Assembly (NCBI GenBank): GCA_965262555.1
Contig: OZ253543.1
Coordinates: forward strand, 1,413,583-1,477,582
Source of the DNA: Vicinamibacterales bacterium
Lineage (GTDB): Bacteria > Acidobacteriota > Vicinamibacteria > Vicinamibacterales > UBA8438
Reading direction: 5' to 3'
Length of the DNA stretch: 64,000 nucleotides
Numbering within the stretch: position 1 is the stretch's first letter; each line of letters begins with the position of its first letter. A program made the translations under genes and the position numbers. Under the pieces are notes generated by a model. The model ran no database searches. It had not been told where the DNA came from and saw nothing but the letters and a program-made list of their open reading frames with translations. Positions 1-64,000 of the stretch are shown piece by piece.

Positions 1-638
1 ACGAATGGATCGGCGTGATGCGCGATGCACACCGCGCCGGGGTCCGGACGACGGCGACGATGATGTACGGCACCGTCGAGACCCTTGAGGAGCGGCTCGA
101 GCACCTGCTCCGGATTCGCGCGTTGCAGGACGAGACGGGTGGCTTCACGGCGTTCATTACCTGGAGCTTCCAGCCGGACCATACCGAGCTGGCGGAACGC
201 CAGCCGATCGACACCGCGACCTGCGTCGAGTACCTCCGCACGCTGGCGCTGGCGCGGCTCGTCCTCGATAACGTCGACAACCTGCAGGCCTCCTGGGTGA
301 CGCAGGGGGGGAAGGTGGGGCAGTTGAGCCTCGCGTACGGCGCGAACGACATGGGGAGCGTGATGATCGAGGAGAACGTCGTTCGCGCTGCCGGCGCCGC
401 CTACTGCATGGACGAGGTTGAGATCGTCCGGAATATTGAGGATGCCGGCTTCGTGCCGAAGCGGCGCGACATGGAGTACCGGGTGCTTGGCGATCCGTTC
501 TTCCGCGAACAGGCGGTGCCGCGGATGACCGAGCTCGCCACGGCGCGCGCGCCGGGTGACGACTCCGTGCCGGCCGAACTGGACCGCTACGAGGCGCGGA
601 GCCGAAGCGGGAAGCAGCAGCGCCCCGGCGCGTCGTGA
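1..638 (+). CDS. Radical-SAM menaquinone (futalosine pathway) enzyme, MqnE/MqnC family, C-terminal part (5' end outside the window)
   Basis: The frame is open from nt 3. The translation (TATMMYGTVETLEERLEHL...GGFTAFITWSFQPDHTEL...LQASWVTQGGKVGQLSLAYGANDMGSVMIEENVV) matches my memory of the C-terminal half of aminofutalosine synthase or cyclic dehypoxanthine futalosine synthase. There is a GTGA overlap with the next gene. Confidence 0.75.
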   Translation, partial: EWIGVMRDAHRAGVRTTATMMYGTVETLEERLEHLLRIRALQDETGGFTAFITWSFQPDHTELAERQPIDTATCVEYLRTLALARLVLDNVDNLQASWVTQGGKVGQLSLAYGANDMGSVMIEENVVRAAGAAYCMDEVEIVRNIEDAGFVPKRRDMEYRVLGDPFFREQAVPRMTELATARAPGDDSVPAELDRYEARSRSGKQQRPGAS

Positions 639-1879
639 GCGGTCCGGCGCTGGTCGTTCGGTACCGCGCCCGCTGGGTCCTGCCGGTCATCGCGCCACCG
701 ATCCGTGACGGTTGGGTGGACGTCGATGTGGGCGGCACTGTCATCCGCACGGTCGGTGGCGCCGACGGCACATCGTCCGGTCGTCCGCGTACCGAGATCG
801 ACCTGGGCAACGTTGCGCTCCTCCCCGGCCTGGTGAACGCCCACACCCACCTCGAGTTGTCAGGTCATCGCGAAACCGCCCCGCCGGCGCCGTCGATGCC
901 TGTGTGGGCGCGGACACTGGTGGAACGGGTCGCGGCCGGCGGCGGTATCCGCGCGGACGCGATCCCGGACGCCATCGCGCAGGCCCATGCCGCCGGCACC
1001 ATCCTGATGGGCGACATCGGCAACACGCTGGCGGCGCTTCCCGCGCTCGACGCCGCGCCGATCGATGCGGTGCTGTTTGAGGAGCAGATCGGGTTCGACA
1101 TCGCGCCGGGCGACGCCGAGGCGATCGCCGACCGCATGGCCGAGCGGATCGCGGCTCGGCCGGCCGGCGCCGCGGGCGAGCGCGCGACGCTGCGCGCCGC
1201 GGCGCACGCGCCGTTTTCCGTGTCGCCGGCGCTCTTTCGTTCGCTCGCGACACGCGTGCCCGGTCCGCGATCCGTTCACTTGGCAGAGTCGGCCGAGGAG
1301 CTCCAGTTTCTCCGCGACGGCAGCGGCCCGTGGCGGGATCTGCTCGAGGTGCGCGGCCGGTGGGATCCGGGGTGGCAGCCGCCCGGGACCGGGCCGGTCG
1401 AGTACCTCGACCGACTCGGGTGGCTGCGGCACGACACGCTCGTCGTCCATGGGGTGCAACTGGAACTGGACGAGCTGGAGCGGTTGCGTGATGCCGGTGC
1501 GACGCTCGTCACCTGTCCGCGGAGCAACAGATGGACCGGCGCCGGCGTGCCGCCGGTGGCGGACTTCTATGCGTCGGGCGTCCGTGTGGCGGTCGGCACC
1601 GACAGCCTGGCGAGTGCGCCCGACCTCAATCTGTTCGGAGAGCTGGCCGAGCTCCACCGGTTGGCGCCGGCGGTGCCGGCATCCCGACTGCTTCGGAGCG
1701 CGACGCTCGACGGCGCCACGGCGCTCGGACGGAGTGCGGCGCTGGGCGCCATCGTACCGGGGCGCCGGGCGGCGCTGCTGGCGGTCGAGCTGCCCGGAGC
1801 GTTGGATGATGTGGAACAATACTTGGTGAGCGGGATTGATCCGGCGCAGGCCGCCTGGGTTCCCACACACGCATGCTGA
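635..1879 (+). CDS. Amidohydrolase-family protein (chlorohydrolase / aminodeoxyfutalosine deaminase-like)
   Basis: It has the metal-binding motif LLPGLVNAHTHLELS near the N-terminus and VAVGTDSLAS near the C-terminus. It sits inside the mqn cluster and overlaps both neighbours (GTGA and ATGCTGA). Confidence 0.75.
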   Translation: MSGPALVVRYRARWVLPVIAPPIRDGWVDVDVGGTVIRTVGGADGTSSGRPRTEIDLGNVALLPGLVNAHTHLELSGHRETAPPAPSMPVWARTLVERVAAGGGIRADAIPDAIAQAHAAGTILMGDIGNTLAALPALDAAPIDAVLFEEQIGFDIAPGDAEAIADRMAERIAARPAGAAGERATLRAAAHAPFSVSPALFRSLATRVPGPRSVHLAESAEELQFLRDGSGPWRDLLEVRGRWDPGWQPPGTGPVEYLDRLGWLRHDTLVVHGVQLELDELERLRDAGATLVTCPRSNRWTGAGVPPVADFYASGVRVAVGTDSLASAPDLNLFGELAELHRLAPAVPASRLLRSATLDGATALGRSAALGAIVPGRRAALLAVELPGALDDVEQYLVSGIDPAQAAWVPTHAC

Positions 1880-2730
1880 CGCGACTCCGCACCTGGGCAT
1901 CGTTCGTTCGGTTCAGCCACACCATCTTCGCGCTGCCGTTCGCGCTGACCGGGGCGCTGCTGGCGGGGCAGACGGCAGAACTCACCTGGGCGCGCGCCGG
2001 CTGGATTGTGATCGCGATGTTCACGGCCCGGACCGCGGCGATGGCCTTCAATCGCCTGGTGGATGCCCGCTTCGACGCCCTCAACCCGAGGACGACCGGA
2101 CGGGAGATTCCACGCGGCCTGGTGTCGCGGACCGAGGCGGGAGCGATTGCGGTCGTCGCGTCGCTCGCGTTCGTCGCCTCCACGTATCCGCTCGGCATGC
2201 TGTGCTTCACGCTGTCGCCGGTCGCACTGGCGATCGTCTTCTGGTACTCCCTCGCGAAGCGGTACACGACATATACGCAACTCTTTCTCGGCCTTGCGCT
2301 GGCGGTGGCGCCGGTGGGCGGATGGCTGGCCGCCGGGGGCCCGTTCTTCGCCTGGCAGCCATGGCTGCTCGCGTTGGCGACCGCCCTGTGGGTGGCGGGA
2401 TTCGACGTGATCTACGCCTGCGAGGATCTCGACTTCGATCGCCGCACCGGACTGCGGTCGATTCCGGCGCGGTTCGGCGTCGCTCGGGCGCTCCGTCTGT
2501 CGCGTCTGTTCCACGCCGTGGCGGTTGGCGCGCTCGCGTCGCTCGCCTGGCTGGCGCCGCTCGGCCTAATCTACCTGGCTGGCGTGGCGGGCGTCGCGTT
2601 GCTCCTGGCGTACGAACAGTCGCTCGTCAGTCCGACCGATCTGTCGCGTGTCAAGCAGGCGTTCGATCTCAACGGCTACGTCGGCATGCTGTACTTGGCC
2701 GCCACCGCTGCAGCGCTCCACGTTGGCTAG
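1873..2730 (+). CDS. UbiA-family polyprenyltransferase (MqnP-like, 4-hydroxybenzoate/1,4-dihydroxy-6-naphthoate prenyltransferase)
   Basis: This is a multi-TM protein with an N-terminus (FVRFSHTIFALPFALTGALLA) and motifs (NRLVDARFDALNPRT, DVIYACEDLDFDRRTGLRSIP) typical of UbiA prenyltransferases. Confidence 0.85.
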   Translation: MLTRLRTWASFVRFSHTIFALPFALTGALLAGQTAELTWARAGWIVIAMFTARTAAMAFNRLVDARFDALNPRTTGREIPRGLVSRTEAGAIAVVASLAFVASTYPLGMLCFTLSPVALAIVFWYSLAKRYTTYTQLFLGLALAVAPVGGWLAAGGPFFAWQPWLLALATALWVAGFDVIYACEDLDFDRRTGLRSIPARFGVARALRLSRLFHAVAVGALASLAWLAPLGLIYLAGVAGVALLLAYEQSLVSPTDLSRVKQAFDLNGYVGMLYLAATAAALHVG

Positions 2731-2737
2731 ACAGACG

Positions 2738-3364
2738 ATGGCAGGTCGGCCTCGGCGCGTCGCGTTCGGTATCACCGGGGCGAGCGGCGCACTCTACGCG
2801 GTCCGGACGCTCGCGGCGCTCGTCGATGCGGGTGCGGAGATCGAACTGGTGGTGTCGGAGTACGGGCGCCGGCTGCTGCACGACGAGTTGGGCGCCGATG
2901 CCGCGGTCGAGCGCCTGCCGGCGCACCTGGTGTCGCGCTATGGAGTCGCCACGCCGCCGGACCATGCCTTCGTCGTCCACCGGAATCGGGACGTCGGCGC
3001 GTCCATCGCCAGTGGTAGTCATCCGTGCGACGCGATGGTGATCGTCCCCTGTTCGATGAAGACGCTCGCGGGTGTTGCGCACGGGCTGTCGCGCAACCTG
3101 ATCGAGCGCGCCGCCGACGTGATACTGAAGGAGCGACGGCGACTGGTGATCGTCCCGCGCGAGACACCGATGAGCCTTCCGCAACTGCGCAACCTGGTGC
3201 TCTGCGCCGAGGCAGGTGCGCACGTGCTGCCCGCCATGCCCGCCTACTACCAGCAGCCGCGCACCCTGGACGATCTGGCCGACTTCATGGCAGGCAAGAT
3301 CCTGTCGGCGCTCGACATCGAGCACCAGCTCTATCCCGCCTGGACCGGGTCAGCGGGCGGGTGA
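2738..3364 (+). CDS. ubiX: Flavin prenyltransferase UbiX
   Basis: The match rests on RVAFGITGASGALYAVRTL...MVIVPCSMKTLAGVAHG...VIVPRETPMS. I chose the ATG at 2738 because the longer ORF from 2648 overlaps the prenyltransferase gene. Confidence 0.9.
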   Translation: MAGRPRRVAFGITGASGALYAVRTLAALVDAGAEIELVVSEYGRRLLHDELGADAAVERLPAHLVSRYGVATPPDHAFVVHRNRDVGASIASGSHPCDAMVIVPCSMKTLAGVAHGLSRNLIERAADVILKERRRLVIVPRETPMSLPQLRNLVLCAEAGAHVLPAMPAYYQQPRTLDDLADFMAGKILSALDIEHQLYPAWTGSAGG

Positions 3365-4119
3365 CTGACGGCGCGGTGGATCGGGCGGGGGCGGAACCGT
3401 CCGTTGACAGGACGCCGGCGCGGATCGCCGGGATGTTCGATGCGATCGCGGGACGGTACGACCTGCTGAACCACCTGCTGAGCGCCGGTCTGGATCGCCG
3501 CTGGCGAACGCGCGCCGTCGAGGCGCTCGCGCTGACAGGCGACGAGACGGTGCTGGATGGCTGCACCGGTACGGCGGATCTCGCCATCGCGCTGGCCGCC
3601 GGGGTGCGCGGTGCGCCGGGTGCATCCCGCGTGGTGGGCATCGACTTCGCCGGCGCGATGCTCGAGCGGGGTCGGTCGAAACGGGACGCCGGTCGTCTGA
3701 GCGGTCGCGTGCACCTGGTCCGCGCCGACGCGACGCGTGTCCCGCTGCCGGACGGCTCGGTCGACGCCGCCACGATCGCCTTCGGCATCCGCAACGTGGC
3801 GGATCCGGACCTGGCGCTGGCCGAGTTGCACCGAGTGGTTCGTCCCGGTGGCCGGGTGGCGATCCTGGAGTTCGGCATGCCGCGGACGCCCGGCCTGCGG
3901 CGGCTCTATGCCTGGTACTTCCGGCAGGTGCTTCCCAGGATCGGACAGCTGATCTCCCGGCACGACAGCGCGTACGCCTACCTGCCGGCGTCGGTTGGCG
4001 AGTTCCCCAGCGGCGCCCTGTTCGCCCGCCGTCTGGAGCAGGCGGGCTTCATCCGCGCCGCGGCCCGACCGTTGCACCTGGGCATCGTCTACCTCTATAC
4101 CGCGGCCCGACCGGGATGA
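3361..4119 (+). CDS. ubiE: Demethylmenaquinone/ubiquinone C-methyltransferase (UbiE/MenG)
   Basis: The match rests on MFDAIAGRYDLLNHLLSAGLDRRWR...VLDGCTGTADLA...FGIRNV...VLRPGGRVAILEF. A GTG start at 3361 overlaps the ubiX stop. The longer ORF from 3025 is an out-of-frame overlap with ubiX. Confidence 0.85.
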   Translation: MTDGAVDRAGAEPSVDRTPARIAGMFDAIAGRYDLLNHLLSAGLDRRWRTRAVEALALTGDETVLDGCTGTADLAIALAAGVRGAPGASRVVGIDFAGAMLERGRSKRDAGRLSGRVHLVRADATRVPLPDGSVDAATIAFGIRNVADPDLALAELHRVVRPGGRVAILEFGMPRTPGLRRLYAWYFRQVLPRIGQLISRHDSAYAYLPASVGEFPSGALFARRLEQAGFIRAAARPLHLGIVYLYTAARPG

Positions 4120-4188
4120 TGCCCACCCCGACGGGACGGGGCGGCTATACTCTCTCAAGGAGGCTGGCGAGCCCCGTCCGGCTGCATC

Positions 4189-5328
4189 ATGTTCTTCGAC
4201 TTCGAGGACCGACACTTCGAGACGCCGGGACTCGAGTCGGCGATGTCGTGGCGGGAGCAGGTGCTGCTCTCGCTCTTCCTTCACCTCGCCGTTCTGGCGC
4301 TCGCCATCTTCATCCCGCAGCTCGACTTCGTCCGGGCGGCGCAGGAGCGGCGGGCGGCGCGCCTCGTGGAGTTGGGCGAACAGGAGGCTCAGGCCATGGC
4401 GCAGGCACGCGCCGCCTCCGACGAGCCCACCTTCGTCTTCATCGCGCCGCGCGTCGAGATCGAGCCGCGCGAGGACCCGCGCCCCGACGCCCCGCTGTCT
4501 GACCGTGACCGTGTGGCGCAGTCGCCCGGTGCCGCGGACGATCCAACCAACCCGCTCCCGAATGCCGACGGCAACTCGTCCAACTTCGTTATCAACGAGG
4601 ACCCGCAGCGGGGCCTGAATCCCGATCCGGACGGCCGGACGGCTGACGCGGAAGAGATCGCGCCGATCGACGACCCGGTCGCCGACACCGAGGTGGCGGA
4701 GGTCACCGCGGGCGCCGAGGGGACCTCGGATGAGGCCGACGGTGGGGATGAGGGGGAGACGGAGCTGGCAGAGGCGGACCGTCTGGAGTCGGAACTGGCG
4801 GAGGCGGCTGGCGCCGGGTCACTGCAGGTGCCGGGCGTGGCGGATCGCGAGCGCGGTGCCGGGACGGATGATCCGGATCCGATCGACCCGGCCGACGATC
4901 GGCAGGCCGACGGCCTGCTTGGACGAGCCCTGCAGAACCTCGACCGGTACGCGCTGCGCGAGAGTTTCATGAACCGCAAGGGAGACACCGGCCGGTACGG
5001 ACCGGAGATCCAGTTCGATTCCCGAGGCGCCGAGTTCGGCCCCTGGATCCGACGCTTCATCGCGCAGGTCCGGCGCAACTGGTTTGTGCCGTATGCCATC
5101 ATGTCGCGCTCACTGCACGGGAACGTCGCCCTGACGTTCTTCGTGAATCGGGACGGATCGATCACCGAGCTGCAGGTGATCAGCCCGGCGGCGCTCGACG
5201 CGTTCACCAACTCGGCATTCAACGCGCTCGCGACGTCCAACCCGACCCAGCCGCTGCCGGACGACTATCCGGGCGACCGCTGTTTCTTCACCGTGACGTT
5301 CTATTTCAACGAGTCGCCACCCGTCTGA
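4189..5328 (+). CDS. TonB-family protein (N-terminal TM anchor, acidic/Pro-rich linker, TonB C-terminal domain)
   Basis: It has one TM segment (VLLSLFLHLAVLALAIFIP) and a long D/E/P/A-rich linker. The C-terminus (NWFVPYAI...GNVALTFFVNRDGSITELQVISP...FNALATSNPTQPLP) resembles the TonB_C fold. Confidence 0.7.
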   Translation: MFFDFEDRHFETPGLESAMSWREQVLLSLFLHLAVLALAIFIPQLDFVRAAQERRAARLVELGEQEAQAMAQARAASDEPTFVFIAPRVEIEPREDPRPDAPLSDRDRVAQSPGAADDPTNPLPNADGNSSNFVINEDPQRGLNPDPDGRTADAEEIAPIDDPVADTEVAEVTAGAEGTSDEADGGDEGETELAEADRLESELAEAAGAGSLQVPGVADRERGAGTDDPDPIDPADDRQADGLLGRALQNLDRYALRESFMNRKGDTGRYGPEIQFDSRGAEFGPWIRRFIAQVRRNWFVPYAIMSRSLHGNVALTFFVNRDGSITELQVISPAALDAFTNSAFNALATSNPTQPLPDDYPGDRCFFTVTFYFNESPPV

Positions 5329-5425
5329 CGCCCGGACAGAGGCCGTTCATGCCGCTGCCGACCCGTGCGCAACTGATCGGCTGGCTGTTGCTGCTGGCCG
5401 TGATGGTGGTCTGGATCCTGTACCG

Positions 5426-6394
5426 GTGGTCATGACCGGCGCGGGGCGTTCCCGCCTGATCGCCATCGTTGGCGCGACCACCTCCGGAAAGAGCACACTG
5501 GCCGTGGCAGTGGCGCAGCGGATCGGCGGGGAGGTGGTGAGTTGCGATTCGACCGCGGTCTACCGCGGCTTCGACATCGGCACCGACAAGCCGCCGCGCG
5601 CGGCGCGCCGCGGTGTGCCGCACCACCTGATCGATGTCGCCGAGCCGGTGGAACGCTATTCGGCCGCGCGGTACGCCCGCGAGGCGTCGGCGGCGGTGCG
5701 GGCGATCACTGACCGGGGACGCACGCCGATCCTGGCGGGCGGCACCGGCCTCTACTACCGGGCGCTGACGCGGGGGCTGTTCGACGGTCCCGGCCGGGAC
5801 GACGCGCTCCGCGTCCGGCTCGAACGGATCGCCGATCGCTGCGGCGATGCCTGGCTGCACCGGATGGTCGCGCGCCTCGACCCGCCGTCGGCGCTGCGCA
5901 TTCAACCACGCGACCGGAAGCGGCTGATCCGGGCCCTCGAGGTGTACTTCGTGACCGGCCGTTCGCTGACCGATCACTTCGCCGACACCCGCCCGCCGCT
6001 CGGGGAGTACGACTTGGTGACGCTTGGGTTGCGGACGGCGCCGGAGGAAACGGCGCGCCGCGTCGCGGCGCGGGTCAGTCGTCAGTTCGACGGCGGACTG
6101 CTCGACGAGATCCGGTCCCTGCTCGCCGCGGGAGTGCCCCGGTCGGCGCATCCGTTCGGTGGGCTGGTCTACCGCCAGGCCCTCGAACATCTGAACGGGA
6201 CGCGCGACGAAGCGGCCACGCGCGCGCTGATTGCGCAGGAGAACCGCCGCTACGCGCGTCGTCAGGTGATCTGGTTCCGGAAGGAGCCGGACGTGCACTG
6301 GCTAGCGCACCCGGGCGATCACCCGGCGGCGCTCGACGAGGCGTTGGCGCGGGTCGGCAGTCTGGAGACGACACGAAGGGTGCGTAGCGCATGA
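5426..6394 (+). CDS. miaA: tRNA dimethylallyltransferase MiaA
   Basis: The match rests on LIAIVGATTSGKSTLAVAVAQRIGGEVVSCDSTAVYRGFDIGTDKP...HHLIDV. The start may be the ATG at 5432 instead of the GTG at 5426. Confidence 0.9.
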   Translation: MVMTGAGRSRLIAIVGATTSGKSTLAVAVAQRIGGEVVSCDSTAVYRGFDIGTDKPPRAARRGVPHHLIDVAEPVERYSAARYAREASAAVRAITDRGRTPILAGGTGLYYRALTRGLFDGPGRDDALRVRLERIADRCGDAWLHRMVARLDPPSALRIQPRDRKRLIRALEVYFVTGRSLTDHFADTRPPLGEYDLVTLGLRTAPEETARRVAARVSRQFDGGLLDEIRSLLAAGVPRSAHPFGGLVYRQALEHLNGTRDEAATRALIAQENRRYARRQVIWFRKEPDVHWLAHPGDHPAALDEALARVGSLETTRRVRSA

Positions 6395-7467
6395 CGATCG
6401 CGCAGGAGTCCATGCTTCGGGTGCAGCTCGAAGCGCGTGAGGAAGAAACGCTGGCGCCGGCGGCGGCGTTCAGCAGCCGGACGCGCGGGCGGCAGCGGGC
6501 GGAGCCGGAGGATCCGGTCCGCCCGGCGTTCCAGCGCGACCGGGACCGGATTCTCCATTCGAAGGCGTTCCGTCGCCTGAAGCACAAGACGCAGGTATTC
6601 CTCGCCCCGGCGGGCGATCACTACCGGACGCGGCTGACGCACACCCTTGAGGTGTCGCAGATTGCCCGTACGATCGCGAAGGCGCTCCGGCTGAACGAGG
6701 AGTTGACCGAGGCGATCGCGCTGGGACACGACCTGGGCCACACGCCGTTCGGGCACACCGGCGAACGCGTGCTGCAGTTGCTCTGTCCGGGCGGTTTCAT
6801 CCACTACGAGCAGAGCCTTCGGGTGGTGGATGTGATCGAGCATGACGGCGACGGGCTGAACCTCACCTGGGAAGTGCGCGACGGCATCGCCCGGCATTCG
6901 AAGGGGAAGGAGGGGCTGCCGGTCGGCGCGCCGCCCGATCAGCGCTCGGCGACCCTCGAGGGGCAGGTGGCCCGCGTCGCCGACATCATCGCCTATGTCA
7001 ACCATGACATCGACGACGCAGTCCGCGCTGGGTTGCTGCAGGTGGAGGACCTGCCGGCGGGGACGCGCGCGGTGCTGGGGCACAGCTCGTCGGAGCGGAT
7101 CGGCCGGATGGTGACCGACGTGGTTCACCAGACGCGGGAGCGGCTCGACGATGCCGCGCCGGAGGTGGTGATGAGCCAGCCGATCCTGCAGGCGACCGTT
7201 GATCTCCGGTCGTTCCTCCACGCGGCCGTCTACGAGAGCGATGCTGCCGCCGGCGAACTCCGGAAGGCCCATGACATCCTGGCGGGCCTCTGGAAGAAGG
7301 TTCGGGAGGAGCCGGACCGGTTCCTCGACCGCCGCACGCTGGAGCGGGATGGCCTTGATGTCGCCGCGAAGGACTTCCTGGCCGGCATGACCGACCGGTA
7401 TGCCGTCGGGCTGTTCGAGGAGCTGTTCATCCCGCGTCCCTGGGGCGGGCGGGCCTGGGGCACCTGA
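6391..7467 (+). CDS. dGTPase-like HD-domain phosphohydrolase
   Basis: The match rests on RDRDRILHSKAFRRLKHKTQVF...DHYRTRLTHTLEVSQIARTIA...LGHDLGHTPFGH. There is an ATGA overlap with miaA. Confidence 0.85.
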   Translation: MTIAQESMLRVQLEAREEETLAPAAAFSSRTRGRQRAEPEDPVRPAFQRDRDRILHSKAFRRLKHKTQVFLAPAGDHYRTRLTHTLEVSQIARTIAKALRLNEELTEAIALGHDLGHTPFGHTGERVLQLLCPGGFIHYEQSLRVVDVIEHDGDGLNLTWEVRDGIARHSKGKEGLPVGAPPDQRSATLEGQVARVADIIAYVNHDIDDAVRAGLLQVEDLPAGTRAVLGHSSSERIGRMVTDVVHQTRERLDDAAPEVVMSQPILQATVDLRSFLHAAVYESDAAAGELRKAHDILAGLWKKVREEPDRFLDRRTLERDGLDVAAKDFLAGMTDRYAVGLFEELFIPRPWGGRAWGT

Positions 7468-7537
7468 CACCGCATAGCGGGGCTGGCGCTGGAGATGGTA
7501 GAATGGTGGGTTCTGTCACCGGGGGTGGATACTAACC

Positions 7538-8134
7538 ATGCAGCAACGGTCGCACACCGGGGAGTCAACCTCCTCCGATGTTTCGACGCTGCTCGATCTG
7601 CATCTCGTGCGCGGGTCGATCGAACCGCTGGGGCGCTCGTTCCCGGCGCCGGTATTCGGTGCGGATGGGGACGAGTACGCCGTGGCTGCTCCGGTCGTCC
7701 TGACGCTCCGGGTGGTCAAGGATGGCGACCGCTACCGGCTGTCAGGCCGCCTCGCTACGACAGTGCGACGGAGCTGCGGCCGGTGTCTGAAGCCGTTCGA
7801 CGTGCCGACGGCGCTCGACATCGACGTGCGGTACCATCCGCAACGGGTGAACACCGGTGAGGGCGAGTACGAGGTCGCCGACGACGATCTGTCGATCGCG
7901 TACTACCGGGACGATCACATTGATCTGGGTGACTTGGTCCGTGAACAGCTCCGGCTGGCGGCGCCGATGAAGCCACTCTGTGACGAGGCCTGCCGCGGCC
8001 TCTGTCCGGTCTGCGGGACGAACTGGAACGAGGCGCCTTGTAACTGCGACACCGCGTGGCAGGACCCCCGCTTCGACGCGCTCCGGACGTCCCGGGTGGC
8101 GAAGGCGGAGCCCGCACCGGGCAGGAGGAACTGA
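7538..8134 (+). CDS. yceD: YceD/DUF177 family protein (23S rRNA accumulation protein)
   Basis: It has the C-terminal Cys cluster CDEACRGLCPVCGTNWNEAPCNC. It occupies the conserved position immediately upstream of rpmF-plsX. Confidence 0.8.
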   Translation: MQQRSHTGESTSSDVSTLLDLHLVRGSIEPLGRSFPAPVFGADGDEYAVAAPVVLTLRVVKDGDRYRLSGRLATTVRRSCGRCLKPFDVPTALDIDVRYHPQRVNTGEGEYEVADDDLSIAYYRDDHIDLGDLVREQLRLAAPMKPLCDEACRGLCPVCGTNWNEAPCNCDTAWQDPRFDALRTSRVAKAEPAPGRRN

Positions 8135-8138
8135 TCCG

Positions 8139-8321
8139 ATGGCAAATCCGAAGCGACGACAGTCAAAGACGCGTACCGCAAAGCGCAGGGCCCACGATGC
8201 CCTGACGCCGGTCGGCCTGAAGGAGTGTCCGCAGTGCCACGAACTGCAACCTCCGCACCTGGTCTGCCCGCACTGCGGCCACTACAAGGGACGCCAGGTC
8301 CGATCGGTCAAGGAATCATAG
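8139..8321 (+). CDS. rpmF: 50S ribosomal protein L32
   Basis: The translation is MANPKRRQSKTRTAKRRAHDAL...CPQCHELQPPHLVCPHCGHYKG. The ATG at 8139 lies within the longer ORF 7980..8321. Confidence 0.9.
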   Translation: MANPKRRQSKTRTAKRRAHDALTPVGLKECPQCHELQPPHLVCPHCGHYKGRQVRSVKES

Positions 8322-8334
8322 CCGCCCGGGCAGG

Positions 8335-9366
8335 ATGCGCGCGGACAGGATGCGGATTGCCGTTGATGCCGTGGGGGGGGACCACGGGCCACGCAACGTG
8401 GTGGCCGGGGCCCTTGTCGCAGCCCGTCATCTTGGCTTCGGCCTGACCCTGATCGGCCCCAGAGGGGTCATCGACGATGAACTGCGCGGTCACGCCGAAG
8501 CTGACTCGGTCGACCTGCAGGTGGTGCCGGCACCCGACGTGATCGGCATGCACGAAGGACCGGCGGCGCTGCGGCGCAAGCCGGGCGCGTCGGTCCGCGT
8601 GGCGGCCGAGACGGTCGCCCGAGGCGACGCCGCCGCCTTCTTCAGCGCGGGCAACACCGGCGCAACGCTGGTCGCGGCGCACAACGCGTTCGGCATGCTG
8701 CCGGGCGTCGATCGTCCGGCGCTCGCCGTCCGGATTCCGACCCGCCGGGCAGATGCGGTGCTGCTCGACGTCGGCGCAACCGTCGAGAGCCGTCCGCACC
8801 ATCTCGTGCAGTTCGCCGGCATGGGAACGGTCTTCGCGGAGGTGGTGCTCGGCATCGACAGGCCAGCGATCGGCCTGCTGTCGATTGGTGAGGAGGCGAC
8901 AAAGGGGAATGACCTGACGCGCGACGCCCACCAGCGGCTGCAGCAGAGCGGTCTGCGGTTCATCGGGAACGTGGAAGCGCGCGACCTGTATGCCGGTGCG
9001 GCGGACGTGATCGTCTGCGACGGGTTTACCGGCAACGTCACGCTCAAGGTCAGCGAAGGACTGGTCGAGATGGTTGAGGCGCTGCTGCATGACGAGTTGC
9101 GCCGGACGTTCTCCACCTCGCTCGGCTACCTGCTGTCGCGCCGGGCGTTACGCCGATTCCGGCGCCGCGTCGACTACTCGGAGTATGGCGGCGCGCCGTT
9201 GCTCGGCGTCGCCCGGTTGGCCATGGTGGGCCACGGCCGGTCATCAGTCAAGGCGGTCCGCAACGCGCTGGCGCTCACCTACCGCTTCGTCCGACAGGAT
9301 CTCGTCCGGACCATCGGCAAACGGATGGAGGCGCCGGCGCCGCACGCCTCGGGGCGGGCCTCATGA
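8335..9366 (+). CDS. plsX: Phosphate acyltransferase PlsX
   Basis: The match rests on RIAVDAVGGDHGP...SAGNTGA...VCDGFTGNVTLK...YGGAPLLGV. Confidence 0.9.
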   Translation: MRADRMRIAVDAVGGDHGPRNVVAGALVAARHLGFGLTLIGPRGVIDDELRGHAEADSVDLQVVPAPDVIGMHEGPAALRRKPGASVRVAAETVARGDAAAFFSAGNTGATLVAAHNAFGMLPGVDRPALAVRIPTRRADAVLLDVGATVESRPHHLVQFAGMGTVFAEVVLGIDRPAIGLLSIGEEATKGNDLTRDAHQRLQQSGLRFIGNVEARDLYAGAADVIVCDGFTGNVTLKVSEGLVEMVEALLHDELRRTFSTSLGYLLSRRALRRFRRRVDYSEYGGAPLLGVARLAMVGHGRSSVKAVRNALALTYRFVRQDLVRTIGKRMEAPAPHASGRAS

Positions 9367-10316
9367 TCGCGTTCGTCTTTCCCGGCCAGGGATCCCAGCG
9401 GGTCGGGATGGGGAGGGCGCTGGCCGAGGCGTTTACTGTCTGCCGGGAGGCGTTCGCGGAGGCTGACGCTGCGCTGGGTGAACCGATCAGCCGGCTCTGC
9501 TTCGATGGCCCGGAGGATCAGCTCACGCTCACGGCGAACACGCAGCCGGCAATTCTGGCGATGAGCATGGCGGTTGATCGGCTGCTCCGGAGCCGCGGCC
9601 ACGAGCCGGCATTCCTCGCAGGGCACAGTCTGGGGGAATACTCGGCGCAGGTCGCCGCCGGCACGATCGGGTTTGCCGACGCGCTCCGGATCGTCCGTCG
9701 TCGGGGCGAGTACATGCAGATGGCGGTCCCGGTGGGGAAGGGGGCCATGGCGGCCGTTCTCGGCCTCGACGCCGACGGCGTGGAGCAGGCGTGCCGAGAG
9801 GCGGCAGATGGCGAGGTGGTCAGCCCCGCCAACTGGAACGCGCCGGGCCACGTCACGATCGCCGGGACGGCGGCGGCGGTGGAACGCACGGCCTCGCGAG
9901 CCCGCGAGTTGGGGGCGCGGCGTGTCATGCCGTTGCCGGTCAGCGCGCCGTTCCACTGTGCGCTGATGCAGCCGGCCGAGGCACGGCTCGCGCCGGAACT
10001 GCACGCGCTGGTGGTCGCGAACCCTGCCGTACCGGTGGTGGCCAATGTCGATGCCGAACCGAAGCGGACCGGACCGGAGGCGATCGACGCCCTGATCCGC
10101 CAGGTGAGTGCACCGGTGCAGTGGGAAGCGGTCGTGCGGCGGCTCGCGGCCGAGGGCGTGACGACGGTGGTTGAGGTGGGACCGGGGCGTGTGCTGAGCG
10201 GACTGATTCGGAAGATCGATCGCACGCTCACCGTCGTGAATGTCGAAGATCCCGACAGTCTCAACGCGGCCGAAGGGGCCCTCGCCACCGCGCGCGCGTC
10301 GGAGGCGGGCCGATGA
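9363..10316 (+). CDS. fabD: Malonyl-CoA:ACP transacylase FabD
   Basis: The match rests on FVFPGQGSQRVGMG...LAGHSLGEYSA...SAPFHCALM. There is an ATGA overlap with plsX. Confidence 0.9.
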   Translation: MIAFVFPGQGSQRVGMGRALAEAFTVCREAFAEADAALGEPISRLCFDGPEDQLTLTANTQPAILAMSMAVDRLLRSRGHEPAFLAGHSLGEYSAQVAAGTIGFADALRIVRRRGEYMQMAVPVGKGAMAAVLGLDADGVEQACREAADGEVVSPANWNAPGHVTIAGTAAAVERTASRARELGARRVMPLPVSAPFHCALMQPAEARLAPELHALVVANPAVPVVANVDAEPKRTGPEAIDALIRQVSAPVQWEAVVRRLAAEGVTTVVEVGPGRVLSGLIRKIDRTLTVVNVEDPDSLNAAEGALATARASEAGR

Positions 10317-11053
10317 ACGGTCTGGACGGACGCGTTGCGCTCGTGACCGGCGCATCGCGGGGTCTCGGCCGGGCGATTGCGCTTCGCCTCGCGGCGTCCG
10401 GTGCGGCGGTGGTGGCGGGTGCGCGGGCGGATCATGCCGATGCAGTGCGCCAGGAGATCGAACAGGCTGGCGGTGCTGCGGTGGCAGTGGCGCTCGATGT
10501 GACCGAACCGGCGTCGGTGTCGGCCGCAGCCGAGACGGCGCTCGACCGGTTCGGCCGAATCGACATCCTGGTGAATAACGCTGGGATCGTCCGTGATCAA
10601 CTGCTGATGCGGATGAAGCGGGACGACTGGGACGCGGTCATGGCGACGAACCTGACGTCCGCCTACGCCTGCTGTCAGGCGGTGCTCCGGCCGATGCTGA
10701 AGCAGCGCGCCGGACGGATCGTCAACATCGCCTCGGTCGTCGGTCAGTCGGGCAACCCGGGCCAGGCAAACTACGCGGCGTCGAAGGCGGGGCTGATTGG
10801 CTTCACCAAGTCGCTGGCGCAGGAAGTGGCGTCGCGAGGCATTACCGTCAACGTGGTGGCGCCCGGGATGATCGAAACCGACATGACGGCCGGGCTCGAC
10901 GAGCGGGCGCGGGCGGCGCTGGTGGATCGGATTCCGATGGGACGTCTGGGGTCGCCGAACGAGGTGGCGGGCGTTGTCGGCTTTCTCGCGTCGGATGAAG
11001 CAGCGTATATTACAGGCCAAGTCGTCGGAGTCAACGGTGGGATGTACATGTAG
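10313..11053 (+). CDS. fabG: 3-oxoacyl-ACP reductase FabG
   Basis: It has SDR motifs (VTGASRGLGRAIA, NNAGI, YAASKAG) and the typical C-terminus ITGQVVGVNGGMYM. Confidence 0.9.
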   Translation: MNGLDGRVALVTGASRGLGRAIALRLAASGAAVVAGARADHADAVRQEIEQAGGAAVAVALDVTEPASVSAAAETALDRFGRIDILVNNAGIVRDQLLMRMKRDDWDAVMATNLTSAYACCQAVLRPMLKQRAGRIVNIASVVGQSGNPGQANYAASKAGLIGFTKSLAQEVASRGITVNVVAPGMIETDMTAGLDERARAALVDRIPMGRLGSPNEVAGVVGFLASDEAAYITGQVVGVNGGMYM

Positions 11054-11065
11054 GAGGCTGAGTGC

Positions 11066-11308
11066 ATGGCGGTCGCTGACAAGGTAAAGAACATCATTGT
11101 GGAGCAGTTGGGTGTGGATGAGGAGGAGGTCACGCCGGATGCGTCGTTCGTCGATGATCTGGGCGCCGACTCGCTCGACACGGTCGAACTGGTGATGGCG
11201 TTCGAGGAGGAATTCGGTCTTGAGATTCCGGACGGGGATGCGGAGAAGATCACCCGCGTGAAGGAGGCCGTCGACTACATTGAGTCCCACACCAAGGACT
11301 CGAAGTAG
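11066..11308 (+). CDS. acpP: Acyl carrier protein
   Basis: It is 80 aa and carries the [20 protein letters not shown] phosphopantetheine-attachment motif. Confidence 0.95.
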
Positions 11309-11340
11309 ACGCGGCGGACGCACCGACGGGAGAACCACCC

Positions 11341-12582
11341 TTGCCAAGGCGCGTCGCGGTTACCGGGGTCGGCTTGGTGTCGTCGCTCGGTATTGGGACC
11401 AGCGCCAACTGGAAGGCGCTGCTGGCCGGCCGGTCCGGCATCCGGCCCATCACCCACTTCGACGCCTCCGAATTCGCATCGCGAATTGCGGGCGAAGTGC
11501 CTGACTTCGACCCGCTTGCGTTCCTGGCCAAGAAAGACGTCCGCAAGATGGACGTCTTTATCCAGTTCGCCATCGCGGCCTCGGAGTTTGCGGTGCAGGA
11601 TGCCGGGTTGCCGACCGACCGGACGCTCGGCCCGGAGGTGGGCGTCTTCATCGCGTCCGGCATCGGTGGGTTCAGTACGATCGAGCGGGAGCACCGTGCG
11701 CTGCTCGCCGGCGGTCCGCGGAAGATCTCGCCGTTCTTTATTCCGTCGGCCATCATCAATCTGGCGGCGGGACAGGTGTCGATCCGCTTCGGCGCGCAGG
11801 GCCCGAACTTAGCCACCTGCACCGCCTGCGCGGCGTCGGCGCATGCCATCGGCGACTCCTACGAGATCATCCGGCGGGGCGACGCCGAGGTGATGATCGC
11901 CGGCGGATCCGAGGCGTCGATTACGCCAATGGGGGTGGGCGGCTTCGCCGCGATGCGTGCGCTCTCGACGCGCAACGACGAGCCGGAGCGCGCTTGCCGG
12001 CCGTTCGATCAGAACCGCGATGGGTTCGTCGTTGGCGAGGGCTCGGGTGTCGTGATCCTCGAGGAGCTGGATCGGGCGCGCGCCCGGGGTGCGTCCATCT
12101 ATTGCGAACTGGTCGGCTACGGGATGTCAGCCGACGCGTTCCACATGACGGCGCCGGCCGAGAGTGGCGACGGCGCCATCCGTGTCATGCGGAACACGCT
12201 CCGATCGGCCGGGGTCGAACCGGACGTGGTGGACTACATCAACGCGCACGGCACGTCGACTCCGCACAACGACCGGACCGAGACCCTCGCGATCAGGCAG
12301 TGCTTCGGTGACCACGCCTCACGGTTGGCCATCTCCTCCACGAAGTCGATGACCGGTCATCTGCTGGGCGCGGCAGGCGGCCTCGAGGCGGGAATTTCCG
12401 CGCTCGCGATCCGCCACCAGGTGGTTCCACCCACGATCAACCTGGAGCATCCAGACCCGGACTGCGACCTGGACTACGTGCCGAACGTGAAGCGCGAGAT
12501 GTCGATCACGTACGCCCTTTCTAACTCGTTCGGGTTCGGCGGCACCAACGCCAGCCTGCTGCTCCGTCGGTACGACGGCTGA
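11341..12582 (+). CDS. fabF: 3-oxoacyl-ACP synthase II FabF
   Basis: The match rests on RRVAVTGVGLVSSLG...TACAAS...NAHGTSTPHND...SNSFGFGGTNASLL. The start codon is TTG. Confidence 0.9.
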   Translation: MPRRVAVTGVGLVSSLGIGTSANWKALLAGRSGIRPITHFDASEFASRIAGEVPDFDPLAFLAKKDVRKMDVFIQFAIAASEFAVQDAGLPTDRTLGPEVGVFIASGIGGFSTIEREHRALLAGGPRKISPFFIPSAIINLAAGQVSIRFGAQGPNLATCTACAASAHAIGDSYEIIRRGDAEVMIAGGSEASITPMGVGGFAAMRALSTRNDEPERACRPFDQNRDGFVVGEGSGVVILEELDRARARGASIYCELVGYGMSADAFHMTAPAESGDGAIRVMRNTLRSAGVEPDVVDYINAHGTSTPHNDRTETLAIRQCFGDHASRLAISSTKSMTGHLLGAAGGLEAGISALAIRHQVVPPTINLEHPDPDCDLDYVPNVKREMSITYALSNSFGFGGTNASLLLRRYDG

Positions 12583-12600
12583 CCGTCGACCGCCATTCCG

Positions 12601-13377
12601 ATGAAGATCGCCGTCTGTCTCAAGCAGGTCGTCACGCGCGACTGGCCGCTGCGCGTGGCGGAATCCGGCGCCTGGGTGCGCGACACGGACGCCACGTTCG
12701 AGATGAACGAGCCGGACGCCTATGCCCTCGAAGAGGCGCTCCGGCTGAAGGAACGGCTTGGCGGCGACGGCAGCGAAGTGGTGGCCTGCTCGGCCGGCCC
12801 GACGCGCGTCACGCAGGTGATCCGCGAGGCGCTCGCCCGCGGGGCCGATCGCGCGATCCATGTCGAAAGCGACGCGCTGGTGGAGGCCGACGCCGCCGTC
12901 ATGGCGGCGGCGCTCGCGGGCGCGATCCGCGACGAGCAGTTCGACCTCGTGCTGACCGGCCTGCAGTCGGACGATCAGGGCTTCGGCCAGACCGGCGTCA
13001 TCATGGCGGAAGGGCTCGGCCTGCCGCACGCGACGATCATCATGGAGGTAGACGCGCGGGCCGATGGCACGCTCCGCGTCAAGCGGGAGCTCGAGGGCGG
13101 CTGGTTTCAGTGGATGACATTGCCACTGCCGGCGCTGCTGACCATTCAGAGCGGTATCAACCAGCTCCGCTATGCGACGCTCCGCGGGATCATGGCCTCG
13201 AAGAGGAAGGAGATCCGGACGGTGACGCCGGACGTCGGCGACATCGCGCCAGGACAGCGGATCGTGCAGGTCTACGCGCCGGAGAGGTCGGGTGACACCC
13301 ACCTGATCGAGGGCTCGCCCAACGAGGCGGCGCGCGAGTTGATCCGCCTGCTGCGGGAGGAGGCGCGGGTACTGTGA
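12601..13377 (+). CDS. etfB: Electron transfer flavoprotein beta subunit
   Basis: The match rests on MKIAVCLKQV...DLVLTGLQSDD...LPALLTIQSGINQLRYATL. Confidence 0.9.
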   Translation: MKIAVCLKQVVTRDWPLRVAESGAWVRDTDATFEMNEPDAYALEEALRLKERLGGDGSEVVACSAGPTRVTQVIREALARGADRAIHVESDALVEADAAVMAAALAGAIRDEQFDLVLTGLQSDDQGFGQTGVIMAEGLGLPHATIIMEVDARADGTLRVKRELEGGWFQWMTLPLPALLTIQSGINQLRYATLRGIMASKRKEIRTVTPDVGDIAPGQRIVQVYAPERSGDTHLIEGSPNEAARELIRLLREEARVL

Positions 13378-14378
13378 TCCTGGCGATCGGCGAGCAGCGA
13401 GACGGCTCGCTCAACCCTGCCACGTGGGAAGTGGTGGCGGCAGCGCAGCAGATCGCCGATGCCGCGGAGGGGCCCGCCGGTCCGGTGGCGGTGGCGCTCG
13501 CGGGCGCTGGCGACACGCTGGCGTCGGCGGCGCGGGCGCTGGCCGCGGCGGACATCGCTGAGGTGATCGCCGTCGACCACACGCTGCTCGAACCGTACAC
13601 CGCCGACGGCTTCACGATGGCGCACGCGCAAGTGGTCGAGCAGCTCTCGCCCGATCTCGTACTGTGGCCGCATACCTACCAGACGCGAGACTATGCACCG
13701 GCGCTGGCGGCGCGGATCGGGAGGGTGCTGATTCCCGACTGCATCGGCACGAAGGGGCGCGACGGCCAGAGGGTCTTCGTCCGTCCGATGTTTCAGGGGA
13801 AGTTCGTCGCCGACGTGGTGGCGGACGGCGCCTCGCCGCACTGCGCCAGCATTCAGATCGGCGCGTACCGCGCCGAAGCGGCGCGGCGCGGCGAAACGCC
13901 AACTGCGATCCGGCCGGTGACGGTCACGCTCGACGCCGCCGCGATCCGGCAGCAGCCCGACGCGCCGTTCAAGGAGGCGAAGCAGGCAGTCGACTTGACG
14001 CGGGCAGAACGGATCGTCGCGGTCGGGCGCGGCATCAAGGATGCCGAACACCTGTCAATCGTGCAGGAGCTGGCACGCGCGCTCGACGCCGAGGTCGCGG
14101 CCTCACGTCCAATCTGCGACGCCGGGTGGCTCCCGATGGACCGGCAGATCGGCAGCTCAGGCCAGACCGTGGCGCCGGCGCTGTACCTGGCGCTGGGGAT
14201 CTCCGGCGCGATTCAGCACCTGGTCGGAATGAAGGGGGCGCGCACCATTGTCGCCGTCAACAAGGACGCTGACGCGCCGATCTTCGAAGTGGCGCACTAC
14301 GGCATCGTCGGGGACCTGTTCGAGATCATCCCGGCGTTACAGGCGGCGCTTGAGGGTGGAGACCCCGGGGGAGACTGA
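13374..14378 (+). CDS. etfA: Electron transfer flavoprotein alpha subunit
   Basis: It has the C-terminal FAD-binding motif QIGSSGQTVAPALYLALGISGAIQHLVGMKGARTIVAVNKDADAPIF. There is a GTGA overlap with etfB. Confidence 0.9.
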   Translation: MILAIGEQRDGSLNPATWEVVAAAQQIADAAEGPAGPVAVALAGAGDTLASAARALAAADIAEVIAVDHTLLEPYTADGFTMAHAQVVEQLSPDLVLWPHTYQTRDYAPALAARIGRVLIPDCIGTKGRDGQRVFVRPMFQGKFVADVVADGASPHCASIQIGAYRAEAARRGETPTAIRPVTVTLDAAAIRQQPDAPFKEAKQAVDLTRAERIVAVGRGIKDAEHLSIVQELARALDAEVAASRPICDAGWLPMDRQIGSSGQTVAPALYLALGISGAIQHLVGMKGARTIVAVNKDADAPIFEVAHYGIVGDLFEIIPALQAALEGGDPGGD

Positions 14379-14422
14379 CCCTGGATCCGACCGCGGCCGA
14401 TCGCGACACGCTTGATGTCGAC

Positions 14423-16054
14423 GTGGTGATCGTCGGCGGCGGGCCGGCCGGCCTTAGTGCGGCGTACCACCTGGCACAGCTCAATCGCGCGGCCGGTGGC
14501 AGGCCGCTCACGATCGCGCTGCTCGAGAAGGCGCGCGCCGCAGGCGCGCACATGCTCTCGGGCGCCGTGCTCGACCCGTCGGCGCTCGACGCACTGATTC
14601 CCGACTGGAAGGATCGGGGCGCGCCGCTCGACACCCCGGTCGTGCGCGACACCATCTACTTCCTGACCGGGCGGCGCGCCATCCCGTTTCCCTTCACCCC
14701 GCCACCGCTCCGGAACCATGGGCACTACGTCATCTCGCTCAACCGCTTCGCCGCCTGGTTGACCGGGCAGGTGGAACAGGCAGGGGTGGACGTCTTCACC
14801 GGGTTCGCAGCCGCCGAGCTGCTGTACGAGGGCGACCGTGTCGTGGGCGTCCGGACGGGCGACCGGGGCATCGGGAAGGATGGCGCGCGCCGGCCGACCT
14901 TCGAGCCGGGCGTCGACATCCGGGCGCAGGTGACGCTCCTGGCCGACGGCGTCCGGGGCAACCTGACGAAGACGCTGATCCGGCGGTTCGGCCTCGATGC
15001 ACGTCGCCTGCCGCAGACCTATGCGATCGGCATCAAGGAGCTGTGGGAGGTGGATCCGGATCGCCTCGCGCCCGGATCGGTGATCCACACGATGGGGCAT
15101 CCGCTCCGGTGGGAGGAGTTCGGCGGCGGCTTCATCTATGCGCTGCCCGAGGGGCGGCTGTCGGTCGGCTTCGTCGCCGGACTCGACTACCGCGACCCGC
15201 TGTTCGATCCGCATGTGGCCTTCCAGCGGTTCAAGCGCCATCCACTGGTCGCGCGCCTCCTCGACGGGGGGCAGATGGTCCGTTACGGTGCGAAGGCGTT
15301 GCCGGAGGGGGGGTGGCACGCGATGCCGCGCTGCCACGTCGACGGCGCGCTCATCCTGGGTGATGCGGGCGGCTTCCTGAACTCGATGCGCCTGAAGGGG
15401 ATCCACCTGGCGATGCACAGCGGGATGGCGGCGGCCGAAGCGGCGTTCGACGCGATCCAGGCGGGCGACACATCGGCGGCGCACCTCGCCAGTTACGCGC
15501 GGCTGATCGATGAGGGACCGATCCGGCGCGAACTGTACCCGGTTCGGAACGTGCATCAGGCGTTCGGCGCCGGACTGCTGCCGGGCCTTCTCTATTCGGG
15601 GCTGTCGTTGCTGACCGGGGGCTGGTGGCTGCGCGACCCGATCCGGTCTCATGCCGGGCATGAACGTATACGGACGGTGGATGACTACTATCGCGGCGCG
15701 GCGGCGCCGGTGGCACCCAGCGCCACGATCGACCGCACGCTGACCTTCGACCGGCTGACCAACGTCCACTATTCGGGGACGCGTCACGACGAGAATCAGC
15801 CGTCGCACCTGATTGTCCATGACACCGACATCTGCCGTACGCGCTGCGTCGAGGAGTACCGCAACCCCTGCACGCGGTTCTGTCCCGCCAACGTCTATGA
15901 GATCATCGATGCCGGCGCCGGGGAGGGGAAGCGTCTGCAGGTGAACGCATCGAACTGCGTCCACTGCAAGACGTGCGACATCATGGACCCGTACCAGATC
16001 ATCGACTGGGTGCCGCCCGAGGGGGGCGGCGGCCCGCAGTACGAAGGGATGTGA
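14423..16054 (+). CDS. Electron-transfer flavoprotein:quinone oxidoreductase (ETF-QO)
   Basis: It has the dinucleotide fold VVIVGGGPAGLSAAY and the C-terminal 4Fe-4S motif CPANVYE...NCVHCKTCDIMDP...W.PPEGGGGPQY. The true start may lie slightly upstream, because the frame stays open and CTG is the only candidate start there. Confidence 0.85.
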   Translation: MVIVGGGPAGLSAAYHLAQLNRAAGGRPLTIALLEKARAAGAHMLSGAVLDPSALDALIPDWKDRGAPLDTPVVRDTIYFLTGRRAIPFPFTPPPLRNHGHYVISLNRFAAWLTGQVEQAGVDVFTGFAAAELLYEGDRVVGVRTGDRGIGKDGARRPTFEPGVDIRAQVTLLADGVRGNLTKTLIRRFGLDARRLPQTYAIGIKELWEVDPDRLAPGSVIHTMGHPLRWEEFGGGFIYALPEGRLSVGFVAGLDYRDPLFDPHVAFQRFKRHPLVARLLDGGQMVRYGAKALPEGGWHAMPRCHVDGALILGDAGGFLNSMRLKGIHLAMHSGMAAAEAAFDAIQAGDTSAAHLASYARLIDEGPIRRELYPVRNVHQAFGAGLLPGLLYSGLSLLTGGWWLRDPIRSHAGHERIRTVDDYYRGAAAPVAPSATIDRTLTFDRLTNVHYSGTRHDENQPSHLIVHDTDICRTRCVEEYRNPCTRFCPANVYEIIDAGAGEGKRLQVNASNCVHCKTCDIMDPYQIIDWVPPEGGGGPQYEGM

Positions 16055-16773
16055 CCGAGGAGGCGGCCCGCCGCGACGATGCGTCCAGGCGGCTGTCGTT
16101 CCGCCAGCGGACGCTCGCAGGGCTGATCGGCGCCGCCGGCGCGCCGGTTGTCGATGCGATCTGCCGGTCGCAGCACTGGCGCGTCGAAGGGATGGCGCAC
16201 CATGAGGCGATCATCGCATCAGGCCGGCAGCCGATCCTCGCGTTCTGGCATGGCCGGGTGCTGCACGCCACCTGGTTCTGGCGCCATCGCGGCATTGTCG
16301 TCATGATCAGCGAGAACTTCGACGGGGAGTGGATCGGCCGGCTGATCCGCTGGTTCGGTTACCGGACCGCGCGCGGCTCGTCGTCGCGCGGCGGCGCGCG
16401 CGCCATGGTTCGGATGCGCCGGCTCGGGGCTGACGGCGTTCCCACTGGCTTTGCCGTCGATGGCCCGCGCGGCCCGGCGCGCTCAGTGCAGCCTGGCGCC
16501 GTCTGGCTTGCCAGCCTGACCGGCCAGCCGGTGCTGCCGTTCCATGCCGAGTCGGATCGCTACTGGACGGCCGGGAGTTGGGACGGGACGCAGATCCCCA
16601 AGCCGTTCGCGCGCGCCGCGATGGTGATCGGCGCCCCAATCGACGTGCCGCGCCAGCTTGGTCACGAGGTGATGGCCGCGAAGCAGCAGGAGCTGGCTGA
16701 TGCGCTCGCCGCACTGGCGGAGCGTGCAACGGTCCTGGCGGCGGCCCCGCGGCGCGTACCGGAGAAGGGGTGA
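16051..16773 (+). CDS. DUF374 / lysophospholipid acyltransferase-family protein
   Basis: The match rests on ILAFWHGRVLHATWFWRHRGIVVMISENFDGEWI...RGSSSRGGARA...VDGPRGPARSVQPGAVWLA. A GTG start at 16051 overlaps the ETF-QO stop. Confidence 0.7.
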   Translation: MTEEAARRDDASRRLSFRQRTLAGLIGAAGAPVVDAICRSQHWRVEGMAHHEAIIASGRQPILAFWHGRVLHATWFWRHRGIVVMISENFDGEWIGRLIRWFGYRTARGSSSRGGARAMVRMRRLGADGVPTGFAVDGPRGPARSVQPGAVWLASLTGQPVLPFHAESDRYWTAGSWDGTQIPKPFARAAMVIGAPIDVPRQLGHEVMAAKQQELADALAALAERATVLAAAPRRVPEKG

Positions 16774-17816
16774 CGATGGCGCTGGCCGACGTGCTGCTGA
16801 TCGCCTCGCCGCGCTTCGCCGCGCACCAAACGCCGGCGGGCCACCCGGAACGGCCGGCCCGCGCGGAGGTGATGACTCATGTTGCCGCACGGTGGCGGTC
16901 GGCGGGCGGCCGGGTCGTCGAGCCTGAGGCGGTGACGGACGACGCGCTCGCGCGCGTGCACGACGCGGACTACCTCGGCGGCATCGCGGCAACCGCCGGC
17001 CGGCGCGTCCGCCTCGACCCGGACACCTATGCGTCGCCTGAGTCGGCGACCATCGCGCGTCTTGCGGCCGGCGCGATCATCGCGGCGGTCGACCATGCGC
17101 TGGACCACGATGCACCCGGCCTCGCGTTCGTCCGGCCGCCGGGCCACCACGCCGAGCAGGCGCGCGCCATGGGCTTCTGTCTGTACAACAACGCGGCGGT
17201 GGCGGCGGCGCACGCCCGCGCGCGAGGCGTGTCGCGCGTGGCGGTGGTCGACTACGACGTGCACCATGGCAACGGGACGCAATGGATCTTCTACGACGAT
17301 CCGAGCGTGCTGTACGTCTCGACGCATCAGTCTCCGTTCTATCCCGGCACCGGCGCGGTAGACGATGTGGGACGCGGCGACGGCGCGGGGGCGACGCTCA
17401 ACATTCCGCTCGCAGCGGGGGCCACCGACGCCGATCAGGACCTGGCGTTCCGCGACATCATCCTCCCGGTCCTCGGCGCGTTCGGTCCGGATCTTCTGAT
17501 CCTCTCAGCCGGCTTCGACGCGCACGCCGACGATCCGCTCGGCGGGATGCGCCTGACGGTGGAGGGCTTCCGGACGCTCAACCGCCGGTTGCGCGTGTTC
17601 GCAGCCGAGCGGTGCCGGGGCCGCCTCGCCGTGGTGACCGAGGGAGGCTACAGTCTCGAGGCGCTTGAGGCGTGCCTCGACATGACGCTCGCGACCTGTG
17701 CCGAGGATCCGCCGGCGGTGATCCCGGACGTCGCCGGCCCGACCGATATCGCCCGCGTGGTTCTTCCGTCGGTCAGGCAGGCCCAGGCGGCGTACTGGTC
17801 CGACCTTGGCTGGTAG
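16770..17816 (+). CDS. Histone deacetylase-family (acetoin utilisation/acetylpolyamine amidohydrolase-like) protein
   Basis: The match rests on FVRPPGHHAE...GFCLYNN...VVDYDVHHGNGTQ...STHQSPFYPGTG...LSAGFDAH. Confidence 0.85.
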   Translation: MTMALADVLLIASPRFAAHQTPAGHPERPARAEVMTHVAARWRSAGGRVVEPEAVTDDALARVHDADYLGGIAATAGRRVRLDPDTYASPESATIARLAAGAIIAAVDHALDHDAPGLAFVRPPGHHAEQARAMGFCLYNNAAVAAAHARARGVSRVAVVDYDVHHGNGTQWIFYDDPSVLYVSTHQSPFYPGTGAVDDVGRGDGAGATLNIPLAAGATDADQDLAFRDIILPVLGAFGPDLLILSAGFDAHADDPLGGMRLTVEGFRTLNRRLRVFAAERCRGRLAVVTEGGYSLEALEACLDMTLATCAEDPPAVIPDVAGPTDIARVVLPSVRQAQAAYWSDLGW

Positions 17817-17911
17817 CACCTCACCTCCGTCCGCCGGTAGGGTCGAAACTGTAGACTATCGGTCGAGGAACGGGCCGTTGCGCGGCCCCCAGTACCCCGG
17901 CGAGCGTCCCC

Positions 17912-20476
17912 GTGCGTGACTACGACCCCCAGGCGATCGATCGGAAATGGCAGCAGCGCTGGCGGGACAGTCGTGCCTTTGAGGTGACGGAGGATCCGGC
18001 CCGCGACCCGTTCTACTGTCTTGTGATGTTCGCCTATCCCTCCGGCCATGCCCATGTCGGCCATGTCCGCAACTACATGATTGGCGATGTCGTCGCCCGG
18101 ATGAAGCGGATGCGCGGCTGCAACGTGCTGCATCCGTTCGGGTGGGACGCCTTCGGCATGCCGGCCGAGAATGCGGCCATCAAGAACAACTCGCACCCGG
18201 AGACCTGGACGCGCGAGAACATCGCGCACATGAGGGATCAGTTGCAGCGTCTCGGCATCAGCTACGCCTGGGAACGTGAAATCGCCACCTGCGATGCGGA
18301 CTACTACCGGTGGAACCAGTGGATCTTCCTCCGGATGTACGAACGCGATCTCGCCTACCGGAAGAAAGCGTCGGTCAACTGGTGCCCCGACTGCCAGACG
18401 GTCCTGGCGAACGAACAGGTGGTGGACGGCGGCTGCTGGCGCTGCGGCGCAACGGTTGGCACGCGCGAGCTGGCGCAGTGGTTCTTCCGGATCACGCGCT
18501 ACGCCGACGAGTTGCTCGACGGCATCGGCACCCTGGATCAATGGCCCGAGAAGGTGTTGACGATGCAGCGCAACTGGATTGGCCGCTCCGAGGGGGCGCT
18601 GATGCAGTTCACGCTGGCGGGGCCGGACGGGACGGCGGGGGAGGGCGCCGAAGGGATCGAGGTCTTCACCACGCGGATCGACACGATCTACGGTGCGACG
18701 TTCGTCCTGCTGGCGCCGGAGCATCCGCTGGTCGAGCGGATCGCGGCGGATCGGGCCGACGGCGAGGCGTTCCTGGCGCACGTGGGGCGTTTCCGGGCGC
18801 TCGACCGGACGGCGCGGCTGACCGGCCAGATCGACAAGGAAGGGATCGACACCGGGCGCGTCGCGATCAACCCGTTCAGCGGCGAGCGTGTGCCGATGTG
18901 GGTCGCGAACTTCGTCCTGGCGGAGTACGGCACCGGCGCGATCATGGCAGTGCCGGCCCACGATCAGCGCGACTTCGAGTTCGCGCGGAAGTACGGCTTG
19001 CCGGTCCGCGTCGTGATTCAGCCGCCCGGCGACACGCTGCCGCCGGGCGACCGGCTGGGGGCGGCGGCGCCGGAGTACGGCCGTCTCGTCGACTCGGGCG
19101 ACTACACCGGCCTCGAGACCGCCGACGCCCAGGGACGCATGATCGCGGCGGCGGAGGCGGGCGGCTTCGGTTGGGGTGAGGTGCAGTTCCGCCTGAAGGA
19201 CTGGGGGATCTCGCGCCAGCGCTACTGGGGAACGCCCATCCCGATCGTCTACTGCGACGCGTGTGGCGCGCAGCCGGTGCCCGACGAACAGCTACCGGTG
19301 GAGCTGCCGCAGGTGGAGACGTTCACTGGCCAGGGCGACTCACCGCTGGCTCAGGTCCACGCGTTCGTCACTACGTCGTGTCCCAGGTGCGGCGGGGCGG
19401 CGCGCCGCGAGACCGACACGATGGACACGTTCGTCGACTCATCGTGGTACTTCTACCGCTACTGCGACCCGACCAACGGCGGCGCCGCGTTCGACCCGGG
19501 GGCGGTCCGGTACTGGGCGCCGATCGACTTCTACTGCGGTGGCGTCGAGCACGCCATCCTGCACCTCATCTACTCCCGCTTCTTCTGTCGCGTCCTGCGC
19601 GACCTGGGGCTGTTGTCGCACGATGAGCCGTTCACGCGGCTGCTGACGCAGGGGATGGTGCTGAAGGACGGCGCCGTGATGTCGAAGTCGAAGGGGAACG
19701 TCGTCGATCCGGACGAAATGATGGCGAGGCATGGCGCCGATGCGCTCCGCCTCTACGAGACGTTCGTCGCTCCGCCCGAGAAGGAGATTGAGTGGACCGA
19801 CGCCGGTCTCGAGGGAAGCGCCCGCTTCCTGGGACGGGTCTGGCGCCTGGTGATGCCGTTCGCCGAGAGGTTCGCCGCGGCGCACGGACCGGTCGCGTTC
19901 GACGACATGACGCTCGACGACGATCAGCAGGCGCTGCGCCGGAAGACCCATCAGACGATCGCGCGCGTCTCGGAGGATCTCGACCCCCGCGTCCATCTCA
20001 ACACGGCGGTTGCCGCGCTGATGGAACTGGTCAACGAGCTGTACGCCTTCTGCGAGCCGCGGAGGCTCGGTCCGTTCTCACGGTTGATCGACGATCCGGC
20101 GGGTGCCGCGTCCGCGCCGGCGCTGGCGGTCGTGCGTGAAGCGATCGAGGCGCTCGTGCTGATGCTGTCCCCGTTTACGCCCCATGTCGCCGAGGAGTTG
20201 TGGGAGGCGTTGGGTCACGCGAACGGCGTGACGGCGGCCGGCTGGCCGGAGGCAGATCCCGAGGTGGCCGCTGGGGAGACGGTGGTCGTGCCGGTGCAGG
20301 TCAACGGCAGGGTGCGGGCGCGCCTGACGGTGCGGGTTGGCGCGTCGCCAGCGGAACTGGAGCGCCTGGCGCTGGCGACGCCGCATGTGAAGGCACACAC
20401 CGAGGGCAAGCGGATCGATCGCGTCCTCGTAGTGCCTGGGCGCATGGTGAGCATCGTTGCGAGAGGACGAATCTGA
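17912..20476 (+). CDS. leuS: Leucyl-tRNA synthetase
   Basis: It is 854 aa with the HIGH-type motif [14 protein letters not shown] and the KMSKS motif VMSKSKGN. The editing-domain layout is typical of bacterial LeuRS. Confidence 0.95.
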
Positions 20477-20477
20477 G

Positions 20478-21056
20478 ATGAGCATGAATCTTTATCGACG
20501 CGCGTACTGCCATCGCGTCACCGCGGCGGCTGCCGCGATGGCGATGGCCGGTGGTGGCGTGCTCGCGGCCGGCTGCGGCTACACGCTCGCCGGGCGCGGG
20601 TCGTTCCTGCCGGACTACATCGAAACGGTCGCCATTCCGATGTTCGAAAACCGGACCGCCGTCTTCGAGGTGGAGCAACTGCTGACACAGGAGGTGCGGA
20701 CCGCGTTCATCGGCCGCGGTTCGTACCGGGTGCAGACCGAGATCGCAGGCGCCGATGCGTCGCTCATCGGCGCCATCACCCAGATCCGAATCGCCCCGGC
20801 CAGCTTCAATGCCGATCAGCAGGCGTCGCGCTATATCTTCACGGTCAGGGCGAGCATCGAGTTTCGCGACCTCACCACTGGCGAGGTGATCTGGGACAAC
20901 GAGGAACTGGAGTTCGCCGACGAGTACGACGTCGCCTCCGGCACCGGCGACGTCACCAGTCCCTCCACGTTCTTCGGCCAGCGAAACAACACCGTGGAAC
21001 GCCTCGCCTCCGAGTTCGCCACCACCGTCGTCAGCTCGATCCTCGAGGCGTTCTAG
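20478..21056 (+). CDS. lptE: LptE-like lipoprotein (LPS assembly)
   Basis: It has a lipoprotein signal ending LAAGCGY. It occupies the conserved leuS-lptE-holA position. Sequence similarity alone is weak. Confidence 0.6.
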   Translation: MSMNLYRRAYCHRVTAAAAAMAMAGGGVLAAGCGYTLAGRGSFLPDYIETVAIPMFENRTAVFEVEQLLTQEVRTAFIGRGSYRVQTEIAGADASLIGAITQIRIAPASFNADQQASRYIFTVRASIEFRDLTTGEVIWDNEELEFADEYDVASGTGDVTSPSTFFGQRNNTVERLASEFATTVVSSILEAF

Positions 21057-21062
21057 GCCGTC

Positions 21063-22046
21063 GTGCCCGACCTCACTCCGTCCGGCCTCCGTGCGCGGCT
21101 GGCGATGCAGGACCTGCCATCCGTCTGCCTGCTGCTTGGGGACGACGAGGGCGAAAAGCGCGCGCTGGTCGACGCGTTCCTCGCGACGATCGACGAACAG
21201 GTGCGCCTGTTCAATGTCGACCGCTTCGCGGGGGATGAGGCGACGGTCGCCCATTGGCTCGATGCGGCGCAGACGCTGCCGATGATGGCGGAACGCCGCC
21301 TGATCGTCGTGACGCGGGCCGAACGGCGGTTGCAGCCGGCACGGGAGAGTCAGGCGGCGGCGAAGGGACTGGAGTTGTTCGAGACGTATCTGGAGGCTCC
21401 GGCGCCGCACGCGACGCTGGTGTTGGTGGCAGGCGACCTGGATGAACGGCGCCGGATGTTCAGGCGGCTTGCCGCGTCGGCCGTCGTCGTCCGATGCGGC
21501 GACCTGGCGGATGCGGCTGACGCGCGCGCCTGGATCGAGGCGCGCGTGGCCGAGGCGGATCGGCGCGCGGATCCGGCCGCGGTGCGACTGCTGGCGGATG
21601 TCGTCGGCCCGGACGCGGGCGGCTTGCGGGGGGCGCTCGAACGGCTGATCCTGTACGCGGGTGACGCCTCCACCATCACGGCGGACGATGTGCGCACCGT
21701 CGTCGGTGCTTCGGCGTCCGGCCCGGACGACGACTGGGGGGTGGCGCGTGCGATTGAGCAGCGCGACACCGCTCGGGCGCTCCGCGAGGTAGCGCTCGCG
21801 CTCGACGCCGGTGCGGTGCCGTACATGCTGCTCGGCCAGCTCGCCTGGGTGGCGCGCAGCCGTCTCGACCTGGCGCGGACCGGTCCCGCCATCGACGCGG
21901 TCTTCCGGACCGACCGGGCGCTCAAGCAATCGGGTGGCGAGCCACGCGTGCTGCTTGAACGCCTGGTGGTGCAGTTGTGCGGGACCAGCGCGGCGAGCCG
22001 GCCATCGCGCGGCCGGTACGACGGGCGCGACCGTGCGTGGCGGTAG
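21063..22046 (+). CDS. holA: DNA polymerase III delta subunit
   Basis: Its length and position after lptE fit holA. The pattern of motifs (LLLGDDEGEKR...LIVV..AE...) is typical of HolA. Confidence 0.7.
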   Translation: MPDLTPSGLRARLAMQDLPSVCLLLGDDEGEKRALVDAFLATIDEQVRLFNVDRFAGDEATVAHWLDAAQTLPMMAERRLIVVTRAERRLQPARESQAAAKGLELFETYLEAPAPHATLVLVAGDLDERRRMFRRLAASAVVVRCGDLADAADARAWIEARVAEADRRADPAAVRLLADVVGPDAGGLRGALERLILYAGDASTITADDVRTVVGASASGPDDDWGVARAIEQRDTARALREVALALDAGAVPYMLLGQLAWVARSRLDLARTGPAIDAVFRTDRALKQSGGEPRVLLERLVVQLCGTSAASRPSRGRYDGRDRAWR

Positions 22047-22081
22047 CTAGCGCCAGGCGTCACGCCCAGCCGACAGGCAGG

Positions 22082-22504
22082 ATGCGGTCGACCGACCACG
22101 ACAGGCCAGGCGGAGGCAACACACCGAGCAAACCGGTCCGCCTCGACGTCTGGCTCGACGTCGCCTGCCTGTTCCGGACCCGGTCGGAAGCGCAGCGCGC
22201 GGTGAAGGGTGGCAAGGTCTCCGTCAACGGAGCCCGCGCGAAGCCCAACCGGGAGGTACGTCCGGGAGACGAGCTTCGCATCACGCGGCCGCACGGCATC
22301 ACGCAGGTGGTCGCCGTCATCGCGCCGGCCGACCGCCACATCCCCAAGCACGAGGCGCGAGCGCTGTACGACGACCGCACCCCTCCGCCGTCCCAGGAGG
22401 CACTCGATATGCGCCGCTTCGAACGCCGCGTCGCACGGGCGAACGCCTCACACCGGCCGGACAAGCGGCAACGCCGACAACTCCGCTCGCTGAAGGGTCG
22501 CTGA
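22082..22504 (+). CDS. S4-domain RNA-binding protein (Hsp15/HslR-like)
   Basis: The S4 motif is VRLDVWLDVACLFRTRSEAQRAVKGGKVSVNGARAKPNREVRPGDELRI. I chose the ATG at 22082 inside ORF 21977..22504 to avoid overlapping holA. Confidence 0.7.
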   Translation: MRSTDHDRPGGGNTPSKPVRLDVWLDVACLFRTRSEAQRAVKGGKVSVNGARAKPNREVRPGDELRITRPHGITQVVAVIAPADRHIPKHEARALYDDRTPPPSQEALDMRRFERRVARANASHRPDKRQRRQLRSLKGR

Positions 22505-22534
22505 CGTGCGGCAGGCCGCGTCCAGGATGCGTCG

Positions 22535-23668
22535 TCAGCGTTCGACGAACGGCCGGGGCACCAGCAGCGCCGGATCCGCATCGGTCTTCGGGACCAGCTT
22601 TTGTGTCCGCCCGTGCTGGTTGTCCGCGCCGTACAGGTTGCCGTCGGCATCGACCGAGAAGGCGTGCATCTCGAGGAAACCGGTCGGGCCCTCGTTCGAC
22701 ATGTGCCACGTATACAGCCAGTTGCCGTCGAAATCGAGTTTCACCATCTTGAGCGGCCGCAGGTCCGTGACCCACACGTGCTCGTCGCTGACGATGAGAT
22801 CGAGCGGCAGGCCGAAACCGGACCACGTGGCAAGGTGGTCGACTTCCGGGTGATAGTCGCCTGAGGCCGCGTTCGAGATGCGGAACTTCTGGACGCGGCC
22901 GTTGCTGCGGTCGAGGGCGAAGACCAGGCCGTCGGGACCGACGGCGAGGGCATGGATCCCGTTGAACTGGCCTGGCCCGGTGCCGAACTCACCGAACGCC
23001 GTCAGATAACGCCCCTCGCTGTCCAGGATGACGATCCGGTGATTGTCGAGCCCGTCCGCCACGAGCACACGCCCGTCGGGCAGGAACGTCACGTCCTGCG
23101 GCCGGCCGAAGTGGGTGTCGTCGCTGCCGCCAACGTTCTTCTCGCCAAGCGTCATGAGCAATTCGCTGCCGTCGTTCGACAGCACGAAGATCTGGTGGCG
23201 GGTCTCGTTGATCACCCACACGCGACGCTCCGGGTCGTACGGACTGATCCGGACGCGGTGCGGTCCGGGTCCATCCGAATCGGCACACAGGTGATCCCAC
23301 TGCTCCCACACCTCGACCAGGTTGCCGTCGCTGTCGACCACCATCAGACAGTTCTGCCACGTGCGGCGCTCGGTGTCGCGCAGTGCGTTGATCCCGATGG
23401 ATCCGGCGAAGCCGGCGAACTCGGGAGGCACCGGGTCAGGCAGGCGCGTTTCACCCCGCTGTGAGATGAAGATGCGGTCCGGCGACTCGACAAAGACGCC
23501 CGAGTTGCCGCCGAAGGCAAAACCCTCCGCTGCAAACGGCGTCTGCCAGCCCTCGACCACCTCGTACGGGCTGGGTCCGACCGGGCCAGATTCCTGGGCG
23601 GCGGCCATCCCCGTGAAGAGCCCCACGAGCAGGACTGGCGTGATTGACGTGCGGTACCGCGTGATCAT
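22535..23668 (-). CDS. Secreted NHL-repeat six-bladed beta-propeller protein
   Basis: It has a signal peptide (MITRYRTSITPVLLVGLFTGMAAAQE). It also has repeated 'hydrophobic-DxxGxxhVxD/E' blades (VVDSDGNLVEVW, VLSNDGSELL, VLVADGLDNHRIVILD, VFALDRSNGRVQKF, VWVTDL, LYGADNQHGRTQKL). Confidence 0.75.
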   Translation of the reverse strand: MITRYRTSITPVLLVGLFTGMAAAQESGPVGPSPYEVVEGWQTPFAAEGFAFGGNSGVFVESPDRIFISQRGETRLPDPVPPEFAGFAGSIGINALRDTERRTWQNCLMVVDSDGNLVEVWEQWDHLCADSDGPGPHRVRISPYDPERRVWVINETRHQIFVLSNDGSELLMTLGEKNVGGSDDTHFGRPQDVTFLPDGRVLVADGLDNHRIVILDSEGRYLTAFGEFGTGPGQFNGIHALAVGPDGLVFALDRSNGRVQKFRISNAASGDYHPEVDHLATWSGFGLPLDLIVSDEHVWVTDLRPLKMVKLDFDGNWLYTWHMSNEGPTGFLEMHAFSVDADGNLYGADNQHGRTQKLVPKTDADPALLVPRPFVER

Positions 23669-23863
23669 GGAGCCTCCACAGCCTGGTCTCGCTCGGAAAC
23701 GCCGGCGTCTGGGCGCCCCGGACCGTCCCCAGTGGCGCACGCCGCACGATGCCGGCGAGTATACACAATGGATCCGGCGGCTCGAATGAGTGGCAGGACC
23801 GAGCGGGCAGCGTCCCTTCTCTTACGCCGGGCGAGCATATAATCTATCGCGAGGAGACACGGT

Positions 23864-24334
23864 ATGAGACGGATAGTGTTGGGCGTCGCGATCGTACTGG
23901 CGGGAACCGCGTCCGGGTGGACACCGGCCGATGCGCAGGAAACGGCGAGCGGTGCGGCCATCGACGTATACAAGACGCCGACGTGCGGCTGCTGCGTCAT
24001 CTGGGTTGAACATCTGCGGGAACATGGATTCACGGTGACGGTGACCGACGTGCCAAACGTCACGCCGCTCAAGCAGCGGCTCGGGATCCGGCCGGAGCTG
24101 TCGTCCTGCCACACGGCGATCGTGGGTGACTACGCGATCGAGGGACATGTGCCGGCATCCGACATCGAACGACTGTTACGCGAAGGACCGCGCGTGGCGG
24201 GACTCGCCGTGCCTGGAATGCCGCTCGGCTCACCCGGGATGGAGATGCCGGACCCGTCGCGTCACCAGCGGTATGACGTCCTTGCGTTCGACCTCGAAGG
24301 AACAACCGAAGTCTGGGCGACGCACGGCCCGTAG
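23864..24334 (+). CDS. DUF411-family metal-binding (CopG-like) periplasmic protein
   Basis: It has a signal peptide and the motifs YKTPTCGCCVIWVEHL and SCHTAIVGDYAIEGHVPASDIERLL. A GAGGAG RBS lies upstream. Confidence 0.75.
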   Translation: MRRIVLGVAIVLAGTASGWTPADAQETASGAAIDVYKTPTCGCCVIWVEHLREHGFTVTVTDVPNVTPLKQRLGIRPELSSCHTAIVGDYAIEGHVPASDIERLLREGPRVAGLAVPGMPLGSPGMEMPDPSRHQRYDVLAFDLEGTTEVWATHGP

Positions 24335-24370
24335 CCGGACCGCCCCGCGAACCTGTATACTGACGCGTTT

Positions 24371-24646
24371 ATGGCCAATCACAAGTCAGCCGTCAAGGCC
24401 CATCAGAAGAGCCTGGAGCGGCAGATGCGCAACAGCCGGCTCAAGAGCCGCATGCGCCGAGCGATCCGGGCGACGCGCACCGCAATCGATGCGGGTGGCG
24501 ACGCGACTGCCGCGCGCGATGCGTACCGATCGACCGCGGCGCTGCTCGACACCCTGGCCGGCAAGGGTGTCATTCACCGCAACACCGCGGCCCGCCACAA
24601 GTCGCGCCTGACCGGTCACCTGCAGCAGACGACCGCGGCGAAGTAG
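24371..24646 (+). CDS. rpsT: 30S ribosomal protein S20
   Basis: The translation is MANHKSAVKAHQKSLERQMRNSRLKSRMR...GVIHRNTAARHKSRL. Confidence 0.95.
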   Translation: MANHKSAVKAHQKSLERQMRNSRLKSRMRRAIRATRTAIDAGGDATAARDAYRSTAALLDTLAGKGVIHRNTAARHKSRLTGHLQQTTAAK

Positions 24647-24844
24647 TCGTCGCGCGACGACGCCAGCTTCACGACGGCTCGATGCGCCATGCCCGGCGGG
24701 CGCGGCGACGGTCTGGCTGGAGCCATCAGGCCGCCACGATGTCGCCGTAGAAGGGCGAAGCGCGCGGCTCTCTTCCTCCTCCAGCTCCTGCACGAACTTG
24801 AGCAACTCCTCGAAGGTCTGCTCGATCGTCACGCGCAGCCGCCC

Positions 24845-25243
24845 CTACTCCGTCGCCGGCATCAGGCTCAACCGGCCGGGCCAGTCCAGTATCCGCCGGT
24901 CGGCGGTCACCAGGCGGTGGCCCTCCAGCGCTGTGGCGACGATGAGGCGGTCGGCAGGGTCGCCGGTCAGGTCCGGCAGCAGGCCCGCGCGGACAGCGAT
25001 CCCGCCATCAACGGGTATTTCAATCAACCCCTGATCGAGCATGTCGCGGCGCCAGGCGTCCAGGTCGAAGCGGAGATCGAGCTGCCCCTTCCGGACTCGC
25101 ATGCCGACTTCCCAGAAGGAAATCGCGGAAACGGCAGCCTGGTTCTCCTGTTGCGCGCGTTCGATCTCGACGCGGGCCCGTGGTCCCAATCTCGAGTCGC
25201 CGAACCGCAGCCAGACAAGAACGTGCGTGTCCAGCAGTATCAG
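24845..25243 (-). CDS. vapC: PIN-domain toxin VapC
   Basis: All four acidic PIN positions are visible in this frame (LILLDTHV, SFWEV, DPADRLIVATA, LVTADRRI). The frame has no ATG/GTG/TTG upstream of the first Asp. The only candidate start is the CTG at 25243, which overlaps the antitoxin stop (CTGA). The tracked ORF 24845..25189 would lack the first catalytic Asp. Confidence 0.7.
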   Translation of the reverse strand: MILLDTHVLVWLRFGDSRLGPRARVEIERAQQENQAAVSAISFWEVGMRVRKGQLDLRFDLDAWRRDMLDQGLIEIPVDGGIAVRAGLLPDLTGDPADRLIVATALEGHRLVTADRRILDWPGRLSLMPATE

Positions 25244-25521
25244 AACAGATCCTCCCCGGAATCGCCGCCGTCATCGAACCATTCCGCGGGCATCGGCGAG
25301 ACGATGTCACCCAGGATTCGAATTCTGTCGCGGTCGCGGCCGAAGAACGTCTTCGGCGTCGTGCGATACGGCGCGAGCCGCGACACCGGCCGGCCGTTCT
25401 TGGTGATGACAATCTCCTCGCCGCTCTCCGCCACCTCGTCCATGAGCCTGAGGCACCTGGCCTTGAACTCCGACGCCTTGATGGTGCGGGCTCCTGTTGC
25501 TGCATCGCGGTCGATTGGCAT
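25240..25521 (-). CDS. Phd/YefM-type antitoxin (VapB partner)
   Basis: The translation is RTIKASEFKARCLRLMDEVAESGEEIVITKNGRPVSRLAPY. It lies immediately upstream of the PIN toxin and overlaps it. Confidence 0.8.
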   Translation of the reverse strand: MPIDRDAATGARTIKASEFKARCLRLMDEVAESGEEIVITKNGRPVSRLAPYRTTPKTFFGRDRDRIRILGDIVSPMPAEWFDDGGDSGEDLF

Positions 25522-25559
25522 GGCCGCCTCCCTGTCAGCGGTCGTATGACCACTATCCT

Positions 25560-26470
25560 AGCATGGTCATGACCATGGTCACTTTGACCGACGCCCGCCG
25601 CCAACCCAGGATGACGATGAAGGCGCATGCACGCGACGTCCTGCGTGTATTCGGCCAGCCGCCGCCGGTGGCTCGCGCGGTTCTTGGTGCACACGAGAGT
25701 GAACGGCCTGCCACGGCGCTCGGTCACGTGATTGATGTCAAGCCGCTGGCTGTAATCTTCGACCTCCCCCATCTCCACGGCATCGTCGTCCGGTTCATAC
25801 CAGCCCCAGCCGCCACCGGTGACCGTGTATTCGGCCGAGCCCCATTCATCGAGATGCAGGATCGCCGCGTGCAACGCGCACTCGGCCCGCTCCCCTGCCG
25901 CCGCGAGAATGCGCGCCAGCGCGGCGTCCCGATTCTTGAGCGCGTCGAAAGACAGACCCGCCTCGCTGTACTCGTGTTCCAGCACCCAGGCGAGCTTCTC
26001 GGCCGCATCCGGTGCACGCCCCCACTCGGCCAGCCGCGTCGCCAGGCGGTCGACCTCCCGGGAGTAGTCGGGGGCCGTGCGGGGCGTATCCGTGTCGCCC
26101 GCGCCGAGACACAGATTGAACACGAGCGACAGTCTATGCCCCTCCGTGACCGGCGTGACCTCATGCTCGCAGTCGGCGTAGAACGCGGCGAACGCCAACT
26201 CGGACGGTTCGCTGGCGGTCATGTCGATTATGCGTTCGCGTTCATGGTGGCGAACGACAAGCTGCCCCCCGGCGCCGGCGGTCGGGAGCGAGATCGACAG
26301 CGTGGCGATCATGCCGCCGGCCTTCTCGGTGTCGCGGTGGGGCGCAAAGAAACCGCCCGGTTCGTAGACCAGCAGCTTGTAGAGCTGCGCGTCGAGCCGG
26401 TCCGCGGGGCAACCGAGGCCGTCCGCCGCGGCGCCCAGAATTCCGGCGAACGCGGGTGCTCTGGCCCTGG
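25560..26470 (-). pseudogene. 2OG-Fe(II) oxygenase-like gene remnant (both ends appear lost)
   Basis: The HxD...H core is clear (YKLLVYEPGGFFAPHRDTEK...GGQLVV...CEHEVTPVTEGHRLSLVFNL). However, only about 30 codons precede it before the frame runs into the alaS 3' end. At the other end the open frame continues out of frame through the phd/vapC genes. My boundaries are approximate. Confidence 0.45.
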
Positions 26471-26472
26471 TG

Positions 26473-29216
<2,744 letters not shown>

Positions 29217-29220
<4 letters not shown>

Positions 29221-29678
29221 CGATTCAATTGTGACATACGGGTGCGGAGCGCCGTGATGGCGGCGTCGCTGTCGAAGCCCTGGCGGATCAGGTAGCGGCA
29301 GAGCTGCTCGAAGTGGGCCCGGTCGCGGACCGGTCCGCGTAGCCGCCGGTCGAGTGCGCGCTCGAGCACGGTGTCGACCCCCGCGTCGGCGTACGCTTCC
29401 GCGACCGCGGCGCGTGCCACCGCCGGCGCGATGCCCGCCGCCTCGATCTGCTGCTGGGCTCGACGTGGCCCGCGATGTGAGACGTCCGCGGCGCGGCGCG
29501 CGATCATGGCCGCCGTCCGCCGATCGTCCACGGCGCGCTCCTGACGGAGCCGCGCCACTGCCGTCTCCGCCTCGTCCGGCGTGTACGCCTTTCTGAGCAA
29601 CCGTTCATGCAGTTGCGCCGCGGAAAGCTCGCGCCGCGCCAGCATCGCTAGCGCCGCGGCGTACGCGGAAGCGGTCAC
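29217..29678 (-). CDS. recX: RecA regulator RecX
   Basis: The helical repeats (AYAAALAMLARRELSAAQLHERLLRKAYTPDEAETAVARL...) are typical of RecX. I chose a GTG at 29678 because the longer ORF to 29765 would overlap ilvE. There is an ATGA overlap with alaS. Confidence 0.7.
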
Positions 29679-29689
29679 GGCCCTCGCCG

Positions 29690-30664
29690 TCAGGAGCGGT
29701 TCGCGTCGGCCGCGGCTCCCGCGGCGGCCGGCTGCACCGCGTCGTCGTAGACGAACGTGAGCCAATGATGGGTGTCGGGAACCTGGCCGTTGATGACGTC
29801 GAAGAAGCGCTGCTGAATCACCGCGGTGATCGGACCGCGCGTGCCGGCGCCGATCGTGATCCTGTCGATCGATCGGATCGGCGTGATCTCGGCGGCGGTG
29901 CCAGTGAAGAAGACCTCGTCGGCGATGTAGAGCATCTCGCGGGGGAGCGTCGCGAAGCGCACGTCGTACCCGAGGTCGGCGGCCAGGGTGATCACAACGT
30001 CCCGCGTGATCCCCGGCAAGATGGAATCGGCCAGCGGCGGCGTCGTGATGATGTTGTCCCGGACGATGAAGATGTTCTGGCCGCTCCCCTCGCTGACGAA
30101 GCCGCGCGGGTCAAGGGCGATCCCCTCCGCGTAGCCGTGCAGGGTCGCCTCCATCTTGATCAGTTGGGCGTTCGCGTAGTTGGCGGTCCCCTTCGCGATC
30201 GACGGGAACCGGTTCGGCGCGCCGCGGCCCCAGGAGCTGACCTGGACATCGACACCGTGCTCGAGTGCCTCCTCGCCCAGGTAGGCGCCCCATTCCCAGA
30301 CCAGGATGGCCGCCTCGACCGGGCAATTGAACGGGTTGACACCGAGGGTGTCGTAGCCCCGGTACATCAGCGGCCGGATGTAGCAGGCCCGATAGTGATT
30401 GGCGCGGATGGTGTCGAGCACCGCCGCAGAGAACTCCGCCGGACTCACCGCATAGTCCATCCGGTAGATCGTCGCCGAGTCGTAGAAGCGCCGGATGTGC
30501 GCGTCGAGGCGGAAGACGGCCGCGCCGGCCGGTGTGTCGTAGCAGCGGGCTCCTTCGAAGACGCCGCTGGCGTAATGGATGACGTGCGATCCGATGTGGA
30601 TCTTCGCATCGTCCCAGTCAACGAGCGTGCCGTTCATCCAGATGCGGCCGGTACCGAAACTCAT
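29690..30664 (-). CDS. ilvE: Branched-chain amino acid aminotransferase
   Basis: The match rests on IWMNGTLVDWDDAKIHIGSHVIHYASGVFEGARCY...GYAEGIALD..GFVSEGSGQNIFIV...PGITRD. Confidence 0.9.
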   Translation of the reverse strand: MSFGTGRIWMNGTLVDWDDAKIHIGSHVIHYASGVFEGARCYDTPAGAAVFRLDAHIRRFYDSATIYRMDYAVSPAEFSAAVLDTIRANHYRACYIRPLMYRGYDTLGVNPFNCPVEAAILVWEWGAYLGEEALEHGVDVQVSSWGRGAPNRFPSIAKGTANYANAQLIKMEATLHGYAEGIALDPRGFVSEGSGQNIFIVRDNIITTPPLADSILPGITRDVVITLAADLGYDVRFATLPREMLYIADEVFFTGTAAEITPIRSIDRITIGAGTRGPITAVIQQRFFDVINGQVPDTHHWLTFVYDDAVQPAAAGAAADANRS

Positions 30665-30722
30665 CGTGATTTCAGTCTACGGTCGGCCGCAGCCGCTGGC
30701 AAGCGGACGCGGCGGCCGATGC

Positions 30723-31730
30723 CTACGCCGACTCGCCGCAGAACGGACAGCGGGCTGGCCGCGCGGGCAGCGGCTTGTGGCAACTGGGACAGAACCGCCG
30801 CTCGCCCGGTGTCGGCCCCTGGACGCGGCGGGGGAGGACGACGATGCCCGCGTCCGGACGCGCGGTGGACCGGGGGGCGGCACCGTCGCCGCCCGGGACC
30901 GGCGCCGGCGCGCCGGTTGCGGTGGTGGCGCCCGGCGAGGTGGCCAGTTCCAGGTCGCGCAGCATCTCCGTAGCCCGCTGGTAGCGCCGCGAGAGGCTGG
31001 GCGCGAGCGCGCGCATCACGATGTCGTTCAGTGTTGTCGGCACGGCCGGGTTTTGCAGCCGCGGCGGTCGGACCAGCTCGCCCGTCAGCAGCCGATCCAG
31101 GTCGCTTGGCGCCGGCGGCTCGTATGGCAGCACACCGGTCAGCATCTGGTACATCGTGACGCCGAGGGAGTAGAGGTCCGAGGCAAAGACCGCCTTGCCG
31201 GTGAACTGTTCCGGCGCCATGTAGGGCGGGCTGCCGATCACGGTGTTGCCGTGCGCGGCGATTTCAAGGAAGCGGGAGGTGCCGAAGTCGGCAACCTTCA
31301 GTGCTCCGCGCTCCGGCACCAGGATGTTGGGTGGCCGCAGGTCGCGGTGAATCACCCCCTGATCGTGTGCATGGGCGAGGGCGCGCGCGATCTGCATCGC
31401 GTAGTCGGCGGCCCGGTCCGGCGCGAGGCCTCCCGTTTCGGCGATGATTGTCTCGAGCGTCTCGCCAGAGACGTACTCCATCACGATGAAGAAGACGTTG
31501 TCCTGCTTCTCCGCCGTCGTGATCGAGACGATGTTCGGATGATCGAGCGTAGCGAGGAGGCGCGGTTCCTGCAACAGGTCCGTGAAGTTGAGCTGCTGCT
31601 TGTGCGGCACCTTGATCGCGACGTCCTTGTCGATCCAGGTGTCGCGGGCGAGATAGACGGCACCGAATCCCCCGCTGCCGAGCGGGGCGACCACCTTGTA
31701 CTTACCGAGTGTCTGGCCCCGGAACAGCAT
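30723..31730 (-). CDS. Ser/Thr protein kinase with C-terminal zinc-ribbon
   Basis: The catalytic motifs are intact (GSGGFGAVY, VAIKV, HRDLRPPNILV, DFGTS, APE). The C-terminus is CPSCHKPLPARPARCPFCG. Confidence 0.85.
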   Translation of the reverse strand: MLFRGQTLGKYKVVAPLGSGGFGAVYLARDTWIDKDVAIKVPHKQQLNFTDLLQEPRLLATLDHPNIVSITTAEKQDNVFFIVMEYVSGETLETIIAETGGLAPDRAADYAMQIARALAHAHDQGVIHRDLRPPNILVPERGALKVADFGTSRFLEIAAHGNTVIGSPPYMAPEQFTGKAVFASDLYSLGVTMYQMLTGVLPYEPPAPSDLDRLLTGELVRPPRLQNPAVPTTLNDIVMRALAPSLSRRYQRATEMLRDLELATSPGATTATGAPAPVPGGDGAAPRSTARPDAGIVVLPRRVQGPTPGERRFCPSCHKPLPARPARCPFCGESA

Positions 31731-31775
31731 GCGGTCCGCAAAGTATAGCGCCGCGCGTGATGCAGGCCGGGGCGA

Positions 31776-32551
31776 TCAGAGATCGTTCCAGGCGGATCGG
31801 AGTATGGACAACGCCACGATCGGCACCAGGTCGGCACGCAACGTGCGCCGGCCGAGCGTCAGCGGGCGGAAGCCGGACGCGGCGGCGCGGGACACCTCGT
31901 CCGTGGTCCAGCCCCCTCGGGACCGATCACCACGACGGCGCGCGTCGGCGGCTGATCCGCACGGACCGATGCGAGCAGGGGAACATCCGGCGGCGTGATG
32001 TCCGTGGTCTCCGCGGCGGACGGCTCCAGCAGGATGATCCGAAGGACGCCGTCCGCCGCCGGTGTCTCGCGGAGGTACGCCTCGTAGACGGTCGGTGCCC
32101 GGACCTGCGGCACGACGGCGCGCCCGCACTGCTTGGCGCTGCCGATCGCGATACCGCGCCAGCGCTCGGTCAGGTGGCGGCCGCCGCCTGCGCCCGGCTC
32201 CACGCCGGCGCGCTGGCTCACCAGCGGGACGATCGCCGCGACGCCAAGCGCCGTCGCGTCGCGGACGACATCGTCCAGCTTTCGCCCCTTCAGCAGGGTG
32301 ACGGCGAGCGTCACCGGGACGCGCGACTCCGGCACCGCCGCCACCCGCGCGCCGACACGGACGATGACGCCGCGCGGATCGTCCTGCTCCACGGTCGCGT
32401 CATGCTCGCGTCCAGCGCCGTCGAAGATCCGGATCGCCGCGCCGGCACGCAGGCGCAGCACGCGTGCGAGGTGGCGTCCCTCGTCTGGCGGGAGGGGAAG
32501 GGCGTTCCCTTCGGCCGGGATGTGGGGCGCGTAGAAGCGGCGGACGCTCAT
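31776..32551 (-). pseudogene. rsmE: 16S rRNA (uracil1498-N3)-methyltransferase RsmE, interrupted by a 1-nt frameshift in this sequence
   Basis: The N-terminal 210 codons (MSVRRFYAP...VVVIGPEG) are in one frame. The canonical C-terminus (GGWTTDEVSRAAASGFRPLTLGRRTLRADLVPIVALSIL) is in another. The switch occurs at the C5 run at 31912-31916 (plus strand). Confidence 0.8.
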
Positions 32552-33171
32552 CGTGATCCCACCGCGGTGGAGCGGCGGAGCGCCAGGCCAACCCAGTCGT
32601 CTTCGGTCTCCCGTGCGACGACGGTGCAGGTTGCGCGCAGGGCGGCGCGCGCGCCGAGGCGAACCGCCGCAATCGCCAGCACCCCCGACCCGGTGCCCAG
32701 GTCGATGACGCGCCGGCTCGCCGCGATGTCCGCGCGCATCCGCTGCATGACCGACAGGCAGAGACGCGTGGAGGCGTGGTGCCCGGTGCCGAAGCCGGTC
32801 GATGGCGTGATCTCGAGCACGATGGCCGAAGCATCGGGCGCCGGCAGAGCCCATGGAGGTGCGACGACGATCTCCCCGACACGCACCGCCACGAGCGCGG
32901 CCCGCGACCGTTCCGCCCAGCCGTCATCCGGAACGTCGCGTGGCACCACACGCGCGCCGTCCGGCCCGAACGCCCGATTGATCGCACGCACCGCCGCGTC
33001 GCGCGCGCCCCGTGAGAAGAACCAGACACGGCGCGCGCCGTCCCCTGTCTCCTCGACGGCGAACGGATCGAAGTCGTCGAGGAGCCCGTCGAGACGCGGG
33101 CGAAGCGAGGCGGGTGCGGCCGGAAATTGAATGTCGAGCGTCGGGCGATCCGGCCGCGGCCCGTCAGCCAA
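32548..33171 (-). CDS. prmA: Ribosomal protein L11 methyltransferase PrmA, C-terminally short
   Basis: The match rests on VVAPPWA...LEITPSTGFGTGHHASTRLCL...VIDLGTGSGVLAIAAVRLGA. The ORF stops about 33 codons after SAM motif I. There is an ATGA overlap with rsmE. Confidence 0.7.
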   Translation of the reverse strand: MADGPRPDRPTLDIQFPAAPASLRPRLDGLLDDFDPFAVEETGDGARRVWFFSRGARDAAVRAINRAFGPDGARVVPRDVPDDGWAERSRAALVAVRVGEIVVAPPWALPAPDASAIVLEITPSTGFGTGHHASTRLCLSVMQRMRADIAASRRVIDLGTGSGVLAIAAVRLGARAALRATCTVVARETEDDWVGLALRRSTAVGSR

Positions 33172-34342
33172 AGATGTCCTTCACCCGATCGAAGAACGGG
33201 CGGTCGGCACTCGGCGCATCATCCGGGGGAGTCGCTGGGTTGGCGTCCCGCGCGTTGCGTGCCGCATCGTTCGGCAGCGTGTCGCGCAGCTTCTCGATCA
33301 ACTGTCGCTGTTCGGCCGACAGCCGCGTCGGCACCGCCACAACCAGATCGACGTACAGATCGCCATGCCCGCGCCCATGCAGATGCGGCAGGCCATGGCC
33401 GCGCACGCAGAAGCGTTTGCCCGGTTGCGTGCCCTTCGGCACCTTCAGCGTGGTCTCGCCGTCCAGGGTCGGCACGCTCACCTCGCCGCCGAGGGCGAGG
33501 GTCGGGAAGCCGGCCGGGATGGCGCACAGCAGGTGGGTGCCGTCGCGACGGAAGGTCGGGTGGTCGTCAACGTGGACGACGACGTGCAGATCGCCCGGCG
33601 GTCCGTTGCGCAGACCGTGCTCGCCCTCGCCAACGACGCGAAGCGCCTGGCCGCTGTCGATGCCGGCCGGCACCTTGACGGTGATGGTCCGCTCCTGCGT
33701 GACGCGCCCGGCGCCGCGGCAGGTGGTACAGGGGTTGGTGATGACCCGTCCGGAGCCTCTGCACCGGCGGCAGGTGTGGGCCATCGTCAGGAACCCATGC
33801 TGCGTCCGGACCTGGCCACGGCCGCCGCAGCCGGGGCACGCTTCCGGTCCGCTGCCGGACGCGGCGCCCGATCCGCGACACGCGTCGCACGTTTCCTCAC
33901 GGGGGATCTGCAGCCTCGCGTCGTGTCCGGCGGCGGCTTCGTCAAGCGAGATCCGGAGGTCGTACCGCAGGTCGCTGCCGGCGATCGGCCCGTGCGACCG
34001 TCGGCCGCCGCCGAAGACGTCGCCGAGACCGAACAGGTCGCCCAGCCCACCGAGACCGCTGAAGATGTCCTGGAAGTCGGCAAATGTGGAGGGGTCGACA
34101 CCGCCCGCGCCGGCGCCCCGAACGCCGGCGCGGCCGAATCGGTCGTAGCGGGCGCGCTTCTCCGGATCGGCCAGGATCGCGTACGCCTCGGCCGCCTCCT
34201 TGAACTTCGCCTCCGCCTCGCTGTCCCCCTGGTTCCGGTCCGGATGGTACTTGAGCGCCAGCTTCCGGTAGGCGCGTTTCAGTTCCTGTTCGTCCACATT
34301 CCGCTGGACGCCCAGGATCTCGTAGTAGTCGGCCCCGGTCAT
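33164..34342 (-). CDS. dnaJ: Chaperone DnaJ
   Basis: It has the J domain DYYEILGV...YRKLALKYHPDRN. It also has four CxxCxGxG repeats (CDACRGSG, CPGCGGRG, CRRCRGSG, CTTCRGAG). Confidence 0.95.
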   Translation of the reverse strand: MTGADYYEILGVQRNVDEQELKRAYRKLALKYHPDRNQGDSEAEAKFKEAAEAYAILADPEKRARYDRFGRAGVRGAGAGGVDPSTFADFQDIFSGLGGLGDLFGLGDVFGGGRRSHGPIAGSDLRYDLRISLDEAAAGHDARLQIPREETCDACRGSGAASGSGPEACPGCGGRGQVRTQHGFLTMAHTCRRCRGSGRVITNPCTTCRGAGRVTQERTITVKVPAGIDSGQALRVVGEGEHGLRNGPPGDLHVVVHVDDHPTFRRDGTHLLCAIPAGFPTLALGGEVSVPTLDGETTLKVPKGTQPGKRFCVRGHGLPHLHGRGHGDLYVDLVVAVPTRLSAEQRQLIEKLRDTLPNDAARNARDANPATPPDDAPSADRPFFDRVKDIFG

Positions 34343-34947
34343 GACTGATCGGTGTCGTTCGCGGCAGTCGGGCCGGCTGCCGCGTCCGCATCACCGGTAC
34401 CCTTGGCCACCATCACCATGGTGGCGCGGAGCAGCCGGTTGCCCAGGCGGTAGCCACGCCGCAGTTCGCCCATGACGGCGCCGTCCGGATGGTCGTGACT
34501 CGGCGCGTGGGCCACCGCTTCGTGCAGATTCGGATCAAACGGCTCGCCCACCGCGTCGATCGGCGTGACGCTCCGCTGCCGAAGCAGGTCGTGCATCTTC
34601 CGGTGGATCAGAACGACCCCGTCGCGGTAGGTCTGGCCGTCCGGTGTCTCGACGGGGGTCGCCAGCGCGCGCTCCAGGTCATCGACAAGCGGGAGCAGCG
34701 CCAGCAGTAAATCCTCGGTGGCGTGCTGCGCAAACTCCGATCGCTCCCGTTCCACCCGCTTACGGAAGTTGTCCAGCTCCGCCGTATTCCGAAGCAGCAG
34801 GTCGCGCAACTGATCGCGTTCCGCGGCGGTGTCGCCCGCAGCCGCCTGCGTCCTGGCGGCCGCCGCGTCATCGTCGGCGGTGTCGTCAGGCGGCGCGGAT
34901 GCGGAAGACTCGTCGTCAGGCGGTGGCGGTTTCTGATCGTCTGTCAT
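34339..34947 (-). CDS. grpE: Nucleotide exchange factor GrpE
   Basis: The match rests on LLRNTAELDNFRKRVERE...LLALLPLVDDLERAL...FDPNLHEAV...GYRLGNRLLRATMVMV. Confidence 0.9.
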   Translation of the reverse strand: MTDDQKPPPPDDESSASAPPDDTADDDAAAARTQAAAGDTAAERDQLRDLLLRNTAELDNFRKRVERERSEFAQHATEDLLLALLPLVDDLERALATPVETPDGQTYRDGVVLIHRKMHDLLRQRSVTPIDAVGEPFDPNLHEAVAHAPSHDHPDGAVMGELRRGYRLGNRLLRATMVMVAKGTGDADAAAGPTAANDTDQS

Positions 34948-35761
34948 CGTGGGACGCAGCCGCCTGCGCCACGAGCACGCGGCTGACGGCGGCGGAGACC
35001 TGATCGACGGCGGAGATGGCGCGTCCGTAGCGCATGCGCCGCGGACCGATGACGCCGATTCTGCCGGTCCGCGTGCCGTCGAAGTAGGTGGCGGCGACCA
35101 GGCTGAACGGCTGCATCTCCGGCCTTCGGTTCTCGGTGCCGATCACCACCGTCAGCCCCGGCGCGTCCAGGTACTCGTCGAGCAGCCGGACCAGCAGATC
35201 CTTCCGTTCGACCATCGCCAGCAGCGTCCGCAGAATGCCGAGCGGCACGCGGTTCGTCTCGTCGGACACCTCCTCGGCCAGGAACCAGGAACCCTCGATG
35301 AAGAGAGGGTTCGATGGCGTCATCGCCGCCAGACGCGGCATGCACGCGAATGCCAGGTGGTGCGAGGCAACCGATAGCTCGTGCGAGACGTTCGACAGCA
35401 CGTCGCTGACGGTCCGCGCCTGCCGCAGTCGCTCCTCCACGTCAGCCGGAGCGTGCGCGCGCCGCCGCCGGCGGCGGAGCAGGCGGTCGACAAAATACCG
35501 GTAGCCCCGGTCCGTCGGCACGCGGCCGGCCGAGGTGTGTGGTTGGTGGATGTACCCAGCGTCCTCCAGGTGCGCCATCACGGTGCGAACCGACGCCGAC
35601 GACAGTCCGACGTTGCCGTGCTGCGCGATCCAGAGGGACGCGACCGGCTCGCCGCGTTCGATGTACTGCTGCACGACGTGCCCAAGAATGCGGCTCTCCC
35701 GCTCGGTGAGCGGCGGCTGATCCGATGGACGGGCAACCGGTCGTGGTGTCATGGGTGTCAT
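34916..35761 (-). CDS. hrcA: Heat-inducible transcription repressor HrcA (short, 281 aa)
   Basis: It has the N-terminal wHTH LTERESRILGHVVQQYIERGEPVAS...SSASVRTVMAHLEDAGYI.QPHTSAGRVPTDRGYRYFVD. The C-terminus is VVIGTEN...GVIGPRRMRYGRAISAV. The middle region seems shorter than in the roughly 340 aa HrcA proteins I know. Confidence 0.8.
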   Translation of the reverse strand: MTPMTPRPVARPSDQPPLTERESRILGHVVQQYIERGEPVASLWIAQHGNVGLSSASVRTVMAHLEDAGYIHQPHTSAGRVPTDRGYRYFVDRLLRRRRRRAHAPADVEERLRQARTVSDVLSNVSHELSVASHHLAFACMPRLAAMTPSNPLFIEGSWFLAEEVSDETNRVPLGILRTLLAMVERKDLLVRLLDEYLDAPGLTVVIGTENRRPEMQPFSLVAATYFDGTRTGRIGVIGPRRMRYGRAISAVDQVSAAVSRVLVAQAAASHDDRRSETATA

Positions 35762-35791
35762 GCGCCGGCCGACAGGGCCGCAGGCGACGCG

Positions 35792-36673
35792 CTAACCACC
35801 CCTGAGTATAGCAGCGGGTTCTGCGGCTTGGTCCGCGCCGTCCGCGACGGTTGCCGAGCGCGGCATCCAGCGAAGCGAACGGGCGGCGCCATCGTCCAGC
35901 TTGCCGTACTTGACGGCAATCAGCTCCGCCAGAATGCTGACGGCGATCTCGTGGGGCGTGACCGCCCCAATGTCCAGCCCGACCGGCGCGTGGAGCCGCT
36001 CGGGATGCGTCACCGTGACGCCCTCTTCGCGGAGCGCCTCGTGCAGACGCGCCACCTTCGCGCGGCTCCCGATCAGGCCGAGGTAGCGGAGCGGGCGCGT
36101 GGCGAGGGCGCGGAGCGCGTCGAGGTCGTGGCGGTGTCCGCGGGTCAGGATGACGATGTAGGCCGACTCCGGCAGGTCGGCCTGCTCGAGCCAGGTCGGG
36201 ATGTTGTCGACCACGCACTCGACCGCGTCGGGAAAGCGTTCCGCATTGGAGAACTTCTCCCGATCATCAACCACATGCAGCCGGAACCCGGCGGCGGGTG
36301 CGATGTGTCCCAGATGTTGCGCCACGTGGCCGGCGCCGACGAGATAGAGATGCGGGGACGCCTCAAGCGGGTCGATGTAGACCTCCATCTGGCCTCCACA
36401 AATCAGTCCCGACTCCTCTGCGAGGTCGTCGGTCAATTCGTAACGCGCGACCAGCGGCTTGCGCGTCTCAATCGCCTGCCGCGCCTTCCAGAACGCGTCG
36501 TTCTCGTAGCAGCCGCCGCCGATCGTGCCGACCATCCGGCCGTCGGCGTACACGAGCATCTTGGCGCCGACCCGCTGCGGGGTAGACCCCTGGGTGCGGA
36601 TGATTGTGACGAGCGCGGCCGATTCGCCCCGCTCGAACACCTCGTTGACGGCCCGGAATACGTCCTCGTTCAT
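35792..36673 (-). CDS. XdhC/CoxI-family molybdoenzyme maturation protein
   Basis: The match rests on ALVTIIRTQGSTPQRVGAKMLVYADGRMVGTIGGGCYE...LVGAGHVAQHL...LTRGHRHD. Confidence 0.8.
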   Translation of the reverse strand: MNEDVFRAVNEVFERGESAALVTIIRTQGSTPQRVGAKMLVYADGRMVGTIGGGCYENDAFWKARQAIETRKPLVARYELTDDLAEESGLICGGQMEVYIDPLEASPHLYLVGAGHVAQHLGHIAPAAGFRLHVVDDREKFSNAERFPDAVECVVDNIPTWLEQADLPESAYIVILTRGHRHDLDALRALATRPLRYLGLIGSRAKVARLHEALREEGVTVTHPERLHAPVGLDIGAVTPHEIAVSILAELIAVKYGKLDDGAARSLRWMPRSATVADGADQAAEPAAILRGG

Positions 36674-36742
36674 GGCCTGCGGTGCCCCTCTGCGCGCGAC
36701 GTTCAGTATACCTCCGCCCGGTCGATCCTTCCCGGGCGCTGG

Positions 36743-38440
36743 TCAGATCGTGAGGATCTCGTGACACCCCGGGATAAAGGACAGGTCGGCCAGCAGGCGG
36801 TCGACGAGAGGGAAGCCGTACTGGTTGAGGAACTGCAGACTCCCAACGCTCCGTTCCTGCGGATCGCCGCCGGGGAAGCACTGGGCGCGGGCGCGGTGGA
36901 ACTGGCGGCGGAGCGTCTCGTCGCGACGCTTGGCCGCCTGAATCACCTTATGGCGCAGGTTGCCGAGATCCCGTGCCATCCGGCCGTGCGTGGAGTCGAC
37001 GGCGCCGGCCAGCGTCGGGTCGATGACGGGGACAGCCTCGCGGAGCGCCGCCAACCGTTCCGTTGTGGCGGCCTCGGCGGCGTCGAGCGCCGCATTGACG
37101 GACGCGGGCAACTGCGCTGCCAGCAGCGCGTTCAGCACGCCGTCGTCGCGCGGCTGCAGGCGTCCCGGATCGAGCCGGTACCGGGTGAGGAACCGGAGTG
37201 TCGCGCCGTCGACGATCGTTGCCGTCGCGCGGGCGTGCAGGACCGGCATCGGCAGACCGAACGCCTCGTATACCTCGCCCAGTTGCGCGAGGTACGCCAG
37301 CTCGTGCGGTCCAGCGACCAGGACGGCGGTCGGCAGGAGCGTGTCCTGCACGATCGGGCGGAGCAGGACGTTCGGACTGAATGAGGTGGGGTGTGCGTCG
37401 AGTTCGGCCAGCAGTGTCGTGGTCTCGACACGTTGGTCGCCGCTGACGAACCCGTCACCGTCGACGCGGATCGGCTTGCGCGCGCCGTTCATCCGGAACA
37501 GCGCCGTCGAACCGGCGACAGGGGAGACCTGCGCGGTGTATCCCAGGGCGGTCAACTGCTCGCCGGCGGTCGCGGCCAGCGCGCAGGTCCGACCGGGCGC
37601 CTGCAGCTCGCGCGCGAACAACTGGCGAACGAATGGCTTGGCGGCCGGTTCCGACGCATCGAAGACGATCAGGCCGTGGGCGCCGAGCAGCCGGTCGAGC
37701 CACCGGGCGAACGCGTCCACCAGGCGGACACCCGGGGCGTACGCCGCGGCCAGCGCATCGATCACCTCCGCCGTGAACTCGGTGGGCGGGAGCGTCTCGC
37801 GAAGGCGGTCGATGGCGCCGGTGATCGCGTCATCGAGACGGACCGAGGCAGCGGGTGTGCCCGCCGGCACGTCGAGGTCTAGCGTGATCGACTGCGGCGC
37901 GAGGTCGGCGCCAAGCAGGTCGCAGTGGCGGATCTCGTCCAGGTCATGGTCTTCGGCATCAATCCAGAACACCGCGACGACCGGTGGATCGGGCGCCGCG
38001 GCGGCGATGCGGCGGGCCAGCGTGACGGCGGTCAGCGCCTTGAGCAGCGTGAAGAGCGGCCCCCCGAAGAGCCCCGCCTGCTGGCCGGTCACCACCGCCA
38101 CGGTGCGCGGATCGCGCAGCCGGTCCGCCGCGGCCAGCGCCTCGGCCGGCGCCCCGCGGTCTGCCAGTTGCCGGGCGATCGCCGGCGCGACGGCAGGATC
38201 GGGAGGGTGCGCGTGCCGCGCCGCGACAGCCGCCGACCAGCTCTCCGGATCGGCGGGCGACCCGCGAAAGAAGGGCGCCAAGCGATCGAACGCGTGGCAG
38301 TAATCGCGAGCAAACGGACCGGTCCAGGGCAGCGCGCGCGTATCGATCCGCAGTCCGCGGCGCGCGCCGATGTGCTGCGCGTCTGCCGGAGAACCGGTGC
38401 CCGAGGCGGGAGGAGCGGGAGAAGGCGTGTCGGCGGGCAC
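36743..38440 (-). CDS. bshC: Bacillithiol biosynthesis cysteine-adding enzyme BshC
   Basis: The signature is VVTGQQAGLFGGPLFTLLKALTAVTLA...VFWIDAEDHDLDEI. The GTG start at 38440 is a guess that avoids overlap with the divergent kinase-like gene. The tracked ORF extends to 38557. Confidence 0.75.
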   Translation of the reverse strand: MPADTPSPAPPASGTGSPADAQHIGARRGLRIDTRALPWTGPFARDYCHAFDRLAPFFRGSPADPESWSAAVAARHAHPPDPAVAPAIARQLADRGAPAEALAAADRLRDPRTVAVVTGQQAGLFGGPLFTLLKALTAVTLARRIAAAAPDPPVVAVFWIDAEDHDLDEIRHCDLLGADLAPQSITLDLDVPAGTPAASVRLDDAITGAIDRLRETLPPTEFTAEVIDALAAAYAPGVRLVDAFARWLDRLLGAHGLIVFDASEPAAKPFVRQLFARELQAPGRTCALAATAGEQLTALGYTAQVSPVAGSTALFRMNGARKPIRVDGDGFVSGDQRVETTTLLAELDAHPTSFSPNVLLRPIVQDTLLPTAVLVAGPHELAYLAQLGEVYEAFGLPMPVLHARATATIVDGATLRFLTRYRLDPGRLQPRDDGVLNALLAAQLPASVNAALDAAEAATTERLAALREAVPVIDPTLAGAVDSTHGRMARDLGNLRHKVIQAAKRRDETLRRQFHRARAQCFPGGDPQERSVGSLQFLNQYGFPLVDRLLADLSFIPGCHEILTI

Positions 38441-38555
38441 GTGCCCAGTACTGTCGCAAACGGCGCGGTTGAGTGTCAAGGTGGCGTGGGATGGACTAAC
38501 CTGCCTCCGGGACCAGTCGCGGCTCGCTTGGAGCGGCGCGCGTCCGCGTAGTACC

Positions 38556-40544
38556 ATGCCGAAGTCACGTCTGGAGAGTTCAGGACTGACACGCCAGGTC
38601 GACAGTTCGCAGACGGCACCTGATGCATTCGGCCCGTATCGGGTGATTCATCAGATTGGGGTTGGCGTTCTCGGTCCCCTCTTTCGCGCCATCGACCCCG
38701 ACGAGGACCGCGCCGTCGCCGTCAAGGCGTTCCAACTGGATCTCACGCCGGAGCAGACGGATCGGTTTGCCGGCGCATTGGCGGATGTCGTTGGGGTCGG
38801 CCTCGACGATCCCGCAATCCTTGCCCCGCTCGACGCGGGCATCGAGCGGGGCATGCCGTATCTGGTGTCGGAGTATGTCGCCGGCGATTCGGTCGATGTC
38901 GTGCTGCGCGGCACCGCCGGCAGGTCGGCGGGCGCGGTACGGCTCGTGGTGGACATCGCTGACGCTGTCGATGCCGCCCACGCGCGCGGCATCGTGCATG
39001 GCGCGGTCCATCTGCGCGACGTGATTGTTGCCGACGGCCGGGCGCGCGTGACCGGCTTCGGCGTGGCGAGCGTGCTGGAGCATGTTGGCTTCCGGGCGCC
39101 GATCCGACGGCCCTATGCCGCCCCGGAACTGATCACCGGCCGGCGCTGGGGACCGGAAGCGGATCGCTACGCCGTGGCCGCCATCGCCTACGAACTGCTG
39201 ACCGGCCTCCGCGCGGCGGGGACGGATGACTATCTGCTCGGGCAACTGCGGGCGATTGCCCGCCCCGACGTCCCTGACGTTGCCGGCCTGCAGCAGGCGT
39301 TCCGGAACGGCCTGGCCGACGACCCGGCGCTCCGGCCTGCGTCGGCCGCCAGCTTTGCCGCGGCGGTCGGCGCCGCGCTCGGCGTCGATGTACGCGGCGA
39401 CGCGCTGCCTGTGACCGCAGTCGGGTCACCGGGCGACGCACCGGAAGACCGGTCTGCGATTCGCGTGGCGCCGCCCGACCCGATCGCGGGCGGTGACCCA
39501 TCGGACCTGGATGGGCCTGCGCCAGCGGATCGGTTCGACCTGGTGTCAGCGCCGACGGCCCCCGCGAGTCCTGGACCGGCGGCCCGATCGGCGTCCGTTC
39601 ACCCTCCGCGCCGCGATCCGGATGAGTCGCCCCTGTTTGGGGATGCGGATGGCCCGCACATGGACGACGCACCGGAGGAGACACCGGTCGTGGCCGGCGA
39701 TAGGCAACCGGCAGTGACGACTGCCGGGACCATGGAAGCGCACGAGATGGCCGGCGGCATGGCGCGAACGGAGGGCGGCGTCGACGCCGCCCTCGAGGCG
39801 GCGGACGATCCCGTCGTCGACATGGAGGACGCTGGCTGGACGCCGGTAGAGCGAGGGCGCCTGGGTTCGGTGCTGCGCTCGGCGGCGGCGGGTGTCGTCG
39901 CCATAGCGATCGGTGTCCTCCTGGCGTATTCCCTCGGCGCGGGTCTCGGCGGGCCGGACGACATCGTCCCGTTCGGCGACACATGGCGGACGGTGTTTGG
40001 TGGGACGGCGGAGACGGCGCCGGCAGGAAACCCGACGGATGCGGCCGGTTCGGCCGGGGAACGGGAATACAGCGAGGCGGTGGTCGACCGCACGGGGACG
40101 GAGATCGACAGCGAGACGCGCGTCGGGGCGGCGGAGACTGTTGCCACGGAACCGGTCCGCGCGCCCGTCGGCACACCGCCGCCCGCCCCGGCAGCGGACC
40201 TGCCGGTCGCCGAGCCGGCGGCGGCTGCTGCGGCTCTCGCTCCGGCACGGGCGGCTGTGCCCGTGGATCCGGCGCCGGTGGCTGTGCCTGCCGATCCTGG
40301 GCCGGCGGCGTCGGTCGTCGGCGGGCCGGGCGCCGTCTATGTCGATACCCGCCCGCCGGGCGCGACGGTCCTGATCGACGGCGCGACGGTCGGCGTCACG
40401 CCGGTGCTGGTGCCCGACGTCGCGGCGGGGGCGCACCGGGTGCGGATCGAGCTGGCGGGCTACCACCCCTGGGTAACCGACGTGACGGTGCCAGCGGCGG
40501 AGCGGGTTCGGGTAGGCGCGTCGCTGCAGCCGGACGGCGAGTAG
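38556..40544 (+). CDS. Membrane-anchored Ser/Thr kinase-like protein (predicted pseudokinase) with C-terminal PEGA domain
   Basis: The kinase fold is recognisable (IGVGVLGPLF, VAVKAF, AAPE). The catalytic motifs are replaced: HRD is HGA at 38997-39005, and DFG is GFG at 39054-39062. It has one TM segment (AAAGVVAIAIGVLLAY). The PEGA-like end is VYVDTRPPGATVLIDGATVGVTP...HRVRIELAGYHPW. Confidence 0.8.
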   Translation: MPKSRLESSGLTRQVDSSQTAPDAFGPYRVIHQIGVGVLGPLFRAIDPDEDRAVAVKAFQLDLTPEQTDRFAGALADVVGVGLDDPAILAPLDAGIERGMPYLVSEYVAGDSVDVVLRGTAGRSAGAVRLVVDIADAVDAAHARGIVHGAVHLRDVIVADGRARVTGFGVASVLEHVGFRAPIRRPYAAPELITGRRWGPEADRYAVAAIAYELLTGLRAAGTDDYLLGQLRAIARPDVPDVAGLQQAFRNGLADDPALRPASAASFAAAVGAALGVDVRGDALPVTAVGSPGDAPEDRSAIRVAPPDPIAGGDPSDLDGPAPADRFDLVSAPTAPASPGPAARSASVHPPRRDPDESPLFGDADGPHMDDAPEETPVVAGDRQPAVTTAGTMEAHEMAGGMARTEGGVDAALEAADDPVVDMEDAGWTPVERGRLGSVLRSAAAGVVAIAIGVLLAYSLGAGLGGPDDIVPFGDTWRTVFGGTAETAPAGNPTDAAGSAGEREYSEAVVDRTGTEIDSETRVGAAETVATEPVRAPVGTPPPAPAADLPVAEPAAAAAALAPARAAVPVDPAPVAVPADPGPAASVVGGPGAVYVDTRPPGATVLIDGATVGVTPVLVPDVAAGAHRVRIELAGYHPWVTDVTVPAAERVRVGASLQPDGE

Positions 40545-40565
40545 ACACGTGATGCAGGACGGCCA

Positions 40566-41768
40566 ATGAAAGCAGTGCTCGCGCTCGAAGACGGGACCTG
40601 GTACGCCGGCGATGCGGCGGGGGCGAGCGGCGCCCGCGGCGCGGATGGCGCGGCTGGTGGCGCACCCGATCCGGCGACCGGCGCCACCGCGACGGCCGTC
40701 GGCGAGGTGGTCTTCAACACCAGCATGACGGGGTACCAGGAGATCCTCACCGATCCGTCGTATGCCGGACAAATCGTGACCATGACCTGTCCGCAGATCG
40801 GCAACTACGGCGTCGCGCCGGCCGACATCGAATCGACCCACCCGCAGGTGGCCGGTTTCGTCATGCGCGAGGAGTCGCCTATTGCGAGCAACTGGCGCGC
40901 GACCGGATCGCTCCGCGACTACCTGGTGACGCACGGCATCGTCGCGATCTCCGGGATCGACACGCGGGCGCTGACGCGCCGGCTGCGGAGCGCCGGCGTG
41001 ATGCGGGGCGTCATTGCAACCGGCGCCACGGTCGATCCGGATGTGCTGGTGGCGCGGGCGCGCACCGCGCCGGCGATGGAAGGAGCCGACCTGGTGCGGG
41101 GCGTCACCTGCGGCGCGCCGTTCGACTGGCGGCCGGACGACGAGGCGGGCGCGCCCGGGTTCGTCCTCCACGCCGGTCGCCGCGACGGCCGCCGGCTCCG
41201 GGTTGCGGCGTACGACCTGGGCATGAAGCGGAACATCCTGCGCCGGCTGGCGGAGTACGGCTGCGACGTACGGGTGTATCCGGCCGACGCGCCGGTCACG
41301 GATCTCCTCGCCGGCAGCCCCGATGGCATCTTCTTCAGCAACGGTCCCGGCGACCCGTCGCCGATCGACTACGCGATCCGGAACGCGCGCGAGGCGATCG
41401 ACGCTGGGCTCCCGGTCTTCGGTATCTGCCTCGGTCACCAGGTGCTCGGTCTCGCGATGGGCGCGTCCACCTACAAGCTGCGGTTCGGCCACCGCGGCGC
41501 GAATCACCCGGTAAAGCAACTCGACACCGGGCAGGTGGAGATCACGTCGCAGAACCACGGCTTCGCGGTCGACCCGGAGTCGATCCCGGATGACGTGGAG
41601 GTGACGCACCAGAACCTGTACGACGGCACGATCGAGGGGTTGCGGCACCGGACGGCCCCGGTGTCGTCGGTGCAGTATCATCCCGAGGCTTCGCCCGGGC
41701 CGCACGACGCCGATTACCTCTTCGCCGGCTTCATCGACGCGATGGACCCGCGGGTGGATCGCCGGTGA
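40566..41768 (+). CDS. carA: Carbamoyl-phosphate synthase small subunit
   Basis: The match rests on VLALEDGT...GEVVFNTSMTGYQEILTDPSY.GQIV and GICLGHQ...GHRGANHPV...QNHGF. It contains a Gly/Ala-rich N-terminal insertion. Confidence 0.95.
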   Translation: MKAVLALEDGTWYAGDAAGASGARGADGAAGGAPDPATGATATAVGEVVFNTSMTGYQEILTDPSYAGQIVTMTCPQIGNYGVAPADIESTHPQVAGFVMREESPIASNWRATGSLRDYLVTHGIVAISGIDTRALTRRLRSAGVMRGVIATGATVDPDVLVARARTAPAMEGADLVRGVTCGAPFDWRPDDEAGAPGFVLHAGRRDGRRLRVAAYDLGMKRNILRRLAEYGCDVRVYPADAPVTDLLAGSPDGIFFSNGPGDPSPIDYAIRNAREAIDAGLPVFGICLGHQVLGLAMGASTYKLRFGHRGANHPVKQLDTGQVEITSQNHGFAVDPESIPDDVEVTHQNLYDGTIEGLRHRTAPVSSVQYHPEASPGPHDADYLFAGFIDAMDPRVDRR

Positions 41769-41798
41769 CCAACCGCCTTCCGGCGTCTGCCTGACCCG

Positions 41799-45062
<3,264 letters not shown>

Positions 45063-45145
45063 CTCCTGCCGGTCTTGGCGTTCCTCGACGCCTTGAAGCA
45101 CACCGTCCGCTGAGAACCCGCGTCCGGCCTGTAGCACCGGTCGCG

Positions 45146-45161
45146 TGGCACGAATCTTGCA
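45146..45161 (+). promoter_or_regulatory. Candidate sigma-54 (-24/-12) promoter upstream of comEC
   Basis: The sequence TGGCACGAATCTTGCA matches the TGGCAC-N5-TTGC(A/T) consensus with correct GG/GC spacing. It lies in the carB-comEC intergenic region, in the comEC orientation. The -12 GC is 14 nt before the annotated ATG. Confidence 0.5.
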
Positions 45162-45173
45162 GTTGCGCGGGGG

Positions 45174-47771
45174 ATGGTGCGTCCCGCGGTGCCGCTGGCC
45201 GTCGCGTTGGTTGCAGGCGCGGCGATCGCGGCAACCCCGACCGTCCCGGCGGGCGGGCTGTGGCTGGCGGCCGCCATGGCGGGCGGCGCGGTTGCGGCCG
45301 GGAGCCTCTGGGTCGGTCGTGCGTCGCGCGCGGCGTCGGCTGCGGTGTTGGCCGGCGCGATGCTCGCCGGCGTCGCGGCGGGGCTTGGCGCGCGGGGCGA
45401 GCTGCGCCCGCCGCTCCTCGAGTGGTTCGATGCGGGACCGGGGCGGAGCCGGGAGCGGGCGGGAATGACGATCGTCGAGGGGCGGCTGCTGCAGGATGCG
45501 ACGCCGACGGCGTACGGCGGGAGCCTGACGATCGCCGTGACGCGTATCGGCCGCGCCGGAGGGTGGCAGCCGTTGCACGGCGTCGTCCGGGCGAGCGTCG
45601 GCGGCACCCTGCTGTCCGATCACATCGCCGAGTGGCGGGGCGGACGGTTGATCCGGGCGCCGGTCGCCCTCCGGCAGCCGGCCCGCTTCGCCAATCCGGG
45701 CACGCCGGATGGGCTGGATCAGCTCTACGCGCGCGGCATTCATCTGATCGGGTCGACCAAGAGCGCACTGCTCGTCGAGGTGATCGCTCCTGGGACGCGG
45801 GTCGAGGAATGGGGCGCGCGGATGCGGGCCGTCGTGCGCCGCGCGGTGGATGCGACGGTGGGGGTGTACGACGCGCAGTCGGCCGCCATCGTGACCGCGA
45901 TCCTGATTGGGGATCGCGCCGGTCTGGATCCGGAGATGACAGACCGGTTGCAGCGGGGCGGCACGTACCACGTGATCGCGATCTCGGGAGGGAACATCGC
46001 CATCCTGACGGCGCTGCTCCTGCTTGCATTGCGCGCCGCCGGCTTCGCGGGACGGATCCCGGCCGTCGTCGTCGGACTGGCGTTGCTGGCGTACGCGCAG
46101 GTGGTGGCGCCCGAGCCGTCGGTGGCGCGCGCCCTCGTGGTCGCGATCGTACTGCTGGCGGCGCAGGCGGCGGACCACCGGGCCGATCCGCTCAACACGC
46201 TGGCACTGGCAGCGGGCGTCCTGACGGTGGTCGATCCGCGCGCGCCGTTCGACCCGGGGTTCCAGTTGACGTTCGGCGCTACGGTCGGCCTGCTCATCGG
46301 TGTTCCGCGCATCATGGCGCACCTGGGGACGGGGCAGGCGGGCCGTGACGGTGCGGTGGACTCCAGCCGGCAGACGTCAACAACCGAACCCCAGCGTAGA
46401 AACCTCGTCGTCCGGAGCCGCGTCACGGCGCTCACCAGGCTGGCCGTCACGGCAGTCGCCGGCCTCTTGATCGCCACCATCTGCGCGGAACTGGCGCTGT
46501 TCCCAGTCGCGGCGCATCACTTCTCGCGCGTCACCCTTGCCGGCCTGATCCTCAACTTTGCCGCCATTCCGCTGATGACCGTGACCCAGGCGGCGGGCAT
46601 GGCGGCGGTGGGGATCGAGGCGTCGGGCCTCGCCGCCCTCGCGGTGTGTGCCGGCTGGGTGGCGCATCTCGCCGCAGCCGGCATCGTCGACTCGGCCCGC
46701 TTCGTCGACTGGGCGCCCTGGCTCGCCTGGCGGCTGCCGCCCCCCTGGCTGCCGTTGATCGCCGCGTACTACGCGGGCTGGTTGGCCTGGCTCGCGGCGT
46801 CCGGCCGCCGCTGGCTGCGGTGCGGGGGACAGGCGGCGGTTGCCGCCAGCGCGGTGGGGATGTTGACCGCCCCGTTCCCGGGCTGGCCGGGTCCCGCCGC
46901 GGCAGATGCCTGCGCGCTGCTGCCAGCCGGAATGACCCGCGCCGGCGAGAAACCCCGGCTGTTGCGGGTGCACCTGCTCGACGTCGATCAGGCGGACGCG
47001 ACACTCGTCCGGTTCCCGGGTGGGGAGACGCTCCTCGTCGACGCCGGCGGACAGGTCTTGCCGGGGCGGTTCGATGTCGGATCGCGCGTTGTGGCGCCGG
47101 CCGTCTGGGCGCTCGGCGTCCGGTCGCTCGACTATCTGGCGATCACGCATGGCGATCCGGACCATGCGGGCGGCGCCGCGGCGGTGGTGCGCGACCTGGG
47201 TCCGCGCGAGGTCTGGGAGGGTATTCCGGTGCCGACGTCCGAGTTGCTGGCGGCGGTCCGGTCAGCGGCAACGGAGGTGCGCGCTGTCTGGCGCACCGTC
47301 CGGGCGGGCGATCGCCTGTGGATCGGCGGCGTCGATGTGCGTGTCCTGCATCCACCGGCGCCGGACTGGGAGCGCCGGCGTGTGCGAAACGACGACTCGG
47401 TGGTCCTGGAGCTGCGCCACGGCAACGTATCGATCGTCCTGCCGGGCGACATCGGCGCGGACGTAGAGCCTGCCGTGGCGGCGACGATCGATGCGGCGGC
47501 CATCCGGGTCGTGAAGGTACCGCACCATGGCAGCCGATCATCGAGCACGGCGGCCTTCATCCAGGCCCTCAGCCCATCGCTTGCGGTGGTGAGTGCGGGA
47601 CGACGGAACCTGTTCGGACATCCGCACCCGGACGTGATCGCCCGTTACGAGGCCGCCGGCGCCGGCCTGTTGCAGACCGCGAGCGACGGGGCGGTGGCGC
47701 TGTGCACCGACGGCGAACGCGTGGGCGTCTCGACCGCCATCGGCCGCCGGTTCACGCTGCCCGCGTCCTGA
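45174..47771 (+). CDS. comEC: DNA internalisation-related competence protein ComEC/Rec2
   Basis: It is a multi-TM protein with the competence-domain pattern (GTYHVIAISGGNIAIL). It has a C-terminal metallo-beta-lactamase domain (LDVDQADATLV...ITHGDPDHAGG...KVPHHGS). Confidence 0.85.
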   Translation: MVRPAVPLAVALVAGAAIAATPTVPAGGLWLAAAMAGGAVAAGSLWVGRASRAASAAVLAGAMLAGVAAGLGARGELRPPLLEWFDAGPGRSRERAGMTIVEGRLLQDATPTAYGGSLTIAVTRIGRAGGWQPLHGVVRASVGGTLLSDHIAEWRGGRLIRAPVALRQPARFANPGTPDGLDQLYARGIHLIGSTKSALLVEVIAPGTRVEEWGARMRAVVRRAVDATVGVYDAQSAAIVTAILIGDRAGLDPEMTDRLQRGGTYHVIAISGGNIAILTALLLLALRAAGFAGRIPAVVVGLALLAYAQVVAPEPSVARALVVAIVLLAAQAADHRADPLNTLALAAGVLTVVDPRAPFDPGFQLTFGATVGLLIGVPRIMAHLGTGQAGRDGAVDSSRQTSTTEPQRRNLVVRSRVTALTRLAVTAVAGLLIATICAELALFPVAAHHFSRVTLAGLILNFAAIPLMTVTQAAGMAAVGIEASGLAALAVCAGWVAHLAAAGIVDSARFVDWAPWLAWRLPPPWLPLIAAYYAGWLAWLAASGRRWLRCGGQAAVAASAVGMLTAPFPGWPGPAAADACALLPAGMTRAGEKPRLLRVHLLDVDQADATLVRFPGGETLLVDAGGQVLPGRFDVGSRVVAPAVWALGVRSLDYLAITHGDPDHAGGAAAVVRDLGPREVWEGIPVPTSELLAAVRSAATEVRAVWRTVRAGDRLWIGGVDVRVLHPPAPDWERRRVRNDDSVVLELRHGNVSIVLPGDIGADVEPAVAATIDAAAIRVVKVPHHGSRSSSTAAFIQALSPSLAVVSAGRRNLFGHPHPDVIARYEAAGAGLLQTASDGAVALCTDGERVGVSTAIGRRFTLPAS

Positions 47772-47798
47772 CCGAACGGGATTGACGGGGACGACGGC

Positions 47799-48668
47799 TC
47801 AGACGCCCGTCTTGATCCGGCGCCACTCCGCTTCCATCTCATCGAGTGAAACGCCGGAAAGCTCGATGCCGCGGTCGCGGAAGCGCGCCTCGAGTTGCGT
47901 GAACCGCTCCGTGAACTTCCGGTTCGCGCTGCGCAGGGCGGTCTCGGGATCGACGCCGAGGTGGCGGGCGAGATTGGCGAGGGCGAAGAGCAGGTCGCCC
48001 AGCTCCTCCTCGATCGCGGCGGCCGATCCCTCGGTCCTGGCGTTGGCCAGTTCCGCCAGCTCCTCGATGACTTTCGCCTCGACGCCGGACGGATCGGGCC
48101 AGTCGAAGCCGGCGCTTGCGGCGCGCTTGCCCAGCCGGTAGGCGCGGAGCAACGCGGGCAGGCTGTCCGGCACCGTGCCCAGCAGGCTCGGTTCCTCACC
48201 CGCCGTCACCCGTTCCGTCGACTTGATCGCATCCCACTGCCGCTTCACGTCGGCCGGCGTCATCGGCGATCCCGTCATGGCGCCGCCGTTGCCGGCCGCT
48301 GCCTCGTCCGTCCCGGACGGGAAGACATGCGGATGGCGGCGGATCAGCTTGTCGCAGATCGCGCGCAGCGAGTCGCTGATATGGAAGTCTCCCCGCTCGT
48401 GCGCCACCTGCGCCAGGAAGACCGCCTCGAGCAAAAAGTCACCCAGCTCGTCGCAGAGTCCGTCCGCATCACCCCGATCGATCGCATCGACCACCTCGTA
48501 GGTCTCCTCGATCACGTAGGGCCGGAGCGACTCCAGGGTCTGCTCCCGGTCCCAGGCGCAGCCCTGCTCCGACCGGAGCGTCCGCATCAGCGACACGAGG
48601 CGCGCGAAGCCGTCGGCGGCAGCGCGCACCTTGTCGTCCCGGTGGTCACCGGGGGGAGCGGTTGACAT
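47799..48668 (-). CDS. mazG: Nucleoside triphosphate pyrophosphohydrolase MazG
   Basis: It has tandem MazG domains (CAWDREQTLESLRPYVIEETYEVVDAI..., ELGDLLFALANLARHLGVDPE..L). I chose the ATG at 48668 inside the longer ORF. Confidence 0.85.
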   Translation of the reverse strand: MSTAPPGDHRDDKVRAAADGFARLVSLMRTLRSEQGCAWDREQTLESLRPYVIEETYEVVDAIDRGDADGLCDELGDFLLEAVFLAQVAHERGDFHISDSLRAICDKLIRRHPHVFPSGTDEAAAGNGGAMTGSPMTPADVKRQWDAIKSTERVTAGEEPSLLGTVPDSLPALLRAYRLGKRAASAGFDWPDPSGVEAKVIEELAELANARTEGSAAAIEEELGDLLFALANLARHLGVDPETALRSANRKFTERFTQLEARFRDRGIELSGVSLDEMEAEWRRIKTGV

Positions 48669-48714
48669 CGTGGCGTATGCTAGCAGGTCGCCTGCGGCGC
48701 ATCCGCGGCATACG

Positions 48715-49542
48715 ATGCAGATCACCTTCCTGGGGACCGGCACGTCGGCCGGCGTGCCGGTCATCGGCTGCGACTGCGCGACGTGCCGCTCCGATGATCC
48801 GCACGACCGCCGTCAGCGGCCGTCACTCTGGCTCCGCTTCGACGATGGCCGCTCGGTCCTGCTCGACGCCTCGCCCGACCTGCGGGCACAGGCGCTGGGC
48901 TTCCGCATCCCGCGCGTCGACGCGATCGTCCTGACGCATGCGCACGCCGATCACATCCTGGGCCTCGACGACGTCCGCATCTACAACTTCCGACAGAAGG
49001 CGGCGATCCCGGTCTACGGAGCAGAACGGGCGCTGACGCAGGTGCGACGGATGTTCGCATACGTCTTCGACGCGGCGGCGCAGAAGGGAGGCGGACTGCC
49101 GCAGCTCGATCTCCGGCCGCTCGCCGGGCCATTCACGCTCGGCGGCACCACCATCGTCCCGGTGCCGGTTCGGCATGGCCGCCTGCCGGTCCTCGGATTT
49201 CGGATCGGCAACTTCGCCTACCTGACCGACTGCAACCGCATCCCGGAGGTCTCCTGGCCGCTGCTCCAGGACCTCGACATCCTGGTGCTCGACGCCCTCC
49301 GCCACAAGCCGCACCCGACCCACTTCACGCTGGCCGAGGCGATCGCGACGGCCCGGCGCATCGGCGCCCGGCAGACCTGGTTCACCCACATGACGCACGA
49401 CCTCCCGCACGCGCAAACCTGCGCCGACCTGCCCGACGGGATGTCGCTCGCCTGGGACGGCCTGGAACTGGAGGTCGCCACGGACACAGCCCCGGCCGCC
49501 GCGCTTCTCGCTTCCGCCGACGCCGCCATCGGAGACTACTGA
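48715..49542 (+). CDS. MBL-fold metallo-hydrolase (PhnP-like)
   Basis: The match rests on MQITFLGTGTSAGVP..C.C..C, LTHAHADHILGLDD and THMTHD. I chose the ATG at 48715 within ORF 48631..49542. Confidence 0.8.
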   Translation: MQITFLGTGTSAGVPVIGCDCATCRSDDPHDRRQRPSLWLRFDDGRSVLLDASPDLRAQALGFRIPRVDAIVLTHAHADHILGLDDVRIYNFRQKAAIPVYGAERALTQVRRMFAYVFDAAAQKGGGLPQLDLRPLAGPFTLGGTTIVPVPVRHGRLPVLGFRIGNFAYLTDCNRIPEVSWPLLQDLDILVLDALRHKPHPTHFTLAEAIATARRIGARQTWFTHMTHDLPHAQTCADLPDGMSLAWDGLELEVATDTAPAAALLASADAAIGDY

Positions 49543-49645
49543 CCCGCTCCCGGATCGGCAGGGGTGGGCCCAGACCGCGCAGGCACCTCCGCAGCGGGTT
49601 CAACCCTGGTGCCTCCGGGTTCCAACGCGCCGCATCGTCGTAGTT

Positions 49646-49672
49646 TGAGGTTGCCCCGATTTCGTGGACAGG
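49646..49672. repeat. IS3-family terminal inverted repeat (orfB-distal end)
   Basis: TGAGGTTGCCCCGATTTCGTGGACAGG pairs with the reverse complement of 50988-51014. Confidence 0.8.
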
Positions 49673-49688
49673 TTAACGCTTTCGGGTT

Positions 49689-50651
49689 TCACGGCATGAC
49701 ATGCGTACGGAGATCCCTCCCTGTGGGCGGTGTGGAACCCGCGCGCAGCGCGGGATCCAACGGACTCGTGGGCACCTGAAGGGTGTCCACAGGCCGGACA
49801 CCGTCCACAGGGCTTGCATGGAGTCGTTCGAATTCCAACGGTGACCGATAGCCCAGTGCGGAATGGCGCCGCCGCGTGTTGTACCACCCTTCGATGAAAT
49901 CGAACACGGCCGCCCGCGCCTCGGCGTACGTTGAGAGCGTCGTGCGGTCGAGTAACTCGCACTCGAGCGTGGCGAAGAAGCTCTCGGCCATCGAGTTGTC
50001 GAAGCAATCGCCCGTCGAGCCCATCGACTGCGCCACACCCCATCCGCGGCAGCGGGCGCCGAAGGCCAGCGCCGTGTACTGGCAGCCTCTGTCCGAGTGA
50101 TGGATGACGCCAGCCGGCCGGCGTTGCGCCACAGCCATCTCCAGCGCCTCGATGACCAGCTCCGTGCGCAGGTGCGTGGCCATCGCCCAGCCGACGACCC
50201 GCCGGCTGAACACGTCGAGCACGATGGCCAGGTACAGGAAGCCGACGAGCGTCGGCACGTAGGTGATATCGGCAACCCACAGGCGATTCGGCGCGTCGGC
50301 CTCGAACCGCCGCTCGACGCGATCCGGCGCCGGCTGGGCCTGCGAATCCCGACGGGTCGTGCGCGGCGCGCGACGGCGGCTGACACCGGCCACGCCCGCG
50401 GCGCGCATCACCCGCGCGACCCGCGTGCGGCTGACCGCCACGCCGGCGTCGGCCAGTTCGGCATGCATCCGCGGCGCGCCGTACGTCCTCCGGCTGCCGG
50501 CATGGATCGCCTGCACACGCGCCGTCAGGTCCGCATCGGCCTGCGCGCGAGCCGACAGTGGCCGCCGACGCCACGCGTAGTACCCGCTCGGGGAGACGCC
50601 GAACACGCGGGCCATCGTGGCGACACGGAAACGAGCCTGATTCGCACTCAT
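49689..50651 (-). CDS. IS3-family transposase OrfB (DDE integrase core)
   Basis: The match rests on LWVADITYVPT...LAIVLDVFSRRVVGW...HSDRGCQYT...GDCFDNSMAESFF..LE.E...ALGYRSPLEFE. It is probably expressed as an OrfAB fusion by -1 frameshifting. Confidence 0.9.
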   Translation of the reverse strand: MSANQARFRVATMARVFGVSPSGYYAWRRRPLSARAQADADLTARVQAIHAGSRRTYGAPRMHAELADAGVAVSRTRVARVMRAAGVAGVSRRRAPRTTRRDSQAQPAPDRVERRFEADAPNRLWVADITYVPTLVGFLYLAIVLDVFSRRVVGWAMATHLRTELVIEALEMAVAQRRPAGVIHHSDRGCQYTALAFGARCRGWGVAQSMGSTGDCFDNSMAESFFATLECELLDRTTLSTYAEARAAVFDFIEGWYNTRRRHSALGYRSPLEFERLHASPVDGVRPVDTLQVPTSPLDPALRAGSTPPTGRDLRTHVMP

Positions 50652-50956
50652 GAACCGGTAGACCTCCCGGGTCCGGTCTCCCGTGCGAACCAGGCCGTCG
50701 CTTTTGCCAGAATCTCACGTTCCTCGCGCAGACACCGGTTCTCCCGGCGAAGCCGCCGGAGTTCCTCGCGTTCTTCGGTACGCAGGCCGTCGGTCCGCTC
50801 GCCGGCATCTCGATCAGCCTGCGCGACCCAGTTGCGGATCGCTTGGGCCGACGGCTCAAACTCCCGAGTCAACTCCTCCGGCGTGCGTCCGGACCGAACC
50901 AGATCGACCATCTGCTGCCGGAATACCGCCGGATACGGTGGCCTCGTTCTCGGCAT
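50648..50956 (-). CDS. IS3-family transposase OrfA (HTH + leucine zipper)
   Basis: The match rests on YPAVFRQQMVDLVRSGRTPEELTREFEPSAQAIRNWV...EELRRLRRENRCLREEREILAKATAWFA. The slippery GCA AAA GCG lies at 50701-50707. Confidence 0.9.
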   Translation of the reverse strand: MPRTRPPYPAVFRQQMVDLVRSGRTPEELTREFEPSAQAIRNWVAQADRDAGERTDGLRTEEREELRRLRRENRCLREEREILAKATAWFARETGPGRSTGS

Positions 50957-50987
50957 CGTGGATACCCTCCTCCTCGCAAGAGGATCA

Positions 50988-51014
50988 GGTGTCCACGGAA
51001 TCGGGTCAACTCCA
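50988..51014. repeat. IS3-family terminal inverted repeat (orfA-proximal end)
   Basis: The reverse complement reads TGGAGTTGACCCGATTCCGTGGACACC, matching 49646-49672 at 21/27 positions. Confidence 0.8.
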
Positions 51015-51186
51015 GTTCTTGTCCGGTCCGGTCCTGGCGCCTACCGCTTCTCTGTTCACCCGCACCAGCGATCGCGACACCGCGCAGTCGGCGACGAGCG
51101 AGAGCCTGCTAAAGTGCTCGATCGAGCCTCGCCCAAGAACTTAGGCAGGCCGAACGCGAAGAAGAAACCCTAGGAGGGCGAATAGA

Positions 51187-51393
51187 ATGCACGAAAAGGC
51201 AACTAGCACGAGCAAGTCCCTTGAGGTCCACCAGCAACTTAAGGGCGGCGTGTACCGGGATGTTGTCCGCATCGCAGAGAAGCATCGAAGATACTCGCAG
51301 GGCCGGCTCGTACCTGAAGGAACCATCAGGGTGAAGTGCCGTCCCCGCGTGACCCAGCACGGCGGCGCCACAAAGACCGCGGTGGAGGAGTAG
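51187..51393 (+). CDS. Hypothetical small protein (68 aa), possible first gene of the DUF262 operon
   Basis: An AGGAGG at 51172-51177 lies 9 nt before the ATG. The stop is 3 nt before the DUF262 start. I recognise no family, so this is coding-potential evidence only. Confidence 0.35.
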   Translation: MHEKATSTSKSLEVHQQLKGGVYRDVVRIAEKHRRYSQGRLVPEGTIRVKCRPRVTQHGGATKTAVEE

Positions 51394-51396
51394 GCA

Positions 51397-53343
51397 ATGG
51401 AAACACACAAGACCGCGCTCTTCGACCTCTTTCGCCGCGAGCGACAGTACCGCGTCCCTCTGTTTCAGCGCCCGTATGTGTGGTCCGAAGAGACCCAGTG
51501 GGAGCCGCTTTGGAATGACATTGCGGATCGTGCGCAAACCGTGATGGAGGCATCGGAACGACGGCGCTCGGTCCCGCCCGTTCGCAACCATTTCCTTGGC
51601 GCCATCGTCACCCAGCGCCTGGACGTGTTCGGCGCGCAGATCGATGCAGCGGAGGTCATCGACGGACAGCAACGCCTAACCACACTGCAGGTTGTCCTCG
51701 CCGCCTTCCGCGATTTCCTGCAGACGCTGTCTGAGGAGGACGCGACTGCCCTCGCACGCGTAGCCAGCGATCTTGCGACATTGACGAAGAACGCGGGCGT
51801 GATGGCTGCGGAGACCGAGGTGTTCAAGATTTGGCCCACGAACGTTGACCGCAAGGTCTTCGAGCAGGTCTTGACCTCGGGCAACGTCGCCGAGGTAAAA
51901 GAGCGCTTCCCCCTCGTCCGCCGCAAGTACCAACGCATACCCGACCCGCGTCCGCGCCTAGCTGAAGCCTACCTCTACTTCCATGAACGCGTCGCGGAGT
52001 TCTGCACTTCCGTTGAAGAACCGGTCGTTTCCGACATCCAGAAGCGAGTTCACGCACTGTATGAGGCGTTGCGGCGACACATCTTGCTGGTGCACATCGA
52101 ACTACAGGATGACGATGACCCGCAAGTAATCTTCGAGTCCTTGAATGCACGGGGTGAACCGCTCCTGCCCTCGGATCTCATCCGCAACTTCGTCTTCATG
52201 CGCGCCGGCGCCCAGAAAATAGACGCCAACGGTCTGTACGACAAACGGTGGAAGGAATACGACGAAAGACGGGACCCGGAGCAGAAGGGTGGCGAAGGCC
52301 GCTTCTGGAAGCAGATGGACCGCCAGGGGCGGATTCATCGTCCGCGCCTCGATCTCTTCATCTACCACTACCTGCAGTCAATGCTCTCCGAGGAGGTCGG
52401 TATAGGGCATCTGTACAAGACCTTCAGGGGTTGGTGGGAAGGATCGCCTGACGAGCGTGATGTCGAGGAGGAACTCGCCCGGATGCGAACACATAGCGAC
52501 GTGTTCGCCCGGCTGGCTGTACCGGGGAACGACGGCGCCGTCGAAGCATTTGCGCGACGCCTCAAGGTTCTGGACACAAGCACCATCTACCCGGTTCTCT
52601 TGTTACTTCTTGCGGCGCGGAAGGACCGGGTCGCTGACGGGGACCTCGAGGGAATACTTCAGGATCTCGAGTCATACCTGATCCGCCGCCTCGTCTGCGG
52701 CCTCACGACGAAAAGCTACAACAAGTTCTTCCTCAGCCTGCTTCGTCGGCTTCGCGAGGCCGACGTGATCACTAGAAGCCTGGTGCAAGAGCACCTCCTC
52801 GAGGGAACTGGGCCGGCCGTTGTTTGGCCGGACGACACTGCGTTTTCGCGCGCATGGCTTTCGCGGCCGATCTATGCGGATATCAAGTCTCACCGCGTTG
52901 AGATGATCCTCAGCGTTATCAACGCACGCCTGCATTCAGCCAAGCAGGAGCCTGTCACGTTTGAGGGAAAGCTCACCGTCGAACACGTCCTTCCGGTTGC
53001 GTGGGCAGCGCCCGCCTGGCCAGACCCGCCGAGTCACCCCAACCCCGAAGACGGTGAAGAGACGGCAGAAGAGTTGCGGAACCGGTTACTGCACACCTTC
53101 GGCAACCTCACGCTGCTGACGCAGGAGCTAAACTCCTCGGTGAGCAATGGGCCCTACGGGGAAAAGAAGCCCGAGATCACGGAACAGAGTCTCATCCGCT
53201 TGAACGCGTGGTTTCAGAGGGAAGCTGAGTGGAATGAGACCAAGATCCAGGAGCGCGGGAAGGCTCTCTTGAATCCAGCGAAGGACGTGTGGCCACGGCC
53301 AAGACCGGCCGAGGCGACAGCAGAGGCCGACTCAGAATGTTAA
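51397..53343 (+). CDS. DUF262 + DUF1524 protein (GmrSD/SspE/BrxU-like NTPase-nuclease)
   Basis: The N-terminal DUF262 motifs are FQRPYVW (51466-51483) and IDGQQRLTTL (DGQQR at 51661-51675). The C-terminal His-Me/HNH-like DUF1524 motifs are LTVEHVLPVAW (52981-) and HTFGNLTLLTQELNSSVSNGPYGEKK (53101-). A GGAGGAG RBS lies upstream. Confidence 0.85.
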   Translation: METHKTALFDLFRRERQYRVPLFQRPYVWSEETQWEPLWNDIADRAQTVMEASERRRSVPPVRNHFLGAIVTQRLDVFGAQIDAAEVIDGQQRLTTLQVVLAAFRDFLQTLSEEDATALARVASDLATLTKNAGVMAAETEVFKIWPTNVDRKVFEQVLTSGNVAEVKERFPLVRRKYQRIPDPRPRLAEAYLYFHERVAEFCTSVEEPVVSDIQKRVHALYEALRRHILLVHIELQDDDDPQVIFESLNARGEPLLPSDLIRNFVFMRAGAQKIDANGLYDKRWKEYDERRDPEQKGGEGRFWKQMDRQGRIHRPRLDLFIYHYLQSMLSEEVGIGHLYKTFRGWWEGSPDERDVEEELARMRTHSDVFARLAVPGNDGAVEAFARRLKVLDTSTIYPVLLLLLAARKDRVADGDLEGILQDLESYLIRRLVCGLTTKSYNKFFLSLLRRLREADVITRSLVQEHLLEGTGPAVVWPDDTAFSRAWLSRPIYADIKSHRVEMILSVINARLHSAKQEPVTFEGKLTVEHVLPVAWAAPAWPDPPSHPNPEDGEETAEELRNRLLHTFGNLTLLTQELNSSVSNGPYGEKKPEITEQSLIRLNAWFQREAEWNETKIQERGKALLNPAKDVWPRPRPAEATAEADSEC

Positions 53344-54188
53344 AGCAGGCGTCCCAGGATCTGAAGTTCGACGAGATCGGCTATTGGTCCGAGGTCAAGC
53401 TCGACATCATCAAGAAGTACGCGGCGGCGTACACCAGAATTCTCGCGCGCCAGGCAGGTCTTTCATTCAGCTACATCGACGGGTTCGCGGGAACGGGTGT
53501 CCACGTAAACAAGGAGTCTGGCAAGTATGTCGCCGGCAGTCCCTTGAACGCGCTTGAGGTCGATCCGCCGTTCAACGAGTACTTCCTCGTCGATCTGGAT
53601 GGGGATAAGGTCGACCAGCTGCGGGCCTTTCCTGAGGTGCAAGGTCGTTCCGATGTACACGTCATACATGGCGACTGCAACAGGGTGCTTCTTGAAGACG
53701 TGTTTTCCCAGGTTCGCTACGAGGACTACCGCCGCGGGCTGTGCCTGCTCGATCCCTACGGGCTGCACCTAGACTGGGAAGTGATTCGCACGGCCGGCGA
53801 GATGCGCTCGATAGAGATCTTCCTGAACTTTCCCATCATGGACATGAACCGCAACGCGCTGTGGCACCTTCCGGAGAATGCGAGCGCCGCGGGCGTAGCC
53901 CGAATGACCGCCTTCTGGGGTGACGACTCATGGCGTGAAGCCACCTATCGTAAGCAGCGGACGCTCTTCGGCGAGGATGAGGATGTGAAGCTCGGCAATC
54001 GAGAGGTGACAAATTCCTTTCGCGAGCGGCTGCGTGACGTCGCTGGTTTCCAACATGTTCTGGAACCGATGCCCATGCGTAACTCCAACAATGCCGTCGT
54101 CTACTACCTGTTCTTCGCGAGCCAGCGGCCAGTCGCGTCAAAGATCGTCCAGGACATCTTCGCCAGCTACAGGAACAGGAAGGGATAG
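53337..54188 (+). CDS. TcmP-like protein (three-Cys-motif partner protein), methyltransferase-like fold
   Basis: The N-terminus is [24 protein letters not shown] (53475-53498) resembles SAM motif I, and LLDPYG (53745-53762) resembles the DPPY-type motif IV. The end is [11 protein letters not shown]. The start overlaps the upstream stop (ATGTTAA). I recognise the family from memory only. Confidence 0.75.
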
Positions 54189-54189
54189 G

Positions 54190-54954
54190 ATGGCGAAGTC
54201 GGCGATCGAATGGACTGAGTCCACGTGGAATCCGGTCACCGGCTGCACGAAGATCAGCCCCGGCTGCAAACACTGCTACGCCGAGCGTATGGCGAAGCGC
54301 CTGCAGGGGATGGGGCAGGCAAACTACGCCAACGGCTTTCAGTGCACGCTGCAACCCCACATGCTCGAGCTGCCGCTCAGCTGGAAGAAGCCGCAGACGA
54401 TCTTCGTCAACTCGATGAGCGACCTCTTCCACAAAGACGTGCCACTCGTCTACATCCAGAAGGTCTTCGAAGTCATGCGGCGCGCGCACTGGCACCAGTT
54501 CCAGGTGCTCACGAAGCGTGCTGGTCGCCTTGCACACCTAGACGCCAGCCTTGAGTGGGCGCCGAACATCTGGATGGGTGTCAGCGTCGAGACCGAAAAG
54601 TACTGCTCGCGCATCGATGACCTCCGCAGCACAAAGGCGCCGCTCAAGTTCCTGTCTCTGGAGCCGCTGCTTGGACCGCTGCCCAACCTGAACCTCAAAG
54701 GCATGGACTGGGTGATCGTCGGCGGCGAGTCCGGTCCAAAGGCGCGGCCGATGGATCCGGCGTGGGTGACTGATCTTCGCGACCAGTGCCGTCACGCCGG
54801 GGTCCCGTTCTTCTTCAAGCAGTGGGGCGGCACGAACAAGAAGAAGGCCGGGCGGGAGCTCGCGGGCCGGACGTGGGACGAGATGCCCAGGGAACCCGGG
54901 CCACGTGCGACACGTCGCCAACGGGGGACGGCCTTGGCCGTGGTCCAACCATGA
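54190..54954 (+). CDS. DUF5131 (phage Gp37/Gp68 family) three-Cys protein
   Basis: The match rests on [26 protein letters not shown] (CX6CX2C at 54244-54276), [35 protein letters not shown] and [16 protein letters not shown]...FFFKQWGG. The start lies 1 nt after the TcmP stop. Confidence 0.85.
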
Positions 54955-55200
54955 CTGCGCCGCAGCCTCTTGGGTGCCCCGCGCCGCGAACACGCGCCAT
55001 GGCGACCGTGAGGCTCGCCCGTAGGATGTCGGCGCTGCATCCACAAGCAGGCGGCCCTCAACGATAGAGACTCCTTCCGGCGTCTGATTGGGTTCAGCCC
55101 GGCACCGCCCTCGAACCGGTCGATTCCGGTACCAGCCAGAATTGCAGCCGCCAGCGGCGCCGCAGGGCGGAACACGCCTCGACTTCAGAACCACAAGATC

Positions 55201-55890
55201 GTGGCCAGATCGACAATGACCTGCGGTACGGGACCACCACTGGCGGTACAATGTTTCTCACAGCTAGCTCCACCGGAGACTGCCATACCCAGCCTGTCAA
55301 AACGCATCGTGGAGCACGCCTGCTCGCTTCCGGAGGCCGTGCCGATCTGCGCAGGCACATTGCTTCATCTCGGCAACCGCGCAGCAGTCGATCAAGCACT
55401 GTCGCGCCTCGCCCGCTCCGGGAGACTCCTGCGGATCTGCCAAGGGGTCTACATGCGACCCGTCGAGACCCGGTTCGGGCCTTGCGCGCCGAGCGTCGAC
55501 AAAGCGCTCAACGCCCTCGCGGATCTGTGGAACGAGACCATCGTTCCCTGTGGCGGTGCCGCGGCGCACGTGCTCGGCCTCACGACCCAGGTCCCGGTGC
55601 GGTCGGTCTACCTCACATCGGGTCCCGGTCGCCGTTTGCGCTTCGGCAATCTGGATGTCGAACTACGCCATGCGCCGCGCTGGCAGCTCGCGGCCCCTCA
55701 CCACCGGGCGGGCGAAGTTATCCGGGCCCTGGCCTGGCTCGGGCCGGACGAGGTCCGATCGGGGCTCCAAGCCCTTTCACCCGGCCTGTCCCGCGAGGAT
55801 ATCGACCAGCTCGCCGCGGCGCGGGCGACCATGCCGCATTGGATGGCGGAGCCCGTGAGCATGCTGGTCGCGCCGACGGCAAGAGCGTGA
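55201..55890 (+). CDS. DUF6088-family protein (AbiEi-like antitoxin/wHTH)
   Basis: The match rests on LGNRAAVDQALSRLARSGRLLRICQGVYMRP...GGAAAHVLGLTTQVPVRSVYLTSGPGRRLRFG...VIRALAWLGPDEV. The start is uncertain (GTG 55201 or ATG 55216). Confidence 0.7.
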   Translation: MARSTMTCGTGPPLAVQCFSQLAPPETAIPSLSKRIVEHACSLPEAVPICAGTLLHLGNRAAVDQALSRLARSGRLLRICQGVYMRPVETRFGPCAPSVDKALNALADLWNETIVPCGGAAAHVLGLTTQVPVRSVYLTSGPGRRLRFGNLDVELRHAPRWQLAAPHHRAGEVIRALAWLGPDEVRSGLQALSPGLSREDIDQLAAARATMPHWMAEPVSMLVAPTARA

Positions 55891-55947
55891 AGCCAAGCGG
55901 CTGCGACCAGCATGCCTGCCTGGCACGATGTGTGAGGGAGAACTGAC

Positions 55948-56853
55948 GTGAGTGCCTTTGATGGTTTTGTCTTTGTCGACTGGTCCGCCAACTCTTCACC
56001 GAAGACCGGGAAGGACTCCATATGGGTCGCGGAGGCCTCAACTGGGACAGACATCGAACTGCACAACCTGAGAACGAGAGAAGCAGCAACCCGACATGTA
56101 CTCGGCGTACTCCGAAGGGCTGTCGGGCGGGGACAACGCTTACTGGTCGGGTTCGACTTTGCCTATTCCTACCCGCTAGCAGTACTGCAGCACCTGGCAA
56201 GCAACCATGGACCGGCCGACTTCACGGAGCTGTGGCAGGCCCTACACAGTCGAATTCGAGACTCCGCGAACAACAGCAACGATCGGTACTCGTTTGCGGC
56301 GTGGGCAAATGAGCACTGGTTCAAGGAGCACTACTACTGGGGCTTCCCCTCTCCGTCGCACGCCGGCCCGTGGCTCCGGGGCACGAAGACAGACACGGAG
56401 TTCGCTGAGTTCCGCTTGGCAGAGTCGTGCACGCGCGGCACCCAGCCTACGAGGAAGCTGGCCTATTCCGGCTCGGTCGGCTCGCAAGCACTACTCGGGA
56501 TGCGTCGGTTGTACGAGTTACGCAACGACCCCGCGCTTGCACCCGCGAGCGTTTTGTGGCCAATGGAGACGGGATTCACCTTATCGGTGGCGCCGCCAGG
56601 AACGGCCCTGATCGTCCACGCCGAGATCTACCCCACTCCGATACGTCGGCTGGCACGGGCGGCTGGGATTGTCATGCCAGCACCGGTACGTGGAAGCGTA
56701 AACGACGCGCAACAAGTCTGGGCATGCGTGGCACTCGCCCGCGATGAGGACAGCCGTGGAGTGCTGGCTGACCGATTCCGAAGGCCTCGGTTCATCAGTA
56801 CGGATCAACAGGAAGATCAGGCTCGCCAGGAGGGATGGATCTTGTGGTCGTGA
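55948..56853 (+). CDS. Hypothetical protein, possibly RNase H-fold (DUF429-like) nuclease
   Basis: A GAGGGAG RBS lies 7 nt before the GTG. The N-terminal FVFVDWSANSSPKTGKDSIWVA, the later HAEIYPTP and NDAQQVWACVALA give a D...E...D pattern. That pattern is reminiscent of RNase H-like/DUF429 proteins. The family assignment is a weak recollection. Confidence 0.6.
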   Translation: MSAFDGFVFVDWSANSSPKTGKDSIWVAEASTGTDIELHNLRTREAATRHVLGVLRRAVGRGQRLLVGFDFAYSYPLAVLQHLASNHGPADFTELWQALHSRIRDSANNSNDRYSFAAWANEHWFKEHYYWGFPSPSHAGPWLRGTKTDTEFAEFRLAESCTRGTQPTRKLAYSGSVGSQALLGMRRLYELRNDPALAPASVLWPMETGFTLSVAPPGTALIVHAEIYPTPIRRLARAAGIVMPAPVRGSVNDAQQVWACVALARDEDSRGVLADRFRRPRFISTDQQEDQARQEGWILWS

Positions 56854-56881
56854 CAGCTGCTAGATTTCAACGCCCGATCGG

Positions 56882-56968
56882 GGAGCGGCCGACGGCGGTG
56901 CGGTGCACGTGCTTGGGCTCACCACCCAGGTTCCGGTTCGGTCGGTCTACCTCACCACGGGCCCGGGT
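56882..56968 (+). pseudogene. Fragment of a second DUF6088 gene
   Basis: Positions 56894-56968 align to 55552-55629 with 65/75 identical nt and one 3-nt gap. It encodes GGAVHVLGLTTQVPVRSVYLTTGPG, compared with GGAAAHVLGLTTQVPVRSVYLTSGPG. A TAG lies 6 codons upstream, and there is no homology beyond the fragment. Confidence 0.7.
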
Positions 56969-57090
56969 GACGAGTCCTCTGCGGATCTGCCTGCCTTACT
57001 CTCCCGGATCGAGAATCGCTGCCGCCGACGCCGCCACGCCCCACTACTGACCGAGCCGCGTTCCGCCGTTCCGCATGTCCATCGAATCGC

Positions 57091-57867
57091 TCAAATGCTG
57101 AGGACGAACCCCACCGTCACGCGCACCATGCCCAGATGATGATCGGCGTCGCCCTCCATGAACACGCGCTCCGTCCCTTCGAGCGCCGGAATGGCGAGGC
57201 GCCGGTAGTCCGCTGCGATCCGGAGCGCGAGTCGGTCGGTGAGATGAACGTCCACGCCTCCGCCGGCGGCCAGAGCGAATCCGGAAGAGAACGCGCGGAA
57301 GCAGCTTGAAGACGCGCCGCTGTCGAGTTCATTGGCCGTCCCGGCGAATGACGCGCGGCCGGCGAGGACCTGGACGAACCGCGTGCTGCGCCGGACGCGC
57401 GACAGTCGGTACTGCACGCCTCCCATGAAGGTGTGGAACCCTGCATGGATCTCGGCACACGGCGCCGGATCGGCTCGACCCGGCGTCTCGAGGCGGTCGC
57501 TCGCCCACCACCCCCTTCCCATTTCGCCCACGACGGCCAGAGAAGGGCTGAGATGCAACCCCGCGGACAGGAACGTGGCCGCTTTCGGTTGGGCGGCCGG
57601 CCGCTCCCAGAACGACGCTGCGCCAAGGGCGAGCTGGAGGCTCCCTCGCTCGAAGTGCCTCGCCGGCTGGCGTTGGTCATCCGACGCGCCTTGCTCCGTG
57701 CGCCCGGCCGGCGGTTGGGCTGGCGTGCGAGCGAGACGTGGTGATCGCAGTGCCGGAACCGCGTGTCCGCTGGCTGGCACCGATTGCGCGACCGCAACGG
57801 ATCCGTTCAGGACCCCCATCATGGTCACGAGAGCAATTCCCCACCTGGCGATGTGGTCAATCTGCAT
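57091..57867 (-). CDS. Outer-membrane beta-barrel protein
   Basis: It has the signal peptide MQIDHIARWGIALVTMMGVLNGSVAVAQS. It has alternating-hydrophobic strands and a terminal aromatic-type end (VRVTVGFVLSI). A strong RBS (AAGGAGGAG) lies upstream. I chose the ATG at 57867 inside ORF 57091..58071. Confidence 0.7.
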   Translation of the reverse strand: MQIDHIARWGIALVTMMGVLNGSVAVAQSVPASGHAVPALRSPRLARTPAQPPAGRTEQGASDDQRQPARHFERGSLQLALGAASFWERPAAQPKAATFLSAGLHLSPSLAVVGEMGRGWWASDRLETPGRADPAPCAEIHAGFHTFMGGVQYRLSRVRRSTRFVQVLAGRASFAGTANELDSGASSSCFRAFSSGFALAAGGGVDVHLTDRLALRIAADYRRLAIPALEGTERVFMEGDADHHLGMVRVTVGFVLSI

Positions 57868-57938
57868 CCTGCTCCTCCTTCCGGGGCTGAGCGCACGCCA
57901 ACGGACGATCCGTGACGCTTCCGTTGTTGGCGGGAAGA

Positions 57939-57954
57939 TGCAAGCGGCATGCCA
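57939..57954 (-). promoter_or_regulatory. Candidate sigma-54 promoter driving the 57091-57867 beta-barrel gene
   Basis: The minus strand reads TGGCATGCCGCTTGCA, with correct GG-N10-GC spacing. It lies about 70 nt upstream of the ATG at 57867. Confidence 0.55.
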
Positions 57955-58032
57955 CCGCTCCGGGCGGCTGAACCCGGCCGCCGCCACGGTTCTGTCACAC
58001 GGTTGACGGCGGCAAACCGGGGAACATCGTGA

Positions 58033-58106
58033 CCGCATGCCTGCCGATGCGGCATTCGCGCGAATCTGCAACCGTACATTTCATGCACATTTGGTGACAT
58101 TGCATG
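58033..58106. promoter_or_regulatory. Cluster of palindromes between the divergent sigma-54 promoters (candidate enhancer/UAS sites)
   Basis: Three palindromes are present: CCGCAT-N8-ATGCGG (58033-58052), the perfect 12-mer ATTCGCGCGAAT (58054-58065), and CATGCA-N13-TGCATG (58082-58106). They sit in an unusually AT-rich patch. Confidence 0.4.
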
Positions 58107-58197
58107 TCCTGTTTTGCCGGCCACGTGCAGTGTGCGAACCGCCTTCTCATCGACCTAACCGATTGGGATCGAAGCACTTGTGAGAACACCGACCGGC

Positions 58198-58213
58198 TGG
58201 CATGGCGCTTGCT
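58198..58213 (+). promoter_or_regulatory. Candidate sigma-54 promoter driving the DUF5671/beta-barrel operon
   Basis: TGGCATGGCGCTTGCT has correct spacing. It lies about 100 nt upstream of the ATG at 58314. It is nearly identical to the divergent element at 57939-57954. Confidence 0.55.
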
Positions 58214-58313
58214 TCGTTCAGAGTCAAGAAGCAGCGCCGCAGCCCCGCGCAGCCGCAGGGGGACGCGCGTTGCCGCACGGGGACGGTTCTGCCGTGCGGA
58301 AGGAGGAACGAGG

Positions 58314-59381
58314 ATGGCGCTTAGTCCGGAACTGGTCGGTTTCGTCAAGGAGGGCCTCGACCGGGGGCTCCCGCGGGAGCAGATCGCGGACATCCTGATC
58401 CGCGCGGGGTGGCCGGCGGACCAGGTTCGGCGGGCACTGGCCGGATTTGCCGACGTCGAGTCCCCGATCCCGGTCCCACGGCCAGCCGTCTCGACCCGGC
58501 CGCGCGAGGCGTTCCTGCATGTCGTGATGTTCATGGCGCTGTTCGTCAGCGCCTACGCCCTGGGGGCGGTGGTGTTCGGGCTGATCGATGTCGGTCTGCC
58601 CGACCCGGCCGGCATGCCGCCGGAGGTGATCCGCGAGCTGCTCCGGTTGTCGGTGTCGGCCCTCGTGGTCGCGAGTCCGGTGTTCGCGTTCGTCACCAGG
58701 GTCATTCGTCGCGGCGTCGAGGCCCAGCCCAGCTCCCGCCGGTCGCGCATCCGGCAGCAGCTCACGTACCTGACGCTCTTCATCGCGTCCTGCGTGCTGG
58801 TGGGTGCCGTCACGGCCCTCGTCTACAGCGTTCTCGGCGGCGAGCTGACGGCGCGCTTCGTGCTGAAGTGTCTGACCGTGACCGCGATTGCGGGCGGAAC
58901 GTTCAGCTACTACCTCCGGGATCTGCGGCAGGCGGAGCGTGACCCGCGGGAAGCGCGGGCGCCGCGCCGTCGCGACCCCCGTCCGGCCCTCGGCGCCGCG
59001 GTGGCGGCGGTGGCCGTGGTCGCGGGTCTGGTGGCGCTCGGCTCGCCGGCGGAGCAGCGCCTGGAGCGGTTGGACGCCCGGCGCGCGCAGGACCTCGACG
59101 CTATCTCGCGGGCCATCGACCGCCATGAGGCAACGCACGAGCGGCTCCCGGCGACGCTCGACGAGCTGCAGCGCAACTCCGACGTGCAGGTCGCTATCAC
59201 AGACCCGGTGACGCGCGAGCCGTACGGCTACGAGGCCGGGGAAGGGACGGCCTACGAACTGTGCGCCACCTTCGCGCGGGCCACTACGGAGCGCGAGCTC
59301 CGCAGCATGCGGCCGTTCTCCCGGCACGAGGCGGGCCGCCACTGCTTCCCGCGTCGGGCCGAGGCGGACCGCAGTCGATGA
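58314..59381 (+). CDS. DUF5671-like integral membrane protein
   Basis: A strong RBS (GGAAGGAGGA) lies upstream. The N-terminal soluble module is LSPELVGFVKEGLDRGLPREQIADILIRAGWPADQVRRAL. Four to five TM segments and a C-terminal soluble region follow. I chose the ATG at 58314 inside ORF 58104..59381. Confidence 0.65.
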   Translation: MALSPELVGFVKEGLDRGLPREQIADILIRAGWPADQVRRALAGFADVESPIPVPRPAVSTRPREAFLHVVMFMALFVSAYALGAVVFGLIDVGLPDPAGMPPEVIRELLRLSVSALVVASPVFAFVTRVIRRGVEAQPSSRRSRIRQQLTYLTLFIASCVLVGAVTALVYSVLGGELTARFVLKCLTVTAIAGGTFSYYLRDLRQAERDPREARAPRRRDPRPALGAAVAAVAVVAGLVALGSPAEQRLERLDARRAQDLDAISRAIDRHEATHERLPATLDELQRNSDVQVAITDPVTREPYGYEAGEGTAYELCATFARATTERELRSMRPFSRHEAGRHCFPRRAEADRSR

Positions 59382-60055
59382 TGTCGGCACGTCCGCGGCG
59401 CGTCAGGCGGGAGGTGAGCACCGTGCCGTCCAGCCGCTCGCGATGGGGCCGCATCCTGTTCCCGGTCCTGTTCTGCCTCGCGTCCGTTCCCGAGGGCAGC
59501 GCGCAGCCGGCCAGGACGCAGGGGTGGGTATTCGGTCTGGGTTCCGGAACGACGGCCGTTTCCTTCGAGAGCGACCCGGCCGACGGAGCGGTACTCGTGG
59601 ACCTCCGGATCGGCTATGGCCTCAACAGGATCGTCACCCCCTACCTGGGCGGGGCGTACGCGGACATCAGGAGTCGCGGGCTCGAGGCATTCGACAGAAT
59701 GACATTCGCCCACGTCGACCTCGGTGTGAGGCTGCACCTGGCCGGTGGCCGCCGCCGGTGGGTCCCCTATGGCGATCTTGCGCTTACATTCTGGCAGGTG
59801 AGCGATGTCCTCAAGAACGGCGAACGGACTACCAGAGACTTCACGAGCATGCCAACTCTCAGCGTCGGGGGCGGACTCGCCATCTACCTGACCGAGTCGT
59901 GGGCCCTCGATGTGAACGTCAAGGCGGCCACGGGTAGGTTCAGGGATGTTCCGGCAGGCCACATCCCAACTGGCGGAACGAGCAGGCACGGCAGCGTGCG
60001 CCATCTCCATGCCGAGTCGGTCCGTCTCAGCGTCGGTGTCTCATGGTGGCCGTAG
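59378..60055 (+). CDS. Outer-membrane beta-barrel protein
   Basis: It has a signal peptide (ILFPVLFCLASVPEGSAQ) and beta-strand periodicity. It ends RLSVGVSWWP. There is an ATGATG overlap with the upstream stop. Confidence 0.65.
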   Translation: MMSARPRRVRREVSTVPSSRSRWGRILFPVLFCLASVPEGSAQPARTQGWVFGLGSGTTAVSFESDPADGAVLVDLRIGYGLNRIVTPYLGGAYADIRSRGLEAFDRMTFAHVDLGVRLHLAGGRRRWVPYGDLALTFWQVSDVLKNGERTTRDFTSMPTLSVGGGLAIYLTESWALDVNVKAATGRFRDVPAGHIPTGGTSRHGSVRHLHAESVRLSVGVSWWP

Positions 60056-60109
60056 CCAGCCCCTACGGGTCGGCGGTACCGGCGAAGTGCGGCGGCTCGT
60101 TGACACGGA

Positions 60110-61678
60110 ATGCACACCCACGTACATTTTGTGTCGTTGTCACTCTTTCGGCAGACGGAGCGTCGAACCGTCGACTCGCTGGCGCGGCTGGCTTACACCA
60201 ATCCGTTCAGCTCCGAGTTTGTCGAAATCGAACGATCGGTGCTCGGCGCCGACCATGTCCCGCAAGCGCTGGTCTGGAGTCTCGAGGCCGGCTACCAGGG
60301 GAATCCGGCCCTCGAGCCGTTGGTGTCCGTCTCCGAGCGCGTGGCGCGGGACGCCAGAGAACGCCTGCTCGGGTCGAGATCCGCGACAACGGAGGAGCTT
60401 GCGCTGTATGCCTACGTTGTTGCCCAGGTGCTCTACTGGCGGTATGAGGACGACCTTCACCAGGTCCACGTCGACCCCAGGCGCGGCCGCCGTCGGCTGC
60501 CGGCGTGTTACCAGCGATTCTGCCGCGACGTACAGCATTTCCTGACGCTCGACGGGATCCAGTTCCCGTGGAGCGTGGAACCGTCGCACCTGTTCGCCTG
60601 CTTCTTCCAGGCCCGTCGCGCGTTCGACCTCATCTTCAGCAACATCATCGGCGCGTCGAAGCCCGCCGCGAGGTTGCGAGGGGACGTCTGGCAATCGATC
60701 TTCACGCACGACATGCGCCGCTACCGGCGCTCGCTCTACCGCCGGATGCACGACGTCACGACGCTCGTGACCGGACCGTCCGGGACCGGCAAAGAGCTGG
60801 TCGCCCGGGCCATCGGGCTCTCTGGATACATCCCGTTCGACGCCCAGCGGGAGGTGTTCGTCACGGACCTCGAGGGGGCGTTTCACGCCCTCAACCTGTC
60901 GGCGCTGTCGCCGACGCTCATCGAATCGGAGCTGTTCGGGCACCGGAAGGGCGCCTTCACCGGGGCGCTGGAGGATCGCGTCGGCTGGCTTGAATCGTGC
61001 CCGCCACTCGGCACGGTGCTGCTTGACGAAATCGGCGAGCTCGACGCGTCGATTCAGGTCAAGCTGCTGCGCGTCCTGCAGACCCGCGAGTTTCAGCGGA
61101 TCGGCGAGACGACGCCCCGCGAGTTCAGGGGCAAGCTGATCGCCGCGACCAATCGTGATCTCGACGCCGACATGCGTGCCGGTCGTTTCCGGGAAGACCT
61201 GTACTACCGGCTGTGCGCGGATCTCATCGCAACGCCGTCGCTCCGCGATCAGTTGCGCGACTCGCCCGACGAGCTCCCCAACCTGGTGTTGTTCGTCAGC
61301 GAGCGGGTGGTCGGCGCCGACGAGGCATCGGATCTGGCCGATGAGGTACTGGCCTGCATCGAGCGGGATCTCGGCGCGGACTACGCGTGGCCCGGCAACG
61401 TGAGGGAGCTCGAGCAGTGCGTCTGCAACGTGCTGGTGCACAAGCGCTACCACCCGAGGACAGCGCCAGAAACGCCGAACGCGGCCGACGGCGTTGCGGC
61501 GGCCTGGCGTGACGGCGGCCTGACGGCCAAAGAAGTCCTCCGGCGGTACTGCACGCGCGTCTACGCGACGACCGACAGCTATCAGGAGACCGCTCGCCGA
61601 CTGGATCTCGACCGGCGCACGGTGAAGCGATCGATCGATCCCGATCTGCTCGAGCGCTTGACGGCTGGCGACTCGTAG
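60110..61678 (+). CDS. Sigma-54-dependent transcriptional activator (bEBP) with non-receiver N-terminal domain
   Basis: The AAA+ motifs are GPSGTGKELVARAIG, ESELFGHRKGAFTGA (GAFTGA loop), VLLDEIGEL, FREDLYYRL and WPGNVRELE. The C-terminal HTH is SYQETARRLDLDRRTVKRSI. The start is uncertain. Confidence 0.85.
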   Translation: MHTHVHFVSLSLFRQTERRTVDSLARLAYTNPFSSEFVEIERSVLGADHVPQALVWSLEAGYQGNPALEPLVSVSERVARDARERLLGSRSATTEELALYAYVVAQVLYWRYEDDLHQVHVDPRRGRRRLPACYQRFCRDVQHFLTLDGIQFPWSVEPSHLFACFFQARRAFDLIFSNIIGASKPAARLRGDVWQSIFTHDMRRYRRSLYRRMHDVTTLVTGPSGTGKELVARAIGLSGYIPFDAQREVFVTDLEGAFHALNLSALSPTLIESELFGHRKGAFTGALEDRVGWLESCPPLGTVLLDEIGELDASIQVKLLRVLQTREFQRIGETTPREFRGKLIAATNRDLDADMRAGRFREDLYYRLCADLIATPSLRDQLRDSPDELPNLVLFVSERVVGADEASDLADEVLACIERDLGADYAWPGNVRELEQCVCNVLVHKRYHPRTAPETPNAADGVAAAWRDGGLTAKEVLRRYCTRVYATTDSYQETARRLDLDRRTVKRSIDPDLLERLTAGDS

Positions 61679-61724
61679 ACGACACGCGATGTGCGTCCTG
61701 TCGGCGGCATGAGCGCCGTGTCGT
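61679..61724. terminator. Possible bidirectional hairpin between convergent genes
   Basis: ACGACACG (61679-61686) pairs with CGTGTCGT (61717-61724). The loop is long and partly self-pairing, and there is no clear U-tract. Confidence 0.25.
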
Positions 61725-61790
61725 TCTGAAGCGCCTGCATCATTCGCGCTTCCGGTTGGGCAAGTGCTTCGCAGAGAGCCTCTGCTGGTC

Positions 61791-63248
61791 TCACTCGCCC
61801 GGATCGAGAATCGTTGCGGCCGGGCCGGTCAGCTCCACGATGTGCAGGCCGGTGTCGGCACGGTCCGCCAGGTAGATCAATCCTCGGTCGTCGACCTCCA
61901 CGTTGTTCGTCTGGATGGCCACCTGGCAGGTGTCGACGCCATCGATGGTGGCGCAGCGCTCGGCCGTCTGTGCGGTCGTGGCGGGGATGTAGTACGCCAC
62001 CTCCACCATGTTGAACGGGTCGCGGACGTCGATGACCCTGACGCCGGCGTTGAACCACGACACGACCATCAGTTTCCGGTAGAACGGCGGCTCCATCGAC
62101 CACTGCGGCGCGTGCGGGCCGAAGCGGCCGCCCCGGTCGCAGAAATCGCCGCTTGATTCGTCCACCTGGAAGGTCCCGATCGGGAGGGGGTGGGCCTCGT
62201 CCGTGATGTCGAGCATGAGCGTGACGTGCCGCGTCTCTTGGCACCGGTTGGCAGTCGATTCCGAGACGACGAACAGGAAGTCGCGCGTCGCGTTGTCGCG
62301 GTTGCCGGCGTAGTCGGCAATCTCCACGCCGAGCAGCGGCATCGCGGTGTGACCACCCCAATAGGACGGCAGGTCGACGCGGCCGATCTGCGGGTAGGCG
62401 AGGGCGGCGGGGCTCGCCCCGAGCGGCGCGGCGGCATCGGGGTCGCCGGTCAGCAGCCGGTCGCGGTCGAGGATCTGCACGGCGCCCTCGGCGGAGGTGC
62501 CGTACGCCATGTAGACGCGGTTCCCCCGTATGACCGCCTCGTGCAGACCCGATCCCCCCGGTATGGGTCCGCTCGCGTCCGGCTGGGCGCCGGGCAGGCT
62601 GAAGTCGCGGATGCGCCGCGGGGCGGCCGGGTCGGCTAGGTCGAAGACCTGCAGGATGCGCGGCGCGCGCCAGCCGTCGACGGTCCCGACCAGGTAGGCG
62701 ACGCCGGTGTCGCACTCCCACCAGTTCTTGTGCGTATGCTGCTCCCCGGATGGCGTCCGACCCATCTCAGCCACCGTGCGCACGAACGCGGGGCTCGCCG
62801 GGTCGGTGACATCCCAGACCTCGTGGCTGGTGTTCCCGTTCGACCGCAGCAGGTAGAAGCGGCCGGCGTCCGCTGCCGGCAGCCGGTCGCCTTCGCACAC
62901 CTGGACCATCTGTGCGCCGCTGGTGTCGCCGGTCGCGGGGATGTGGGCCAGATAGACGGGAGCGGCCGCGTCGGTGACGTCGACCACCGACGTGCCGTTC
63001 GGCTCGACGTCGCCGGTCAGCGGGTTCAGCGCCTCCCCGGCGTGGTGCCCGACGTACGCGATGCGGCGCTCTCCCTGCCGGACCGGCAGCGGCTGGTAGG
63101 CCGAACGCGCCTGCAGGTCGTTCGCGCCGACGAGCCGGGCGTTGAAACGCTCCTCGCCGTGGCCCGTATCCGCGGGCTGCGCCGGGGCCCGACCAGGGGC
63201 GGCGAGGACGAGCAGCGCGGCGAACGAAAGCGACATCCAGCGGTTCAT
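61791..63248 (-). CDS. Secreted LVIVD-repeat beta-propeller protein
   Basis: It has the signal peptide MNRWMSLSFAALLVLAAPGRAPAQ and an AGGAGG RBS. Repeated motifs resemble LVIVD blades (SVVDVTDAAAPV, HEVWDVTDPASP, LQVFDLADPAAP, VRVIDVRDPFNM, LHIVEL). I chose the ATG at 63248 inside ORF 61791..63695. Confidence 0.7.
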   Translation of the reverse strand: MNRWMSLSFAALLVLAAPGRAPAQPADTGHGEERFNARLVGANDLQARSAYQPLPVRQGERRIAYVGHHAGEALNPLTGDVEPNGTSVVDVTDAAAPVYLAHIPATGDTSGAQMVQVCEGDRLPAADAGRFYLLRSNGNTSHEVWDVTDPASPAFVRTVAEMGRTPSGEQHTHKNWWECDTGVAYLVGTVDGWRAPRILQVFDLADPAAPRRIRDFSLPGAQPDASGPIPGGSGLHEAVIRGNRVYMAYGTSAEGAVQILDRDRLLTGDPDAAAPLGASPAALAYPQIGRVDLPSYWGGHTAMPLLGVEIADYAGNRDNATRDFLFVVSESTANRCQETRHVTLMLDITDEAHPLPIGTFQVDESSGDFCDRGGRFGPHAPQWSMEPPFYRKLMVVSWFNAGVRVIDVRDPFNMVEVAYYIPATTAQTAERCATIDGVDTCQVAIQTNNVEVDDRGLIYLADRADTGLHIVELTGPAATILDPGE

Positions 63249-63454
63249 CGTGGCCTCCTGGTCAGTGGATCGTGCCCGGCGATATCGTTTTTCGGCGACG
63301 GGGCCCTGGTGCCGGACCGGGCAATCATCGGTGCTAGGATCGCGGCACTTCGCTTGTTCGGCAAGTGCTACATCATGGCGCCGTGCGAACGGGCGACCCA
63401 GCGTCCGCTGCTGGGGTAGGAGCACCAGCGCATGCCGGTCGCGTGACACGATAC

Positions 63455-63763
63455 ATGCTCGACCTTCTGGAGTTCTGGCCTGTCTTGTTTTTCTGGCCGG
63501 CGGTGGTGCTGAGCATGCTGGCGGCCTCCTTCGGACTGGCCCGCAGACGTCCAACGCCGGTGCTCGTGGCAGCGGCTCTAGCCGGCCCAGCGTCGGCGTA
63601 CCTTGCGGCGACACCGCGCTTCTTCGTGTGGGGGTTGTTCCCGGTCGGGGTCTATCTGGTGGCGGCGGTTGCCATCCGGCGCGACCAGAGGACACTGGGT
63701 ACGGCTCTGGTCGCGGTGAACGCCGGGTTCTTTGGGTGGTTGGCCCTCACGCTATTCGGCTGA
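63455..63763 (+). CDS. Hypothetical small membrane protein (3-4 TM)
   Basis: The translation is MLDLLEFWPVLFFWPAVVLSMLAASFGLA...FFVWGLFPVGVYLVAAVAI...VNAGFFGWLALTLFG. I recognise no family. Confidence 0.5.
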   Translation: MLDLLEFWPVLFFWPAVVLSMLAASFGLARRRPTPVLVAAALAGPASAYLAATPRFFVWGLFPVGVYLVAAVAIRRDQRTLGTALVAVNAGFFGWLALTLFG

Positions 63764-63863
63764 GTCCGGTCCAACGGCGCCCGCGGTTGCGGCCCGGCCC
63801 CCGAGGGCGTAGCATGGGCGCAGCGTCGCGGAGCGCTCGTCTCGGGGAGGAGTTCGGATTGTG

Positions 63864-64000
63864 ATGCCCGACGGGTTCAGGATGCGGAACCGGCTTGCGG
63901 CGGTCACGGTGGTCGCCACGGTGCTCGTGGCCCTCTGGCTGTCGGGCCTGCCGGCCGACGCCCAGGGCGAGTTGTACCGGGCGCCGCGTCTGCCCGGCAC
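63864..64000 (+). CDS. Hypothetical secreted protein, N-terminal fragment (runs off window)
   Basis: A GGGGAGGAG RBS precedes the ATG at 63864. The translation MPDGFRMRNRLAAVTVVATVLVALWLSGLPADAQGE looks like a signal peptide. The frame is open to the window end. Confidence 0.4.
   Translation, partial: MPDGFRMRNRLAAVTVVATVLVALWLSGLPADAQGELYRAPRLPG

Follow-up and report, generated by a model that had tools for sequence, protein, structure and literature searches.

Three tightly coupled plus-strand genes at positions 51397-54954 of the window (the whole 64,000-nucleotide stretch of Vicinamibacterales DNA analysed here) encode a GmrSD-like nuclease, TcmP and a DUF5131 protein, and on balance we favour their interpretation as a composite of two defence-type modules, separable and horizontally mobile, which came to share a transcript on an integrated island of about 7.5 kb. 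The first module (51397-53343) would be a GmrSD-family enzyme of the HEC-06/DndI-like kind that acts alone, like validated GmrSD-like proteins, its DUF262 NTPase domain (DGQQR) gating the DUF1524 His-Me nuclease such that foreign DNA is cut or nicked. Module 2 (53337-54954) would be a two-enzyme, SAM-dependent nucleic-acid-modifying unit, in which TcmP may serve as a methyltransferase resembling RlmJ, its D-P-Y motif IV being of the exocyclic-amine type (e.g. adenine N6), and DUF5131 as a [4Fe-4S]/SAM radical enzyme (CX6CX2C, GGESG) with the same substrate as TcmP. This pair is expected to work without GmrSD; its habitual location is the 3' end or the interior of restriction operons, and prophages and plasmids carry it as well.

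Operon layout and genomic island

The nuclease gene (51397-53343, 648 aa) was assigned from Pfam and PADLOC matches and its motifs, TcmP (53337-54188, 283 aa from the ATG) from TIGR04474, PDC-M41A and an AF2 model, and the DUF5131/Gp37-Gp68 protein (54190-54954, 254 aa) from PF07505 and PDC-M41B. The TAA stop of the GmrSD gene is overlapped by the ATG of TcmP within ATGTTAA at 53337-53343, and a single nucleotide separates TcmP from DUF5131 within TAGgATG at 54186-54192. Both junctions were located as described in the first-pass annotation, which had proposed coupling of the three genes, and the 7-nt overlap between the GmrSD stop and the TcmP start is real translational coupling. A small upstream plus-strand ORF of 68 aa (51187-51393), suggested at that stage as a possible fourth gene, did not hold up as such; it yielded no family match in Pfam, NCBIfam, PADLOC or PHROGs and is kept in sibling strains only. 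One related locus (L084) retains just the last ~68 nt of this doubtful gene, and in two loci encoding GmrSD alone (L090/91) homology begins at 51391. It is probably a leader or promoter region.

The defence-island setting initially ascribed to the operon was borne out, as the low-GC island of about 7.5 kb also holds an IS3-family element and an AbiEi-like gene. The former (49689-50956, minus strand) comprises orfA (50648-50956) and orfB (49689-50651), with HTH_Tnp_1, rve, HTH_21 and rve_3 matches, and the latter (55201-55890, plus strand), which lies outside the operon, matched DUF6088 (E 1.1e-20) and the PADLOC AbiEi profile (E 4e-56). The GC content is 0.59-0.63 at 51-55 kb, 0.66 at 55-56 kb and 0.62 at 56-57 kb, and most of the preceding 10 kb is at 0.68-0.74. 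This dip at 51-57 kb falls between two copies of a 37-nt imperfect direct repeat, the left one (49508-49544) at the 3' end of an MBL-fold gene (48631-49542) and the right one (57016-57052) 81% identical to it, which are the putative borders of the island.

The three proteins and their relatives

The initial description of gene 1 as a DUF262-DUF1524 protein was confirmed by Pfam matches to GmrSD_N (PF03235; E 9.8e-37) and GmrSD_C (PF07510; E 2.6e-25), in addition to full-length matches to the PADLOC profiles Orf5 (E 5.9e-100), mREase_IV (E 5.3e-84) and HEC-06 (E 1.1e-63). The protein has the N-terminal DUF262/ParB-like domain of the GmrSD family with its (I/V)DGQQR NTPase motif, here IDGQQR (DGQQR at residues 89-93), and the C-terminal DUF1524 His-Me finger nuclease with its (D/E)H-x-x-P motif, here EHVLP (529-533), and downstream Asn residues (GNLTLL from 569; NSSVSN from 579). 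As in HEC-06, GmrSD and BrxU, which are commonly found at the tail of another defence operon, a single polypeptide combines DUF262 (DGQQR) and, after a linker, the DUF1524 His-Me nuclease, although the gene here differs in overlapping the start of another module. Enzymes of the GmrSD family characteristically cleave modified DNA, for example with hmC or glc-hmC. The GmrSD-like protein HEC-06 has already been shown to defend alone, with defence lost in mutants of its DGQQR motif and nuclease residues.

The sole PDB match to the nuclease by sequence (phmmer) was DndI 9JFL (E 7.2e-12), with similarity confined to some 110 residues at the N-terminus and 65 at the C-terminus; the same search did not retrieve the BrxU and SspE structures. 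DndI (IscS-DndBCDE-DndI) and SspE (SspABCD-SspE) share the two-domain architecture of the GmrSD-like protein, and are precedents for DUF262-DUF1524 proteins that read a modification placed on host DNA by the products of adjacent genes. Unlike these, the nuclease here stands apart from phosphorothioation genes (sspABCD or dndBCDE): no dnd or ssp gene was found on the island or in the 16.6-kb Pfam-called stretch of a sibling locus (L085), which covers about 6 kb before and about 5 kb after the operon.

TcmP was matched to TIGR04474 (E 1.3e-60) with 205.6 bits relative to a curated cutoff of 53 and a PF07505 partner immediately downstream, and to PDC-M41A (E 1.6e-70) with residues 11-279 on profile positions 8-274 of 275, in agreement with its earlier identification. 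The motifs DGFAGTG (48-54) and LDPYG (138-142), both previously noted, were located along with GSP (67-69) and GDCN (112-115). No Pfam match at E up to 10, no PDB match by sequence and no PHROG family were found for the protein. A Foldseek search with its AF2 model (pLDDT 78) returned RlmJ/DUF519 on top (E 4e-7, TM 0.44-0.50), and hhalign against E. coli RlmJ (probability 49.9%, E 1.6e-4) aligned the GSP motif and motif IV, RRGL-x-L-(L/I)-D-P-(P)-Y, the segment of the latter being aligned with RRGLILIDPPYE. A class I SAM methyltransferase fold like that of RlmJ, in which the D-P-Y motif IV aligns, is suggested by the model and is new here. Such a motif IV is typical for methylation of exocyclic amines, e.g. 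adenine N6. RlmJ (DUF519), the 23S rRNA m6A2030 methyltransferase, is the best structural match and can be aligned with TcmP at GSP and motif IV, yet TcmP gave no Pfam assignment to the RlmJ sequence family, has an obligate radical-SAM-like partner and resides on mobile elements.

For the DUF5131 protein, the family proposed for it was recovered with PF07505 (E 9.7e-104) and PDC-M41B (E 1.1e-124), and a partial match was obtained to TIGR04471, 'radical SAM mobile pair protein A' (E 1.8e-25, 89.7 bits relative to a cutoff of 355). The CX6CX2C motif that had been read from the sequence was found at residues 19-29 (C19, C26, C29) and is invariant in 29 sequences, as are GGESG (178-182) and C200; the invariance of the CX6CX2C and GGESG motifs is a new observation. 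The protein has no PF04055 match. Its structural model, of moderate confidence, has an alternating strand/helix (beta/alpha) core, and in Foldseek its best TM was 0.43, to spore photoproduct lyase, the PDB matches being non-significant. DUF5131 is placed by RadicalSAM.org as a radical-SAM subgroup in Megacluster-5, beside spore photoproduct lyase (PMC9477430). The N-terminal three-Cys cluster motif, the GGE-type motif and the beta/alpha core of the model resemble features of radical SAM enzymes, whereas the spacing CX6CX2C differs from the canonical CX3CX2C, and the protein appears to be radical-SAM-superfamily-like.

The combination had been thought undescribed, a view that must be revised, given that TcmP and DUF5131 together constitute the PADLOC-DB candidate PDC-M41, both components being matched over their full length by adjacent PDC-M41A and PDC-M41B matches with a 1 nt gap, and that the nuclease matches Orf5, mREase_IV and HEC-06. 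The pair is thus a catalogued defence candidate. PDC-M41 is one of 145 phage defence candidates derived from 'guilt-by-embedding' and defined as cassettes inside RM, BREX or DISARM operons (bioRxiv 10.1101/2024.01.29.577857). As in PDC-M41 (and PDC-M30), the genes here are adjacent, coupled and embedded with restriction genes, although the pair follows a type IV enzyme instead of lying inside a type I RM, BREX or DISARM operon.

Linkage and exchange of the modules

DUF5131 adjoins TcmP in 139 of 160 other TcmP loci, comprising 78 of 80 genome loci and 61 of 80 viral or proviral loci. Gene order in the 61 viral or proviral loci was convergent in 35, DUF5131 to TcmP in 14 and TcmP to DUF5131 in 12, and in one locus (L044) the two genes form an in-frame fusion. 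Linkage of TcmP and DUF5131 is near-universal, whatever the gene order. A GmrSD-like gene, in contrast, was found within 6-7 kb of none of the 160 other TcmP genes, either in the 80 genome loci (by tblastn and a clade HMM sensitive enough to detect the 23%-identical GmrSD in L091) or in the 80 viral loci. The TcmP-DUF5131 pair was likewise missing from nine of the 12 contexts sampled for this GmrSD clade, the pair-less homologues being 86, 68, 65, 64, 61, 56, 54, 53 and 33% identical. The remaining three contained a DUF5131 pair, which exceeds what we would expect from random adjacency within islands, a judgement of ours and not a computed background rate. These counts argue against the trio as a general system, and the consistent co-occurrence of nuclease and modification genes that characterizes SspE and DndI was not observed.

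In two further arrangements, a GmrSD of the same clade (54-56% identity) immediately precedes a DUF5131 pair, and the gene next to DUF5131 is then of the PDC-M41A subfamily PDLC04635 (L180-182) or PDC-M30A-like (L087). Nucleotide homology between L180 and L087 extends over GmrSD and DUF5131 with the middle gene excluded; the partner diverges or is exchanged, and DUF5131 stays 75-90% identical. Other tight neighbours of the pair include HsdR 3 nt upstream (L078), ResIII with an N6_N4 MTase (L060), HsdM (L055), an MTase (L076) and nSTAND3 (L067), and in S. meliloti the pair follows Hna. Such partners agree with the PDC definition of cassettes embedded in RM, BREX or DISARM operons. In the temperate Gordonia phage BaxterFox, a TcmP homologue directly follows the immunity repressor.

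Exchange of the modules was apparent from close relatives of the operon. Three HsdR-TcmP-DUF5131 loci (L081-83), with a type I HsdR upstream, share 87% nucleotide identity with the window over 53277-54890 only, and the loci in which GmrSD stands alone and is followed by a helicase (L090/91) share 90% over 51391-53324 only. The recombination junction between the modules at 53277-53324 (plus strand) falls in the 3'-terminal part of the GmrSD ORF, a segment that doubles as the TcmP leader. In the alignment, L081 still has ~60 nt of the GmrSD 3' end ahead of TcmP, and for this reason the three-gene arrangement appears to be ancestral in the clade of at least 85% nucleotide identity. All three genes are under purifying selection, including after separation of the modules, with dN/dS of 0.30 for GmrSD (window and L090), and 0.14 and 0.15 for TcmP and DUF5131 respectively (window and L081). 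A new obligate three-gene system was rejected, since the modules exchange independently and persist apart.

A natural knock-out was present in sibling strains (L085/86, two assemblies), in which a 1.7-kb IS3 element interrupts TcmP and GmrSD is 100% identical. DndI damages cells devoid of the DNA modification, whereas these TcmP::IS3 strains retain GmrSD. From these natural variants, a mark that shields the host from attack by its nuclease, as in the DndI type, was rejected.

Alternative readings of the operon

That the pair writes a mark which GmrSD reads, as first proposed, finds no support as a general rule, given the 0/160 TcmP loci and the mostly pair-less close GmrSD homologues. SspE-like coupling limited to this GmrSD clade nonetheless stays alive, because the clade precedes the DUF5131 pair in three partner subtypes, and we regard such a confined three-gene modification-sensing system as rather unlikely. 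TcmP and DUF5131 would then mark host DNA, the DUF262 domain of GmrSD would sense the mark and the nuclease would be licensed for, or directed at, unmarked invader DNA. The 7 nt operon overlap, the N-methyltransferase type of the TcmP motif IV and the position of DndI as nearest solved homologue, with SspE and DndI as two modification-reading precedents, are all consistent with this scheme, as is the recurrence of the order GmrSD-partner gene-DUF5131 with GmrSDs 54-100% identical, where the differing middle gene of L180/L087 resembles a specificity-subunit swap. It is, however, difficult to reconcile with the lack of GmrSD-like genes at the other TcmP loci and of the pair in most GmrSD-clade contexts, with separated modules that are both intact and under purifying selection, and with HsdR, Res, HsdM and Hna equally preceding the pair; moreover, TcmP::IS3 beside an intact GmrSD excludes the DndI-type variant, whose nuclease is toxic when the mark is missing.

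It seems still less probable that TcmP-DUF5131 has no defence role, being instead a nucleic-acid modification or repair module borne by mobile elements (for instance anti-restriction DNA modification for self-protection, modification of RNA, or lesion repair of the SPL type) that hitch-hikes in restriction operons and has GmrSD as an unrelated neighbour. Homologues of DUF5131 were found in 179 phage records, where they mostly lack TcmP and lie among early genes; those of TcmP extend to at least 103 IMG/VR contigs and 27 plasmids, and housekeeping genes (carboxyl transferase, PFK, epimerase) are numerous among the neighbours in MAGs. The closest fold to TcmP, an rRNA methyltransferase, and the non-significant best fold match of DUF5131, a DNA repair lyase, would also suit such a role, and no obvious effector domain is present in the pair. 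Yet TcmP has no PHROG family, and its temperate-phage homologue right after the immunity repressor occupies a position where prophages typically carry defence genes. The reading of the pair as a defence-type module is further favoured by its repeated occurrence inside type I and type III restriction operons in the same orientation, and also after Hna, whilst the swapping of partners around a conserved DUF5131 suits conflict systems better.

Operon architecture and catalogue status

The operon is composed of a GmrSD-like gene (51397-53343, + strand, 648 aa), a TcmP gene (53337-54188, + strand, 283 aa from its ATG) and a DUF5131 gene (54190-54954, + strand, 254 aa). The families proposed in the first-pass annotation were supported by profile searches, with the DUF262-DUF1524 protein matching Pfam GmrSD_N (E 9.8e-37) and GmrSD_C (E 2.6e-25), TcmP scoring 205.6 bits against TIGR04474 (cutoff 53) and the third protein matching Pfam PF07505 (E 9.7e-104). 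The GmrSD stop and TcmP start overlap by 7 nt (ATGTTAA, 53337-53343), and 1 nt separates TcmP from DUF5131 (TAGgATG, 54186-54192); both junctions had been placed at these positions, and all motifs previously quoted for the three proteins were found. The locus is real and its annotation correct. Its possible extension to a fourth gene, a small upstream ORF (51187-51393, + strand, 68 aa), was rejected, as this ORF has no family match and is retained with GmrSD only in sibling strains. A scan of 50.9-56 kb for promoters and terminators yielded no signal above shuffles. An 18-nt inverted repeat (53293-53310 and 54926-54943, 89% complementary) brackets TcmP-DUF5131, though probably by chance, since its right arm falls outside the region of homology to L081, a related locus carrying these two genes without GmrSD.

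The first-pass annotation was not aware of the trio as a described defence system; its parts are already catalogued in PADLOC-DB, in which TcmP corresponds to PDC-M41A (E 1.6e-70) and DUF5131 to PDC-M41B (E 1.1e-124; the match to PDC-M30B was almost as good), and the GmrSD-like protein gave full-length matches to the profiles Orf5 (E 5.9e-100, the best), mREase_IV (E 5.3e-84) and HEC-06 (E 1.1e-63). The PDC sets are 145 candidates, not experimentally tried, that were discovered by being embedded in type I RM, BREX or DISARM operons; the GmrSD-like HEC-06 defends alone and loses defence upon mutation of its DGQQR motif or nuclease residues, and GmrSD-like genes are themselves often embedded (bioRxiv 10.1101/2024.01.29.577857). 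No functional study of DUF5131, TcmP or PDC-M41/M30 was found in the literature searched. The GmrSD part of the operon is ordinary, and the TcmP-DUF5131 pair is an already flagged defence candidate that is mechanistically blank; the present analysis contributes a hypothesis on its structure and a series of natural alleles.

The TcmP-DUF5131 pair

A structural model of TcmP (pLDDT 78, pTM 0.82) retrieved RlmJ/DUF519 proteins as its top eleven Foldseek matches (E 4e-7 to 6e-6, TM 0.44-0.50). In a profile-sequence alignment with E. coli RlmJ (probability 50%, E 1.6e-4), GSP(67-69) of TcmP paired with the GSP of RlmJ, and an 11-residue stretch paired with RlmJ RRGLILIDPPYE, which is amino-methyltransferase motif IV; the aligned TcmP residues were invariant in 23 TcmP sequences. 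TcmP had no match in Pfam at E up to 10, and neither TcmP nor DUF5131 matched sequences of solved structures at this threshold. In DUF5131, residues C19, C26, C29, GGESG 178-182 and C200 were invariant in 29 sequences, and a partial, below-cutoff match to 'radical SAM mobile pair protein A' was obtained. RadicalSAM.org places DUF5131 in the radical-SAM subgroup Megacluster-5-2, beside spore photoproduct lyase. The DUF5131 model (pLDDT 71) has a core of alternating strands and helices (beta/alpha) and gave no significant Foldseek match, with spore photoproduct lyase (best TM) and lipoyl synthase scoring by TM only. From these sequences and models we infer that the two proteins may work together on a nucleic-acid base as a SAM-dependent pair of enzymes, in which a predicted RlmJ-like N-methyltransferase whose D-P-Y motif is intact would be joined with a CX6CX2C radical-SAM-like enzyme.

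A scan of a genome collection matched at least 599 stretches, 580 of which encode a TcmP relative. Amongst the best 80 of these 580 in the matches listed (55-78% identity), DUF5131 was present in 78, adjacent in the loci mapped. Neither a tblastn search for relatives of the window's GmrSD within 7 kb of TcmP (0/80) nor an HMM of the GmrSD clade, built from up to 120 homologues and able to pick up a 23%-identical GmrSD in the related locus L091, returned a match in these loci. DUF5131 likewise adjoins TcmP in 61 of 80 viral or proviral loci, with the two genes convergent in 35, DUF5131 leading in 14 and TcmP leading in 12, and GmrSD near TcmP in none of the 80. At another TcmP locus (L044, 5849-8557) both proteins are encoded in a single frame with no intervening stop, though with an internal Met start, and may represent a natural fusion. 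TcmP and DUF5131 therefore form a robust pair whatever the gene order, and GmrSD is no part of it, given the frequency of DUF5131 and absence of GmrSD at other TcmP loci and the single frame of L044. At least 7,710 TcmP relatives were recognized at E 1e-5 among 8,000 candidates scored, and at least 8,000 candidates were retrieved for DUF5131, the best 120 of which were 75-92% identical and included few organism names (Myxococcota, Gammaproteobacteria). The pair is very widespread, and DUF5131 is strikingly conserved.

The pair occurs within restriction operons, in the immunity regions of prophages and on plasmids. Its same-strand neighbours are heterogeneous, and those tightly coupled to it are often restriction components, including an HsdR 3 nt upstream in L078, both a ResIII helicase that overlaps TcmP and a downstream N6_N4 methylase in L060, an HsdM (L055), a methylase (L076) and an nSTAND3 protein (L067). 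On pSymA of S. meliloti, the defence gene Hna precedes TcmP on the same strand by approximately 78 nt in the ORF listing, and the two have been reported as induced together. On the opposite strand of this locus (L096, 3367-9028), DUF5131 and, after it, a 415-aa PDC-M30A-like gene face Hna-TcmP, such that a single DUF5131 is flanked by two different partner-type genes, TcmP on one side and the PDC-M30A-like gene on the other. In Gordonia phage BaxterFox (L095, NC_031226.1) the TcmP-like gene 42 lies directly after the immunity repressor and is convergent with an unannotated, 55%-identical DUF5131 homologue (32209-32937 of the phage record, + strand), over which the small hypothetical genes 39-41 are annotated antisense.

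Dismantled relatives and readings of the operon

Among the closest relatives, the sibling strains L085 and L086 represent the same chromosomal locus (97-99.9% nucleotide identity) and carry GmrSD and DUF5131 100% identical to those of the window, with TcmP interrupted by a 1.7-kb IS3-family insert (L085 8606-10321; L086 6185-7900). The insertion corresponds to window positions 53939-53942, where 4 nt of overlap resemble a target-site duplication. A classical restriction-modification reading, in which the pair shields the host from GmrSD, was rejected on these interrupted alleles with intact GmrSD. Other relatives carry parts of the trio: L084 (87% over 51326-54370) encodes GmrSD, TcmP and a truncated DUF5131 followed by a DrmD-like helicase; L081-83 (87% over 53277-54890 only) encode the pair alone, separated by 76 nt from a preceding type I HsdR; and L090/91 (90% over 51391-53324 only) encode GmrSD alone, followed by a helicase. 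In the junction alignment, the TcmP leader of L081 is a remnant of approximately 60 nt of the GmrSD 3' end. Together with the relatives carrying parts, this suggests that the ancestor of this shallow clade possessed all three genes and that its descendants have broken the arrangement up in all directions. The genes are intact after separation, with dN/dS of 0.30 (GmrSD), 0.14 (TcmP) and 0.15 (DUF5131), and remain under constraint. L084 also harbours a second, divergent DUF5131 (4929-5747, 50% identical) without a partner near its truncated trio, and in the stretch 9231-14059 its DrmD-like SNF2 helicase (E 6.7e-261) precedes a protein of 543 aa that PADLOC does not recognize.

The earlier proposal that the pair writes a mark which GmrSD reads is not supported as a general rule, with GmrSD at 0/160 other TcmP loci; in its favour, a DUF5131 pair adjoins GmrSD of this clade, with three partner subtypes, in 3 of 12 contexts, a small sample in which kinship is ignored (three loci from a metagenome scan with a single GmrSD protein and nine homologue look-ups). 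The GmrSD homologues of 68, 65, 64, 61, 56, 54, 53 and 33% identity without the pair sit alone or behind other defence operons, including DISARM-like, MTase/helicase, and type I RM followed by DarT. The two further contexts, in which the pair lies immediately downstream of GmrSD, both follow type III Mod-Res genes. In L180-182, a 56%-identical GmrSD is accompanied by a 311-aa PDC-M41A of subfamily PDLC04635 (E 2.9e-129), only 26% identical to the window's TcmP, whilst in L087 the GmrSD, which shares 54% identity with that of the window and 75% with that of L180, is accompanied by a split PDC-M30A-like gene. Nucleotide homology between L180 and L087 covers GmrSD and DUF5131 (74-84% identity) but not the wholly different middle gene, and on this alignment the partner appears to have been swapped as a cassette. 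The order type III Mod, Res, GmrSD, partner, DUF5131 was seen on many contigs (L180 1-8726, L087 535-8792).

Tight operon coupling in a defence island is not enough by itself to define a system, and we lean towards reading the operon as two mobile, co-transcribed defence-type modules, a GmrSD-like nuclease that would act autonomously and a PDC-M41 pair, co-transcribed with it, that would do likewise. A functional trio specific to this GmrSD clade appears doubtful: the adjoining pairs and their three partner subtypes speak for it, as does DndI (9JFL, E 7.2e-12), the sole match of GmrSD in a phmmer search of PDB sequences. DndI recognizes phosphorothioate, a mark that genes beside it write, and harms cells lacking this mark, yet the IS3-interrupted TcmP alleles with intact GmrSD argue against such dependence here; an SspE-style dependence, in which the nuclease needs the mark to be active, may remain. 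It is improbable that the pair, which also has housekeeping genes among its tightly coupled neighbours, serves a non-defence role.

A bolder and equally long-shot proposal is that the pair would write a new radical-SAM-made nucleic-acid mark, for example a further-processed N6-methyladenine, to be read by the GmrSD of this clade, the TcmP-like subunit being the swapped specificity determinant. If this is true, SspE and DndI would be joined by a third class of GmrSD-like defence that senses a modification. The natural genetic series at the locus (the whole trio, the pair or the nuclease by itself, and IS3-interrupted TcmP) permits cheap tests of DNA or RNA modification by the pair and of crosstalk with restriction nucleases.

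The surrounding island

The operon had been described as lying on a low-GC island beside an IS element and an AbiEi-like gene, and each of these was recovered: IS3 orfAB upstream, an AbiEi/DUF6088 gene downstream, and a GC content of 0.59-0.63 at 51-55 kb, 0.66 at 55-56 kb and 0.62 at 56-57 kb, whereas values in the preceding 10 kb were mostly 0.68-0.74. GC3 was 0.73-0.84 in the three operon genes and 0.85-0.90 in flanking host genes. The 3' end of an MBL-fold gene (48631-49542) is duplicated in an imperfect 37-nt direct repeat (49508-49544 and 57016-57052, 81%), and the low-GC stretch lies between the two copies, for which reason the 7.5 kb looks like an integrated island with att-type borders. 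The island is an IS hot spot. In L086 an extra DDE_Tnp_1 element lies upstream of the small ORF.

A 301-aa ORF (55948-56853, + strand) immediately follows the AbiEi/DUF6088 gene, in the expected place of an AbiEii toxin. It had no significant Pfam match (one at E 0.8) and none in PADLOC or PHROG, its sole match being to the 'unknown domain' of a MobB fusion protein, NF011066 (E 1.6e-24); it could be a new AbiEi partner. A 76-nt direct repeat (83%) was also observed at 55554-55629 and 56893-56968, and as the latter copy represents a piece of another AbiEi-like gene (ORF 56903-57139), the right end of the island holds a degraded AbiEi-like duplicate.
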